48,353 bases of DNA from Nitrospirota bacterium. GTDB taxonomy: Bacteria; JACPQY01. Below the pieces are notes generated by a model, which had not been told where the DNA came from, ran no database searches, and was given only the letters and a program-made list of their open reading frames with translations. Shown here piece by piece: positions 1 to 48,353 of this stretch. The stretch is taken from NCBI GenBank assembly GCA_016180645.1, contig JACPAV010000009.1:62001-110353 (forward strand), in the 5' to 3' direction. A program made the translations under genes and the position numbers. Position 1 is the stretch's first letter, and the number at the start of each line of letters is the position of its first letter.

Positions 1-243
1 TTTGCAGCGGGTGCATTCGCCGAGATCGGAGCGAACCTCATCGAGCGTTTCGCGGGCGCCTTCTTCCTGCATCTCCGGCGTGGAAGAATGCGGAAGAGTC
101 ACTGATTCCGGAACCGAAGACGTGGCTGCGGATGCCGAATCCGGTCTCGGAAACAAAACGCCGGATCGGTGGAGATAGCCGAAATAGTTTTTCAAGGCTT
201 CGACCGTCTCGCGGACCGACCCACCTTCGCCGTTGCGGCTCAC
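1..243 (-). CDS. Uracil-DNA glycosylase family 4, N-terminal part (runs off the window)
   Basis: Manual translation from GTG at 243, just after the yicC stop: MSRNGEGG...ETLDEVRSDLGECTRCK. The 'L..V......CTRC' pattern is the Fe-S-binding start of family-4 UDGs. Not in the ORF track because it is truncated. Confidence 0.7.
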   Translation of the reverse strand, partial: MSRNGEGGSVRETVEALKNYFGYLHRSGVLFPRPDSASAATSSVPESVTLPHSSTPEMQEEGARETLDEVRSDLGECTRCK

Positions 244-248
244 CGGTG

Positions 249-1124
249 CTACTCGATGTTCTGGGCCTGTTGGCGCATTTTCTCGGTCGTTGCCTTCAAC
301 GAGAGGACCACGGGGACCCACGCCTGTGCCTCACACTTGGCGGCCATCGTCGAGATCTCGCGGTGCATCTCTTGCAAGAGAAAATCCAGCTTGCGGCCGG
401 CCTCTGTTTCCTTGCCAAGAATCGACTCGAACTGGGAGAGGTGGCTTTTCATGCGCGCCAACTCCTCCGTCACATCGCTCCGTTCCATCACATAGGCCAT
501 TTCCGTCTGGAACCGCTTGGAGTCCGCCTCCTCTCCCAGGAGGTCGGCCAAGCGCGACTTCAGCCGAGCGGCCCTCAAGCCTTTTTCTTCTTCCAGGCCC
601 GCTTCCAGCTGCGCCAGGGCGCCGCGCATCTCGCTGAGGTGATGGGTGAACTCACGGCCGAGCGTTTCTCCTTCACGTTTCCGGAGCGAAAGGAATTCAT
701 CGAGCGCCTTTTGGAACGATTTACGAAGCGCCGGCTTCATCCCTTCGAGGCGGGCATGGTTCTCCGTGGTGGTCCGGACGGCGCCGGGCAGGGTGAGGAG
801 ATATTCCAAGCGAACGGATCCTTCGATCTTGAGCTTCCGCCCGAGCTTGACGAACGTGTCGCGGTAGCGGCGGACGGCTGCTTCGTCCACCTCCAGATGG
901 GGCGCGGGAGCCCCTCCGGAAACGCGAAGCGTCACATCCACACGGCCCCGCTTGCAGGCCTTTCGGATCTTGTCCTGAATCTCCTGCTCCAGATCATCCA
1001 GGCCGTCGGGCATCCGGACGTTCAGCTCGAAAAAGCGATGGTTGACTCCCTTGATGACCCACTCGGCCTCACACCCCTTTTCACGCTGGGCCGCGCGGCC
1101 GAATCCCGTCATGCTGATCAGCAT
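249..1124 (-). CDS. yicC: YicC/YloC family endoribonuclease
   Basis: N-terminal SMTGFGR, IKGVNHRF and RGRVD; C-terminal DVTEELARMKSH, GRKLDFLLQEMHRE and QAQNIE. ATG at 1124 preferred over the ORF-track start at 1142. Confidence 0.95.
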   Translation of the reverse strand: MLISMTGFGRAAQREKGCEAEWVIKGVNHRFFELNVRMPDGLDDLEQEIQDKIRKACKRGRVDVTLRVSGGAPAPHLEVDEAAVRRYRDTFVKLGRKLKIEGSVRLEYLLTLPGAVRTTTENHARLEGMKPALRKSFQKALDEFLSLRKREGETLGREFTHHLSEMRGALAQLEAGLEEEKGLRAARLKSRLADLLGEEADSKRFQTEMAYVMERSDVTEELARMKSHLSQFESILGKETEAGRKLDFLLQEMHREISTMAAKCEAQAWVPVVLSLKATTEKMRQQAQNIE

Positions 1125-1131
1125 CGGAACG

Positions 1132-1410
1132 TCACCCCGCACCTTTTCCGGATGGAGGACGCAGACTTTGTTCCATGCGTCGCTTCAACTGGCCGTACGC
1201 CTTCCCAAAGTACTTGAGTCTCTTCTCACGATTCTTTGCGTCCTCCGCGGAAGCATAGGCCTCATAGTACACCAATCGAACGGGCAAGTGTTCTTTTGTG
1301 GACTCAACTTTGCCTCCGCGATGCATGGCCAATCTATGCCGCAGGTCGTTTGTGTATCCAATGTACATCCAACTTTCGCTGGCGCCACAGAGTATGTAGA
1401 CGTAATGCAT
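1132..1410 (-). CDS. Small stand-alone GIY-YIG nuclease family protein
   Basis: YVYIL...MYIGYTNDLRHRLAMH...LVYYEAY...AKNREKRLK gives both Tyr motifs and the conserved Arg and Glu. About 50% GC over 1201-1380 by hand count, against about 60% in a yicC sample. Confidence 0.93.
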   Translation of the reverse strand: MHYVYILCGASESWMYIGYTNDLRHRLAMHRGGKVESTKEHLPVRLVYYEAYASAEDAKNREKRLKYFGKAYGQLKRRMEQSLRPPSGKGAG

Positions 1411-1433
1411 CGCGATCCGGGAAAGGTGCGGGG
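1135..1433. mobile_element. Putative mini-element: GIY-YIG gene bounded by 19-bp inverted repeats
   Basis: 1135-1153 CCCCGCACCTTTTCCGGAT matches the reverse complement of 1415-1433 (CCCCGCACCTTTCCCGGAT) at 18/19 positions. The repeats are directly visible; mobility is inferred. Confidence 0.65.
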
Positions 1434-3449
1434 CTATAACATGTTGACCGGATCAACGTCCAGACGAACTTCGTAGCCGGCTCGACGTGGGCCTTTCGCA
1501 TCGAGAAGCCCTTCCATCACCTCATGCAGGCCTTTCGACGTGTCGGCTTTGAGCAGAATTTGCCATCGGTAGTGGCCCCGGAGTCGATACAGAGGAGCCG
1601 GAGCCGGCCCGAGAACCTCAACTCCCTTTCCGCCCGCCATCTGTTTGGTCGCTTGGAGAACGGCCAGCGCGCCTTCTCCTCCAACGACCTCATGACGCGC
1701 CCGAATTCGAATCATCGCCAATCGCTTGTAAGGGGGATAGCCCCACTGCCGGCGCAGCCGAAGTTCCGTTTCGTAGAATCGGGATTCGTCGTAGTGCTTC
1801 GCGGAGTCGATGGCATGATGGTCGGGCGACATCGTCTGGATGAAGACGCGACCCTTTTGTTCACCTCGTCCCGCCCGCCCCGCCGCCTGGAGGATTTGCT
1901 GGTAGGTGCGTTCCGCCGATCGAAAATCGGGGAGGAAGAGTCCCAAATCCGCATCCACAACGCCCACGAGCGTAATCTGCGGGTAGTGGTACCCCTTCGT
2001 GATCATCTGTGTGCCGACGGCGATCTGGATGGCCCCGCTCTCCATGCCTTCCATGATTTCGAACCGTCGCTTCTTGCTCTGCGCGGTATCCATGTCCAAT
2101 CGGGCGATCCCGGTTTGCGGGAAGAGGGCACGAATATCCTCTTCGATCTTCTGGGTGCCGGCTCCCGCCATCGCCACGGATGTGCTTTTGCACTCCGAGC
2201 AGACTTCCGGGAGGTCCTGCCGATGATCGCAGTAGTGGCATCGCATATGCCGATCGGCCTTGTGGTACGTGAGCGTGATATCGCAATGGGGGCATTTCAC
2301 TCCTTCGCCGCAGTCCATGCAGCGAAGGACGGGAGCGAATCCACGCCGATTGAGAAACAAAACGACTTGTCCGCGGCGTTCAAGCGTATCCACCATCGCC
2401 TTGTGGAGTTGCGGCGATAGCCAGGATAGTCGCTTGTCCGGATTCCGCTTGAACCGCATGTCCACCACATCCACATCCGGGAGCGGGCGATCGGATACGC
2501 GCCGCGCCAGACGTATCAAGCGGTATTTTCCCCTCGATGCGTTGGCGTGGGACTCCAACGAAGGTGTCGCCGATCCCAGCACCACGGGGGCCTTCCAGCG
2601 CTGCCCCATGACGAGGGCCACGTCGCGGGCATGGTACGTTACGCCGTCTTCCTGCTTGTAGGCATGGTCATGCTCTTCATCGGCCACGATCAGGCCGACA
2701 TCCTTCAGTGGGGCGAAGAGCGCGGATCGCGCGCCCACGACCACGTCCGCCTGGCCGGATCGGATCCGATCCCACTCATCCCACCGACGGCGCGAGGTCA
2801 GCTTGCTGTGCAGGAGGGCCACGCGGTCGGGAAATGCGGACACGAAATGCCGCGCCACATGGGAGGTCAGCCCGATTTCCGGCACGAGGACGACGACGCC
2901 CCGACCCTGCTGCACGGCGGCCCGGGCCATCTCCACGTAGAGGATTGTTTTGCCGCTCCCGGTGATGCCGTGCACGAGAAACGGAGCGAAACGGCGCTCA
3001 CGCGCGGCCGGGAGCATGATGTTCAAGGCGGCCGTCTGTTCCACGGTGTACTGCGAAGGGAGTTCCGTGGGTTTGAGAAGAAATTCGGATGGGACTTTCG
3101 ACTTGCGCTTCCGCTCCCGATGAACGTTGCGTTTCCACCCGCCTCGCAGGAGGGTGGGAAAGAACAGATCGAGCGTTTCGCCAAGGGATCGCCCGTAGTA
3201 GGAGGCCATCCATTCGGCAAGTTGCCATGCCTCCTCGCCGATGAGCGGCTCGGAATCGACGATTTCCTTGACGTCCTTGACTTCGCCTTCGAACGGCGTT
3301 GCATGAACGCCCGCGAGGTAGCCCACGACAAAACTTTTCTTGAATGGGACGAGGACGCGCTGGCCTCGCTGCGGGGACACGGATAATCCATCCCCCAACC
3401 GGTAGGTGAACAGGTGCCGCACCGCGATGGGCACGGCCACATCGACCAA
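1434..3449 (-). CDS. priA: Primosomal protein N' (replication restart helicase PriA)
   Basis: Walker A HGITGSGKT, VLVPEI, DEEHD, LGSATPS, FLNRRGF, four CxxC pairs, GTQMITKG and a C-terminal DVDP. TTG start is uncertain. Confidence 0.97.
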   Translation of the reverse strand: MVDVAVPIAVRHLFTYRLGDGLSVSPQRGQRVLVPFKKSFVVGYLAGVHATPFEGEVKDVKEIVDSEPLIGEEAWQLAEWMASYYGRSLGETLDLFFPTLLRGGWKRNVHRERKRKSKVPSEFLLKPTELPSQYTVEQTAALNIMLPAARERRFAPFLVHGITGSGKTILYVEMARAAVQQGRGVVVLVPEIGLTSHVARHFVSAFPDRVALLHSKLTSRRRWDEWDRIRSGQADVVVGARSALFAPLKDVGLIVADEEHDHAYKQEDGVTYHARDVALVMGQRWKAPVVLGSATPSLESHANASRGKYRLIRLARRVSDRPLPDVDVVDMRFKRNPDKRLSWLSPQLHKAMVDTLERRGQVVLFLNRRGFAPVLRCMDCGEGVKCPHCDITLTYHKADRHMRCHYCDHRQDLPEVCSECKSTSVAMAGAGTQKIEEDIRALFPQTGIARLDMDTAQSKKRRFEIMEGMESGAIQIAVGTQMITKGYHYPQITLVGVVDADLGLFLPDFRSAERTYQQILQAAGRAGRGEQKGRVFIQTMSPDHHAIDSAKHYDESRFYETELRLRRQWGYPPYKRLAMIRIRARHEVVGGEGALAVLQATKQMAGGKGVEVLGPAPAPLYRLRGHYRWQILLKADTSKGLHEVMEGLLDAKGPRRAGYEVRLDVDPVNML

Positions 3450-3466
3450 ACGGGATCCGTTCGTGA

Positions 3467-3778
3467 TCAGTACCCCAGGGCGAACAGGAAAGCAGACCGA
3501 ATCTCCAGCATCTTGCGGGCGCTTAGCGTGGTGACCAGCGCCCCCAGTCTTCCTTTAGAGACCGTCTGAAGGTGATCCAGGTTCACTGCGCACTCCCTGG
3601 GCATGCCGTCGGAAGACGCCAGCAGCACTTCCGACGGGATCCCCCGAATCGTGCTCGTGATCGGGGCCACGGTAACCTCACCCAGGTACTCGAGGATCGA
3701 ATCCCTCGTGAGGATCACAACGGGACGCGTTTTGTCGGGTCGCTGGAATCGGTACCAGCGGACTTCTCCCCGCCTCAC
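3467..3778 (-). CDS. mazF: PemK/MazF family toxin (mRNA interferase)
   Basis: RRGEVRW...KTRPVVILTRD...VTVAPITSTIRGIPSEV...VNLDHLQTV. GTG at 3778 overlaps the antitoxin stop (GTGA). Confidence 0.93.
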   Translation of the reverse strand: MRRGEVRWYRFQRPDKTRPVVILTRDSILEYLGEVTVAPITSTIRGIPSEVLLASSDGMPRECAVNLDHLQTVSKGRLGALVTTLSARKMLEIRSAFLFALGY

Positions 3779-4008
3779 TCGTCGCCCCAGGCCTGTTCCG
3801 ATTCCCACACCGAGAACTCTCCGCGCTGGACGGCCTTCCGGGCGTATCCGTCGCGGTGCTTCCGCTCCTGCTCAAGGATTCGAAGTTTCTCCAACGCTTC
3901 GCGCAGGGCCCTACGCGCAAAGGCCGAGCGCGTCGTCCCCAAGCGGCCGGCCACCCGATCCACCTGGGAAACCAAGTCGTCATCCAGCGTCATCTGCACC
4001 GTCTTCAT
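3775..4008 (-). CDS. Ribbon-helix-helix (CopG/MazE-type) antitoxin
   Basis: MKTVQMTLDDDLV..VD......TTRSAFARRALREAL is an RHH pattern; the gene lies directly upstream of and coupled to the toxin. Confidence 0.9.
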   Translation of the reverse strand: MKTVQMTLDDDLVSQVDRVAGRLGTTRSAFARRALREALEKLRILEQERKHRDGYARKAVQRGEFSVWESEQAWGDE

Positions 4009-4030
4009 CGCCCGTCCGCTCCATTCATAG

Positions 4031-4073
4031 CTATGACTATAGTTATAGTAATCAACATCGCTATCCCTGTCAA
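4031..4073 (-). promoter_or_regulatory. Sigma70-type promoter of the TA module with overlapping operator palindrome
   Basis: TTGACA (4073-4068), 17 nt, TACTAT (4050-4045). Imperfect palindrome CTATGACTATAGTTATAG at 4031-4048 overlaps the -10/+1 region. Confidence 0.8.
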
Positions 4074-4302
4074 CGCCTGTGCCACCGGCGAATCAGCATG
4101 GCACTCTCCGCGGACTTCCGGGCCGTCCCCGTCGCCAGGAAGGCACGGGGCCATGAGATGTCGCCGCGCCTAGGACGGCGCGGCATTGAACATGGCCTGG
4201 CCCTCCCGGAAGCTTCAAGGGCGATACATCCCGAACCCCTGCCGGTATAGACGCCTCGCCTCACGCTCGGCTTGATTCGGCAGGGGCCGCACCATCCATG
4301 GC

Positions 4303-4378
4303 TGGTGGAGCTGAGGGGAGTTGAACCCCTGGCCTCGTCGTTGCGAACGACGCGCTCTCCCAACTGAGCTACAGCCCC
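4303..4378 (-). tRNA. tRNA-Ala(CGC)
   Basis: GGGGCTGTAGCTCAGTTGGGAGAGCG-CGTCG-TTCGCAA-CGACG-...GGTTCAACTCC...CAGCTCCACCA; 76 nt, G3:U70 pair, encoded CCA. Confidence 0.98.
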
Positions 4379-4384
4379 AAATTC

Positions 4385-4412
4385 GTGAAGGGTGAAGTGT
4401 GAGGAGTGAGTG
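4385..4412. repeat. Degenerate heptamer tandem repeat, 4 units
   Basis: GTGAAGG GTGAAGT GTGAGGA GTGAGTG, immediately upstream of the tRNA-Ala 5' end. Confidence 0.6.
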
Positions 4413-4535
4413 GTTCGGGAGACTGCCGCCGCCGCACCCGTAACTCTTCTCATTCCGTGCTCCAGAGTCCTATAACACCCGCCCACAGCCTCTTCAAGCC
4501 CGGCGGAAACCGCATCAATCCCTGACGAAGATCAG

Positions 4536-4563
4536 TTGAGATGTCCCCCCACGGGGATAAAAT
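4536..4563 (+). promoter_or_regulatory. Sigma70-type promoter, probably giving a leaderless mRNA
   Basis: TTGAGA, 16 nt, TAAAAT, then 6 nt to ATG 4570; no SD. Confidence 0.6.
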
Positions 4564-5507
4564 GCCGATATGAAGATCAGCCCTTTGGTCCTTTCCAGCC
4601 GTGATCTGGAGCAAGTGGCCCGGATGTCCGAGGCCATCGATGTCGTATCCGATGCGTTCCGGGCCCTGGCCCGGGGCGATGCGCAAATGCCCCCCAAGAT
4701 CTACGTGGAGGTATCGGAGCACTCCGGCGACTTCCGCGCGATGCCCGCCTACAACCGGACCCTCAACGCCGCCGGCCTGAAATGGGTCACCTCCTACGCA
4801 AAAAACATTCAGCTCCCTTCCGTGATTGGAATTTACGTCCTTAGTCGAGCGAGCGACGGCTGCCCCCTTGCCATCATGGACGGAACGTTTCTCACCAACC
4901 TCCGCACCGGGGCGGCCGTCGGAGCGGCAACCCGGGCGCTGGCACGGAAGGAATCCACGGTGTTTGGATTCATCGGTGGCGGACGTCAGGCGCGGTATGC
5001 CCTCAAGGCCCTCCGTGAAGTGTTCCCCATCAAAGAGGTCCGTCTCTTCGATCCGAATGCTTCAAGTTCGCGGGCTTTCGGAGAGGCGGCCGACAAGGAT
5101 GGACCGCCGATCGTCACCTGCAAGAGCCCGGGCGATTGCACACGCACGGCCGACGTCATCACCACGACAACCCCATCGAGGGCCCCGGTGGTCTGGATGC
5201 CGGACATCAAGCCGGGCACGCACATCAACGCGATGGGGGCGGACGCCAAGGGGAAACAGGAGTTGGATCCCCATATCCTAAAGGCGGCCAAGATCATCAT
5301 CGACGACTGGGGTCAGACCCCACACAGCGGAGAGGTCAATGTGGCGCTCAGCCAGGGGCGAATCTCGCAATCGGATCTTCGGGCCACTATTGGGGAGGTC
5401 TTGCGCGGTGTAAAACCCGGACGGGAGAAGCCCGAGGACATCACGGTATTCGATTCAACCGGGCTTGCCGTTCAGGACCTGGCTGTGGCAAAGCATCTGT
5501 ACGACCG

Positions 5508-6620
<1,113 letters not shown>

Positions 6621-7883
6621 TCAGCCTGAAACGTCGATGTCCGTGGGAAAGCAGAGGTATTGGATGTCGTACTTCCGGGCCAGGGCTTTCACGGAGGGCG
6701 AGAGTTCCGAGACCTCGGCGATGCGCCCGTCCCTCTTCTTCACGTAGATCGAACTTTCTCCTTCGCCGGGCCGATAGATCTTGTAGGGCGTGTCGCCCGT
6801 CTGTTCATGGAGAAGCAGCCCATCACCGTCCCGGCCATAGGCGGCCCGCAGGCGTTCGCGAAGTTTCTTCCGGAGTTTCGGCGCCGAAACCGGTCCCGGC
6901 AATTCGATCGATTTGAACAGCCGGCGGTCAATCAGTCCGCGTGCCAGCATCCTCAAGACGGGATCTTCACTCCGGCTCCATTCCTTCAGAAACACCACCA
7001 TGTCGGCATCGTCGAGAGATGTGTATTCGCTGACATCCATCTTCTGCCCACGCAGAAGCTTCGTGAAAGGATGACCTTCCGGCGCGTGGATGGCGCTCTT
7101 TTTCGCCAGCAAGGACTTGGCACGCCGGAAAAGTGCCTTTAGCATCGCACCTGCGGCTGAAACCGTCTTGTGGTAGTAGACCTGCCGGTACATGTGGTAG
7201 CGGGAGAGAAGGTACTCTTCCACGGCGTAAAATCCTTTTTCACTCACCACAATCTCATTCCGACCCGAGACGCGCGCCACCTCAAGGCCGAGGATGACAC
7301 GCTCCAGGTCGAAAACTCCGTACTTGACACCGGTCATCAGACTGTCACGCAGGAGATAGTCGAATCGGTCGGCATCCAACTGGCTGCTGACAATCTGTGA
7401 GTAGAATTTTTCCACCGCGCGGTAGCTCATGCATTTCACCACCTGCTGAGGCAATTCGCGCGCGTAGGCCTGGAGGACTTTGTGAATCTGCGTGCCGGGA
7501 TCGAGGATGATTCGCCCCGTCCATTCCTCATGGTGCGAGCCGAAAATCGCCTCCGTCACGTGCGAGAAGGGCGCGTGGCCCAGATCGTGGAGCAATGCCG
7601 TACAGGCGACGACCAGGCGGTCGCGTCGGCTGAAACTCCAACTCTTTCGGAGTTGTTCGAGGATTCGGCGCGCCACGTGGAGGACGCCGACCGAGTGCGT
7701 AAATCGGCTGTGCTCGGCGCCCTGGAAAACGAGCTCGGCCACGCCCAGTTGCTTCACGCGCCGGAGCCGTTGAAACTCCGGGGTGTCGATCAGCTCCAGG
7801 AAAAGGACATCCTCTTCTTCCGCTGGGGAGAAGGTCACCAGATTGTGGACCGGGTCCCGGAAATACGTCTCGGCGTGCGTCAT
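6621..7883 (-). CDS. HD-domain phosphohydrolase (YwfO/SAMHD1-like dNTP triphosphohydrolase family)
   Basis: RDPVH, FQRLRRVKQLG, EHSRFTHSVG, LLHDLGHAPFSH, QLDADRFDYLLRDS, MYRQVYYHKT. Confidence 0.93.
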   Translation of the reverse strand: MTHAETYFRDPVHNLVTFSPAEEEDVLFLELIDTPEFQRLRRVKQLGVAELVFQGAEHSRFTHSVGVLHVARRILEQLRKSWSFSRRDRLVVACTALLHDLGHAPFSHVTEAIFGSHHEEWTGRIILDPGTQIHKVLQAYARELPQQVVKCMSYRAVEKFYSQIVSSQLDADRFDYLLRDSLMTGVKYGVFDLERVILGLEVARVSGRNEIVVSEKGFYAVEEYLLSRYHMYRQVYYHKTVSAAGAMLKALFRRAKSLLAKKSAIHAPEGHPFTKLLRGQKMDVSEYTSLDDADMVVFLKEWSRSEDPVLRMLARGLIDRRLFKSIELPGPVSAPKLRKKLRERLRAAYGRDGDGLLLHEQTGDTPYKIYRPGEGESSIYVKKRDGRIAEVSELSPSVKALARKYDIQYLCFPTDIDVSG

Positions 7884-7898
7884 GTGGCTTCCTTCCGC

Positions 7899-7926
7899 AT
7901 TGTAGGGGCAAGCGGGAAGATTTCAA
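7899..7926 (-). promoter_or_regulatory. Sigma70-type promoter of the HD gene
   Basis: TTGAAA (7926-7921), 16 nt, TACAAT (7904-7899). Confidence 0.55.
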
Positions 7927-7987
7927 TCCGCATCGGACCGTCCTTGTCCTCCTTGCACCAAGGTCTGTTTGAAAACGCGTTGGACCG

Positions 7988-8042
7988 GTAGGCGCAGGCT
8001 TCAGCCTGCGTCCGAAGACGTACCCGTAAAGGGTGCGGCTAC
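7988..8042. repeat. REP doublet (REPIN-like) with GTAG ends
   Basis: GTAG-GCGCAGGC-TTCA-GCCTGCG (7988-8010) and an inverted partner at 8019-8042 (reverse complement GTAG-CCGCACCC-TTTAC-GGGTACG). Confidence 0.8.
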
Positions 8043-8122
8043 CAAGAGATGCGCCCCACGGCAATGATGGGGTATGCAAACAGAGCCTAATCTTTCGCCC
8101 ACCCGCTGCCGATAGTGATCTC

Positions 8123-9220
8123 ATGAGGTCGGGGTACACCCTTGTCATCCCCACGCTTCGGGCGGCCCCCGAACTTCGCCTTTGCCTCGGCAGCCTCCGG
8201 AAAAACAGCCGCCTGGATCATGAATACGCGGTGGTGGTGGATGTGGATCGGCCCGGAATCGTGGATGAGGCCGTCCTCGCCGTCCTCAACGAATTCGGAA
8301 TTTCTCCGCTCATTGCCGAACGGAACATAGGCCCCTATGCCGGCTGGAACCGGGGGGCAGCAGCCTCCTCGCGCAAATGGATTTGCTTTCTTACGGACGA
8401 CCAGTATTTCGCCCCGGACTGGGATTCGCCGTTCGTCCCCCACCTGCAACGCGGGAAAATGTTCTCATCCACGCTGGTGGAGTCGGGCACGTATCTCGTC
8501 GGTCCCGACAATCTCGAGGCCGATTTCGGCGTGTGCGCGGAAGACTTCGACGAGGCCGGATTCCTGGGCTTTGTCCGTCAGGTCGCCACAAACCAAATGA
8601 TTTCCGGCGGCCACTTCATACCCCTCCTGATTCATCGCGACGATTTCACGAAGGTTGGAGCTTTCAAAGAGGATCTCTTTTACCGAAAAGAGGAGCCGGA
8701 AAGACCGCCTCTCAGTTCCGACGTGGAGTTCGTGGCCCGAGCCTTCAAAACCGGGCTGACGCTCCACCGCTCCCTGGCCAGCTACTCCTATCACTTCATG
8801 GGCGCCAGCCACCGGGGAGGGACGGCTCTTCGACAACTGCTGCGCTATCTCAAGCCGTCATGGTCGAACGAAAGCCGCCTCGCCCTCCTCCGTTCCTACA
8901 TGGACAACGGCCGCATGCCTCCGGAAGTGCTCCTCTACCAAGGCCTTCAGGCGCTGCAGCACGGCGAAATCGAGGCGGCGGAACGTGTGTTCCTGGACCT
9001 CCTTGAGAGCGATATCGAGAGTGGACTTCCGTACCTCGCCCTTTCGGCAGCCGCACAGCAGAAAGGCGATGCCGCCACGGCCCTCGCGATGGCCGATCTG
9101 GCCTGCCAAGTTTCATCTGACGCACCTCGAGCCAAAGCCTTCCGCCGCATGCTGAAATCCCTCCTACCTTCGTCGACAGAACTCCACGCTCCCGACGACT
9201 CGATCGCTCCCGCGGCCTGA
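8123..9220 (+). CDS. Glycosyltransferase family 2 with C-terminal TPR-like helices
   Basis: YTLVIPT, VVVD, NIGPYAGWNRGA, ICFLTDDQYF (DxD-like) and SDVEF; helical tail (GLQALQHGEIEAAERVF). ATG 8123 preferred because the upstream extension runs through repeats. Confidence 0.8.
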   Translation: MRSGYTLVIPTLRAAPELRLCLGSLRKNSRLDHEYAVVVDVDRPGIVDEAVLAVLNEFGISPLIAERNIGPYAGWNRGAAASSRKWICFLTDDQYFAPDWDSPFVPHLQRGKMFSSTLVESGTYLVGPDNLEADFGVCAEDFDEAGFLGFVRQVATNQMISGGHFIPLLIHRDDFTKVGAFKEDLFYRKEEPERPPLSSDVEFVARAFKTGLTLHRSLASYSYHFMGASHRGGTALRQLLRYLKPSWSNESRLALLRSYMDNGRMPPEVLLYQGLQALQHGEIEAAERVFLDLLESDIESGLPYLALSAAAQQKGDAATALAMADLACQVSSDAPRAKAFRRMLKSLLPSSTELHAPDDSIAPAA

Positions 9221-9248
9221 CACCCATTCGCCCCCCCTGGACCTCGCA

Positions 9249-9291
9249 TTGAAATCCAGACTCCGCGGGCGTATGCTTCAGCCGTAAGGAG
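9249..9291 (+). promoter_or_regulatory. Promoter and RBS of tatA
   Basis: TTGAAA (9249-9254), 17 nt, TATGCT (9272-9277); SD AAGGAG at 9286-9291. Confidence 0.7.
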
Positions 9292-9298
9292 AAAATCA

Positions 9299-9505
9299 AT
9301 GCTTGGAAATCTGGGTATGACCGAACTGATCATCATCTTCTTCATCGTTCTCCTCATTTTCGGAGGGCGGAAGATACCCGAGATCGCCAAATCCATCGGA
9401 AGTGGCATCAAGGAATTCAAGAAAGGCATGAAAGACGAAGAGCCCAAGGGTCTGCCCGAAAGCAAGTCCGATTCCGAGTCCAAGGGGAATTCCAAGGATT
9501 CTTGA
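9299..9505 (+). CDS. tatA: Twin-arginine translocase subunit TatA
   Basis: LGMTELIIIFFIVLLIFGGRKIPEIAKSIGSGIKEFKKG: TM helix, FG hinge and amphipathic helix. Confidence 0.97.
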   Translation: MLGNLGMTELIIIFFIVLLIFGGRKIPEIAKSIGSGIKEFKKGMKDEEPKGLPESKSDSESKGNSKDS

Positions 9506-9599
9506 ACACCCATTGGCGGGTGGGACAACTCCTCCGGCCGCGCGGGCCTTCACCTCCAATCTCCTGACACCGGGAAACCGGATTTTCTGAAGCAGCACC

Positions 9600-11480
9600 A
9601 TGTGCGGGATTGCCGGTGTCTGGAATTTCAACCGAACTCTTCCGTCGACGGACGTCTTGAGGCGGATGGCGGACTCGCTCCGCCATCGGGGGCCGGATGC
9701 CGAGGGCTTCCACCTCGATGAACATTTCGGCATCGGCCTCGCCCACCGACGGCTCTCCATCATCGACCTGTCGGAACAGGCCAACCAACCCATGTCCGAC
9801 AGTTTCGGCGAGGCGTGGATCGTCTTCAACGGTGAAATCTACAACTATGTTGAGCTGAGGGAGGAGTTGGCCCGAGGCGGCGAGGCGTTCAGAACCCAAT
9901 CCGACACCGAGGTGATCCTCGGGAGCTACCGCCGCTGGGGGATGGACTTCCTGAGCAAACTGCGCGGCATGTTTGCCCTCGCGCTCTTTGATGCCCGTCA
10001 GGGTGTGCTTCTGCTCGCTCGTGATCGGGCCGGCAAGAAACCCCTTTACTACTCGATCAAGGACGGCCGCCTCCTTTTTGGTTCGGAACCCAAAGCCATC
10101 CTCGCCTCCGGTCATCTTACACCCGAACCCGACATGCAGGGACTCGAATGCTACTTAACGTTGGGGTTTGTGCCGCCGCCGAAAACCGGATTCAAGAACG
10201 TCCAGAAACTGCCCCCCGGATGCGTCATGACCGTACGGCAGAATGGCAGCCATTCCATCGAGACCTACTGGAAACCCGATTTTGCCAACAAAACGAATCG
10301 CTCTGTGCAGGAGTGGGAAGAGATCGTTCGTGACCGGTTGCGGGAAGCCGTGCGAATGCGCCTCCGGAGCGACGTTCCGTTGGGCGTTTTCCTGAGCGGG
10401 GGGATCGATTCAAGCGCCGTCACCGCGTTTGCCGCCGAGCACGTGGGGCGCGTAAAAACCTACACCATCGGTTTTCCCCAAGCCCAATGGGATGAGAGGA
10501 AATATGCCCGCCTCGTGGCCGATCGGTTCTCGACGGAACACCACGAATTCGTGGTGGAGCCGAAACCGATGGAAATCCTCCCTCGAGTGGTGAAGCACTA
10601 CGAGGATCCGATCGCCGATGCCTCCGTGATCCCCACGCTCTATGTTTCACAGACGGCCCGACAGCACGTGACCGTGGTGCTGAACGGCGACGGAGGCGAT
10701 GAAGTGTTTGCGGGCTATAGAGGATACCAGGCGTACGCCGCGGCCAAACTCCTCCATGCATGGCCCGGCTCACGCTCGCTCGGGAAACTGGCCGCATTCA
10801 TCCCGGATGGAGGCCGAGGCAGTGCCATCTCCCGGTTGAAGAACCTGCTCGCGCTGGCTCGGGATGCGCATCACTATTCGCTGGAACGGTACTCCATGGG
10901 TTTGACGCAGCCGGAGGTGATGGAACCCCTTTTCGGCCGGGCGTGGCCCAGGAACGGTCCTCTTTATTCCCAGGAAATCTCCCAAGGCGCCGTGGATATC
11001 GCCAGGACGTTGGGCGGTGTGGACCCCGTGCTTTATCTAAACATGGTTCTCGGACTCCCCGGGGGGCTCCTCGTGAAAATGGATCGTGCATCGATGGCCT
11101 TCTCCCTCGAGGCGCGATCGCCGTTCCTCGATCACCTCCTTGTTGAAACGATGGCGTCCGTGCCACCCAACCTGAAACTCCACGGCCTCACGTCCAAGTA
11201 TCTTCTGAAGCGCGCACTGAAGAACATCCTACCCGATGAAATTCTTCATCGGAGCAAAATGGGATTCGGGGTGCCTCTAGGCGAATGGTTCCGGAACGAA
11301 CTCCGCGGTTTCCTCGAAGATACTTTGGGAAACGGGCGGCTGGTCTCACGCGAGTGGATGGCAAAGGATCCGGTGCAACGCCTCATTCAGGAGCACGTTT
11401 CGCGCCGGAAGGACCACTGGCCGGTGCTCTGGACCCTCCTTTTTCTCGAGTTGTGGTGGAGGGAATACCTCCGCGATTGA
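9600..11480 (+). CDS. asnB: Asparagine synthase (glutamine-hydrolysing) family amidotransferase
   Basis: MCGIAG (Ntn Cys), RHRGPD, HRRLSIIDL, FNGEIYNY, FLSGGIDSS, GDGGDEVFAGY, SLEARSPFLD. The context suggests glycan amidation. Confidence 0.95.
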   Translation: MCGIAGVWNFNRTLPSTDVLRRMADSLRHRGPDAEGFHLDEHFGIGLAHRRLSIIDLSEQANQPMSDSFGEAWIVFNGEIYNYVELREELARGGEAFRTQSDTEVILGSYRRWGMDFLSKLRGMFALALFDARQGVLLLARDRAGKKPLYYSIKDGRLLFGSEPKAILASGHLTPEPDMQGLECYLTLGFVPPPKTGFKNVQKLPPGCVMTVRQNGSHSIETYWKPDFANKTNRSVQEWEEIVRDRLREAVRMRLRSDVPLGVFLSGGIDSSAVTAFAAEHVGRVKTYTIGFPQAQWDERKYARLVADRFSTEHHEFVVEPKPMEILPRVVKHYEDPIADASVIPTLYVSQTARQHVTVVLNGDGGDEVFAGYRGYQAYAAAKLLHAWPGSRSLGKLAAFIPDGGRGSAISRLKNLLALARDAHHYSLERYSMGLTQPEVMEPLFGRAWPRNGPLYSQEISQGAVDIARTLGGVDPVLYLNMVLGLPGGLLVKMDRASMAFSLEARSPFLDHLLVETMASVPPNLKLHGLTSKYLLKRALKNILPDEILHRSKMGFGVPLGEWFRNELRGFLEDTLGNGRLVSREWMAKDPVQRLIQEHVSRRKDHWPVLWTLLFLELWWREYLRD

Positions 11481-11534
11481 AAGGTTGGCCGCATCGGCCG
11501 TCTCGTATGAACTCGGTTCCCCGTGCGCATCCGT

Positions 11535-11705
11535 TCAACCCCCCAGCCAGACACGGACGACCGGCAAGAGGCGTTCAACACCGGGTGCGTGCCGCAAGAA
11601 CGTGAAGATGTTCATATACACGAACCGGATGTAGAGAATCATGACCGCTCCGAACCAGAGGCCGGCGCCGATACGGAGCGCGATTCTCGCCATAGAGGCG
11701 CTCAC
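11535..11705 (-). CDS. Small (56 aa) putative membrane protein
   Basis: GTG at 11705 overlaps the upstream stop (GTGA) and follows a G-rich SD-like run; hydrophobic IGAGLWFGAVMILYIRFVYMNIFTFL. Confidence 0.5.
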   Translation of the reverse strand: MSASMARIALRIGAGLWFGAVMILYIRFVYMNIFTFLRHAPGVERLLPVVRVWLGG

Positions 11706-13603
11706 CCTCCCCCCCCCGCCGGAAAATTCACGCGAAACAACCCGATGGCCTTGGTCTCGAAGAGTTTTTCCGCGCAGCAATCCAGAAACCGCTGATAGGC
11801 GGCTTTCGTATCATGCGGTCCCTCTCCGAAAATATCCGGCCTCATCCAGATGTGTGTAATGCCGGATGCCCGCATCTTTCGGAAGAAATCGTCGGACGTG
11901 TTCCAGTCCCTCGGATCGAAATTGACCTGCATGTAACCGGGAAACCCATAGATCCACGGCACATCGAGCAGGGAGCCGGCTATTCCCGCATCGACGAGCA
12001 GGACCCGTTGCGGCGGGCGGAGCGAGCGATTGATGTAGGAAATGACGGGATAGGCATCGGGCATCCGCTCCATCAGAAATGACTCGCGGGACTCCATTCC
12101 CAGGACTACCGGAGCGTAGACGGCACCTTTCGCCAAGGTGAAACCCCATACCGGCAGGGCGGCGATCAGAGCGGGCACACTTGCAACCGCGAGAAGCCGG
12201 GGCGAACGCGCTCGAAGATACACCACCACAGCGCCGGCCGCGGGGGCGACCGTCTGAATGAACGGGTACAGGTGTCTGCCATGCCCGCCACTCGGAAGGT
12301 ACCAGAGATACACTTGGGCCAGACTCCAAAGGATCAAGAACCAAAGCACACGCCCATGCCTCTGGAGGATGATGAACGCCGGGAGGCAGGCGACGGCCCA
12401 TGGACCATACGTCCACTCCATCCATGCGGTTGTGTTGCCTTGCCACCCCGGGGGATCGCAGGCCGCCTTCACGGGCGCAAGGATGAACCCCAAGAAGCTT
12501 CGTTCGATACCTTTCCAGAGTTCCCATGGCATGTTCCCCACCTCATTCAATCGAGCCGAGCCGAATACGGACGCAAGCGAGGGGAATACGGGATTGTGCT
12601 CGAAAACCCAGTTTCGCACGTACCATGGGGAGGCCACAATGAGGGCCACGGCAGCGGCAGCGGCCAGTGAACGTCCGGCCGAGGCGGGCGCCGGCCGAAC
12701 CTTCGGCCACACCCGAGAGGCAAGGGGTAGAAGCGCCAGCCACAAGCCCAGGGCCGCCAAACCTGCGGGTTTCGTCCCCGCTGCGGTGCCTATGAAGAGG
12801 GCTGACAAAAGCAGTCCACACTTATTCCCGGACACCAACCACAGGCCGAACGTGTGCACGGCCAGAATCCACTGAAATGTCAGAAACCCCTCCGCGTATC
12901 CGGACGCCGGAGAATAGGTTACGGCAACGGCCATCCAGAACGGAACGGTCCAGTAGCCGGCCCCCCTCCCAAACCAGCGGTTGCCGTAGGCGATGAGAGC
13001 CAGACCTTCCAGCGCCCATAGGGCCCAACTCATGGCCACGCTGTCCCGAGGGTGAAGCAATATTTCGAACCCGTACAACATCGTCGCATTGAGTGAGAAA
13101 CCGGACCGCAACCAGGTCGGATGGTGTTCGTAACCCCCCACCACGCTGTAAAGCTTGGCCAAACCGAGGTGATATTGTCCCGCATCCGAGCTGTCCGGCG
13201 GTGCGAGCGCCATCACGAGCGCGACCATGGCCAACAGCGCGCATAGAATCACCAGACTTCTCGCCCACGCATCGGCTTCGCTCCACTTCAGCCGGATGGC
13301 CGTCCACGCGCGGCTCCCCCCGGTCTTTAGCTCTCGCCAACGCCGGGCCGCCGCCAAGAGCGAAACGCCCCACACTCCCCAGGCGAATGCCGGCCGAAAG
13401 AGACCGAGCAGACATGCCACGCTCGCGATCCAGGAAAGAATCGCAAGAGCCGCTCCCGCTGAAATCACGCCTTCTTCCAAGATCGAATCTCCCAGATGAA
13501 GGCGGCAAACAACGGGCCGTACACTTGCAGCGAGAGCGACGATGAGACTCGTGGCCAGTGCCACATGCAGAAGGGAATCCATCACCGCCATCCTCCGCCT
13601 CAA
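11702..13603 (-). CDS. Polytopic membrane protein, GT-C (ArnT/PMT-like) glycosyltransferase
   Basis: Many TM segments; PPDSSDAGQYHL first-loop motif, AGTKPAG, ASPWYVRNW...NPVFP and a C-terminal GITHI. True start may be ATG 13591 or 13582. Confidence 0.75.
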   Translation of the reverse strand: MRRRMAVMDSLLHVALATSLIVALAASVRPVVCRLHLGDSILEEGVISAGAALAILSWIASVACLLGLFRPAFAWGVWGVSLLAAARRWRELKTGGSRAWTAIRLKWSEADAWARSLVILCALLAMVALVMALAPPDSSDAGQYHLGLAKLYSVVGGYEHHPTWLRSGFSLNATMLYGFEILLHPRDSVAMSWALWALEGLALIAYGNRWFGRGAGYWTVPFWMAVAVTYSPASGYAEGFLTFQWILAVHTFGLWLVSGNKCGLLLSALFIGTAAGTKPAGLAALGLWLALLPLASRVWPKVRPAPASAGRSLAAAAAVALIVASPWYVRNWVFEHNPVFPSLASVFGSARLNEVGNMPWELWKGIERSFLGFILAPVKAACDPPGWQGNTTAWMEWTYGPWAVACLPAFIILQRHGRVLWFLILWSLAQVYLWYLPSGGHGRHLYPFIQTVAPAAGAVVVYLRARSPRLLAVASVPALIAALPVWGFTLAKGAVYAPVVLGMESRESFLMERMPDAYPVISYINRSLRPPQRVLLVDAGIAGSLLDVPWIYGFPGYMQVNFDPRDWNTSDDFFRKMRASGITHIWMRPDIFGEGPHDTKAAYQRFLDCCAEKLFETKAIGLFRVNFPAGGGG

Positions 13604-13804
13604 CTACCTCCGGAAAAGCCGTATCCGGGCGACCCGCCCCGAAAATGGGTAATGAAATCGGCCGAAGCGCATCCATTTCATGGGCATGAGCATATATGGA
13701 AGGGAACCGGTTGCCCATTCAATGCCCTCACTCAACCCACCGTCCTTCGGTAGCGCCACTCGCACCGGGTTGAGGCACCTGGGAAGGGTTGATATGGTTG
13801 TCCG

Positions 13805-14737
13805 GTGCTCATGCGGGCTCTTTCCCTCGCGGATCTCCCTGCGCCTCCGGCAGGCAAGACCGGCTGGCCTTGGACGGAGGAGTCCGACGCCGTCCCGGAG
13901 ACTCCAACCCTCGGTGGCCGCTGGCCCAGAATCACCGTGGTCACTCCATCGCTGAACCAGGGGCGTTTCATCGAGGCCACCATCCGCTCGGTTCTTTTGC
14001 AGCGATATCCAAATACCGAGTATTTCATCATGGATGGCGGATCCACGGACGCGACCGTCGAGATCATACGGAAATATGAACCGTTCCTCAGCGGTTGGGT
14101 CAGTGAAACGGACCAAGGTCAGGCCGATGCCATCAACAAGGGATTGCGGCGTTCGACGGGGGACATCGAAGGCTACCAGAACTCCGATGACGGTTACCTT
14201 CCGGGGGCGTTCAGGCGGGTGGCGGAGAGCCGGCTTCAGGGCTGCGATTTCATCTATGGCAATCAGGTCGAGAAGAACGTGGATGGGCGCGTCGTCCGCA
14301 GGAACCGGCTGCCGAACATCCATCCACGCCGGTATGTTCTTTATGCTTCCGGTTCTCTCTTCCCGGAGGCCTGTTTTTGGAGCCGGGAGATTCGGCAGTC
14401 CATCGGCTGGTTCAAGGAGAATCGATACAGTCTGGATACGGACTGGTTCTATCGAGTCACGGAGAAAATCAAGAAGCCGCGCCACCTGGACGAGTATCTG
14501 GCCTGGTTTACCGAACATCCAGGCCGCAAGACTCAGGAACGGGACGCAAACGGCGTTCGAATCGGACTTCAGTACGCGGACCACCCTCTCAAGGACTACC
14601 TCCGAGAAAGGGGCATCTCACGTTTTCGTCAATTTCTCGGAGCGATGATCTACATACCGCTGAAAAGAATTCATTACGGTCGGTTCCCCGTGCCTTTTCC
14701 AACGCCGGCGACGGTCAAAAGGTTCTTCAAACGGTAG
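13805..14737 (+). CDS. Glycosyltransferase family 2
   Basis: PRITVVTPSLNQGRFIEATIRSVLLQRYP, DGGSTD, DQGQADAINKG, NSDD. Confidence 0.93.
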   Translation: MLMRALSLADLPAPPAGKTGWPWTEESDAVPETPTLGGRWPRITVVTPSLNQGRFIEATIRSVLLQRYPNTEYFIMDGGSTDATVEIIRKYEPFLSGWVSETDQGQADAINKGLRRSTGDIEGYQNSDDGYLPGAFRRVAESRLQGCDFIYGNQVEKNVDGRVVRRNRLPNIHPRRYVLYASGSLFPEACFWSREIRQSIGWFKENRYSLDTDWFYRVTEKIKKPRHLDEYLAWFTEHPGRKTQERDANGVRIGLQYADHPLKDYLRERGISRFRQFLGAMIYIPLKRIHYGRFPVPFPTPATVKRFFKR

Positions 14738-14748
14738 GGCACGCACCC

Positions 14749-15387
14749 ATGAGGGCTGAACGGACCGGCCTTCTCCAGTCACTCCTCGGAAAGAACGTGA
14801 ATCATTGGACGCCGAGGTACATCTGGGACCGGTCGCTGGCAGGCTTCTACCGGCTCCTTCATCCGGGATCACCGTGGCTGACGAGACACGCGGTTCGAAT
14901 TCTGGAAAGCCGACTCGCGCCCCGGGATCGGGGGCTGGAATTCGGGGCGGGCGGAAGCACCCTCTGGTTTGGCCGCCGGGTGGGTTCCCTGACCAGCGTC
15001 GAACACGACCCCCTATGGTACGGAAGAGTCGGAGATCGGATCAGGAAGAGCGGAATGGAAAACGTCGATTTGCGATTGAGAACATCAACAGACTACACCC
15101 GAGTACTCGACGAACTGGAGGACGGATCGCTGGATTTCGTTCTTGTCGACGGTGTGTTCCGGGACCACTGCGCGGCAGCAGCCCTTCGAAAACTGAAGGG
15201 CGGCGGCACCCTCATCATCGACGACATCCATTGGTTCGTCCCGAATGAAAGTCGTTGTCCGGGCTCCCGGCGTGAGGGCTACGAATCCCCCATGTGGAAA
15301 ACCGTATTTCACCAAGTGGAAAATTGGAGCCCCGAATGGACTTCCGATGGTCTTACGGACACGCTGATCCTGACCAAGCCCGGATAG
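14749..15387 (+). CDS. Class I SAM-dependent methyltransferase
   Basis: PWLT, LEFGAGGSTLWF (motif I), SVEHD, DFVLVDG..R, LKGGGTLIIDD. ATG 14749 follows the GT2 stop. Confidence 0.85.
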   Translation: MRAERTGLLQSLLGKNVNHWTPRYIWDRSLAGFYRLLHPGSPWLTRHAVRILESRLAPRDRGLEFGAGGSTLWFGRRVGSLTSVEHDPLWYGRVGDRIRKSGMENVDLRLRTSTDYTRVLDELEDGSLDFVLVDGVFRDHCAAAALRKLKGGGTLIIDDIHWFVPNESRCPGSRREGYESPMWKTVFHQVENWSPEWTSDGLTDTLILTKPG

Positions 15388-15395
15388 TCCCCCCC

Positions 15396-16658
15396 TCATC
15401 CTCGATCCCCGGCAAGCTTCTTGCACCCCGACAGCAGCCTCTCGGCTGAACCCGCCCAACTGAACATCAAGGCCGTCTTGAGGGCCCCACGGCTCATTCG
15501 GGAACGATTTCCCTTCGAGCCAAGCACCCTCTCGATCCGATCGGCCAGCGCCTCGGCATCTCTCGGTGGAACGACATATCCGTTCTCTCCGTCGCGAATC
15601 ACATCCGGGCCGCCCGTATGTGTCGAGGCAATCACCGGGCATCCGCAAGCCATGGCTTCGAGGATGACCATGCCGAATCCATCCTGGACGGAGGGCAGCA
15701 CGAGGACGGCACTGCTCCGGTAAAGGTCACGCAACTTCTCCTGCGGAACCGGCGGGAAATGCGTGAACGAGACACCCATCTTCCGAACCAATTCTCCGCA
15801 CGCCGGATCCATCGCCCCAACCAGCAGCAGATCCTCGCTCTTCAACCCCAGCTTGAGCGCAGCCTCCGCCAGGTAGGGAATTCCTTTCTCCAGACCGATC
15901 CCTCCGGCAAACAGCACCCGCCCACCCACCGGTCCTCCCGAGGGAGAAAACAGATCGGTATCCACGCCGGGATTGGAGATGATCAGCCGTCGATCGGGAA
16001 ATCCGCGCTTTCGAAAGGTCTTTTTCGAGAACGTCGAGAGAACGAAGACGGCATCGGCCCGATCATATTCTTCCGTCTCCTTCTCAACCCAGTACCGATC
16101 GAAGGCGAAGGGAACAGCCCACCTTTCGTACTCTTCCTTGAGGAGCGCGTATTGTGTTTCAATGTGCGCCGAGCCCCTGAACAGCACGGTCCGCGCCCCC
16201 ATTTCCGTTGCGCGGACCATGCTTCGCATCGCCGCGAGGGAGCGCACCAGCAGGACATCCGTCCCTTCCAGTTGCTTTGACGCCCACCGGTCGAAAAGAT
16301 CGCAGGACAGCCGGGTCATCCGTTCAGAGAGGGTCCGGTTTCCCAAGGCGCGCCCCAATCGCGCGGCCTCAACCCAAGGGGCCACACGGCACCTGCCGGC
16401 CGTGATCTTCTCGGGATCGTTGCGAAACGCCTTCAGCCATCGTTGCCTCCCCGAGTAGAGATTCGTAACCAGCCGGTGAAGGTGCCCTTTCCGTTCCAAT
16501 TCCTGGGCGAGGTACAAGAGAATGAACTTCCCCAGCGTGGAAACGGTGATCCGGGGCCGCCGGGCTGATTCGTCCGCTTTCACCCTCGCCCCCCATCGAC
16601 TCGCCTCCGTACAGACATGGTGGATGATGTATAGCAGGAATGGAGGTGCCCTGACCAT
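15396..16658 (-). CDS. Glycosyltransferase family 4
   Basis: PGVDTDLF, VLFAGGIGLEKG, LVLPSVQDGFGMVILEAMACGCPVI, IRDGENGYVVP. Start uncertain, possibly GTG near 16583. Confidence 0.93.
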   Translation of the reverse strand: MVRAPPFLLYIIHHVCTEASRWGARVKADESARRPRITVSTLGKFILLYLAQELERKGHLHRLVTNLYSGRQRWLKAFRNDPEKITAGRCRVAPWVEAARLGRALGNRTLSERMTRLSCDLFDRWASKQLEGTDVLLVRSLAAMRSMVRATEMGARTVLFRGSAHIETQYALLKEEYERWAVPFAFDRYWVEKETEEYDRADAVFVLSTFSKKTFRKRGFPDRRLIISNPGVDTDLFSPSGGPVGGRVLFAGGIGLEKGIPYLAEAALKLGLKSEDLLLVGAMDPACGELVRKMGVSFTHFPPVPQEKLRDLYRSSAVLVLPSVQDGFGMVILEAMACGCPVIASTHTGGPDVIRDGENGYVVPPRDAEALADRIERVLGSKGNRSRMSRGALKTALMFSWAGSAERLLSGCKKLAGDRG

Positions 16659-16717
16659 CGCCGCTCATTCGGGGTGGGGGCGACTTCGAGCGCCGATTTT
16701 GATAATCCTTCTCCAAC

Positions 16718-17671
16718 ATGTCTGCGCTGAAGTTTTCGATCGTGATCCCTTGCTACAATGAAGGGGAGGATGTCCGGCTCTCGCTCGATGCCGCGCTGGG
16801 ACAGGACTGGCCGATGACGGAAGTCCTGGTCGTCGATGACGCCTCGACGGACGGCACGGCACAGATGCTGAAGGATTACGGCCGCAGGAACCGAAATCTC
16901 GTGGTGCTGGCGCATTCTTCGAATCGAGGCGTGGCCTCGGCCCGGAACACGGGGATCAGGGCGTCTTCGGGCGACGTGGTCGTCATCCTCAACGCCGATG
17001 TCTCCCCGCCCCCGGATTTCCTCCGCCGGATTTCCACGCACTACGGGGCCGGCGCCGATCTGGTCCTCGTGGAATCCGAGGTCTCCAACCAATCCAGGGT
17101 TTACCCACGTTTTCTCGAGGCCCAACATCATTACAACTACGATCACGACCCGACCATCGTGTGGTCGGAAGGCTTCTCATGCCGGAAGCCGGCGGCTATC
17201 GAGGTCGGGCTTTTCCCCGAACGAATCCCGGGTTGCGGCGGCGAGGATGCGGTCTTCGGGAGGGCTCTTTGTGCAAGATTCAAGAAGGTCATCGACAAAT
17301 CCATCGTTGTGCCCCATGTCGCCCCTGCAACCTTATCGGCCTTTTGGGCTCAGAGGGTGAGCCGGGGCCGGGGCGCGGCGTTCACGCATTTCTTTGTAGA
17401 GGGCCGTGCGCCGGCGGGCCTGGCCATCCGCTTTGGGGGAAAGCTGGTGCTGGGTTCCCTCATCGACCTGGCAACATTCCCCCGTTTCTTCCTCAGCTAC
17501 GTGGGCCGTCCTCAACAAATCCATCGAGGGTGGAGAGACCTGATTCCGTTCTTCTGGGCCAACCTCGTGCAGAGCGCGGGTCACCGATGGGGTGAATGGG
17601 CTGGATGGCTGAAACTCGTCCGGCGGCGTGAGGAAATCTCCGAGGCCGACCGACGGCTTTCCAAGGGATAG
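16718..17671 (+). CDS. Glycosyltransferase family 2
   Basis: FSIVIPCYNE, VVDDASTDGT, NRGVASARNTG, ILNAD, GEDAVF, QRVSRGRG. Confidence 0.93.
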   Translation: MSALKFSIVIPCYNEGEDVRLSLDAALGQDWPMTEVLVVDDASTDGTAQMLKDYGRRNRNLVVLAHSSNRGVASARNTGIRASSGDVVVILNADVSPPPDFLRRISTHYGAGADLVLVESEVSNQSRVYPRFLEAQHHYNYDHDPTIVWSEGFSCRKPAAIEVGLFPERIPGCGGEDAVFGRALCARFKKVIDKSIVVPHVAPATLSAFWAQRVSRGRGAAFTHFFVEGRAPAGLAIRFGGKLVLGSLIDLATFPRFFLSYVGRPQQIHRGWRDLIPFFWANLVQSAGHRWGEWAGWLKLVRRREEISEADRRLSKG

Positions 17672-17696
17672 GATGCCGTCTATACTCAGCGGCCAC

Positions 17697-17777
17697 GGGC
17701 GGATGGCGGAATGGCAGACGCGTACGGCTCAGGACCGTATGGGGAAACCCGTGGAGGTTCAAATCCTCTTCCGCCCA
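17697..17777 (+). tRNA. tRNA-Leu(CAG), CCA not encoded
   Basis: Acceptor stem GGGCGGA/TCCGCCC, anticodon arm TACGG-CTCAGGA-CCGTA, long variable arm, GGTTCAAATCC; a TATACT -10 box lies at 17681-17686. Confidence 0.97.
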
Positions 17778-17810
17778 CGTGCCAGTCCTCGAAGCGCGGG
17801 GACGGTGTCC

Positions 17811-18539
17811 TCACGGACTTCCCTTCCGGAAAGAAGCCCCGAAAAGGTACGCCGTAGTGACGGCCTGGAAGGAAATGCCCGTCGGATACGCCAGGAAAGC
17901 CAGCCCACCCATGATTCCCGCCAGCCACGCCCACTTCTTCAGGCTTCGCTCGCTTGCGCTCTCCCGAGTCTTCGCAACGCAGCCCAGAAGCGCCAGGCCG
18001 AGGAAGGACAAGAGGGCATCCGGACGTCCGCTTCGAGCAGACCAGATGAAGAGCGGATGACAAATGAGGAACAGCGCCGCCCACAAGGCATGGGTCCTGC
18101 TCTCAAATCATCGGGCCGCCAGCGCGTAATGCAGGCCAACCGACAGCGCCGCAAAGATGAGCGGCACAAGCCGAGTCTGAACGATTCCGAATTCAAAAGA
18201 ACGATCAACGCCGGACAGGAAAATCGGAAGAGCGGGGCGCTGAAAGAGCAATGCGCGTCTCCACCCGGCAATCCCCCCCAATAAAACGTCCGCAACACAC
18301 CTCCGGAAGCCGGTTCTCGGCCCACGCTCGAATAGTCGACCTCATCGTTCCATACCACGGTTCCCCGTACCAGGAAGAGAGCGTTCGCCATGAACGTGCA
18401 TACGACCGGCGGGGAGCTTCCACCCACCTTGTCCAGATCGTCGAGAATGATGTCGAACTCGCCGATGAAGATCCCGAAACGGCGGAAGGATCGATCCGGA
18501 CGCGATCGGATGGCAGGCTTGTTCGTGGCTTCAGGTCAT
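17811..18539 (-). pseudogene. Degraded ArnT/PMT-like membrane glycosyltransferase (5' part only)
   Basis: VWNDEVDY lies in one frame; a second frame gives FGIVQTRLVPLIFAALSVGLHYALAAR*FESRTHALWAALFLICHPLFIWSARSGRPDALL with an in-frame TGA at 18110-18108. It ends just short of tRNA-Leu. Confidence 0.75.
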
Positions 18540-18545
18540 GTCAGA

Positions 18546-19898
18546 TCATCGGCGAACCCATCCCGGAAGGGCATGCACGCCAAGAAGAAGAAGCGAAGGC
18601 AACACCGTGACGAAAAAATGGCCATGGACCCGGGTGAACACGTGAGGGATGAGATAGCCCGCCACGAGGACGACCAGAGCAATTCCCTCGCGTGAGGGTC
18701 GCCGGGTCAATCGTACGGCCCCCACAACGACCATCAGCCAAATAACAGCAGAGTAGAACCTCAGGAAGGCGTCCATGATCGTCCGGACCCATGGCCTGAC
18801 TGCCCGGTCCAGCGCCGCATGGTCCAATGAAAGTGCCTCAAGCTCAAGATCCAAGAACGACACCGGCGTGACCAGGGTTATCAAGAAATACTTGAGGGGA
18901 TTATTGGTGATCCATTCCACCGTCATCTCTCGCAGCACACGCTCCGCATAGAGCTCATCCGTTCGCGCCAACATCGCTCGACCTCTCGCCTCCGAACAGT
19001 ATCGGACCGATTTTTGATCCCGGAACGAGTCCGCGCGCGGGAAAAGCTTTCCCGAAAGCCTCGTTGAATACAGGCTGACCGCGTACGGAAGAAGATCCTT
19101 GTAGGCAAAGGGGTCGCGCAGGACGGCGGTCTTCTCACACAGAGTCCACATCACTCGCGAGGGGCCCACCCGAACTCCGCCGAACACCTTCCAGTTCCTG
19201 TACACCCATGGAGAAATCACGACGACCCATATGCCGGCGAACAGGGCCGTTTGCCGGATCATCACTTTCGCCCCTCGTTCACGCCAGAGGAATAGGGCCG
19301 CAAAGACGGCCACGATAATCGTGAGTCCGACTCCTTGAACGCGGGATAGGGAAAGCAATGCCATCCCTCCTCCCAGCGCAACCGCTTGCCACCCCCGGCC
19401 CACGGGGTAAAACCGCACCATGAACCAGGCCACGGCTGAAAAGATGAGTGCGGAGAGATTCTCCTCCGCTGGACGGCCGACGGAAGTTATCAAAGTCGGA
19501 TCCAAGGCCGCGAGCGCGGCTGCAGCATGCGCCAGGCGCACCGATCCGAGCCGTCGGGCAGCCAGGAACACCAGGAGAGTGGTCAACGTGTGCAGCAGTG
19601 CGTGGACGACTACAACTGCCCGGTAGTCGGACCCGGTCGAATTGAGAACAAGACTCAACAATATCGGATACAGCGGCTCGTGAATCATGGTCGGCCGGGC
19701 GGATGCACGGTCGGCCGCCGTATCCGTCTCATAGGCTTTCATCCCGTACGACCCCGTGTCCAGCGGGTGGCCGGCCACCACAAAGCGCCAGCGGAAGGAG
19801 CCCCCGGATTCCAACCCCAATACGTTCAAACCGGCCATCAGAGAAACCAAGAACGAGACCAGAAGAATCGTTGCGGAGGCAATTCGGTGCGGGGCCAC
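18546..19898 (-). CDS. Polytopic membrane protein, GT39/ArnT-like glycosyltransferase
   Basis: DTGSY, HEPLYPILL, AEENL and SPWVYRNWKVFG with multiple TM helices. Confidence 0.78.
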   Translation of the reverse strand: MAPHRIASATILLVSFLVSLMAGLNVLGLESGGSFRWRFVVAGHPLDTGSYGMKAYETDTAADRASARPTMIHEPLYPILLSLVLNSTGSDYRAVVVVHALLHTLTTLLVFLAARRLGSVRLAHAAAALAALDPTLITSVGRPAEENLSALIFSAVAWFMVRFYPVGRGWQAVALGGGMALLSLSRVQGVGLTIIVAVFAALFLWRERGAKVMIRQTALFAGIWVVVISPWVYRNWKVFGGVRVGPSRVMWTLCEKTAVLRDPFAYKDLLPYAVSLYSTRLSGKLFPRADSFRDQKSVRYCSEARGRAMLARTDELYAERVLREMTVEWITNNPLKYFLITLVTPVSFLDLELEALSLDHAALDRAVRPWVRTIMDAFLRFYSAVIWLMVVVGAVRLTRRPSREGIALVVLVAGYLIPHVFTRVHGHFFVTVLPSLLLLGVHALPGWVRR

Positions 19899-19979
19899 GG
19901 GAAAGCCTACGCTACGTTATCCCCCATCCCGGCGCAAGGAGCTCCGTGCATCCGGATGGACAAGGATCCGCATCCTGGG

Positions 19980-20008
19980 TTTACAGCATCCCGGCTTCGG
20001 TCTAGTAT
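19980..20008 (+). promoter_or_regulatory. Sigma70-type promoter, probably leaderless transcript
   Basis: TTTACA, 17 nt, TAGTAT, then 7 nt to ATG 20016. Confidence 0.6.
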
Positions 20009-20015
20009 CACCTCA

Positions 20016-20618
20016 ATGCCGCTCCCCTCCCAGACGGCCTACTGCCCGAGTTGCGGCGGCAACGTGCCCGTCATGACCATCCTGTGGCGCGGTTCGGAAA
20101 CACCGCGTTGCGGAAATTGCGGCCTGACCCTCCCCAATACCGTCGAAGGAGCGGAAGAGGGCATCCACCCGATGACGTGCGTCATCTTCGCCGAAGACTC
20201 CCCCGGCGTGCGGCGTGTCATTGAAACGGTTCTCTCCGGGACGAAAATTGCGGAGGCTACGGTCGCGTGCGAGAATGGCATGGAATTCATCAGCAAAATG
20301 ACGGAACTCCTTCGGGACAAGAAACGGGTTGACCTGGCCATCCTCGATGTCCAGATGCCGGTTCTCAGCGGCATCCAGGCCGCGCTCACCGTTCGTGAAA
20401 TCGAGAAAAAGTTCGCCGCGCAGCGCCCGACCCCCATTCTCTTCTTCACCGCCAAGGTAATCGACGAAAAATTCAAGGCCGTACTGGACAAGTGCCGCCC
20501 GTCCGCCTACCTGAACAAGGGGACGGACGCCTCCCCTCGCGAATTGGGCCGACGAGTCTACTCGGTCGTCCGCCGGCTCATGGCCGACCAGGCGCTCCAG
20601 GTGGAATTGAACCGATGA
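20016..20618 (+). CDS. Response regulator receiver protein with N-terminal zinc ribbon
   Basis: CPSC-x18-CGNC, then IFAEDS, DLAILDVQMPVLSG (phospho-Asp), PILFFTA and YLNKG; no output domain. Confidence 0.85.
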   Translation: MPLPSQTAYCPSCGGNVPVMTILWRGSETPRCGNCGLTLPNTVEGAEEGIHPMTCVIFAEDSPGVRRVIETVLSGTKIAEATVACENGMEFISKMTELLRDKKRVDLAILDVQMPVLSGIQAALTVREIEKKFAAQRPTPILFFTAKVIDEKFKAVLDKCRPSAYLNKGTDASPRELGRRVYSVVRRLMADQALQVELNR

Positions 20619-21697
20619 ACCCCTCACCCCATCCGGGAGTTGCTCCCCTACCAACGCCTGAGATTCTCCGTAGGGGAGGACCTTCAGGTCCTCCCACAGG
20701 AGGGAGCAGCCAAGGCTGCTCCCCTACAGGATGCTCCGCGGAACACACGGAATCGAGCGATGGGAATTGGACAGGGCCGTGCGCCGTTGAGCTCCGCCAC
20801 ATGGAAGGGTCCGGCCTCTTCTCCTGCGGCCGATTGGATGTCAGGGTGCAGCAGAGGGTGGTCTTCGAGCATGACGGAGGGATGGACGTGGGCAAGATCG
20901 TCCGCGGTCCCCTCCCTCTCCTCTTCGACCGCGAGCCGATCGGCCGGGTGGTGCGGAGGCTGACCGACTTCGATCTGCGGACGCTCCAGGAAAACCGGGA
21001 ACTGGAGGATGAGGCCATCGAAGTCTCGCGGGAGGAAATGCTCCAGCGGGGGCTCCCCATGCGTCCCATCCGGGCTCATGTGCGGATTGACCGGCACAAG
21101 GTCCTCATCTTCTTTATTTCCGACGATCGCGTGGATTTCCGAGGCCTCGTCCGCGATCTGGCGGAGCGCCTCCGATCGCGGGTGGAGCTCAAGCAGGTGG
21201 GGGCACGCCAGGCCTCCGCTCATTGGCCCGCCCTCGGAACCTGCGGGCGGCCCACGTGTTGCAGCCAATGGCGGCAGGACTTCCATTCCATCACCCTCGA
21301 TGCCGTGAAAGAACAGAACCTCACTCACAATCTTTCCAAACTCCACGGCCACTGCGGCCGGCTCAAATGCTGCCTGCTCTACGAGATCGACACCTATCGG
21401 GAATTCGACGCGCGGGCGCCCCGATGCGGTCAAGGCGTGTGCAGCGGGCGGTGCTCAAACGGTCGGGCGACCGTGATCGGGCACAATCCCGTTCGGGGAA
21501 CGGTGATGGTGGTGGACGACGAAGACAAACGCTATGAAATTCCGCTCGACGAGATCGAGAACGAGCTCCGGTCCCGGCCCTGGGTCCGTAGCAATGCAAA
21601 GTCCGCTCCACCCCCCCTCTCGTCACCCCCAGATCGAAGCGGGGGGGGCAATGGACCCAAACGCGATCGCAACCCTCCCCGGAAAACGGTCTCCTAA
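20615..21697 (+). CDS. ricT: PSP1/RicT (YaaT) family Fe-S regulatory protein
   Basis: RVDFRGLVRDLA, RVELKQVGAR, CGRPTCC, GHCGRLKCCLLYE; upstream of metG-tatD as commonly seen. ATG overlaps the previous stop (ATGA). Confidence 0.88.
   Translation: MNPSPHPGVAPLPTPEILRRGGPSGPPTGGSSQGCSPTGCSAEHTESSDGNWTGPCAVELRHMEGSGLFSCGRLDVRVQQRVVFEHDGGMDVGKIVRGPLPLLFDREPIGRVVRRLTDFDLRTLQENRELEDEAIEVSREEMLQRGLPMRPIRAHVRIDRHKVLIFFISDDRVDFRGLVRDLAERLRSRVELKQVGARQASAHWPALGTCGRPTCCSQWRQDFHSITLDAVKEQNLTHNLSKLHGHCGRLKCCLLYEIDTYREFDARAPRCGQGVCSGRCSNGRATVIGHNPVRGTVMVVDDEDKRYEIPLDEIENELRSRPWVRSNAKSAPPPLSSPPDRSGGGNGPKRDRNPPRKTVS
20635..20727. repeat. Cluster of three GTAGGGGAG-type REP palindromes
   Basis: GGGAGTTGCTCCCCTAC (20635-20651), GTAGGGGAGGACC-TTCA-GGTCCTCCC (20670-20695), GGGAGCAGCC-AA-GGCTGCTCCCCTAC (20702-20727). 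Confidence 0.85.
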
Positions 21698-21712
21698 ACA
21701 CTTCTCCAAACC

Positions 21713-23695
21713 GTGGCCAAGTTCTTCGTCACTACGCCGATCTATTACGTCAACGACGTGCCACACATCGGACACGCCTACACCACCGTCGCCGCAGATA
21801 TCCTCGCCCGCTATCACCGGATGATTGGGGATGATGTCTTCTTCCTCACCGGAACGGACGAGCACGGGAAAAAAGTGGAACACGCTGCCGCGAAGCAGGG
21901 AAAGAACGCCCGGCACCTTGCGGATGACGTCCACGTTCGTTTCAAGGAACTTTGGAAGACGCTCAACATCTCCAACGACCATTTCATCCGGACCACGGAC
22001 ATGGAGCACTACCATGCCGTGGCGGAATTCTGGGATCGCGCAAGAAAGAACGGCGACATCTTCCTCGGCGACTACGAGGGGTGGTATTGCACGCCGTGCG
22101 AAACGTTCTGGACGGAGAAGGAGCTTGTCCTCGCTGGAACTCTTCAGAGCGGGGGGATTAGCCCGACGACGGGCGCGATGATCGCTGAGCCTCAGGAACC
22201 GATCCTGTTGTGTCCAACTTGCAAACGCCGGACCGAGAAGCTCAAACAGCCAAGCTACTTCTTCAAGTTGGGGAAGTACCGAAGTTGGCTGCTCGACTAT
22301 TTCAAGAACAACCCCGGCTCGATCCTTCCTGAGTCACGACGCAACGAGGTCCTGGGATTCCTCCAATCCGAGGAACTGAAGGACTTGAGCATCAGCCGCA
22401 CGGATTTTTCCTGGGGCATCCCCGTCCCCGGCGATCCGAAGCACGTCATTTATGTCTGGTTCGACGCCCTCATCAATTACCTTACCGCCAGTCACTACAC
22501 GCCGGGCCGTGAATCGTCTTGGCCCGCAAGTGTCCATCTCGTCGGAAAGGACATCCTCCGCTTCCACACGGTCTACTGGTTCGCGTTTCTGAAATCGGCC
22601 GGATTCCCGCCGCCGCAGTCGGTGTTCGCTCACGGCTGGTGGACGATCGACGGTCAGAAGATGAGCAAGTCGCTGGGCAACGTGATCGACCCTTTCGAGG
22701 TCACGGCGAAATACGGCGTGGACCCCTTCCGATATTTCCTCTTCAGGGAAGTGCCTTTCGGACAGGACGGCAACTACTCCAACCGGCTCCTGGAAGCCCG
22801 TCTCAATGGCGATCTGGCGAACGACCTCGGAAATCTTTTGAGTCGGGTGGTGAGTGTGGCCGTGCAGCATTTCCCGGCGGGAACCATCCGTGGGCCGCTC
22901 AACCACAATCCGGCCGCCCTGGGAGAATTGGGTACGCAACTTCTCGTCAAGCGGGAGAGAATGCGGAAGAAATGGCAGGAGGCGCTCCAAACTTTGAACC
23001 TCCAGGGCGCGCTGGAAGCGACGTGGGAGCTGCTCCGGGAGGCCAACGGTTACGTCGACCGGACTCGGCCCTGGGAATTGAAAGGCAAGGAGAGCGGCAC
23101 GCCCGTCCTTATTGAACTGTTGGAGACCCTGCGCCACGTGGCGATCTTCATCCAGCCGTTCATGCCGCACACATCGCAGGCCATCGGTCAACAAATCGCG
23201 GGCCGGGATTTCTTCGACGCCGCCAGTCGGCCCGCCGATTCGGCCTTCTCGAATCTGGAGAGCAAGTATCCTCTCGAAAACGGATGTAAGATTGAAAAGG
23301 GGAAGCACCTCGTCGAGCGGATCGACCTGCTCCCCGAAAAGCCAAAGGAGAACAAAGTGGAAGCAACCGACAACCTCCTCGGCATCGAGGAATTTCAAAA
23401 GATCGAACTCCGCTCCGGTGTCATCCTGAGCGCCGAAGAAGTGCCTAATTCGAAAAGACTCATCAAGCTCCAGGTTGATCTTGGAAACGAACAGCGGCAG
23501 GTGGTGGCGGGCATCAAGCACGTTTACACGGCGGCGGACGTGGTCGGCAAGAAAGTCGTGGTCGTCACCAATCTCAAACCGGCGAAAATCATGGGCGTGG
23601 AATCGCAAGGGATGGTGCTTGCGGCCAGCGAAGGCGACGCCCTCACGCTGGTCAGCTTCGACCGGGAGGTGAAGCCGGGGTGGAAGGTCAAGTAG
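21713..23695 (+). CDS. metG: Methionine--tRNA ligase with C-terminal tRNA-binding domain
   Basis: TTPIYYVNDVPHIGH, GTDEHG, YVWFDALINY, GKDILRFH, KMSKS and C-terminal NLKPAKIMGVESQGM. Confidence 0.98.
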   Translation: MAKFFVTTPIYYVNDVPHIGHAYTTVAADILARYHRMIGDDVFFLTGTDEHGKKVEHAAAKQGKNARHLADDVHVRFKELWKTLNISNDHFIRTTDMEHYHAVAEFWDRARKNGDIFLGDYEGWYCTPCETFWTEKELVLAGTLQSGGISPTTGAMIAEPQEPILLCPTCKRRTEKLKQPSYFFKLGKYRSWLLDYFKNNPGSILPESRRNEVLGFLQSEELKDLSISRTDFSWGIPVPGDPKHVIYVWFDALINYLTASHYTPGRESSWPASVHLVGKDILRFHTVYWFAFLKSAGFPPPQSVFAHGWWTIDGQKMSKSLGNVIDPFEVTAKYGVDPFRYFLFREVPFGQDGNYSNRLLEARLNGDLANDLGNLLSRVVSVAVQHFPAGTIRGPLNHNPAALGELGTQLLVKRERMRKKWQEALQTLNLQGALEATWELLREANGYVDRTRPWELKGKESGTPVLIELLETLRHVAIFIQPFMPHTSQAIGQQIAGRDFFDAASRPADSAFSNLESKYPLENGCKIEKGKHLVERIDLLPEKPKENKVEATDNLLGIEEFQKIELRSGVILSAEEVPNSKRLIKLQVDLGNEQRQVVAGIKHVYTAADVVGKKVVVVTNLKPAKIMGVESQGMVLAASEGDALTLVSFDREVKPGWKVK

Positions 23696-25152
23696 CCACG
23701 AGCCACGAGCCACGAGCCACGAGCCACGATTCCGCTCTGGCCGACTCCCACACCCACCTCGTGATGTTCAAGCCCGAAGATCGGGCCGGCATTCTGGCCC
23801 GCGCCCGCGCACAGAACGTTCATCTCATGGTGGTGCCTGGGACCACACTTGCCGACAGCGCCGAGGCCGTCGAATTCGCCCGGGGGGAGCCGGATGTTTT
23901 CGCCACGGTTGGAGTTCACCCGCATGAGGCGAAGGACGCCCCCGCCGATCTGGAGGACCGCCTGACCGAGTGGGCCGGGGACGGCAAAGTGGCGGCGATC
24001 GGAGAAATCGGGCTCGATTTCCACTACAACCTCTCACCCAGGGATGTTCAACAGGCCTGCTTCGAAAGGCAACTTGCGCTCGCCCGGAAGGTCCGCAAGC
24101 CCATCGTCGTCCACATCCGCGAAGCATTCGGCGAAGCACGGGAACTGATGCAAGTCGGGCACGCTGACGAAGTCGGCGGCGTCATCCACTGTTTCACGGG
24201 AACCTACAACGATGCCAAAAGCTTCCTCGATCTGGGCTTCTGCATTTCATTCTCAGGAATCTTAACCTTCCCCAAGGCGGACTCGCTGAGGGAAGCCGCC
24301 CGGAAGATCCCGATCGAACGAATCCTCATCGAAACCGATGCCCCGTATCTTGCACCGGTGCCCCACAGAGGAAAGGAAAATGAGCCGGCCTTTCTCCCGC
24401 ACACCGCGCAGGTTCTAGCCGATCTGAAATCGCTGGCGATTCATGACGTCGCCCGGATCACCTGCGTCAACACCCGCCGCGTGTTCCGGATCGCCGAGGA
24501 CGCGGTCCGCACAGCCGATGGTCGGTCCAAGGCGTGGCCAAAGCAAATCGATCTCCACCCGAAAATCGCCTACCGGATCCGGGACTCGGTCTACTTGAAT
24601 ATCACCAACAAGTGCACGATCTCGTGCGTGTTCTGCCCCAAGTTCGACGATTTCATGGTCAAGGGGCACTATCTCAAGCTCTCACGCGAGCCGGACGCGT
24701 CCACCATCCTCTCCGAGATCGGCGACCTCGCGGGCGTTCAGGAAGTCGTTTTCTGCGGATTTGGCGAATCCACGCTGCGGATGGATGCGCTCAAAGACAC
24801 GGCGAGAGCACTCAAGGCGAAAGGCGTGAAAGTCCGGTTGGACACCGACGGCCTCGGCAATCTCGTCCACGGGCGAAACATTCTCCCCGAACTGAAAGGA
24901 TTGATTGACAGTGTGTCCATCAGCCTGAATGCCTCGAATCCGGAAGAGTATGCCCGGCTCTGCCCTTCAAAGTACGAGGGAATCGCCTACCCTGCCGTCA
25001 AGGAATTCATTCGAGAAGCCAAGGTATGGATTCCCGATGTCCAAGCCACCGTCGTGACCGTGCCGGGTGTCAATGTCGAAGCCTGCCGGCGGATCGTAGA
25101 GGACGAACTCGGCGTCCGCTTCCGCGCCCGCGAATACAACAACGTCGGTTAG
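23680..25152 (+). CDS. tatD: TatD family nuclease fused to a TatD-associated radical SAM domain
   Basis: DSHTHL, GVHPH, IGEIGLDF, VIHCFTG and ETDAPYLAP, followed by YLNITNKCTISCVFC (CxxxCxxC) and EVVFCGFGE. GTG start inside the metG end with GGAGG upstream. Confidence 0.92.
   Translation: MEGQVATSHEPRATSHDSALADSHTHLVMFKPEDRAGILARARAQNVHLMVVPGTTLADSAEAVEFARGEPDVFATVGVHPHEAKDAPADLEDRLTEWAGDGKVAAIGEIGLDFHYNLSPRDVQQACFERQLALARKVRKPIVVHIREAFGEARELMQVGHADEVGGVIHCFTGTYNDAKSFLDLGFCISFSGILTFPKADSLREAARKIPIERILIETDAPYLAPVPHRGKENEPAFLPHTAQVLADLKSLAIHDVARITCVNTRRVFRIAEDAVRTADGRSKAWPKQIDLHPKIAYRIRDSVYLNITNKCTISCVFCPKFDDFMVKGHYLKLSREPDASTILSEIGDLAGVQEVVFCGFGESTLRMDALKDTARALKAKGVKVRLDTDGLGNLVHGRNILPELKGLIDSVSISLNASNPEEYARLCPSKYEGIAYPAVKEFIREAKVWIPDVQATVVTVPGVNVEACRRIVEDELGVRFRAREYNNVG
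23694..23728. repeat. Perfect heptamer tandem repeat (AGCCACG)x5
   Basis: Five exact copies starting within the metG stop codon. Confidence 0.95.
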
Positions 25153-25991
25153 GGAGTCCCGACAGCGACAAATGAGAACCCCCCGGGCGGGTCTACTCCA
25201 CGGCCGGCCGCATCAAGGAACTTTATTCGGAATCCGCTTCGGATGGCCATGACCTTTGCCCGTACCGCCGGCGCCATCGATCCATCCAAGGGGCGAGTAT
25301 CATCGGGCAAGCCTCCTATGTGGTCAAGAAAAGCTTTGGTGTTCGCAAGCTTCTCAGCTTCCAAGAACTGAAGGTTTTCCTGGAGAATGGATTCATCAAC
25401 GAAACAGGGCCAATTCAAACACCACCGTTCTTCATCACCCGAGTTCTCAACCGGTATGGCGTACGCAACGAGCGGGCTATTGCGGGTTCTCGCCTCAGTT
25501 TTTCCAAACAATCCGGGTAGCGCCAAAGCGCTCGCTTCAGCCGTTAGGTATGCGCCCGTCCACTTTTGCCGCTTCTCGCCTGAGAGTAGCCCGGGAAGCG
25601 CTGAAGAAAGGAACACCCTTCGATCAGGGTCATCGAGAAAATCGCCAAGTCCGATGCAACCACGCAGAGGAAATCGATCTTGAAAAGCTCGTTCCAACAG
25701 AAGTAAACAGGCAAATATGAAATTCCCAATGTTCTTGACGTCTTCTACGTGTTGCGAAACAAGAAGAATCGAGTCGAAAGCGATGAGGGTCTTCTCGAAA
25801 TTCGACCGCACGTCCTTCCCCGTGCCATCCCGGGAAGAGGTTTGTGAACTGAACACGTGGGCATTAGCGAAGTCAACGAATTTGCCGAACCGGGCGTGGA
25901 GATTCGGAAGCGACTCATTACACAGGCTCTGACCAAATCCCAAGATGTCAAAAAAACCGATGAGCCGATTCCTGAAAACTGCCACTTCCAT
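25149..25991 (-). CDS. Hypothetical protein with class III nucleotidyl cyclase-like motifs
   Basis: LIGFFDILGF...AFDSILL...FPLRGCIGLGDF; AT-richer than its neighbours; stop overlaps the tatD stop. Confidence 0.6.
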   Translation of the reverse strand: MEVAVFRNRLIGFFDILGFGQSLCNESLPNLHARFGKFVDFANAHVFSSQTSSRDGTGKDVRSNFEKTLIAFDSILLVSQHVEDVKNIGNFIFACLLLLERAFQDRFPLRGCIGLGDFLDDPDRRVFLSSALPGLLSGEKRQKWTGAYLTAEASALALPGLFGKTEARTRNSPLVAYAIPVENSGDEERWCLNWPCFVDESILQENLQFLEAEKLANTKAFLDHIGGLPDDTRPLDGSMAPAVRAKVMAIRSGFRIKFLDAAGRGVDPPGGFSFVAVGTP

Positions 25992-26104
25992 CCTGATGGG
26001 CTACCTACGGTCTTTTGACCAAGCCATTTGCAAGGCAATACCTATTCCACCAAGAGAGCAAGGAACGGCGGGCGGCAAAGGGCCGAAGGGTGGGCGCATT
26101 CCGC

Positions 26105-26491
26105 TCATCCGAACGACACGATCCCTTTCCGGTCGTCGAACTCGACCTTGTACCGGTTGAAAAACCCCTTCCGGCCAAGGAGGTTGAATCCGGCATGAAG
26201 ATCCGGAGAAATAGCGATGGGCGCGGCAAATCGGTCTGGACCCAGTTGGATTTCAAGATCGTGGACAAAGAGCAGGAGTTCATGGCCAGTCGCGGAGCGC
26301 GAGTGACGCACCCTCCCTCTCCGATAGTCGAATTCCGCCGGGGCAAGATTCGCCGACAGGACGGTGTAGGCTGCGCCAGAGTCCACGTAGACATGGGCGG
26401 TCCGCCACTTCCCAGCGAGGTGGATGCCGATGGGGACTACCGGATGCGAATCGGAGCCAAGCTTGGCGTACGGGAAAGCAATACGAAGCAC
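26105..26491 (-). CDS. Retropepsin-like (clan AA) single-domain aspartic protease
   Basis: HVYVDSGAAYTVL (D-S/T-G) and a C-terminal NLLGR.GFF; 128 aa. Confidence 0.85.
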   Translation of the reverse strand: MLRIAFPYAKLGSDSHPVVPIGIHLAGKWRTAHVYVDSGAAYTVLSANLAPAEFDYRRGRVRHSRSATGHELLLFVHDLEIQLGPDRFAAPIAISPDLHAGFNLLGRKGFFNRYKVEFDDRKGIVSFG

Positions 26492-26766
26492 TTGATATCC
26501 TCTTCAGACGGAACCGAGACCAGGAGGGGAATGGCAGAAGGATGTTTTTTCTCGGCAGTTGAAATGGCTTCGTCAGCCGTCGCTCCGACGCCAGCGACGG
26601 CATGATCCACCACGGCAACGATCTTGTGGGGATATTGTTTGACGAGATCGCCGAAATGGGCGACAACCCACTTGTTCTCGTAGGTCAGGGCCCTTGTGAG
26701 TGAATCGAGTGGCCTTGTGTTTTGCGCGGTCGCTGCTTTTCTCCGCCCGTTCCGTCTTCTTCCCAT
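26437..26766 (-). CDS. DUF5678-like small protein
   Basis: WVVAHFGDLVKQYPHKIVAVVDHAVAGVGATADEA...AEKKHP pattern; overlaps the protease gene start by 55 nt. Confidence 0.7.
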   Translation of the reverse strand: MGRRRNGRRKAATAQNTRPLDSLTRALTYENKWVVAHFGDLVKQYPHKIVAVVDHAVAGVGATADEAISTAEKKHPSAIPLLVSVPSEEDIKCFVLLSRTPSLAPIRIR

Positions 26767-26772
26767 ATGGAA

Positions 26773-26801
26773 AGTATGCGCCGACCCCTTCTCGTCGTCA
26801 A
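26773..26801 (-). promoter_or_regulatory. Sigma70-type promoter, probably leaderless transcript
   Basis: TTGACG (26801-26796), 17 nt, CATACT (26778-26773), then 6 nt to ATG 26766. Confidence 0.65.
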
Positions 26802-26891
26802 CGATGGACCTCTGCGCGTACGACAGGTATTTCTCCCGCTTGCCTTTTGCCGGGGCCTGTGATTAGGTCGGGCCATTAAGAGGAGTTGATC

Positions 26892-27032
26892 ATGAGTATC
26901 TTTCGAATCGTTCAACTGGCCACCACGTCGCATTTGACGTCTTCCGAGATTCCGTCGCTTCTTCTCTACTTGGTCTCCGGAGCGGTCGGAGTCCTGCTCG
27001 CGGCTTATCTCGTCGCGCGAAAACGCACCTGA
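26892..27032 (+). CDS. 46-aa single-pass membrane protein (below ORF-track cutoff)
   Basis: SD AAGAGGAG 6 nt before ATG; MSIFRIVQLATTSHLTSSEIPSLLLYLVSGAVGVLLAAYLVARKRT. Confidence 0.65.
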   Translation: MSIFRIVQLATTSHLTSSEIPSLLLYLVSGAVGVLLAAYLVARKRT

Positions 27033-27081
27033 CGGTGGCCCGTCCCAGCCTCGCCGCCCCCTTCCGCGCATAGGGGGTGCG

Positions 27082-28140
27082 GTGAGATTGTTGACCCGGG
27101 CGCCCCTGTTTCTCTGCCTCTTCCTCACCGCGTACGCATCCTCCGTTTTCGCGTGGAGCCGCCATGACCACATCACTCGCCTCTCACTCGAATCCGTCCG
27201 GGAACTGACAGACCTCCCAACCGCCACCGTCACCCCGCTCTCAGAGTCGGACCCGTCCCTGAGTCCCGTCTACGTCCCACCGTACCAAGCCGTCCCCAAG
27301 CCCGAGGGATTCCAGCCGGCCGACGTGACCGATACAAGCCCGGTGGGACTGATCGGCGAGCCGCTCGGAGGCACAATCACCCCTCGACGCATTCTCATCG
27401 AGTTTTCCTCCGAACCCGATTGGGGAATGGACAAGGGCCTCAAATTGGACTTCGCTCAAAAGCTCCAAGGCGGAAGCCAGGGCTACCGGCACATCTTGTA
27501 TCCAGCCGGGACGTTTCATGTCCCCTACGCATTCCTCAATCAAGGCGAGCCACCGAAGCGCGCGAAACACTTCGTCGAGCAAGCCCACCGGGCGCTGGCG
27601 CGCGGCGACGCGTACTGGTTCTGGAGAAACATGGCGCGGGCACTCCACTATATCCAGGATGTGGGGCAGCCGTATCACACCGGCCAAACCTCACTCGATT
27701 TCCTGGTCAAGGGAGACATCCTCGCCGGCACGATCGAGGCCACGACAAACTATCACCTCGCTTATGAGACGTTTGTGGCCAACCAACTGATCGCCGAAAT
27801 CCAAGGAGGCGTGCTCCGCTACACCTCCGCCCTCCGAGGGGCATCCTCCCGGAAAGAGTGCAAAGCCGATCGCCTCGTCCAAGACATCGCGTCGGACAAC
27901 GCCCCCCGCGGCCGCCGGCTCATGCAACTCTCCGTCCCCTTCCTGGGCCCGGCATTCAAGACGGGCCAGAAGCGCCGTATGACCGAATCAGAGTTTCTTG
28001 GCCTCGTCGGGAAAACCAGAAAGGGCGCAGAGGATTTCGATCGTGAAACTCGCGCCGCCCTGCAGTTGACCGCGGAAACCACGAGGGGCTTCGTTGCATG
28101 CGCCCTGGAGACCTTCTACAATCGAAACGGACGTCCATGA
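27082..28140 (+). CDS. Secreted zinc-dependent phospholipase C / S1-P1 nuclease fold protein
   Basis: Signal peptide ending VFA, mature N-terminus W-S-R-H (a Zn-binding Trp1 is typical of the fold), EPD, ALHYIQDVGQPYH, YHLAYE. Confidence 0.75.
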   Translation: MRLLTRAPLFLCLFLTAYASSVFAWSRHDHITRLSLESVRELTDLPTATVTPLSESDPSLSPVYVPPYQAVPKPEGFQPADVTDTSPVGLIGEPLGGTITPRRILIEFSSEPDWGMDKGLKLDFAQKLQGGSQGYRHILYPAGTFHVPYAFLNQGEPPKRAKHFVEQAHRALARGDAYWFWRNMARALHYIQDVGQPYHTGQTSLDFLVKGDILAGTIEATTNYHLAYETFVANQLIAEIQGGVLRYTSALRGASSRKECKADRLVQDIASDNAPRGRRLMQLSVPFLGPAFKTGQKRRMTESEFLGLVGKTRKGAEDFDRETRAALQLTAETTRGFVACALETFYNRNGRP

Positions 28141-28604
28141 ACATTCAACTTGGTTACGCGCATGTCCTGGCCCTCCTCCTTGTGGGGGTGGCCTTTGTCT
28201 TCGTCAACATCCTGGTGGGGCGACTCGTCCAACCGCGCAAGCTTTCCCGTGGTAAGGCCCTGGCCTACGAATGCGGAGAAATTCCCGTGGGCACGGGGTG
28301 GATCGGCTTCAATATCCGGTTCTATATTTTTGCCCTGATTTTTCTCATCTTCGACGTGGAGATGGCGGTGACATTTCCGGTCGGTGTGATCTTCCGGCAG
28401 TGGCAGGCCGACGGTCGCGGATGGCTCGTCTTCACCGAGTTGGCCGTCTTTCTCGGCATTCTCTTCGTGGGGCTCATCTATCTCTGGCGGTGCGGAGATC
28501 TGAACTGGCTGAAGTCGATCGCGCCCGGCGAAGGCCCGGCAAAGGCCAGGAAAGCCTTTGAACGGAAGTTCTTTGACGACAAAGGTTATGGCCCCACCAC
28601 CTGA
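28137..28604 (+). CDS. nuoA: NADH-quinone oxidoreductase subunit A
   Basis: YECGE, FNIRFYIFALIFLIFDVE, GLIYLWR.GDLNW; ATGA overlap with the upstream gene. Confidence 0.95.
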   Translation: MNIQLGYAHVLALLLVGVAFVFVNILVGRLVQPRKLSRGKALAYECGEIPVGTGWIGFNIRFYIFALIFLIFDVEMAVTFPVGVIFRQWQADGRGWLVFTELAVFLGILFVGLIYLWRCGDLNWLKSIAPGEGPAKARKAFERKFFDDKGYGPTT

Positions 28605-28650
28605 AGCAGGCGCGTCAGCGCCTCGTCCCGAGGCGGTTCCAGGTGGTGGG

Positions 28651-29169
28651 ATGAAGGCACCGGACATCGCTGAGCGATTGAAGGCCAAGTTTCCCGATGC
28701 CGTGCTGGAAGTGCAGACGGACGCGAAGCAGCCCTGGATCAAGATCCGTCCCCAGGATCTGGCCGAGGTCGCCCGCACTCTTCACGACAATCCGGAGTTG
28801 TCTTTCGATGCGCTGATGTGCCTGAGCGGCGTGGACTACCCGAACGAACTCGCCGGTGTGTATCACCTCTTCTCCTACAAGCATCGCCATGCCATCGTGG
28901 TCAAGACGTTCGTCCCCAAGACCGATGCTCACGTTCCAACCGTGTCCGGCCTCTGGAGGGGAGCGGATTGGTTCGAACGCGAGGCGTTTGACCTTCTCGG
29001 AATCGTATTCGACGGCCACCCCGATCTTCGCCGGCTCATGATGCCGGAGGATTGGGTCGGCCATCCTCTGCGAAAGGACTACCAGGAACCCGAGCGATAT
29101 CTGGGGATGGACACGCCCCGGAAGTATCCTACAGCGGCCCCTGCGGAGGAGCCGAAAAAGGTGGCCTGA
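28651..29169 (+). CDS. nuoC: NADH-quinone oxidoreductase subunit C
   Basis: LSGVDY, ADWFEREAFDLLGIVFDGHPDLRRLMMPEDWVGHPLRKDY. Alternative start ATG 28588. Confidence 0.95.
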   Translation: MKAPDIAERLKAKFPDAVLEVQTDAKQPWIKIRPQDLAEVARTLHDNPELSFDALMCLSGVDYPNELAGVYHLFSYKHRHAIVVKTFVPKTDAHVPTVSGLWRGADWFEREAFDLLGIVFDGHPDLRRLMMPEDWVGHPLRKDYQEPERYLGMDTPRKYPTAAPAEEPKKVA

Positions 29170-29171
29170 AG

Positions 29172-30287
29172 ATGGCGCTCCGCACTGAAGAAGTCGTCCT
29201 CAACATGGGGCCGCACCATCCGAGCACGCACGGGGTCCTCCGCTTCGTGCTCAAGGCGGACGGTGAAATCATCGAAGAAGTCATCCCCGACGTCGGTTAC
29301 CTCCATCGCTCCATCGAAAAAATCTGCGAGAAAGTGCCCTACCTCGAATTCGTGCCGTACACGGACCGGGTAGACTACATCTCCGGAATGAATTCGAACT
29401 GGGCCTACTGCCTGGCGGTCGAACGCCTCGCCGGACTGGAAATCCCGCGGCGCGCAGAACTCTTGAGAGTCATCGCCTGCGAACTCAACCGAATTTCCAG
29501 CCACCTCATCGCCGTCGGCGCCATGGGGATGGACGTGGGCGCCACCACGCCGTTCCTTCACGCCGTGCGCGATCGGGAAAGAATCAACGACCTTTTCGAA
29601 ATGCTGTGCGGCGCGAGATTGACGTACAGTTATATCTGGATCGGCGGCGTATCCCTGGACGCCCCGCAGGCCTTTCTGGACCGGACCCGGGAGTTCCTCG
29701 ACTATATCGCCCCGAAGTTCCAGGAGTTCAACCAGCTCCTCACCGGGAACAAGATCTACGTGGAGCGCCTGGCCAACGTGGGTGCAATTACGGCTGATGA
29801 CGCGATCAACTTCGGCCTGGTCGGACCCAATCTCCGGGCCTGCGGAGTGAATTTTGATCTCCGCAAAGACGAGCCGTACTCGGTCTACCCCGAGCTGGAG
29901 TTCGACGTTCCCGTGGGACGGGGCGAGGCCGGAACCGTGGGCGACTGCTTCGACCGGTACATCGTCCGCATCCGCGAGATGATCGAGAGCATCCGGATCA
30001 TCCGCCAGTGCCTCGACCGGATCGAGCCGGGCGAGTTCCGGGCCAAGACGAAAAAGAAACTGAAGCCGCCGCCGGGCGAGGTGTACGTGCGCACGGAGGC
30101 CCCGAGGGGAGAAATGGGATACTTCCTCATGAGTGACGGCACGGAAAAAGCCTACCGGTGCAAGATCCGCACCGGCTCTTTCTCGGCCATGAACGCCATC
30201 CCTTTCATCGCCAAAGGATGGATGGTGGCCGACCTCGTGGCGATCATCGCCAGCCTGGACGTAGTGGCCCCGGAGGTCGACCGCTAG
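29172..30287 (+). CDS. nuoD: NADH-quinone oxidoreductase subunit D
   Basis: LNMGPHHPSTHGVLR, GYLHRSIEK, DRVDY, EAPRGE and C-terminal EVDR. Confidence 0.97.
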   Translation: MALRTEEVVLNMGPHHPSTHGVLRFVLKADGEIIEEVIPDVGYLHRSIEKICEKVPYLEFVPYTDRVDYISGMNSNWAYCLAVERLAGLEIPRRAELLRVIACELNRISSHLIAVGAMGMDVGATTPFLHAVRDRERINDLFEMLCGARLTYSYIWIGGVSLDAPQAFLDRTREFLDYIAPKFQEFNQLLTGNKIYVERLANVGAITADDAINFGLVGPNLRACGVNFDLRKDEPYSVYPELEFDVPVGRGEAGTVGDCFDRYIVRIREMIESIRIIRQCLDRIEPGEFRAKTKKKLKPPPGEVYVRTEAPRGEMGYFLMSDGTEKAYRCKIRTGSFSAMNAIPFIAKGWMVADLVAIIASLDVVAPEVDR

Positions 30288-31438
30288 TGGTCTGGCTCGC
30301 ACCCCGCCTTGTGCTGCCTCCCATCGTGGTCGGCCTGACCGGCGGGGTACCGCACCATCCGTGGCTGGATGCCCTGACGGCACAGACCGGCGTGAGCCGC
30401 ACGCTCTGGGTGATTGCCTACCTCGGCGTTCTTGGCGCCATTGCTGTCACGCTTGTCGCCGTCGCCGGTGGGGTCCTGAGTTGGGCCGAGCGCAGGATCG
30501 CCGGACGAATGCAGGCCCGCATCGGACCGAACCGGGTCGGCCCCGCCGGCTTCCTCCAATGGCTGGCAGATGGCATCAAGCTCATCCTGAAGGAGGATTT
30601 CATTCCGCCGGCAGCGGATGGCCTCCTCTTCCGCCTCGCGCCGTACATTATTTTCTGCGCGATGTTTCTCACGGTCGCCGTTCTCCCCTTCGGCCGGTCC
30701 CTCATCATTTATGACTTGAATCTCGGCATTTTCTACCTCCTGGCCATTTCTTCCATCGTCGTCATCGGAATCGTCATGGCCGGCTGGTCCTCCAACAACA
30801 AGTGGTCCGTGTACGGGTGCTTCCGTTCCGCGGCGCAACTCGTGAGCTATGAAGTTCCCCGCGGACTCGCCGTGCTGGCCGTGGTCATCTCGGCCGGTTC
30901 GCTCAGCATGCAGTCCATCGTCACCGAGCAATCGGGAGGATGGCTTGGCGTCACGAACTGGTACATCTTTCACGACCCGTTTCTCTTTGTCAGTTTCTTC
31001 GTTTTCTACATCGCCTCACTGGCGGAAATAAACCGCACCCCCTTCGACATCCCCGAGGCGGAAACCGAGCTGGTGGCCGGTTACAACACGGAGTACAGCG
31101 GTTTCCGGTTCGCCACGTTCTTCCTTTCGGAGTGGGCCAACGTCGTTTTGACCGGCGTCGTCTCCGCCACCCTTTTCCTGGGCGGCTGGACCGCACTCCA
31201 CGCGTTCGGTAGGGACATCCTTCCGGGTCCTTTCTGGGTAATGGTGAAGGCCGGGGCCGTCGTCTTCCTCACCATCTGGCTTCGGTGGACCTTGCCCCGC
31301 CTGCGCGTGGACCAGCTCATGAGCGTCTGCTGGAAATATCTGGTGCCGATATCGTTCGTCTGCGTGATCGGCTCCGCGGCGTGGACCGCGGCCTTCGGAG
31401 GCCGGGGAGTCCTTGGCCTCTTGGGAGGGCTTCTTTGA
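30287..31438 (+). CDS. nuoH: NADH-quinone oxidoreductase subunit H
   Basis: ERRIAGRMQARIGPNRVGP, ADGIKLILKED, AQLVSYE, AEINRTPFDIPEAETELVAGYNTEYSG, LPRLRVDQ. Start uncertain; GTG overlapping the nuoD stop used. Confidence 0.95.
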   Translation: MVWLAPRLVLPPIVVGLTGGVPHHPWLDALTAQTGVSRTLWVIAYLGVLGAIAVTLVAVAGGVLSWAERRIAGRMQARIGPNRVGPAGFLQWLADGIKLILKEDFIPPAADGLLFRLAPYIIFCAMFLTVAVLPFGRSLIIYDLNLGIFYLLAISSIVVIGIVMAGWSSNNKWSVYGCFRSAAQLVSYEVPRGLAVLAVVISAGSLSMQSIVTEQSGGWLGVTNWYIFHDPFLFVSFFVFYIASLAEINRTPFDIPEAETELVAGYNTEYSGFRFATFFLSEWANVVLTGVVSATLFLGGWTALHAFGRDILPGPFWVMVKAGAVVFLTIWLRWTLPRLRVDQLMSVCWKYLVPISFVCVIGSAAWTAAFGGRGVLGLLGGLL

Positions 31439-32109
31439 TGCGTGAATATGTCCAGAACATCTACGATGCCGTGTCCTCCACCCTCAAGGGCATGGCGATC
31501 ACGTGGAGAAACTTTGTGCGGACACCCGTGACGATCGAATACCCCGACGCCGACATCAAAGGATCTTCCGCCTCCCAGTGGGCGCGCGACTATTTTTCCG
31601 AGGTTCTCGGCCGCCTGGAGAAAGACTACACTCAGTTCCTTTCACCGATGGCCGCGCGGTACCGCGGCTTCCTGACCGTCGACATCCCGAGCTGTATCTC
31701 CTGCCGGATCTGTGAAACGGCCTGTCCCATCAGTTGTATCGTCATCGACGACGTGAAAACGGAAAAGCGCGTCGTGAAGGCCATGGATGGGGAGGACACC
31801 ACCAAGCTGCGCGATCCGGTCCGGTTCGATATCGACATCGGCAAGTGCATGTTCTGCGGTTTGTGCGTGGAGCCCTGTCCCACAGGATCGATATTCTTCA
31901 CAAAGGAATTCGAACTGCCCGTCCCGGAGATCAACGGCCTCCTTTTCAAATTCGTGAGCGACCGACAGGTCCGGGAAACTCGGGAACGCGCGGCCAAAGC
32001 AGCCGCCGCGAAACCGGCTCCCAAGCCCCCGGCGCCCGTCGCGCCCCCCGCACCGGCCACCACCGCACCACCGGCGACATCCACTCCATCACCCACTCAT
32101 GCGTCGTAG
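31438..32109 (+). CDS. nuoI: NADH-quinone oxidoreductase subunit I
   Basis: VTIEYP, RYRG and two ferredoxin motifs CISCRICETACP and CMFCGLCVEPCP; TGATG coupling to nuoH. Confidence 0.93.
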   Translation: MREYVQNIYDAVSSTLKGMAITWRNFVRTPVTIEYPDADIKGSSASQWARDYFSEVLGRLEKDYTQFLSPMAARYRGFLTVDIPSCISCRICETACPISCIVIDDVKTEKRVVKAMDGEDTTKLRDPVRFDIDIGKCMFCGLCVEPCPTGSIFFTKEFELPVPEINGLLFKFVSDRQVRETRERAAKAAAAKPAPKPPAPVAPPAPATTAPPATSTPSPTHAS

Positions 32110-32794
32110 AATTCTCCAAATCCTGTTCCTCATCGCGTTCACCATCGGCGCCTTTGCCGTCAAGGTGTACGTGGAAGGGCGAATCGAGTTCAGGAAAGCC
32201 GGCGAGGCCTACGCCAAGGCCCAAAAGGTGGAAATGGGAACCACCGAGGAGCAGCGAGCCGAATGGGAGCTCGCGTGGGACGACGCGATGGATCACTACG
32301 AGCGGGCCATCAAGTGGTACGTCCCGCGCGTGGGCTACGTGCCGCGTTCTCTGGAGAAACTTTGGGAAATCGGAGAGCGAATGGAGGCGGCGGGCGAGCG
32401 GTTGTACGCCCGCAAGTCCTACGAGAAACTCCGCTCCGCTCTCTACGCCGTCCGAAGCACCTACACTCCGTATCCGGAATGGATTGAGAGATGCGATGGA
32501 AAAATTTCAACCCTCATGGCCATGGAACCGCCCTACTCAGAAGATGACAAACGCAAGAGTTTCGAACAGCGGAAAGAAGAGCACTACAAACTCCTGAAGA
32601 AAGACTATGCGCCGGACGTTTTCTGGTCGATTGTGGCGGTGAGTGGGTTCTTCGGCTGGATCGGATGCGTGTTCGGGTTCATCTGGTTCGCCATGGAGGA
32701 ATCCGGAAAGCTCCGACGTCGGCGCGCCCTCGGCTGGAGCGGAGCATTCGTCCTTTGCTACGCGCTGTGGATTGTCGGCCTGCTGAGGGCCTGA
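32099..32794 (+). CDS. Hypothetical membrane protein with helical soluble domain
   Basis: N-terminal TM, TPR-like helices and two C-terminal TMs; overlaps the nuoI end by 11 nt. Confidence 0.75.
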   Translation: MRRRILQILFLIAFTIGAFAVKVYVEGRIEFRKAGEAYAKAQKVEMGTTEEQRAEWELAWDDAMDHYERAIKWYVPRVGYVPRSLEKLWEIGERMEAAGERLYARKSYEKLRSALYAVRSTYTPYPEWIERCDGKISTLMAMEPPYSEDDKRKSFEQRKEEHYKLLKKDYAPDVFWSIVAVSGFFGWIGCVFGFIWFAMEESGKLRRRRALGWSGAFVLCYALWIVGLLRA

Positions 32795-32861
32795 TCTCCC
32801 CGGAAAGAACCTCGCGCTGAAAACGGATCCGCCTGAGACGGACTGAGAGCTGAGGGCTTTC

Positions 32862-33680
32862 CTATTTCCCCTTGGCCGGCTTCTCGCCTGCGGCCTTCCC
32901 TGCCGCCGCGGGCTTGCCCGCCGTGGCGGCCTTTCCGGCAGCCGGTGCCTTCGCCGGTGCGGCTTTCCCCGCCGCCGCCTTCTCCCCACCCTTGGCCGGC
33001 GCTTCCGCACCCGCCGTTGGAGCCGCGGCAGCCGGTGCTCCTCCCACCGCGGGCGCTCCCTCCGCGGCCACCGCCGCGACCTCTTCGGGCTTCTTGAGGG
33101 CCTCCTCTTCCTTCGGCATCAGCACGGTGACAATGGTGGGGTTCTTCCGCTCCGCCAACCTGACGCCCGCCGGAAGCGGGAGATCGGACGCATGGAGCGA
33201 GTCCCCTTTCGCCAAAGGGGTCACGTCGATCTCAATGACACCCGGTATGGCGTCCGGCCGGCATTCCACCAAAAGTTTTCGGATCGGCCATTGCATCACG
33301 CCACCGTCCGCAACCCCCACGGGCACTCCCTTCGTCTGGATCGGAATCAGCACCTCAATGGGCCGATTCTTTGGAATTTCGTAGAAATCGATGTGGACGA
33401 GGTCCCCCCAAACGGGGTCGTAGTTGATGTCCCGAATCAGCACTCGTCGCGAGGAGACCGCGCCGTTCTCGATCCGGAGCTCGATGGGATTGTGCGTGGA
33501 CACCCCTCTTTGGAGCAACATTTTCATCTCGTGGTTGGACACCGAGATCGTCGAGGGTTTCGTCTCGGGACCGTAGAGAATGGCCGGGACGAATCCCTCC
33601 CGGCGCACCTTGCGCAGGGCGCCCTTTCCGGCCTGAGCGCGGGGCTTGGCCTTTAACGCGAGGGGGACATTCGATTCCAT
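32862..33680 (-). CDS. rplY: 50S ribosomal protein L25/Ctc
   Basis: GKGALRKVRREGFVPAILYG, VHIDFY, GVPVGVADGG; Ala/Lys/Pro-rich tail; follows prs. Confidence 0.96.
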   Translation of the reverse strand: MESNVPLALKAKPRAQAGKGALRKVRREGFVPAILYGPETKPSTISVSNHEMKMLLQRGVSTHNPIELRIENGAVSSRRVLIRDINYDPVWGDLVHIDFYEIPKNRPIEVLIPIQTKGVPVGVADGGVMQWPIRKLLVECRPDAIPGVIEIDVTPLAKGDSLHASDLPLPAGVRLAERKNPTIVTVLMPKEEEALKKPEEVAAVAAEGAPAVGGAPAAAAPTAGAEAPAKGGEKAAAGKAAPAKAPAAGKAATAGKPAAAGKAAGEKPAKGK

Positions 33681-33711
33681 CGTCAGGGCGCCTTATGTAG
33701 CACGGATTGGC

Positions 33712-34653
33712 TTAGTTGTACAGGTCGCTGAGGGATTCGTTGAGGTGAATCCGCTTGATGGCCGCTCCGAGGAGCGGCGCCACGCTGAGCACCTTGATCT
33801 TCTTCGAAACGGCGCCGGATTCCCGCAGAGGGACCGAGTCCGTCACGATCAATTCCTTCAGGGGAGACTTCTCGATCCGATCCACCGCCGGGTAGGAGAG
33901 GACCGGATGGGTGGCGCACGCGTACACGGCCTTGGCTCCGTTGGTCATCATCGCCTCTGCGCCCTGGGCGAGGGTCCCGGCCGTGTCCACCATGTCATCG
34001 AGCATGATGGCCGTGCGCTCCGCCACGTCCCCGATCACGTGCATCACCTGGGCCTCGCCGGGCCTCTCGCGCCGCTTGTCCACGATCGCCAAAGGCACTT
34101 GGAGGTGTTTCGCATATACGCGAGCCCTCTGAGCGCCGCCCGCGTCGGGCGATACGATTACGAGATCCCTCGTCTCAAAACTCCGCCGGATGTAGTCGAG
34201 CAAGACGGGAGTGGCAAAAAGATTGTCGCACGGAATGTCGAAAAACCCCTGGATCTGGCCTGAATGCAGATCCAAGGCAAGCACGTGATCGATGCCGGAG
34301 GCCGTCATGAGATTCGCCACCAAACGTGCGGAGATCGGGGCGCGTGGGGCGACGATCCGGTCCTGTCGGGCATACCCGAAATACGGGAGCACCGCGGTGA
34401 TGCGTCCCGCGCTGGCCCGCTTGAGGGCATCGGCCATGACCATCAGCTCCATCAGGTTCTCATTGACGGGGGTGGAGGTGGACTGGATGATATAGACGTC
34501 CGCGCCGCGAACGCTTTCCCGGATTTCGGCCTGGACCTCGCCGTCAGGAAACCGCGTGACCTCGCTGTCCCCGAGCGGCACACTCAGGTAACGCGCGATC
34601 CGCTCGGCCAGTGCCCGGCACGAGTTTCCCGCGAAGAGAACCAGCTTTTCCAT
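33712..34653 (-). CDS. prs: Ribose-phosphate pyrophosphokinase
   Basis: FPDGE, PYFGYARQDR, DLHSGQIQGFF, VSPDAGG, DDMVDTAGT. Confidence 0.98.
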   Translation of the reverse strand: MEKLVLFAGNSCRALAERIARYLSVPLGDSEVTRFPDGEVQAEIRESVRGADVYIIQSTSTPVNENLMELMVMADALKRASAGRITAVLPYFGYARQDRIVAPRAPISARLVANLMTASGIDHVLALDLHSGQIQGFFDIPCDNLFATPVLLDYIRRSFETRDLVIVSPDAGGAQRARVYAKHLQVPLAIVDKRRERPGEAQVMHVIGDVAERTAIMLDDMVDTAGTLAQGAEAMMTNGAKAVYACATHPVLSYPAVDRIEKSPLKELIVTDSVPLRESGAVSKKIKVLSVAPLLGAAIKRIHLNESLSDLYN

Positions 34654-34666
34654 TTGGCCGCCTGCG

Positions 34667-34733
34667 ATTGTAGGCCCGATGGCAGGACAGAGTCAACCCC
34701 GCGATTGACTTTGGACCGCCATCGGGGTGTAAT
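34667..34733. promoter_or_regulatory. Back-to-back sigma70-type promoters of prs and thrC
   Basis: Minus strand: TTGACT (34696-34691), 18 nt, TACAAT (34672-34667). Plus strand: TTGACT (34705-34710), 17 nt, TGTAAT (34728-34733), 8 nt before GTG 34742. Confidence 0.65.
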
Positions 34734-34741
34734 GGCTCTTC

Positions 34742-36031
34742 GTGAATAACAAGAGCGCAAATCGCATCCTGGGATTGATTTGCCGTGAGTGCGGAAAGTC
34801 GTACGGCGAGGCGCCCGTCCACGTTTGCGAGTTCTGCCTCGGCCCGCTCGAAGTGAAGTACGACTATAACGTCATCGCCCGCACGTTCAATCGGAAGACG
34901 ATAGAACACCGCCCCCATTCGATGTGGCGGTATCAGGAGCTCCTCCCCCTCCAGGGAGACCCCCGCGTCGGCACGTTCACGGGCTTTACCCCGCTGGTGC
35001 GGGCCCGGAATCTGGGAGACCTCCTCGGCCTATCCAACCTTTACGTCAAGAATGACACCGTGTGCGCTCCCAGCCTTTCGTTCAAGGACCGGGTGGTGTC
35101 TGTGGCGCACTCGAAAGCGATCGAATTCGGGTTCAAAGTGGTCGCCTGCGCCTCCACCGGCAACTTGGCCAATTCCGTCGCCGCGAACGCGGCCGCCGCC
35201 AAGCTCGAATGCTACGTCTTCATCCCGGCCGACCTGGAACAGGGGAAGGTCCTCGGAACGGGCATCTTCGGCGCCCGCGTCATCGGCATCCTCGGCGCGT
35301 ATGACGACGTCAACAAGCTGTGCAGCGAAATAGCCGGGCGGTACGGTTGGGCCTTCGTCAACATCAACATTCGACCCTATTATGCGGAAGGATCAAAGAC
35401 GTTTGGGCTGGAAATTGCGGAGCAACTCGGATGGCGCCTGCCGGACCATGTGATCGTGCCCATGGCGGGAGGATCGCTCATCACCAAGATCGGGAAGTCT
35501 TTCAAGGAACTCGTTGAGCTCGGCCTCGTCAAAAAACAGGCCGTCCGCATTCACGGCACACAGCCTGTGGGCTGTTCCCCCATCGTCACGGCGTTCAAAG
35601 AGGGCGCCACCTTCTTCAAGCCCGTGAAGAAGCCCGATACCATCGCCAAGTCCCTTGCCATCGGGAACCCGGCGGATGGATTCTATGCCTTGAAGACCAT
35701 GCGTGAGTCCGGGGGGGGGGCCGAGAGCGCGACCGACCCTGAGATCGTACGGGCCATCCAGGATCTGGCTCAGACCGAAGGAATTTTTGGAGAGACAGCG
35801 GCCGGGGTGACCGTGGCGGGCACGCGCAAACTCATCGAAACGGGGAAAATCGGGCGGGACGATCTCGTCGTTATCTCCGTGACGGGAAACGGTCTCAAGA
35901 CTCAGGAGGCCGTCGCCCCGGCGGTGCCCAAGCCCGTCGTCATCAAACCCTCGCTCCGCGAATTTGAGGCGCTGCTCAAGGGCGAACCCTCCGCCCCGAA
36001 ACCCATGGCAGCCCATCCCGCCGCATCCTGA
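34742..36031 (+). CDS. thrC: Threonine synthase-like PLP enzyme with N-terminal zinc ribbon
   Basis: CREC/CEFC ribbon, PSLSFKDR (PLP Lys), ASTGNLA, RPYYAEGSKT, TGNGLKT; upstream of a MoaD/ThiS-family gene. Confidence 0.9.
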   Translation: MNNKSANRILGLICRECGKSYGEAPVHVCEFCLGPLEVKYDYNVIARTFNRKTIEHRPHSMWRYQELLPLQGDPRVGTFTGFTPLVRARNLGDLLGLSNLYVKNDTVCAPSLSFKDRVVSVAHSKAIEFGFKVVACASTGNLANSVAANAAAAKLECYVFIPADLEQGKVLGTGIFGARVIGILGAYDDVNKLCSEIAGRYGWAFVNINIRPYYAEGSKTFGLEIAEQLGWRLPDHVIVPMAGGSLITKIGKSFKELVELGLVKKQAVRIHGTQPVGCSPIVTAFKEGATFFKPVKKPDTIAKSLAIGNPADGFYALKTMRESGGGAESATDPEIVRAIQDLAQTEGIFGETAAGVTVAGTRKLIETGKIGRDDLVVISVTGNGLKTQEAVAPAVPKPVVIKPSLREFEALLKGEPSAPKPMAAHPAAS

Positions 36032-36046
36032 TCGTCGAGACCACTG

Positions 36047-36559
36047 ATGGCCACCGTACGCATCCCCACGCCTCTCCGAAAGCTCACCGCGGGGAAGGAA
36101 GAGGTCATCGTGCAGGGTGCAACCCTGGCTGAGATTCTTGAAGCCTTGGAAAAGGCCCATCCGGGATTGAAAGAGCGCCTGTTCGACGACACGGGGGAGG
36201 TCCGGCGTTTTATCAACATCTTCCTCAATGATGAGGATGTCCGGTTCCTCCAGAATTTGAAAACGCCGGTTAAGGACTCCGACGAGGTCTCCATTCTTCC
36301 CGCCATCGCGGGAGGCGACGACGATCGGAGGCGTTATTACCTGACCTTCCCCCCGCAGCTCGTTCAGGAGCCCGTGCTCTACCGGCTCGGCCAGAAATTC
36401 CGCGTGGTGACGAACGTTCGGTCGGCCACAGTCTCCAGTGGAATAGGAGTTGTGGCGTTGGAGTTGGAAGGCGTGGACGACGAGATCGACCGCGCCATCG
36501 AGTACCTCCAAGGGATCGGCGTCAAGGTCGATCCGATCGAACAGAGCGTCGTCGAGTAG
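36047..36559 (+). CDS. MoaD/ThiS/CysO-type sulfur carrier fused to a C-terminal NIL domain
   Basis: VRIPTPLRKLT...RRFINIFLNDEDVRFL...VSILPAIAGG (residues 1-90), then YYLTFPPQLVQEPVLYRLG.KF.VVTNVRSA...LELEG...GVKVDPIE (NIL-like). Confidence 0.88.
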   Translation: MATVRIPTPLRKLTAGKEEVIVQGATLAEILEALEKAHPGLKERLFDDTGEVRRFINIFLNDEDVRFLQNLKTPVKDSDEVSILPAIAGGDDDRRRYYLTFPPQLVQEPVLYRLGQKFRVVTNVRSATVSSGIGVVALELEGVDDEIDRAIEYLQGIGVKVDPIEQSVVE

Positions 36560-36591
36560 AATTCGCCCTTCCGCCCGGATTCCCCGCGCCC

Positions 36592-37788
36592 ATGAAACCC
36601 ACCCGAAAGAAAGCTCGAACATCCCCTGGATTCTCGCTGGGGCTTCCTCACGGAGGCACGCTCATCTCTCGAATCGTCCAGGGGAAGGAGGCCGATTCCG
36701 TCCGCCGGCATTCTGAGAAACTGCCTCTCCTCCTCCTGAACCGGCGACAGACCTCCGATCTGGAACTCATCGCCAACGGCGGGTTCAGTCCGCTGACCGG
36801 CTTCATGGGAGAGGACGACTACCAGTCGGTCCTCAAGAACATGACTCTGGCGAACGGGAGGGTCTGGAGCCTTCCGATTGTGCTGGATGTGCCGCAGGCG
36901 TTTTTCGATAAGACCAAACTAAACTCGCCCATCGCGCTGGCGGCGCCGGAGGGAGCGCGCCCGGTGGGCCTCATGGCCGTTCAGGAGAAGTTCGTCCGGA
37001 AACTTCCGGAGGAAGCTGAAACGGCCTTCGGCACGGGGGACGCTGCGCATCCCGGGGTGAAAGCGGTTCTTGATTCCAGCGAGCACGTTCTCGCCGGGCC
37101 CGTGACCCTGTTCGAGGCGCTGCCGCATGATGACTTCAGTGCCTACCGCCTCCCTCCAGCGGAAACGCGCCGGATTTTTCAGGAACGGAAGTGGAACTCC
37201 GTGGTGGGATTCCAGACACGAAACCCCGTGCATCGCGCCCATGAGTATCTCCAGAAGTGCGCCATGGAAGTGGTGGACGGATTGTTTCTTCATCCCCTCG
37301 TCGGCGAGACCAAATCGGACGACATCCCTGCGGATGTCAGGATGCGTTGTTATGAAGTGCTGCTCGAAAAATACTACCCGGCCGGCCGTGTCTTGCTCGG
37401 CGTCAATCCCTCCTACATGCGCTATGGCGGGCCACGGGAAGCGGTTTTCCATGCCCTGCTCCGGAAGAATTTCGGGTGCACGCATTTCATCGTCGGGCGC
37501 GATCACGCCGGGGTGGGAAACTACTATGGGACATTCGATGCCCAGAATCTGCTCAAGACCATCCCCGTTGAAGCACTCGGCATCCAGCCCCTCTACTTCG
37601 ACAACACCTTCTACTGCTACGAGTGCGAGAACTTCGCCTCCGAGAAGACGTGTCCCCACGACGTTTCCCACCGGCTCGCCCTGAGCGGCACGAAGGTGAG
37701 GGAGCTTCTTCGCGCGGGCCAATCCCTCCCGCGGGAATTCACGCGTCCGGAAGTGGCGAACGTTCTACGCGGGGCGTATCAGTCCTAG
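36592..37788 (+). CDS. sat: Sulfate adenylyltransferase (ATP sulfurylase)
   Basis: PHGG, GGFSPLTGFM, FQTRNPVHRAHE, MRYGGPREA, HFIVGRDHAG, LSGTKVRE. Confidence 0.97.
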   Translation: MKPTRKKARTSPGFSLGLPHGGTLISRIVQGKEADSVRRHSEKLPLLLLNRRQTSDLELIANGGFSPLTGFMGEDDYQSVLKNMTLANGRVWSLPIVLDVPQAFFDKTKLNSPIALAAPEGARPVGLMAVQEKFVRKLPEEAETAFGTGDAAHPGVKAVLDSSEHVLAGPVTLFEALPHDDFSAYRLPPAETRRIFQERKWNSVVGFQTRNPVHRAHEYLQKCAMEVVDGLFLHPLVGETKSDDIPADVRMRCYEVLLEKYYPAGRVLLGVNPSYMRYGGPREAVFHALLRKNFGCTHFIVGRDHAGVGNYYGTFDAQNLLKTIPVEALGIQPLYFDNTFYCYECENFASEKTCPHDVSHRLALSGTKVRELLRAGQSLPREFTRPEVANVLRGAYQS

Positions 37789-39266
37789 CGCGGTCCGGTT
37801 TCCCGCTCCTCTTCACGCAAGCTCTTCAAATCCGTGTCCAAGGCGCGGCGGGTTTCCGACAACATTGTTTTGAGATCCCCTTCCGGCTCGATGAACCGAC
37901 GGATGGCGTCCTTCCAGATGGCCTGACCCGCCGGCGTCAGGCCCATGTAGTTCAGCTCCCGACTCCGAAACACCACGTCCGACTCTCCATACACGGGCGG
38001 CAGGGGAACGTCACGCGTTGCCGAAACGGTGTAGGACCACCGTGTGAAAAATGTCTGGCTCCGCTTCGAAGTGAAGAATTGCAGGAACCGAATGCCCGCA
38101 TCGATCTCGCTTCGGGATTGCCCCTGCCGGGTGACGCTGAGCCAAAGCGACGGTGAATGAGGCATGGGAGCCGGACCCGAGGCGAACGGGGAGGTCTCCC
38201 GCGTGATCTCCGGAAGGTGCATCGCTCCCTCCCGGAATGGAAACAGCCGACGCCCTCCCTGGATCGTTTCGTAGAGTTCCATATCCGCCCGAACCCGCCT
38301 GAAGTCCCCGGCCCGGAAGAGGCACTGGGGGCGGCGGCTGAAGTACAGGGGTTTGACGTGAAGGCTGTCGTATCGGTTGGCATACCAGACGAAGTATCGG
38401 CTGAGGCGTTTGAGTAGACGCAGGGATTCGACGTAGGGCTCCACCTTCTCGTGGAAACGGCGCCTTTCCAGAACCCGCCTCCAGTCCCGGCGGTCTACGA
38501 TTCCGTCCCTGTCGAAATCGAGGCGAGAGATCAGACATCGCATGACCATGCTCTGGATGGCCCGTGTGAAATACCGGATGCCGTCCGCCCCGGGGGCGTT
38601 GAACAGGGCGATCGGCCAGACGTAGTCCGCGTCGGCACAGCGTTCGAGGCAACGTTCGAGATCGGCCCACGTACGGATGGGGAGCGGTACGCCCAAGGCT
38701 TCCAGCAGATCGATATTGTAATTGAGGGCCGGGCAGGAATAGTCGATAGGGATCCGAAGGATGGGCCTTCCACCGCCGAATCCCATCGAGCGGAGAGCTT
38801 CCGGCCTGAAAGATCCGGACCAGGCCGCCGAGTGCCCCGCACCCCGTTGTTCCAGTGACGACCTCAGGTCGACGAAGCGTTCGGAGAGGCACGGGAAATT
38901 GGCCGGGATATTCTCATACAACCAGGAAACTCTCCCCGCCCGGAACTCCGAATCGCAGTCTTGCGCCCATTGAAAAACGTTTCCCATTCGGATTTGAACC
39001 CGGTATTTCCTCGTGTGGCTGCGCTCGAATTCATGGAGGAGATCGGCGAGGCCGCCGCGAGTGAACGTCATGCGCTTCCGGTCGAAGTAGCCCGGAAGCT
39101 GGCTGTTGTAGATGTACCCGTTCAGATCGGCGATCTGGAGGCGCTTCCGAGATCCCGACCGGGGAATCCGGGCAAGTGGCGGGTAGACGCGCTTCAGATC
39201 GGTGTCGGGTAGATCGACCCAGCCGAGGCCGTGGGAAGACGACGGAGATGGAAATCCCAATTCCAT
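37785..39266 (-). CDS. Solute-binding protein family 1-like hypothetical protein
   Basis: IPIDY...LNYNIDLLEALGV..P.RTWADL and AGIRFLQFFTS resemble sugar-binding SBPs; no signal peptide seen. Confidence 0.6.
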   Translation of the reverse strand: MELGFPSPSSSHGLGWVDLPDTDLKRVYPPLARIPRSGSRKRLQIADLNGYIYNSQLPGYFDRKRMTFTRGGLADLLHEFERSHTRKYRVQIRMGNVFQWAQDCDSEFRAGRVSWLYENIPANFPCLSERFVDLRSSLEQRGAGHSAAWSGSFRPEALRSMGFGGGRPILRIPIDYSCPALNYNIDLLEALGVPLPIRTWADLERCLERCADADYVWPIALFNAPGADGIRYFTRAIQSMVMRCLISRLDFDRDGIVDRRDWRRVLERRRFHEKVEPYVESLRLLKRLSRYFVWYANRYDSLHVKPLYFSRRPQCLFRAGDFRRVRADMELYETIQGGRRLFPFREGAMHLPEITRETSPFASGPAPMPHSPSLWLSVTRQGQSRSEIDAGIRFLQFFTSKRSQTFFTRWSYTVSATRDVPLPPVYGESDVVFRSRELNYMGLTPAGQAIWKDAIRRFIEPEGDLKTMLSETRRALDTDLKSLREEERETGPR

Positions 39267-39277
39267 GGTGCCGCCGG

Positions 39278-39339
39278 CTATCGAGGCTAAGCCTCTATAG
39301 TAGATCCGCTGCCGTACTATAGAGGCTTAGCCTCGATAG
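39278..39339. repeat. Perfect 25-bp inverted repeat whose arms are themselves hairpins (REP doublet)
   Basis: CTATCGAGGCTAAGCCTCTATAGTA (39278-39302), 12-nt spacer, TACTATAGAGGCTTAGCCTCGATAG (39315-39339). Confidence 0.92.
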
Positions 39340-39343
39340 TCAG

Positions 39344-40375
39344 TTAGGCGGCGACGAGGGCCGGTACGGAGCGTTCCATGGGCACGGAGGGTTCCAGCAC
39401 AGGGGTTTCGGCGACGGGCAGCTCCAATGGCAGGCTCACGCGCTTGCGCTCAAACCATCGGTTGATGATGCCTTCATTCGTTAGGTTCACACAGGTCACG
39501 CCGTACTTCTTCAGGAGCCACGCCCAGGTCTCCAGTTTCTTGCAGACCACCATCATCTCGTTCGAGGCAACGGTCAGGTTCCCGTTGATATCCGCGAGAA
39601 CAATGTAGGTCGTCTTGGGTTGGACCTTGGCCCGCTGGTTGACATAGAACATGCCTCCGGTGAGAGCCATGTCCGCTCCAATCAGTACGATTTCATGGCA
39701 GCCGAGCAGGTCTCCGAGGTGAAGGGTCATGCTCCCGGTATTGAATGCGTATTCGAGTTCCGGCAGGCCCAAATCCAGCCCGGTATAGGAGGCTTCATGT
39801 CCCAGACCGGAAGGGCGGAAATAGTAGACGTTTTCCTCGCCGTACAGAGCCCTGAGTCCCGGGTCGGCCCATTGGGCCATCAACAGTCGTGTCTGTCGAT
39901 TCGGATCCGTCCATTCCGGAGCGGGAATAGGGAGGGTCCGGGCCTCCTCACGCCATCCGGCAAGCCGTGGAGCATCCACCACGCCGTCCGCAATCAGGAC
40001 GAAATCGAGGGGGTACGGGCACCAGACCGCGCCGCGATTGATCCCGACGATGATGTCATCGGGCCTGGGTGGATTTTCGCGGAGATTCTTGAAGACCGAC
40101 GGCCCCGTGAGAACGACGTAAAGACTGCGACCTTTGTATTTTCCCTTCAGATCTCGAAGGCTCTGCCGCATGGTCTGGTTCTTTCGCACGTTGTCCCTGC
40201 GCCGATCCAGGTAGGCCGATCGCCAGGCCGTCGGCGGATGAATTTGATGTGAAACTTCGGAGTACCGCCAATCGCGGCAGACGAAATTGATGTGGTCGAT
40301 GGAAATCGCGTTGTAGAGGCGGTCTCCCTTCACTTCCCCGACGTACTCGGGGATTTCCGGTATTCGGACATTCAC
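39344..40375 (-). CDS. Motility-associated factor (Maf/DUF115, MptE-like) family protein, putative flagellar glycosyltransferase
   Basis: SLRDLKGKYKGRSLYVVLTGPS...IIVGINR...LGCHEIVLIGADMAL....FY; directly downstream of flgE. GTG 40375 chosen as start. Confidence 0.75.
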   Translation of the reverse strand: MNVRIPEIPEYVGEVKGDRLYNAISIDHINFVCRDWRYSEVSHQIHPPTAWRSAYLDRRRDNVRKNQTMRQSLRDLKGKYKGRSLYVVLTGPSVFKNLRENPPRPDDIIVGINRGAVWCPYPLDFVLIADGVVDAPRLAGWREEARTLPIPAPEWTDPNRQTRLLMAQWADPGLRALYGEENVYYFRPSGLGHEASYTGLDLGLPELEYAFNTGSMTLHLGDLLGCHEIVLIGADMALTGGMFYVNQRAKVQPKTTYIVLADINGNLTVASNEMMVVCKKLETWAWLLKKYGVTCVNLTNEGIINRWFERKRVSLPLELPVAETPVLEPSVPMERSVPALVAA

Positions 40376-40414
40376 TGCCTTTTTCCCCTTGATTGCATTT
40401 CTACCTCCTTCATA

Positions 40415-40454
40415 CCCCCCACCCTCACCCTCCCCCGCAATGGGGGGGGAGGGT
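40415..40454. repeat. CCCTCACCCTCCCCC...GGGGGAGGG-type extragenic palindrome
   Basis: ACCCTCCCCC-GCAATGG-GGGGGAGGGT hairpin preceded by CCCCCCACCCTC, between flgE and the maf-like gene. Confidence 0.7.
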
Positions 40455-40513
40455 GTCATCGGGTGTATTCCTTTACGTGGTCACGCGACTACCTTGTCAC
40501 GCTGTCATCTCGG

Positions 40514-43500
40514 CTATCTTACGAGCGAGAGGACATCCTGGAGCAGGCCGTCCGTCGTCGTAATGACTCTTGTGTTGGCTTGGAAGCCTCTTTGGTTTCT
40601 CAGGAGCTGCACGAATTCCGTGGCCAGATCCACGTTGGCCAGTTCCAGTGCCCTTGACTGGATTGTGCCCGCGACGCCGGTGCCCGGATCGTTCACCACC
40701 GGGGGCCCGGACTCGAAGGTCTCGGCCCAGAGGTTGTTTCCCAGCGTTCCGAGCCCGGTCATGTTCACGAAGTTGGCGATGGCCACCCGCGCGATTCCGA
40801 ACGTCTGGCCGTTAGTGTAGAGACCGTTCACCGTTCCATCCCGAGCGACGGCCACGCGAAGAAGCGTGCCGGGGGCGTAGCCGTCCTGGGCCATCGAATT
40901 CACGATGGCCTCGGCGTTGTATTGGCTGGAGAGGTCGACGCCCGAACCACCCGACTGTGTGGTCGTGCCGAACGAGAACTTGATGCTCTGGTCCGGCTTG
41001 GATCCCGAATCGAAATCGAAATCGGTGTAGTCGGAGAAGAGGCCGTCCAGGAAACCGTACTTGCTCTCTCCGACGCTGGTGGTTTCGGGGTTCTCGGGAT
41101 TCGTCGCATCAAACAGCTTCCCTTCGTCCGAGAACTTGAGGATTCCCGCCGCTTCGATTTCGAGTCCCGTTCCCACCGCGTATCGGCTGATCAGGGAGTT
41201 GGAGGCGTTGGGCGTAACCCCGGAAGTGGGCGCCGCGAGCAACACCGATGCATTCCCGAGGCCGTTGTTGTCATTCGAATCCGTCGTGTCGAATCCGAAC
41301 AGATCGGCAAAGCCGGCGTCCGTGCGATTCCCAGTCGAATCGGCGTTCACCCCGTCGAAGTCGAAAGCGATCGGCCGGGTGGTGCTGGTGTTGGTGAGGG
41401 TGAATTTCCCGGTGGTCGAGCTGTAGGTTACGGTCACGCTGGCCGCGCTGTTGGCTTCCGTCAGCTTCGACTGGAGGTGGGCCGCCAGCTCGGACCCCGT
41501 GTACACACCCGTGGTCAAATCGACCTTCTGGAAGGTATCACCGGAGGCAAAAGACTCGCCGGAGTCGGCCCCTTCGATCGAAAAGAGGAGTGTGTTGTTG
41601 GTGTCATTCACGGTGAATCTCGACACGTCGCTCTGATCCACCCCGGCAAACCATTCCCACCGTCGCACCTCCAAGGTCCGGCCGGTGTAGCTGTCCGTCA
41701 CTACTTCTTTGGAGTCTTTCCGGAAATGCAGCTCCACCACGCGGTTGTTGCCCAAGCTGTCGTAGGCCACGAACGACGTAGAGAAGTTCGCGGTATTGGC
41801 GGCGTCCCGGGGGTCAAACCGCCCGGCCACTTCATCGCTCACCCGCACCTCGCCGGGATCCAGATCGTCGGCGATCTGGTTCACCGTCGAACCGGCCGCC
41901 AGAGACATCGGCCGGGGACCTCCCGCCGTGTCGGTCACAAAGCCGATCATCCGGGCGAATTCGAACGCGCGCCCGACAGCCAGAGTGCCGTTCGTGGAAC
42001 TTCGCGCCACGGACCCCGCGGCCATCGACAGATCGGCCGAAGTCCTCGTGAAACCGAAGAGCGCAGGCACCATTTCGTCGGTCTTGAGGATTGACCCGGC
42101 GCCCGCGGTGGTGTTGTAGTTCCAATCCAGAACGATGCTTCCGCCGCTTCCGTTCGCGTTTCTGAACACGAAATCCCGCGCGCCCTCATCGTAGGTCACT
42201 TGGAACTGATTCGCGCCCGTCAACCCCGAGCCGCGAATGGCGGTCTGGAGCGCCGCGGCCAGTTCGTTCGGCGTGTAGGTGCCGGCAGCGATGTTGACGC
42301 GCGTGTTCGTCGTCCCCTGCCGGAGCACGAGACCGCTGTTTAGAGACGATTCAATTCTCGTCCGGTAGGTCTGGATATCGATGCCGTTGAAAGGGGCCGT
42401 GCTGCTGGAGTTGGTCGTCCCCACATTGAAGCTCGCGTTGGAGCTGAAGCCCAGGATATTTTCGGCGGTCGTCCGCGGGGCGGTGAAGCCCATCCTGACG
42501 AAGGTTGTCCCCGCCCCGTAGCTATCCAACTTCAAAGAGAACTTTCCGGTGCTGCCGCTGAACGTCACCGACCACGCGCCTCCAACCTGCGCTTCTAATC
42601 GTTGCTCGATGTGGGTGGCCAGGGAGCTGGCGGTGTAGCTGCTGGTCGATCCGCCCGGATTGAGCGAGAGGGTCACGCTGCTCGTGATCGCTCCCGTCGT
42701 CGTGGAACCGATGCCGATGCTCACCATGTTGTTGATACCGGGAGTAACGGAGAAAGAGTACAAGTTCGCGTCCGTGGAGTTCAGCTTCACACTGAAACGG
42801 CCGAGTTCATTGTCGTAGGTGACGGAGAAATCGTGAACAATCCCTGAAGATTGGCCCGCCGATTCGAGAGCGGCCTCGAGCGTGGTGGCAAGCGTGGCTC
42901 CCGTGTAGACGCCCGGATTGATCGTGGCCGTCAAGGTCTTGTAGACATCGGACGGATAACCCACCATCAACTGGACGCGATCATTTTCACCGGAGACCAC
43001 GTTGAAGCCCTTCACTTCGGCGGTCGAATCGAGGTTCACCCCGGCCTTTACTTCCGTGGTCGCCTTGGGCGCGAGTTGCCACTTGTCAATCTGGATGTCC
43101 TTCGCCACACCGGTCGACTTGTTGGTCGTGGCGTTCACGCCGTACCCCTGAAGACGGTATCCGTTCGTATCGAGCAGGTATCCGCTCTTGTCAAAACGGA
43201 ACTGACCCGCGCGCGTGTAGAAGGTCCCGTCGCCGCCGGTCGTTTTCTTTACCATGAAGAATCCGTTCCCGGCGATCGCCAGATCGGTATCGGTCTGGGT
43301 GTTTTCAAAACTTCCCTGGCTGAACTCATTGACCACTTTGGCAATGTTCACCCCGCGGCCCGTGCCGAAAATATTGTCGAACCGGAAATCGGCGAGCAGG
43401 TCTTCGAATTGAACCTGGGATCTCTTGAATCCCGCGGTGTTGACGTTCGCGATGTTGTTCGAGACCACCGAGAGGGCCCGGCTGTATGTGGATAGGGCCG

Positions 43501-43534
43501 TCGTCCCTATGAAAAACGCAGGAATACCAGTCAT
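40514..43534 (-). CDS. flgE: Flagellar hook protein FlgE, unusually large (1006 aa)
   Basis: SNNIANVNTAGFK, DLAIAGNGFF, YTRAGQF, AYDSLG, QDGYAPG, LELANVDLATEF...QRGFQAN; strong SD AGGAGGTG; follows flgD. Confidence 0.95.
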   Translation of the reverse strand: MTGIPAFFIGTTALSTYSRALSVVSNNIANVNTAGFKRSQVQFEDLLADFRFDNIFGTGRGVNIAKVVNEFSQGSFENTQTDTDLAIAGNGFFMVKKTTGGDGTFYTRAGQFRFDKSGYLLDTNGYRLQGYGVNATTNKSTGVAKDIQIDKWQLAPKATTEVKAGVNLDSTAEVKGFNVVSGENDRVQLMVGYPSDVYKTLTATINPGVYTGATLATTLEAALESAGQSSGIVHDFSVTYDNELGRFSVKLNSTDANLYSFSVTPGINNMVSIGIGSTTTGAITSSVTLSLNPGGSTSSYTASSLATHIEQRLEAQVGGAWSVTFSGSTGKFSLKLDSYGAGTTFVRMGFTAPRTTAENILGFSSNASFNVGTTNSSSTAPFNGIDIQTYRTRIESSLNSGLVLRQGTTNTRVNIAAGTYTPNELAAALQTAIRGSGLTGANQFQVTYDEGARDFVFRNANGSGGSIVLDWNYNTTAGAGSILKTDEMVPALFGFTRTSADLSMAAGSVARSSTNGTLAVGRAFEFARMIGFVTDTAGGPRPMSLAAGSTVNQIADDLDPGEVRVSDEVAGRFDPRDAANTANFSTSFVAYDSLGNNRVVELHFRKDSKEVVTDSYTGRTLEVRRWEWFAGVDQSDVSRFTVNDTNNTLLFSIEGADSGESFASGDTFQKVDLTTGVYTGSELAAHLQSKLTEANSAASVTVTYSSTTGKFTLTNTSTTRPIAFDFDGVNADSTGNRTDAGFADLFGFDTTDSNDNNGLGNASVLLAAPTSGVTPNASNSLISRYAVGTGLEIEAAGILKFSDEGKLFDATNPENPETTSVGESKYGFLDGLFSDYTDFDFDSGSKPDQSIKFSFGTTTQSGGSGVDLSSQYNAEAIVNSMAQDGYAPGTLLRVAVARDGTVNGLYTNGQTFGIARVAIANFVNMTGLGTLGNNLWAETFESGPPVVNDPGTGVAGTIQSRALELANVDLATEFVQLLRNQRGFQANTRVITTTDGLLQDVLSLVR

Positions 43535-43593
43535 TTAATGTCACCTCCTAAAACCCCCAGATACCACCCCTACTCCATTCGTCATGTTTTAGG

Positions 43594-43621
43594 TTATCGG
43601 ATGAATTCACATAATTCTTTA
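43594..43621 (-). promoter_or_regulatory. Sigma28 (FliA)-like promoter upstream of flgE
   Basis: TAAA (43621-43618, overlapping the flgD stop), 16 nt, TCCGATAA (43601-43594). Confidence 0.65.
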
Positions 43622-44308
43622 AGTTGACTCGCGAATCTCCACAATGTCCTCCAGATTCAGTCGCTTGTCACCGACGCTCAGCACCACCGTGCCGTTCTCA
43701 ACGGCAACCGAAGTTACTTTGCCGTCGAGGTATTGATGAACAGGCACCAGAGAGCCATCTACCCGTTTGGCCTCGTAGCGCACCGTGTAGGTTCCATCCA
43801 CCGCCGGCTTTCCGGTCTCCGTGATTCCATCCCAAATCAGCTCATGCTCACCCTCGGTGAGACGCCCGGAATCCTTGACGCTGATCTGCTTCACCGTCTC
43901 ACCCGTTTCCGACTCGATGGTGATGTCCAACGATTGCACCGGTTCCGGGAGACTGAAACTGATCGTCTCCGGAAGACCCTGCTTGATGTCCACGGTTTCG
44001 CCCGTAGCCTTGACGTTCCTCCCGAGCAGGGAAGCCGCCTGGAGGGTGTTGAGCGAAATGAACACTTTCCCGAGTTGGTCGAAATTGTTGTTCAGAGTGA
44101 AAAGCTGCTCGAGCTGGCTGAATTGAGAAAGCTGTTGGGTCATTTCCACGTCCGATAGGGGGTTCAGGGGATCCTGATTCTGGAGCTGCGCGAGCAGGAG
44201 CTTGAGAAACTGATCCTTCTGGTCCGCTGCCTGGCTCTTTTTGTCCCTGACCGGAACGATGTTCTGTTCCTGGACCTGCGGTATGCCCTCAGGAATTCTC
44301 AATGCCAT
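43619..44308 (-). CDS. flgD: Flagellar hook capping protein FlgD
   Basis: DQFLKLLLAQLQNQDPLNP, QLSQFSQLEQL, WDG...DGTY; SD AAGGAGG before ATG 44308. Confidence 0.96.
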   Translation of the reverse strand: MALRIPEGIPQVQEQNIVPVRDKKSQAADQKDQFLKLLLAQLQNQDPLNPLSDVEMTQQLSQFSQLEQLFTLNNNFDQLGKVFISLNTLQAASLLGRNVKATGETVDIKQGLPETISFSLPEPVQSLDITIESETGETVKQISVKDSGRLTEGEHELIWDGITETGKPAVDGTYTVRYEAKRVDGSLVPVHQYLDGKVTSVAVENGTVVLSVGDKRLNLEDIVEIREST

Positions 44309-44344
44309 GACGCCCTCCTTTGATTCCCTCCAACGCATCCTCGC

Positions 44345-44368
44345 CTATCGAGGCTAAGCCTCGATAGT
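44345..44368. repeat. Third copy of the CTATCGAGGCTAAGCCTC palindrome
   Basis: CTATCGAGGC-TAA-GCCTCGATAG-T, a perfect 10-bp stem between fliK and flgD. Confidence 0.9.
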
Positions 44369-44390
44369 GGAACGTTATTCACAATGTTGT

Positions 44391-46118
44391 TCACGCGAAA
44401 AGATCCACGCGCCCCAGATCCAGCAGGACCCGGTTGAACCCCGCATCGGGCGCGCCCGGCATGTCCAGGGTCTCGTGATAATTCCTCCGGCCGCCTTCCC
44501 TCTCGTCGCCGGAATCGTGCCCGCCGGTCATCTCTCCGGCCATGCCGTTGGGATTGGATGCCGTCTGTGCAAGATCCTGCTGATCCACCGTCACCTGAAG
44601 ATTCTCCAGGCGCAATCCCTGCTGCGCAAAGGTGTCCTTCAGGGCCTGGAGGTTGCTTTCCAGCACGTTCTTCACGGCCGAGTTCTCCGTAAAGATCGCC
44701 ACGGACAGCTCGCCTTGTTTCGATCCCACCTCGATACGGAGCTTTCCCAGAAATTCCGGCTTGAGCTGAATCTCGATTCGCGTTTCCTTGCGACCGATCT
44801 GTACGCGGGCCTTGTCCACGATCTGGTGGAGGATATCCCGGCCCAGGTCCGTCGAGGGCGTGAAGGTCTGGTCTCCCGACCTGCCGGCCTCGGCCGTCGC
44901 CCCCTGCTGCGTCAGCACGGCCTGATGCATGCCGCTCCACCCGTTCCCCTGGTTCAGGAAATTGCCGCCAACGTCGGAGCGGGCCTCGGAGGAACCTTTG
45001 GCTGCCGATGCATCGAGAACGGGATTCCAATCCAAACCCTTGATCGCCGGATCAACTTTTGCGGTAGCAGCCTTGGGCGAGGTTCCGGCCGCCGCGAACG
45101 CCCGTTCGTCCCCCTCCGCCATGCTGACCCCGCTCGTGCCCTCCGCGCCTTTACCCTCCGGCGCGGCTTTCGAACTCAAGTCGATGAGGGGCGGCTTGGC
45201 TTCTATCCCAGGCGCAGTGGCGTTGGCGGGCTGGGACTTAGGCGCCTCCGGCACAGCCACAGGCCCGCCTTTCGCATTTTTGGCCTGCGCGGCAATCTTG
45301 AGAGCCTCGTTCTTGATGGCTTCGAGCTCGTCGGCCGATTCCGAGGTTTCGTCTTCCCCGCTCAGAACGACAGCCGCGCTCTGCGGGTCCGCCTGGGTCT
45401 GTGGATTCTTCTGGTCGGCGGCCGCGTCTTGTTCCGGCAGGGGGATCGCAGCGTCCTTCAGCGTTTGCTGCGTCTGACCGGGCTGGGCGGCCGGGTTTTG
45501 TGTCGCTCCTGCGCCCTTGGCCGCAGACTCGGCGGGTGTCTCGGTGGGAAGCGTCGGCGCTTTGAGATCCATCGTGGCGTTCTCATAGGACGCCTGGCGG
45601 CTGGCCTCCTGCTGAACGGCCATCGACTGGCGCTTTTCGTCGAGGATCCCGAGGAACTGCTCGGCACTGACAGATTGTCCATCCTTAACAATCACCCACG
45701 TCCCGTTCTGCTCCTGGAGCCCGAGACCGAGGTAGTTGAGAAGTTCCGAAAGTTGGTCCGGATTCGCGCCCTGCGCCAGCTCCAAGCCCTGATCGGAAAT
45801 CTGGATGCCCAGTTTCGCCAGGAGATTTTCGACCTCGTCCGTAAGCCCCTGGCCCCCATCGAGGGCCTGGAAGAGGGCTTGGAGAAAATCGGACACGGCA
45901 TTTTCTGCTCCCGGTGCGGCAAGATTTTCCGGGCCTAGAACCGGGTTGGTCAGCTTTGAAAGATCTTGAGGATTGAGTTGAATGGAGTTGAAAAGTTGAG
46001 CGAAAATTTTGCCGAACGGTTGGGAACCACTGGGATTTTGTGACGGCGCCTCGACCGGTTGAGCCGGTGCGACGTCGACCTTTCCCAACAGGATGTCCAG
46101 GGGAGACATGTCTGCCAT
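44391..46118 (-). CDS. fliK: Flagellar hook-length control protein FliK
   Basis: Long low-complexity A/P/Q-rich region with C-terminal IQLKPEFLGKLRIEV...LESNLQALKDTFAQQGL; upstream of flgD. ATG 46118 or 46109, because the ORF-track TTG lies within the sigma54 box. Confidence 0.9.
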   Translation of the reverse strand: MADMSPLDILLGKVDVAPAQPVEAPSQNPSGSQPFGKIFAQLFNSIQLNPQDLSKLTNPVLGPENLAAPGAENAVSDFLQALFQALDGGQGLTDEVENLLAKLGIQISDQGLELAQGANPDQLSELLNYLGLGLQEQNGTWVIVKDGQSVSAEQFLGILDEKRQSMAVQQEASRQASYENATMDLKAPTLPTETPAESAAKGAGATQNPAAQPGQTQQTLKDAAIPLPEQDAAADQKNPQTQADPQSAAVVLSGEDETSESADELEAIKNEALKIAAQAKNAKGGPVAVPEAPKSQPANATAPGIEAKPPLIDLSSKAAPEGKGAEGTSGVSMAEGDERAFAAAGTSPKAATAKVDPAIKGLDWNPVLDASAAKGSSEARSDVGGNFLNQGNGWSGMHQAVLTQQGATAEAGRSGDQTFTPSTDLGRDILHQIVDKARVQIGRKETRIEIQLKPEFLGKLRIEVGSKQGELSVAIFTENSAVKNVLESNLQALKDTFAQQGLRLENLQVTVDQQDLAQTASNPNGMAGEMTGGHDSGDEREGGRRNYHETLDMPGAPDAGFNRVLLDLGRVDLFA

Positions 46119-46132
46119 CGGGAGTGAAGAGG

Positions 46133-46147
46133 GCAATCCCCGTGCCA
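46133..46147 (-). promoter_or_regulatory. Sigma54 (RpoN) -24/-12 promoter of fliK-flgD-flgE
   Basis: TGGCAC-GGGGA-TTGC, an exact match to TGGCAC-N5-TTGC. Confidence 0.85.
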
Positions 46148-46177
46148 GAATCGCAGCCGGTGCCTCGGCATGTTTCG

Positions 46178-46205
46178 GTAGGGGCGAGGCATACCTCGCC
46201 CCTAC
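46178..46205. repeat. REP-like palindrome GTAGGGGCGAGG-CATA-CCTCGCCCCTAC
   Basis: Perfect 12-bp stem with GTAG at both 5' ends; contains the TAG stop of the DUF3179 gene. Confidence 0.85.
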
Positions 46206-48097
46206 TTGGAGCCGGGAACGAAGAAATCGAGCGGTTTGCCGTCCGAACCTTTGGGTCTCCGATAGACACGAACGCGATCGGGCGGAGTATCGAAGATACG
46301 AACATCGTCCGGGGCTAGAGACTCCGATGCGGCCTCCCAGAAAATGACCAGGTCCAGATCTCCCACGCGATCGTTGATGACGGCGAAGTTCGCGTCTTTG
46401 GCCGTGCTGAAGAGTCCGTCGCCGATCACGGACGAGCCTGCTTCAAACTTGTCTCTTTCTTTACCCTCCGCATCCAGTTCCTTCGTCTTGCGTCTCCGAT
46501 CATCCGCCATCGAATGAATATCCCGAAAGAGGTAGCCCCTCCGCCCGTTCCGCGCCGAGGGGGTGACAATGCCGAAAACCCGTTCCTTATTCTTGACATG
46601 ATTCGGATTATTGGAATTGTCCGCCCGCGTCGCCGGCTCGAAGTGCTCGGGCCGAGGGTTCGTCACACGAAAAGTGTTTCCATCGTCGCGCCGGTAGTCC
46701 GTCAGAATCTCGGTGCCCGATTTGCGATACGGATACAATGTGTAGTTACGCCTGAATCCCGTTTCGGCGGACAAGACGTAGGTGTCGCGAAACCATTCCT
46801 TCCACTTCTTCCATGTGGTCTCGACGTATGGGAGAGGACACCCCTTCACATTCCCCGGCTCTTCCGATCGAAGAAGACCCCGGAGAGTCTGGAAGCGGAT
46901 GGGGCTCCACCAACTCTCCGTGAGCCGGTCATAGAGAATGTGATTGATGTTCAGGGCAAACCCGGTGATCCCGAGGGAGAGCGCCCTGCTGCCCTTCTCC
47001 TGTTCCGGATCGCCCCAATCGGTCGTATCGAATATTTCAACGGAATCGGTAAGCGTACTGTAGGCCAAGCTGAATCGGATCTTGCGGTAGGGATCGCCTC
47101 CCTCGAAGGAATCGTTGATCACCTCATGCCACCAAATAATTTTCAGGGGATACGCCCGCGGCTGGTCGCCGACCAGGAGTCCGAAGACGAGGTCCGTTTC
47201 CCTCATGTACCACTTCTTCACGCGGAGGTGATCGTTGTCCTCAGCCTGGACTTGATTCCGGATTTGTTCCGGCGTGAGCTTGGTCATCTCCATGCTGTAC
47301 CGCGGCAAATCCACGGCATCGCAACAGTAAGGAGGGCTCGTTTCGTCCCACCCACAGCAGAAATATCTCTTCTTCTTCTCACCTTTTTCTTCGACCTCAT
47401 CCTGAGCTCGATTGCAGGGATACCGATCCGGCTCCTGCGGCCTCCCCTGCTCATCCAACCCTGGGCGCTCGGTGCACTGCGTCCACAGGCTGCCTTCGGT
47501 ATCTCCGGTGACGAGGGATGGGATGCAGTCCTTCTCGTCGAAGCAGGCCCGCGTAATCGGGTTCTGGTCGGGAGAATTCGGATCGAAGAGATCCTTCTTC
47601 ACGCGCCGGTTGTCCTTGCCCACGAAGAACTGGAGCCCTGTCCCGTGTTCCGATTCGGTGTAGTCCGCGTTGAAATAATCCTCGCTTCGAAGCGCTTGCT
47701 GCTCCGGAGCCTCACGCGACCACACACCCGCGGTTGGCCACACCGTATTCCAGGCGAACCAGGATGAAACGACGCCCTTGTCGTAGGGAACGAGGATGTC
47801 GTTGGCGGAGTCCGCATCGGTGGTCACTCCCCCGCCCTTGGCCCGGCCCCAGAAGTCCCACCTGTTCCCTTCGGAATCCTCGGCCTCGAACCCGGATGGG
47901 ATGGCGTTGAGCAGGGGACTTCGGGCCGACTCCATCGCGAGCGTTTGGCACGTATCAAACGGCCCCGGGTAGGCGAACGGCTTGGAGGCGCTCGACCCCT
48001 CGCACGCTGTGAAGACCGAGCACAGAGCGGCCGCGGCGAGCCAGCTCGCACCCCGCGTCCGGTCATTCGATGTTTCCTTCAAACATTCATTCAGCAT
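46202..48097 (-). CDS. DUF3179-domain lipoprotein with Cys-rich insertion
   Basis: Lipobox-like FTAC; IPSL, RAYPLKIIWWHEVIND, LYDRLTESWW, TTWKKW....DTYVLS.ETGFRRNY, KERVFG and VINDRVG match the DUF3179 pattern. Confidence 0.75.
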   Translation of the reverse strand: MLNECLKETSNDRTRGASWLAAAALCSVFTACEGSSASKPFAYPGPFDTCQTLAMESARSPLLNAIPSGFEAEDSEGNRWDFWGRAKGGGVTTDADSANDILVPYDKGVVSSWFAWNTVWPTAGVWSREAPEQQALRSEDYFNADYTESEHGTGLQFFVGKDNRRVKKDLFDPNSPDQNPITRACFDEKDCIPSLVTGDTEGSLWTQCTERPGLDEQGRPQEPDRYPCNRAQDEVEEKGEKKKRYFCCGWDETSPPYCCDAVDLPRYSMEMTKLTPEQIRNQVQAEDNDHLRVKKWYMRETDLVFGLLVGDQPRAYPLKIIWWHEVINDSFEGGDPYRKIRFSLAYSTLTDSVEIFDTTDWGDPEQEKGSRALSLGITGFALNINHILYDRLTESWWSPIRFQTLRGLLRSEEPGNVKGCPLPYVETTWKKWKEWFRDTYVLSAETGFRRNYTLYPYRKSGTEILTDYRRDDGNTFRVTNPRPEHFEPATRADNSNNPNHVKNKERVFGIVTPSARNGRRGYLFRDIHSMADDRRRKTKELDAEGKERDKFEAGSSVIGDGLFSTAKDANFAVINDRVGDLDLVIFWEAASESLAPDDVRIFDTPPDRVRVYRRPKGSDGKPLDFFVPGSK

Positions 48098-48297
48098 GGT
48101 GTCGGATTATACCGATTCGGGCGATGGCCGTCCCCCTTCTTGTGATCCCAAGGAAAGGACCCAAGAGCTTCCAACAGAATGCCGATTCGTAGGGGGGCAT
48201 CTTCAGATGCTCCCTCTTGTCCGGAGGGTCTGAAGACCCTCCCTTACGCATTCTGCTAAATATGCCCACTAATGTACTTTAACATATTCTCCATATC

Positions 48298-48322
48298 TGC
48301 TATGCTCTCCTCAACAAGGAGG
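48298..48322 (+). promoter_or_regulatory. Extended -10 promoter and RBS
   Basis: TG-C-TATGCT (48298-48306) in an AT-rich tract; AAGGAGG at 48316-48322. Confidence 0.55.
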
Positions 48323-48326
48323 GTTC

Positions 48327-48353
48327 ATGGCCAGAACGATTCGGTTGACGCGG
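48327..48353 (+). CDS. Start of an unidentified gene (MARTIRLTR...), truncated by the window end
   Basis: ATG just downstream of a strong SD and promoter. Confidence 0.55.

Follow-up and report, generated by a model that had tools for sequence, protein, structure and literature searches.

The stretch of DNA analyzed here (hereafter, the window; 48,353 nt from a Nitrospirota bacterium) contains, between the genes priA and yicC, a 299-bp cassette (1135-1433) that consists of a small GIY-YIG nuclease gene within an inverted repeat; priA, the nuclease open reading frame (ORF) and yicC all lie on the minus strand. The sequence CCCCGCACCTTTTCCGGAT at positions 1135-1153 recurs as an inverted copy at 1415-1433 (minus-strand reading CCCCGCACCTTTCCCGGAT) with 1 mismatch in 19 (18/19), and the sole gene between these two arms is a 92-aa GIY-YIG ORF. 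In gene orientation, priA (1434..3449, minus strand; PriA, TIGR00595) ends with the stop codon TAG (1434..1436), which directly abuts the 5' arm (1415..1433), the outer 12 nt of which fit the family consensus given below; a 4-nt spacer, CGCG (1411..1414), separates this arm from the ATG of the single-domain nuclease gene (1132..1410, TGA stop at 1132-1134 included; Pfam PF01541, E 8e-12). The 3' arm (1135..1153, minus strand, ATCCGGAAAAGGTGCGGGG), which adjoins yicC, doubles as coding DNA for the protein tail SGKGAG and is abutted by the nuclease TGA. Just beyond the element, a 7-nt spacer leads to the yicC ATG at 1122-1124 (spacer and ATG together, 1122..1131), and TIGR00255 aligns over 1-291 of its 291 positions starting at this very ATG, which identifies YicC. 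The preliminary description, which had reported 19-bp arms bracketing a nuclease gene in the priA-yicC operon, holds in its coordinates, in the 18/19 match and in the abutments, and the copy is intact with respect to the reading frame, the catalytic residues and the arms.

With up to 3 mismatches allowed, the repeat matches nothing in the 48-kb window except the two arms (0.03 expected; at least two in 0/100 shuffles), and the arm pair (19 nt, 95% complementary) has the highest identity of the 11 inverted-repeat pairs in the first 6 kb. The window holds this one copy of the element, with no further copies or paired core motifs, no solo arms and no gene-less miniature copies, and single 8-mers occur in it at chance level. 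The minimum-free-energy folds of the element close on the arms, both as DNA (z -3.7) and as RNA (z -4.0). An Rfam search at the locus (E up to 10) gave no match, so that the arms are explained by no known RNA family; a tRNA-like reading of an arm was dropped on inspection. A scan for promoters and terminators from priA to yicC found nothing, which fits co-transcription of these genes but is no proof of it. The GC content of the element is 0.538 (interior, 0.521), as against 0.614 in both priA and yicC and 0.602 in the window; the GC dip described earlier is, indeed, real, but smaller than the claimed drop to about 50%. Near the arms, in the first 6 kb, there are further imperfect inverted repeats, 14-25 nt long.

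The 92-aa ORF matches only two Pfam models, GIY-YIG (over residues 1-66) and T5orf172, and has the makeup of a GIY-YIG protein with one domain, a length of about 90-100 aa and the catalytic Tyr, Arg, His and Glu. Specifically, all columns that are invariant in the family (Y16, G18, R26, H30, E62) are kept in the window protein and align with those of the SsnA orthologue of Neisseria gonorrhoeae. Neither Pfam nor the AlphaFold2 model (mean pLDDT 89.8; tail 84-92 disordered) reveals a DNA-binding domain outside the 92-aa core, and the SGKGAG tail recurs in homologues because the underlying arm DNA is conserved. A minimal GIY-YIG core is shared with UPF0213 (YazA, BH0048, EF2693) and SLX1, stand-alone domains which provide the best matches among solved structures, both by sequence (1zg2, E 8e-13) and by fold; SLX1 requires SLX4, and its substrate is branched DNA. 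No relatives of the nuclease were found in phage records, and no NCBIfam model covers it.

The comparison set comprised 80 loci from other genomes (530 relatives in all) plus the window, the search for related loci being built on 22 closer sequences. The inverted repeat surrounds the nuclease gene in 76 of the 80 loci, as it does in the window; 68 of the 71 analyzed units (window included) have a score of at least 11 with a shuffle p <= 0.01, and the repeat is also present in 9 of 10 loci that had first been set aside for ORF length. The exact 8-mer pair CCCGCACC...GGTGCGGG, the core of the arms, occurs in 37 of the 80 loci, other phyla included. The expectations that homologues would carry flanking inverted repeats and that the motif would recur elsewhere were, accordingly, both borne out. 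The outer 12 nt of the arms follow the consensus (A)(C/T)CCC(G/T)CACCTTT and stay constant across phyla while the proteins are 45-60% identical; two arm columns are invariant (63/63), and variants are altered on both arms. On the protein tree, the arm types are clustered, with 14 changes versus a shuffled mean of 26.2. This comparison shows the gene and its arms to form a single unit that travels across phyla.

The surroundings of the element vary. The closest relative of the window protein (L001; 60% identity), which is its sister in the protein tree (SH-aLRT 95), resides at an unrelated locus, next to other genes, and this speaks against vertical inheritance at a single locus, the outcome which would have undermined the original proposal. 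Ten elements lie within 16S rRNA genes, five within 23S rRNA genes and three at RNase P RNA genes, all 18 being oriented along the strand of the RNA; the sites in RNA genes are at helix tips, e.g. P3 of RNase P, and some of them are shared by several genomes (the 16S helix-6 region, 5 loci; RNase P, 7 loci). The largest flanking ORF shares the orientation of the element at 32 of 38 loci on the upstream side and at 35 of 36 on the downstream side. In the family, the arm is often abutted by a stop codon: a co-oriented upstream ORF ends at most 1 nt from the arm in 12 of 41 protein-gene contexts, and in 15 of 36 loci the left flank consists of overlapping start and stop codons (NTGA), in agreement with the earlier suggestion of insertion at gene junctions that leaves the operon unbroken. 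By comparison of the loci, then, the element occupies many unrelated sites, including stop/start junctions of operons and tips of RNA helices, and it always has the sense orientation of the host transcript.

If the cassette is mobile, were there traces of its insertion? As the preliminary description had noted, the window copy has no exact target duplication (it is bordered by TAG at one end and by TGA at the other), although such duplications are present in the family. Of the 43 loci that lie outside RNA genes, 27 have flanking direct repeats of at least 3 nt, often 3-7 nt long (mean of permutations 7.8, maximum 16.4), and 20 have repeats of at least 4 nt (mean 2.7, maximum 9.2), with the arm boundaries, and hence the duplication calls, defined by a script in this analysis. 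The duplications spread in length from 3 to 11 nt, unlike those of classical transposases, which counts against the mobile reading. Among the elements within rRNA or RNase P genes, none has a duplication of at least 3 nt (0/21), which could reflect either two insertion routes or the old age of these copies. Miniature gene-less copies, 32-134 nt long and sharing the ends of the element, are present at L003, L004, L006, L009, L014, L017, L025, L049, L062 and L076. The lower GC content of the window copy, 0.538 versus 0.614 in both neighbors, suggests its horizontal acquisition, and a horizontal origin is further indicated by the best relative of the nuclease being 60% identical versus 49% for that of PriA, among the 120 best matches listed. 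Judged from the comparison, the cassette looks like a very small mobile element, which lends support to the repeat-propagating or self-mobilizing cassette proposed at the outset, its mobility and nuclease activity being deduced from relatives.

It had also been stated that no characterized element of this kind was known. This statement is out of date because a related architecture, that of the Ssn nucleases with their NTS/SRM repeats, appeared in print in 2025 (Chenal et al., Nat Commun 2025; PMC11893778). According to the main text of that paper, Ssn is a GIY-YIG single-stranded DNA (ssDNA) nuclease with hairpin repeats on its flanks, which cuts ssDNA beside the hairpin, even when the hairpin is built from two oligonucleotides; its authors liken the locus layout to an insertion sequence, propose domestication in Neisseria (Discussion) and leave open the origin and spread of Ssn-type nucleases and of the genome-wide hairpin repeats (PMC11893778). 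The similarities with the present family are several: both comprise single-domain GIY-YIG proteins of about 90-97 aa, in both the gene has inverted-repeat DNA of its own on either side, repeat variants go with protein variants, and the stems have similar ends (TCCCGC...GCGGGA). When profiles are compared, the N. gonorrhoeae SsnA orthologue is matched with a probability of 98.5% and an E of 2e-15. There are also differences. At Ssn loci, complete short hairpins with a CGTCAT leader are present in each flank (4-9 matches to the published SRM pattern in L081-L083), whereas in the present family each flank is one half of a single long-range stem, with the gene in the loop. The SRM pattern, which as a control gave 9 matches in the N. 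gonorrhoeae locus, was found within 150 nt of the element in 0 of 70 loci, nowhere at positions 900-1700 of the window, and not at Bacillus subtilis yazA (L084), one UPF0213 locus. The C-terminal helix differs, too, and identity to Ssn proteins is 37-41%, as against 52-59% among the latter. The family HMM gives 61-64 bits for three Ssn proteins flanked by SRM repeats and 54.7 bits for the UPF0213 protein YazA, so the similarity to Ssn is only slightly above that to YazA, which counts against the Ssn link; all the same, with bit scores and identities as a proxy for placement in cd10448, the present family looks like a sister group of Ssn. The main text of PMC11893778 was not found to mention duplicated targets, insertion aimed at gene junctions or copies within RNA genes, and the words "rRNA", "RNase P", "Patescibacteria" and "duplication" are absent from it. 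We found no published description of the split-stem architecture; the supplements of PMC11893778 and PMC11270868 might list related motifs.

Terminal inverted repeats combined with target duplications, the signature of a classical insertion sequence, are found in the family, the window copy being without the duplication, and no transposase of a known class (DDE, HUH, serine or tyrosine recombinase) is encoded between the arms, where the sole ORF is GIY-YIG. In IS200/IS605 and REP/RAYT systems, the repeats are read in single-stranded DNA, and an HUH Y1 transposase cuts and rejoins the DNA, leaving no target duplication. The present family resembles these systems as a small element or gene tied to hairpin repeats, of which gene-less copies exist, but differs from them in that its sole protein is a GIY-YIG nuclease (Pfam finds GIY-YIG and T5orf172, and no HUH Y1 transposase, in the window element) and in that duplications are frequent. 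The features of I-TevI-type homing endonucleases, namely, an added DNA-binding domain, one homing site and a group I intron, were not found either. The intervening sequences (IVS) of rRNA share with the present element an inverted-repeat stem that extends the tip of a host helix; the IVS stem is cut by RNase III, and some IVS contain a small ORF. To our knowledge, IVS are confined to 23S rRNA, encode no nuclease and have not been reported at operon junctions. Finally, GIY-YIG ORFs have been described within rRNA insertions of CPR bacteria that are neither group I nor group II introns (Tsurumaki et al., J Bacteriol 2024; PMC11270868), and these ORFs are probably in part the same proteins as the present family, in which, likewise, 15 of the 80 loci are insertions in 16S or 23S rRNA. 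The main text of PMC11270868 deals with insertions in rRNA genes only, does not contain the term "inverted repeat" and is silent on duplications and miniature copies as well as on RNase P and the junctions of protein genes; unlike the CPR insertions, the window copy belongs to a host outside the CPR and lies in a protein operon.

Taken together, these data make it fairly probable that 1135-1433 is a copy of a compact insertion element, a lone GIY-YIG gene inside a conserved inverted repeat. By analogy with its nearest characterized relatives, the Ssn ssDNA nucleases, the encoded enzyme could act as follows. When the sense strand becomes single-stranded, the two arms would pair as a stem that is read by the nuclease and cut by it at the foot; the host, through repair and ligation, would then complete excision or copying, followed by insertion at short targets, typically TGA(A). 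Pairing of the arms within a single strand is supported by the DNA and RNA folds that close on them and by the excess of G.U-type arm mismatches in the sense strand over the antisense strand (25 versus 5), of which strand-biased mutation could partly be the cause; the mismatch in the window's own arms, C.A in the sense strand, runs contrary to this family trend and counts against the mobile reading. In the transcript, the stem would loop the gene out, so that host RNAs and operons could keep working, and the arm end together with the duplicated TGA would rebuild a GTG or ATG start for the next gene, along with an AGGTG Shine-Dalgarno-like site. We know of no strand-joining activity of a GIY-YIG domain, which counts against the mobile reading and leaves the insertion step with no enzyme assigned.

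This scenario has to be weighed against others. That an inverted repeat came to surround an ordinary small gene by chance, an idea for which one could invoke the other imperfect repeats of 14-25 nt nearby, can be considered refuted, given that shuffling reproduced the pair in 0/100 cases and that the same arms surround homologues in 76/80 loci. A free-standing GIY-YIG homing endonuclease gene would cut empty alleles and be copied into them by repair, the inverted repeat being incidental; the GIY-YIG domain itself, the recurrence of the same sites in several genomes (5 loci in the 16S helix-6 region, 7 at RNase P) and the lack of target duplications at the rRNA and RNase P copies would all suit such a gene, but it seems highly improbable in view of the missing DNA-binding domain outside the 92-aa core, the many unrelated sites, the duplications elsewhere in the family and the conservation of the arms.

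A stem that works mainly in RNA, ensuring a harmless insertion or processing, e.g. by RNase III, is a better contender, albeit an unlikely one; here the nuclease would not read the arms, and the DNA would spread by another route, such as recombination or homing. The sense orientation in 18/18 RNA genes, the positions at helix tips such as P3 of RNase P, the RNA fold that closes on the arms, and the location of the GIY-YIG ORFs of CPR rRNA insertions outside introns, as given in the main text of PMC11270868, are all in its favor, and so is the excess of G.U-type arm mismatches in the sense strand (25 versus 5). Pairing alone, however, cannot account for the 12 outer nucleotides that are constant across phyla with proteins 45-60% identical, and it leaves the target duplications and miniature copies unexplained. 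Similarly improbable, in our estimate, is that the gene encodes an Ssn-type host nuclease which has been domesticated and no longer moves, and which is retained because the cell uses it, for instance to control ssDNA that enters or is being replicated; the arms, left by an ancient insertion, would then serve as its own binding or regulatory sites. Domestication, as proposed for Neisseria in the Ssn paper (PMC11893778), would agree with the one copy and no solo arms in 48 kb, the intact catalytic residues and the lack of an exact target duplication at the window copy; it is at variance with the GC content below that of the neighbors, with the sister copy L001 at another locus, and with the duplications and miniature copies in the family as a whole.

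Going beyond the insertion element as such, one can envisage, as a plausible if somewhat doubtful extension, that this element, at ~300 bp, is smaller than any autonomous mobile DNA element seen so far, with a single-domain GIY-YIG ssDNA nuclease encoded in the loop of the very hairpin that it recognizes, and that the NTS/SRM hairpins of Neisseria, Wolbachia and others are its gene-less descendants. Such an element would have evolved to be harmless by using start/stop overlaps, where its last base rebuilds the next start codon, and RNA helix tips, where the stem loops the element out. A mobile element of the kind proposed here would show how Ssn-type nucleases and genome-wide hairpin repeats arise and spread, present a minimal mobile unit that manages without any known transposase, account for a class of so far unexplained insertions that candidate-phyla bacteria have in their genes for rRNA and RNase P RNA, and provide a natural case of insertion that preserves translational coupling. 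The conserved arm-protein pairs are, moreover, candidate programmable tools for ssDNA cutting.

The GIY-YIG cassette of the window is probably one copy of a compact mobile element. It lies in a minus-strand series of three genes arranged head to tail, namely priA (1434-3449; PriA by Pfam and NCBIfam), a 92-aa ORF with a GIY-YIG domain by Pfam (1132-1410) and yicC (ATG at 1124; YicC by Pfam and NCBIfam). The preliminary description had placed 19-bp inverted repeats around the small gene between priA and yicC, and this is confirmed: the arms (1415-1433 and 1135-1153) are 19 nt long, match at 18 of 19 positions and abut the stop codons of priA and of the small ORF, respectively. No other copy of the arm occurs in the window (0.03 expected), and two copies appeared in 0 of 100 shuffles. 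The GC fraction is 0.538 in the element versus 0.614 in both priA and yicC. Since the single terminator-like site in 900-3700 falls within priA, no terminator separates the three genes; a scan of the same stretch for sigma-70-like promoters gave no match. The stem formed by the arms closes the fold of the element (z -3.7 as ssDNA, -4.0 as RNA).

To judge by the sequences compared, the arms are a property of the gene family and not of the priA-yicC locus. No other protein groups with the window protein at 90% identity, and its best relative is 60% identical; in an alignment of 40 relatives, KGAG, GAG or AG endings recur in many that are only ~55% identical, a first hint that the DNA underlying the protein tail may be conserved. 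Relatives were scanned in one genome per species, and the best 80 of the 530 loci found were kept (L001 onward); the best ungapped inverted repeat was sought, with one arm in the 100 nt preceding the ATG and the other near the stop. Of the 71 units whose ORF measures 76-110 aa, counting the window, 68 have an inverted repeat scoring at least 11 with a shuffle p ≤ 0.01, the exceptions being the loci L002, L047 and L049, and 9 of the 10 loci excluded for ORF length have one as well. By our own reading of a motif search, exact CCCGCACC 5' of the gene and GGTGCGGG 3' of it, as in the window, are found in 37 of the 80 loci. The arms share the consensus (A)(C/T)CCC(G/T)CACCTTT(T), with two columns invariant in 63/63 loci, and each arm variant is altered on both arms, a count biased in favour of pairing, as an arm was by definition a matching segment. 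On the protein tree the arm types cluster: they require 14 changes, whereas shuffling gives 26.2 on average. Since the position of the stop codon relative to the arm end ranges from 59 nt before it to 31 nt past it, and the tail of the window protein is disordered in the predicted structure, the SGKGAG tail is an incidental read-through of the arm. In seven loci (L041, L045, L046, L053, L059, L060 and L065) the GIY-YIG-led frame continues for 241-392 aa, passing through the arm at least in L046, which suggests in-frame fusions to downstream host sequence.

There is good support for gene and arms forming one unit that has entered many sites. The sister of the window protein (SH-aLRT 95), encoded in a Nitrospirota bin (L001), is not located at priA-yicC; its neighbours are a 439-aa ORF and an epimerase-like ORF. 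Rfam places the gene within 16S rRNA in 10 loci, within 23S rRNA in 5 and at RNase P RNA (5' part) in 3, always on the strand of the host RNA (18/18); the RNase P signature AGGAAAGTCCG directly follows the arm in four further loci, and in L026 the element occupies the helix P3 position of the RNase P RNA. The remaining sites include rRNA spacers and tRNA gene neighbourhoods. In two loci, L033 and L061 (around 3985-4345), a tRNA gene directly follows the element, and 11 nt and 7-10 nt of the tRNA 5' end, respectively, recur on the far side of the element.

Direct repeats of at least 3 nt abut both ends in 27 of the 43 loci outside RNA genes (mean 7.8 and maximum 16.4 for permuted pairs, 2000 runs), and repeats of at least 4 nt in 20 of the 43 (mean 2.7, maximum 9.2). 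These counts omit the 11-nt repeat of L033, which exceeds the length limit of the script, as well as L002, L047 and L049, which lack an inverted repeat, the nested or reversed L004 and L062, and the doubtful L029 and L055. The repeats, such as TGAA, TTGA, TGAG, TTTA, TCAA, TCTCA, TAAAA, CTTG and TTATA, vary from locus to locus and are therefore target duplications rather than element sequence; none of at least 3 nt was found in the 21 rRNA and RNase P gene loci. Gene-less miniature copies sharing the element ends are present in 10 loci, including four of ~105 nt with similar flanks within 5 kb of L062 (2920-8018) and a tandem mini/full element/mini arrangement in L017 with TGAA between the units; in L039, two full elements with different arms are adjacent. 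Minimal hairpins of 32-34 nt are seen in RNase P RNA in L006 (4766-4799), L014 (4485-4516) and L025 (4737-4769), near the P19 position as judged via the L026 alignment; each is a second hairpin with the same arm sequence, ~500 nt beyond the element and apparently in the same RNase P RNA, which would then hold two element-derived helices.

Where protein genes surround the element, the largest neighbouring ORF (raw, uncurated) shares its orientation upstream in 32/38 and downstream in 35/36 loci. In 12 of 41 such contexts the arm lies no more than 1 nt from the end of an upstream ORF of the same orientation, as it does from priA, and in 15 of 41 the downstream frame is already open at the arm end. 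The stop/start overlaps of adjacent genes, ATGA, GTGA or TTGA, terminate the left flank in 15/36 cases. Because the final base of the element is G or A, this base together with a duplicated TGA rebuilds the downstream GTG or ATG, and AGGTG directly precedes this rebuilt start. Such placement could reflect either target choice or the survival of harmless insertions; the sequences are compatible with both.

Arm mismatches in 63 loci are of the G.U (or G.T) type in the sense strand in 25 cases and in the antisense strand alone in 5, with 8 transversions; the sense versus antisense counts are 15 vs 3 in RNA genes and 10 vs 2 elsewhere, the mismatch of the window itself being an exception. No such strand bias is expected of a plain double-stranded terminal repeat. 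The stem thus appears to work in single-stranded form, and strand-biased mutation could contribute to the bias.

A related architecture has been described for Ssn, ~94-aa GIY-YIG nucleases that cut ssDNA beside a hairpin repeat (NTS/SRM), even when the hairpin is assembled from two oligonucleotides, and whose genes are hairpin-flanked in a layout called 'identical to' an insertion sequence (2025, PMC11893778). We recovered the locus of the N. gonorrhoeae orthologue, where 3.2 kb contain 16 NTS copies, and two alphaproteobacterial members whose genes have SRM hairpins on either side. One of the latter loci (L083, 1376-1884; Azospirillum lipoferum plasmid AZO_p3) carries a canonical Ssn gene lying between its like-oriented neighbours sufB and sufC, another operon-internal insertion. 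The cassette family is clearly homologous to Ssn (probability 98.5%, E 2e-15 versus the N. gonorrhoeae orthologue), with 37-41% identity to the Ssn proteins, as compared to 52-59% among three of these, and its HMM scores 61-64 bits on the three versus 54.7 bits on the UPF0213 protein YazA; the best solved-structure matches are UPF0213 proteins and SLX1. The stem ends resemble those of NTS; however, Ssn genes lie beside complete hairpins, whereas the gene of the cassette family lies inside the stem, and the published SRM pattern matched in 0/70 cassette-family loci. In L062 the nuclease gene is flanked by two miniature copies rather than enclosed in a stem, the same layout as in Ssn loci. The cassette is related to the Ssn/repeat systems but differs in architecture and repeat. 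By analogy with Ssn, the nuclease would recognize its own stem when the sense strand is single-stranded, and host functions would then complete the movement after the nuclease step. In CPR bacteria, rRNA gene insertions that are not introns were reported in 2024 to contain GIY-YIG ORFs, which were judged to be outside homing (PMC11270868); the main text of that paper does not contain the term 'inverted repeat'. Full-text literature searches retrieved no description of the split-stem unit or of its duplications, miniature copies or junction targeting.

The host appears to belong to a poorly sampled lineage: the best PriA relative is 49% identical (best 120 of 7997 scored proteins, the window's own record excluded, with priA given as 1437-3449). 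Just upstream of priA, a MazF/PemK-like toxin ORF (113 aa) overlaps a ribbon-helix-helix ORF (77 aa) on the minus strand (3467-4008), a pair that looks like a type II toxin-antitoxin system. A 490-aa ORF on the plus strand (23680-25152) combines a TatD-type DNase domain (22-270) with a radical SAM domain (307-474); if this ORF is real, the fusion is unusual. Nine consecutive ORFs of 70-434 aa (25149-32597) have no match in Pfam at E 1e-5. FlgD and a FliK-like gene adjoin a FlgE-like hook protein (40514-43534, minus strand) that is very long at 1006 aa.

Follow-up and report, generated by a model that had tools for sequence, protein, structure and literature searches.

The window analysed here is the whole 48,353-nucleotide stretch of Nitrospirota bacterium DNA (GCA_016180645.1 JACPAV010000009.1:62001-110353), and within it three genes on the + strand form an operon with intergenic gaps of 15 nt and 32 nt and a gap of 88 nt upstream of the first gene. 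The first gene (34742..36031, 429 aa, GTG start) encodes a ThrC-family PLP enzyme that is a candidate homocysteine synthase of the MetM-like type, the second (36047..36559, 170 aa) encodes a sulfur carrier fused to a NIL domain, and the last (36592..37788) encodes ATP sulfurylase (Sat), which matches PF01747 with 319.5 bits, PF14306 (PUA_2) with 161.8 bits and NF003166 with 522 bits against a cut-off of 387. The gene order is identical in a genome of the same family (locus L116, the sole one), where the fusion has 72% identity to the one described here. No SAM riboswitch was found upstream of the operon, Rfam at gathering thresholds returning only two tRNAs in the window, and promoter and terminator scans gave no useful result.

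In the fusion, residues 1–90 (36047..36316) form a CysO/MetO-type ubiquitin-fold sulfur-carrier domain, matched by the ThiS family PF02597 over residues 4–90 (63 bits, cut-off 22.5), and residues 97–170 (36335..36556) form a NIL domain, matched by PF09383 over residues 95–161 (46.4 bits, cut-off 24). Between them lies the 6-residue linker DDDRRR (36317..36334), so that Gly89-Gly90 (36311..36316), the predicted cleavage and activation site, is located inside the ORF. Direct reading of the DNA gives ...gcg gga ggc gac gac gat... at the junction, the two glycines running without a stop into DDDRRR. The preliminary description of this DNA had reported the Gly-Gly buried without a stop ahead of a NIL-like domain, together with the flanking PLP enzyme and ATP sulfurylase, and the DNA, Pfam and profile matches agree with it on both points. 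The stop-free junction is also unchanged in contigs from four out of four public runs, all of one study and possibly the source, which cover positions 35600–37000 with 0 differences and 0 gaps.

A search with the fusion gave 2246 homologues at E ≤ 1e-3, and the best 120 of these all (120/120) have the ThiS+NIL arrangement, with Gly 89 and Gly 90 invariant in every one. In 102 of the same 120 the linker has 6 residues; its final three residues are basic. The Gly-Gly is followed by Ser in 53 of them and by Ala in 42, as against Asp in the protein described here, and given this difference from 95/120 homologues recognition by a protease could differ. Stand-alone NIL proteins have a lead-in of about the same length as the linker. 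The uninterrupted fusion is present in 14 of 401 sampled genomes, and two further sampled genomes carry the same frame with a single stop after GGK. The uninterrupted forms and the best 120 homologues supply the additional MoaD-NIL fusions for which the preliminary description had proposed a search. The counts leave out P0172, an apparent chimera of gene calling that combines PALP and ThiS fragments with NIL. A tree of 30 MetM-like proteins needs five fused/split changes, but its well-supported branches force only one and so do not establish repeated independent fusion.

Related genomes carry a split version of the same arrangement, in which MoaD ends at GG-stop and a stand-alone NIL of ~80 aa adjoins the same ThrC paralogue. 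The MetM-like gene, MoaD (GG-stop) and stand-alone NIL occur together at 19 of 38 MetM-bearing loci, and among 30 carrier loci without a MetM-like gene only one has a NIL, which is 136 aa long and 5 kb distant. A C-terminal extension of some kind is present in 37 of 76 carrier ORFs of related loci, and burial of the Gly-Gly by an extension is common in this carrier family. The contexts of the fused forms were taken from a separate genome search; the peptide-pattern contig scan used patterns that favoured unfused carriers, and no fused form was among its matches listed. At the 13 fused-form loci of other genomes the MetM-like gene always adjoins the fusion (13/13), and the cluster includes a JAMM peptidase gene in eight (two of the remaining five lying on truncated contigs), an E1 gene in eight and Sat in two. 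The JAMM gene is directly upstream of the fusion in five of these operons (L117, L119, L121, L150 and L151), and a second PALP-fold enzyme of ~310 aa stands beside the JAMM gene in nine. Since the Gly-Gly is invariant, the split orthologues end at GG-stop and a JAMM gene shares 8/13 operons, the fusion is best read as a pro-protein cut after the Gly-Gly, with JAMM as the likely protease. The polyprotein needing JAMM cleavage that had been suggested from the sequence of this locus is thereby given comparative support.

The search of the genome for JAMM and moeB-type genes, also proposed in the preliminary description, yielded one of each. The single Prok-JAB (JAMM) protein (contig C32, 142 aa, 81 bits) has an intact HxHx7Sx2D motif and scores 94–100 bits against the JAMMs of MetM operons (L026, L028, L037, L040 and L154) and 31–72 bits against others. 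The single rhodanese-ThiF E1 (contig C47, 390 aa) is MoeZ-like and has CQGGVRS and CxxC motifs. Both genes are unlinked to the operon, and the two proteins are candidates for this pathway purely by similarity. The genome also encodes MetH, MetE and ThiS with ThiG. A PF01053 (MetY/MetB-type) enzyme was not found in the genome (best match 29.9 bits), nor were HcyBio/DUF39 or MetX genes, and a canonical homoserine kinase was not found either (best TIGR00191 match 55.7 bits, cut-off 168); we infer a source of O-phosphohomoserine solely from the presence of ThrC.

The NIL domain of the fusion is the only NIL in the genome and has 36–53% identity to 19 stand-alone NILs; judged by this similarity, the free NIL proteins encoded in MetM operons are its orthologues. 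Its profile matches the C2 domains of MetN (3dhx_A, E 1.2e-9), and Foldseek returns 3tui, 3tuz, 3dhw and 3dhx. In the profile alignment to 3dhw_C the Asn of a 'tniR' segment, Asn123 of the fusion (36413..36415), falls on Asn295 of E. coli MetN, which we take to be the residue governing methionine inhibition; entry 6cvl_C has Ala at this position. The fused forms conserve Asn123 to at least 90%; Arg125, two residues further on, is invariant in the NIL alignment A2 and absent in MetN. The NIL of this locus thus shares Pfam family, fold and the aligned Asn with MetN C2 (PDB 3dhw, 3dhx, 3tui, 3tuz, 6cvl), but it is not carried on an ABC ATPase. Neither the fused nor the stand-alone alignments contain a conserved Cys.

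NIL matches scoring 85 bits or more were obtained in 44 of the 401 genomes, all 44 among the 72 that bear a MetM-like gene, and in 0 of the 329 sampled genomes without one, the 85-bit threshold having been picked after the scores were seen and the profile having been built from MetM-linked NILs. When lower-scoring NILs within 4 kb of a MetM-like gene are included the number rises to 51/401, leaving 21 of the 72 MetM-bearing genomes without a linked or high-scoring NIL, so that the domain is not obligatory. It is stand-alone in most genomes of the sample that have it. We also observed 13 tandems of the NIL-NIL type, a single MetM-like-NIL read-through, and JAMM-NIL fusions in P0159, P0229 and L160, of which L160 belongs to a MetM operon; a 619-aa 'NIL fusion' in genome G314 was rejected as a spurious overlapping ORF. 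A complex prediction for residues 1–400 of the MetM-like enzyme (alignment A3) with NIL (A2), run without controls, gave a score of 0.01 (mark 0.32), which weighs neither for nor against an interaction. On comparative grounds the NIL would be a pathway-specific accessory without a sulfur-relay cysteine and probably a methionine sensor, most likely acting as a dimer that binds methionine or some related metabolite and feeds back on the pathway.

The preliminary description went further and suggested that cleavage is gated by an amino-acid ligand. In its full form, the fused NIL would cap the Gly-Gly, methionine binding would block or permit JAMM cleavage, and maturation of the carrier would be the feedback-controlled step. 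The homology to methionine-binding MetN C2 with its retained Asn, the fusion of NIL to JAMM itself in some genomes and the JAMM gene directly upstream in 5/13 operons are all consistent with such a mechanism. In this subfamily, however, NIL is mostly a protein of its own, and its conserved function must be independent of attachment to the Gly-Gly. The fusion occurs in 14 sampled genomes as against 51 with NIL, which rules out gated cleavage as the central function of the domain. Nor does the predicted model of the fusion contain a fixed packing of NIL against the carrier: the two domains are confident (pLDDT 87) but pTM is 0.50, and residues 87–90, the Gly-Gly segment, have pLDDT below 50 and are floppy between the two folded domains. 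We therefore regard gating as unlikely to be the explanation of the fusion, and the gating of cleavage by a ligand may be entertained as a possibility for the fused forms only.

The closest solved relatives of the carrier domain are CysO proteins (4n6e_B, E 2.9e-21; 3dwg_C from M. tuberculosis, E 2e-20), on which it superposes by Foldseek with TM-scores on the target of 0.92–0.93 at 48–49% identity. The carrier also matches NF041918 (SAMP1) with 65.3 against a cut-off of 60, and pipelines may label it accordingly; its context argues for a sulfur-carrier role instead. An assignment as the MoaD of molybdopterin synthase was rejected: the carrier scores 17 bits with TIGR01682 (moaD), whose cut-off is 66, and a separate 96-aa MoaD (..PPVSGG-stop) is encoded just upstream of MoaE, in a mobA-moaD-moaE-moaC/B cluster of the same genome. 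The similarity to CysO raises the question of whether the carrier is shared or mainly CysO-like, serving cysteine synthesis through an O-phosphoserine sulfhydrylase of the CysM type, homocysteine formation being secondary or absent. The second PALP-fold enzyme beside JAMM in 9/13 fused-form operons would suit such a carrier, and the presence of Sat in the operon is in keeping with general sulfur assimilation. Against this, the carrier is adjoined by the MetM-like ThrC paralogue at 13/13 fused loci, NIL tracks the MetM-like gene (19/38 loci) and not CysO-type loci (1/30), this operon has no CysM-like gene, and another recognisable homocysteine route is absent from the genome. A mainly CysO-like carrier is accordingly a quite unlikely reading. 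The carrier-dependent cysteine or homocysteine pathway of the preliminary description is retained in its carrier dependence and narrowed to homocysteine made via O-phosphohomoserine.

The PLP enzyme matches PF00291 with 220 bits and TIGR00260 (thrC) with 256.8 bits, above cut-off, and falls below the cut-off of NF006050 (293 bits, cut-off 303). It is one of two ThrC-family genes in the genome; the canonical ThrC (352 aa, contig C32) scores better in the genome scan, with 310 bits against 258. In the tree, 30 MetM-like proteins are split from two canonical ThrCs by a long branch with 100% SH-aLRT support. The SFKDR motif residues S113, K115, D116 and R117 are invariant in 30/30 aligned MetM-like proteins (alignment A3). 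A Cys4 zinc-ribbon lies at the N-terminus (34781..34837; residues C14, C17, C29 and C32), of which C14, C17 and C29 are invariant in 30/30 and C32 is the consensus residue; weak Pfam matches to zf-ChsH2 and NinF span residues 7–37. The canonical ThrC is without this ribbon and aligns only from about residue 57 onward. These comparisons support a distinct MetM-type (homocysteine synthase) paralogue that would not be the threonine synthase of the genome, and the suspicion that the ThrC-like enzyme may not make threonine gains comparative support from the separate canonical ThrC and the split in the tree. The operon would most likely make homocysteine rather than threonine.

Were the fusion never cleaved, its β-grasp domain would be an adaptor or regulatory module only, and the ThrC-like enzyme could be an ordinary, redundant threonine synthase, the name that pipelines give it from TIGR00260. 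The passages of PMC12172450 on a cyanobacterial (Microcystis) MetM homologue do describe threonine synthase and deaminase activity in vitro, with methionine not raised. We nevertheless judge this reading improbable: the Gly-Gly is invariant in 120/120 best homologues, the split forms terminate at GG-stop, JAMM and E1 genes share operons with the fusion, a canonical ThrC with a higher score is already present in the genome, and the MetM-like clade is set off from ThrC by a fully supported long branch. An assembly error or a functionally meaningless, lineage-specific stop-codon loss has a negligible chance of being correct: as little as one in-frame stop does separate fused from split forms, but the assemblies of all four runs are identical, the fusion recurs at 72% identity in the same family and in 14/401 sampled genomes, and the best 120 of 2246 homologues are all fused with conserved linker features.

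We consider it quite probable that the three genes are an operon for homocysteine synthesis of the MetM/MetO thiocarboxylate type, with the 170-aa product as a pro-protein and NIL as its accessory. Domain architecture, conservation, gene contexts and gene content are direct observations; the steps from cleavage to enzyme activity, and the ligand and target of NIL, are proposed by inference as follows. The Mec-type JAMM peptidase of contig C32 would cut after Gly90, freeing a 90-residue carrier with a Gly-Gly carboxylate and a NIL of ~80 residues like the stand-alone ones. The single MoeZ-like E1 would adenylate and then thiocarboxylate the carrier, its sulfur coming from sulfate assimilation that begins with the ATP sulfurylase of the operon. 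From O-phosphohomoserine and the carrier thiocarboxylate the MetM-like enzyme would form a carrier-homocysteine adduct, which the JAMM peptidase would hydrolyse to homocysteine for conversion to methionine by MetH or MetE. The main effect of the fusion itself would be 1:1 co-production of NIL and carrier.

The route from O-phosphohomoserine to homocysteine is itself already published, as the MetM/MetO route of Streptomyces albulus (Hasebe et al. 2024, Appl Environ Microbiol 90:e01247-24, as cited in the GapMind 2026 preprint and in PMC12172450), and Appendix 4 of the preprint sets out the MetM/MetO/Mec/MoeZ pathway. As far as the citing passages go, both systems have a ThrC-homologous PLP enzyme, routinely mis-named threonine synthase, adjoining a small ThiS/MoaD-fold carrier, and the Mec-type JAMM hydrolase and MoeZ-type E1 that the route needs are both present in this genome; the likeness is set by gene context and published description, not by sequence orthology, and the presence of the same MetM-like/MoaD pair at a locus of an Actinomycetes MAG (L043) is an indirect link only. 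The same passages mention no NIL component, whereas the carrier here is fused to one, and PMC12172450 describes S. albulus metM with a SAM riboswitch, a feature missing upstream of this operon. In this genome, moreover, the operon includes Sat, and the JAMM and E1 genes lie elsewhere.

The proposed scheme, thiocarboxylation by an E1 and release by a JAMM, is shared with the M. tuberculosis CysO/CysM/Mec+/MoeZ cysteine system (PDB 3dwg, 3dwm), whose CysO is 48% identical to the carrier domain (TM 0.93); the partner here is a ThrC paralogue instead of CysM, and a domain follows the carrier Gly-Gly. In Wolinella succinogenes a thiocarboxylate route to homocysteine (HcyS/HcyD/HcyF/MetY), reportedly described by Krishnamoorthy and Begley in 2011 in a paper that PMC5764234 cites as its reference 34, is said to use O-acetylhomoserine with MetY (PF01053) and a JAMM-type protease that trims the residue after the Gly-Gly. 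This genome, unlike that system, has no PF01053 enzyme, and the extension is a whole domain instead of a single residue. The 168-aa 'MoaD related protein' of Thermus thermophilus HB8 (PDB 1v8c) has a MoaD fold, an internal Gly-Gly and a second alpha/beta domain; Foldseek aligns it to the fusion over 172 columns at 27% identity, and the sequence match passes the Gly-Gly into an FPPxL motif. Its C-terminal domain is not matched by the NIL profile, and the Thermus control genome has no Pfam NIL match. In MoaX, the M. tuberculosis MoaD-MoaE fusion, a MoaD-fold carrier is likewise joined through its Gly-Gly to a partner, and PMC4326299 describes cleavage between Gly82 and Ser83, after the second Gly, with both products functional and the uncleaved protein inactive; the paper names no protease. 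The MoaX partner is the enzyme subunit MoaE for Moco, as opposed to a small NIL in methionine metabolism. The NIL-ferredoxin proteins MA1822 and DvMF_0262 provide a precedent for a NIL dedicated to a homocysteine-forming pathway, NIL being genetically required in the DUF39 pathway (PMC5764234); they carry a ferredoxin domain and act with DUF39 on aspartate semialdehyde, whereas this genome has no DUF39 and its NIL no Fe-S domain. Iyer et al. 2006 (PMC1779556) describe ThiS/MoaD-JAB-E1 operons with ATP sulfurylase, and a term search of the paper returned neither NIL nor threonine synthase. Literature searches gave no relevant account of a ThiS/MoaD-NIL fusion or of NIL as part of a thiocarboxylate pathway.

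The carrier-NIL fusion looks like an additional, so far undescribed part of the recently found MetM/MetO pathway. The first description of the route dates from 2024, and nearly all annotations call its enzyme a threonine synthase; with a MetM-like gene in 72 of 401 genomes, this mis-annotation conceals what is, in many uncultured bacteria including the present one, the only homocysteine route that can be seen. Published descriptions of the pathway omit NIL, yet the domain is tightly associated with MetM and is fused, depending on the lineage, to the carrier, to the peptidase or to itself, a pattern expected of a dedicated regulatory part. The fusion provides a simple handle on the role of NIL, being one polypeptide with a defined predicted cut site, and the system could serve as a bacterial model of regulated processing of ubiquitin-like precursors. 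Very tentatively, and at odds that we put well short of even, NIL may be a third, undescribed MetM/MetO component, a dimerising module that responds to a metabolite and works at the JAMM step. In free, carrier-fused or peptidase-fused form it would let methionine influence both the maturation of the carrier and the release of homocysteine. If so, these bacteria would have a protein-level feedback switch on bacterial ubiquitin-like processing, in place of the SAM riboswitch of other lineages.

The carrier–NIL gene of the window (36047–36559, forward strand) translates into a product of 170 residues, in which Pfam places a ThiS/MoaD domain at residues 4–90 (63 bits) and a NIL domain at residues 95–161 (46.4 bits). 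The codons at about 36308–36325 read gcg gga ggc gac gac gat, so that Gly89-Gly90 (36311–36316) continues straight into DDDRRR. The preliminary description had claimed that no stop follows this GG, and both the DNA and contigs assembled separately from four public runs bear this out: all four cover 35600–37000 with no differences and no gaps, although they belong to one study and may be the source of the window DNA. Profile matches likewise agree with its assignment of the flanking genes, a ThrC-family PLP enzyme on the 5′ side (34742–36031, +), referred to here as MetM-like, and ATP sulfurylase (Sat) on the 3′ side (36592–37788, +), and the three same-strand genes are separated by gaps of 15 and 32 nt. 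In a single genome of the same family the order MetM-like, MoaD-NIL, Sat is identical (locus L116). A search of the window for a SAM riboswitch found none. Elsewhere in the window, the translation of 40514–43534 (−) is a 1006-aa ORF whose N- and C-termini resemble those of flagellar hook/rod proteins and whose very long middle part is rich in Thr, Ser and Gly, and that of 32862–33680 (−) is an L25/Ctc-like ribosomal protein with an Ala/Lys/Gly-rich C-terminal tail of ~70 residues.

The carrier–NIL feature is real and conserved. Other MoaD-NIL fusions, for which the preliminary description had suggested a search, are numerous: among 5.8 billion proteins there were 2246 homologues at E≤1e-3, and the best 120 of these were all 167–189 aa long, contained both Pfam domains and were labelled at source as MoaD family protein or molybdopterin synthase sulfur carrier. 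In the alignment of these best 120, G89 and G90 are invariant (120/120), the linker between GG and NIL has 6 residues in 102, and three basic residues close it. Among 401 sampled genomes, mostly from families other than that of the window, 14 encode the uninterrupted fusion, and 2 more have both parts in one frame with a single stop after GGK between them. The fusion is a family and no accident.

AlphaFold2, run with a 120-sequence alignment, predicted two confident domains (mean pLDDT 87), and the pTM of 0.50 together with pLDDT below 50 at residues 87–90 describe a flexible, exposed GG junction and domains without fixed packing. In Foldseek searches the N-terminal domain superposes on CysO (4n6e_B, 3dwg_C) with a TM score of about 0.92–0.93, and the C-terminal domain matches MetN C2 domains. 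A whole-chain alignment (172 columns, 27% identity) was obtained with 1v8c, a "MoaD related protein" of Thermus thermophilus that shares the two-domain layout and the internal GG; Pfam NIL has no match in the Thermus control genome, and 1v8c may thus be a divergent relative of the fusion. In the NIL profile a nearly invariant Asn (N123 in the window) aligns with E. coli MetN N295, which is needed for methionine trans-inhibition, and the equivalent position in PDB entry 6cvl is Ala.

A buried GG is common in this carrier family, as the C-terminal extensions of 76 carrier ORFs in the fetched loci show: 39 end in GG-stop, 13 have 1–5 residues past GG, 14 are fused to E1, the MoeZ-type activating enzyme, and 10 to something else. 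Carrier-E1 fusion is another common mode of GG burial. MoaD-MoeZ fusions, in which the carrier's GG runs on into the N-terminus of its own E1, occur in Syntrophobacterales and Dehalococcoidia at L026:5950–7056, L037:3208–4275 and L040:5989–7056 and in loci L052, L056, L057, L060, L062, L064, L066, L068 and L069, with a gene for a JAMM (Mec-type) peptidase in every one but L066 and L069. Anaerolineales carriers extend ~159 aa past GG (L047:6001–6750, L048:6001–6750 and L050:1952–2704) and adjoin JAMM and E1 genes. In the window's own genome, contig C57 encodes a 324-aa fusion of a ThiS fold (residues 4–63), UPF0758_N and a RadC-like JAB (L089:4137–5111), directly upstream of a gene for a TtuA-like PP-loop tRNA thiolase; it would represent a further carrier whose C-terminus is buried, in this case through attachment to a putative peptidase of its own.

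Among the 68 loci examined, all taken from species-representative genomes, 38 have a MetM-like ThrC paralogue adjoining a carrier of the window's type, and 30 are carrier loci without one. A stand-alone NIL of ~80 aa is found in 19 of the 38, and any NIL in only 1 of the 30, a 136-aa protein 5 kb away. The gene order is MetM-MoaD-NIL in Verrucomicrobiota, MetM-NIL-MoaD in Chloroflexota and MetM-NIL-JAMM-E1-(MoaD-E1 fusion) in Syntrophobacterales. Stand-alone NILs are 36–53% identical to that of the window and in alignment start where the linker of the fused forms ends. At the 13 fused-form loci of other genomes the MetM-like gene is always adjacent (13/13), and the cluster includes JAMM in 8, E1 in 8, Sat in 2 and a second PALP-fold enzyme of ~310 aa in 9; of the five without a counted JAMM, two are truncated contigs and one has a doubtful match only. 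In a tree of MetM-like proteins the changes between fused and split forms are poorly supported. One operon of the complete genome G299 (L154:4967–9367) consists of E1, JAMM, MetM-like, MoaD (GGK-stop), NIL and then canonical ThrC, which brings both O-phosphohomoserine consumers together.

NIL tracks the MetM-like enzyme. A MetM-like gene (E≤1e-90) is present in 72 of the 401 sampled genomes, and a profile built from 20 NILs has hits in 125 of them at E≤1e-8, with proteins of ~140 aa, the size of NIL-ferredoxins, making up many of the hits. At a threshold of 85 bits, which was set after the scores were seen and with a profile built from MetM-linked NILs, all 44 genomes with a match are among the 72, and none is among the 329 without a MetM-like gene; these counts include related genomes and so are not independent. 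In seven more MetM genomes a NIL with a lower score lies no more than 4 kb from the MetM-like gene, giving 51 of 72; the remaining 21 showed no associated NIL, a point against the proposal made below, since NIL is not obligatory. Among 1.84 billion cluster representatives, 1630 proteins match the NIL profile at E≤1e-3, and a Pfam scan of 31 of these, the longest among the 150 best, found 13 NIL-NIL tandems, 8 ThiS-NIL proteins, 2 JAMM-NIL proteins (P0159, P0229) and one fragment that joins the C-terminus of a MetM-like enzyme (57% identity with that of the window) through an Arg/Gly-rich stretch to NIL and may be a read-through call; the remainder were NILs with unassigned extensions or odd chimeras. 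Within MetM operons themselves we found a 253-aa JAMM-NIL fusion (L160:5820–6581, genome G131) and a 183-aa NIL-NIL tandem (L162:7383–7934, genome G237). In the MetM operon at L161:7623–8985, two separate NIL paralogues lie on either side of the E1 gene.

The window's own genome, 97% complete by marker genes, was searched for JAMM and E1 genes as the preliminary description had advised, and has one of each: a 142-aa Mec-type Prok-JAB with an intact HxHx7Sx2D motif and, on contig C47, a rhodanese-ThiF E1 of 390 aa that contains two CxxC motifs as well as a CQGGVRS loop. The JAMM on contig C32 scores 94–100 bits against JAMMs of MetM operons and 31–72 bits against others. Both genes are unlinked to the window's operon, a point against the proposal. 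Molybdopterin and thiamine-type carriers are separately provided, by a 96-aa MoaD that ends in SGG-stop directly upstream of MoaE and by a ThiS with ThiG and ThiO. MetH and MetE are both present; MetX, HcyBio/DUF39, a real PF01053 enzyme (best match 29.9 bits) and any NIL other than the window's were not found in this genome. A second ThrC on C32 outscores the window's enzyme (310 versus 258 bits), and canonical homoserine kinase (ThrB) was not found (TIGR00191, best 55.7 bits, cut-off 168), so that with two ThrC-family enzymes an alternative kinase is implied. Four consecutive genes on contig C20 (L091:2392–6842) encode Prok-E2_D, JAB, an E1-like ThiF and an HATPase_c_3 protein of 620 aa; together they resemble a bacterial operon for ubiquitin-like conjugation or of a defence type, with no apparent relation to the sulfur carriers.

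The earlier suggestion of a carrier polyprotein dependent on JAMM cleavage holds in its core. The mechanism proposed follows the MetM/MetO/Mec/MoeZ scheme as outlined in Appendix 4 of the GapMind 2026 preprint (MetO being the carrier) and the precedent of MoaX, whose cleavage site lies between Gly82 and Ser83 and whose uncleavable form is inactive (PMC4326299). We infer that the JAMM peptidase would cut after Gly90, that E1 would adenylate and thiocarboxylate the carrier, that the MetM-like enzyme would attach the sulfur to the C4 skeleton of O-phosphohomoserine, that JAMM would release homocysteine, and that MetH or MetE would then yield methionine. Two further points count against the proposal: the Asp after GG in the window is atypical, since 53 of the best 120 homologues have Ser there and 42 have Ala, and a MetM homologue of Microcystis is reported to have acted as a threonine synthase/deaminase in vitro (PMC12172450).

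NIL is best read as a putative small-ligand module of ACT-like type that serves this pathway specifically. That it works as a dimer is suggested by the tandem forms and by homology to MetN, and its fusions to carrier and to JAMM point to action where the peptidase cuts. As most NILs stand alone, fusion to the carrier probably helps the two parts to be made or located together and does not underlie what NIL does. Gating by an amino-acid ligand, raised in the preliminary description, is unlikely as a general role of NIL, and so is a persulfide relay, since alignments of the fused forms and stand-alone NILs have no conserved Cys in NIL. The window's system is one form of a known pathway that was described only recently, to which it contributes the carrier-NIL fusion and its distribution, the JAMM-NIL and NIL-NIL forms, and the counts of co-occurrence with MetM.
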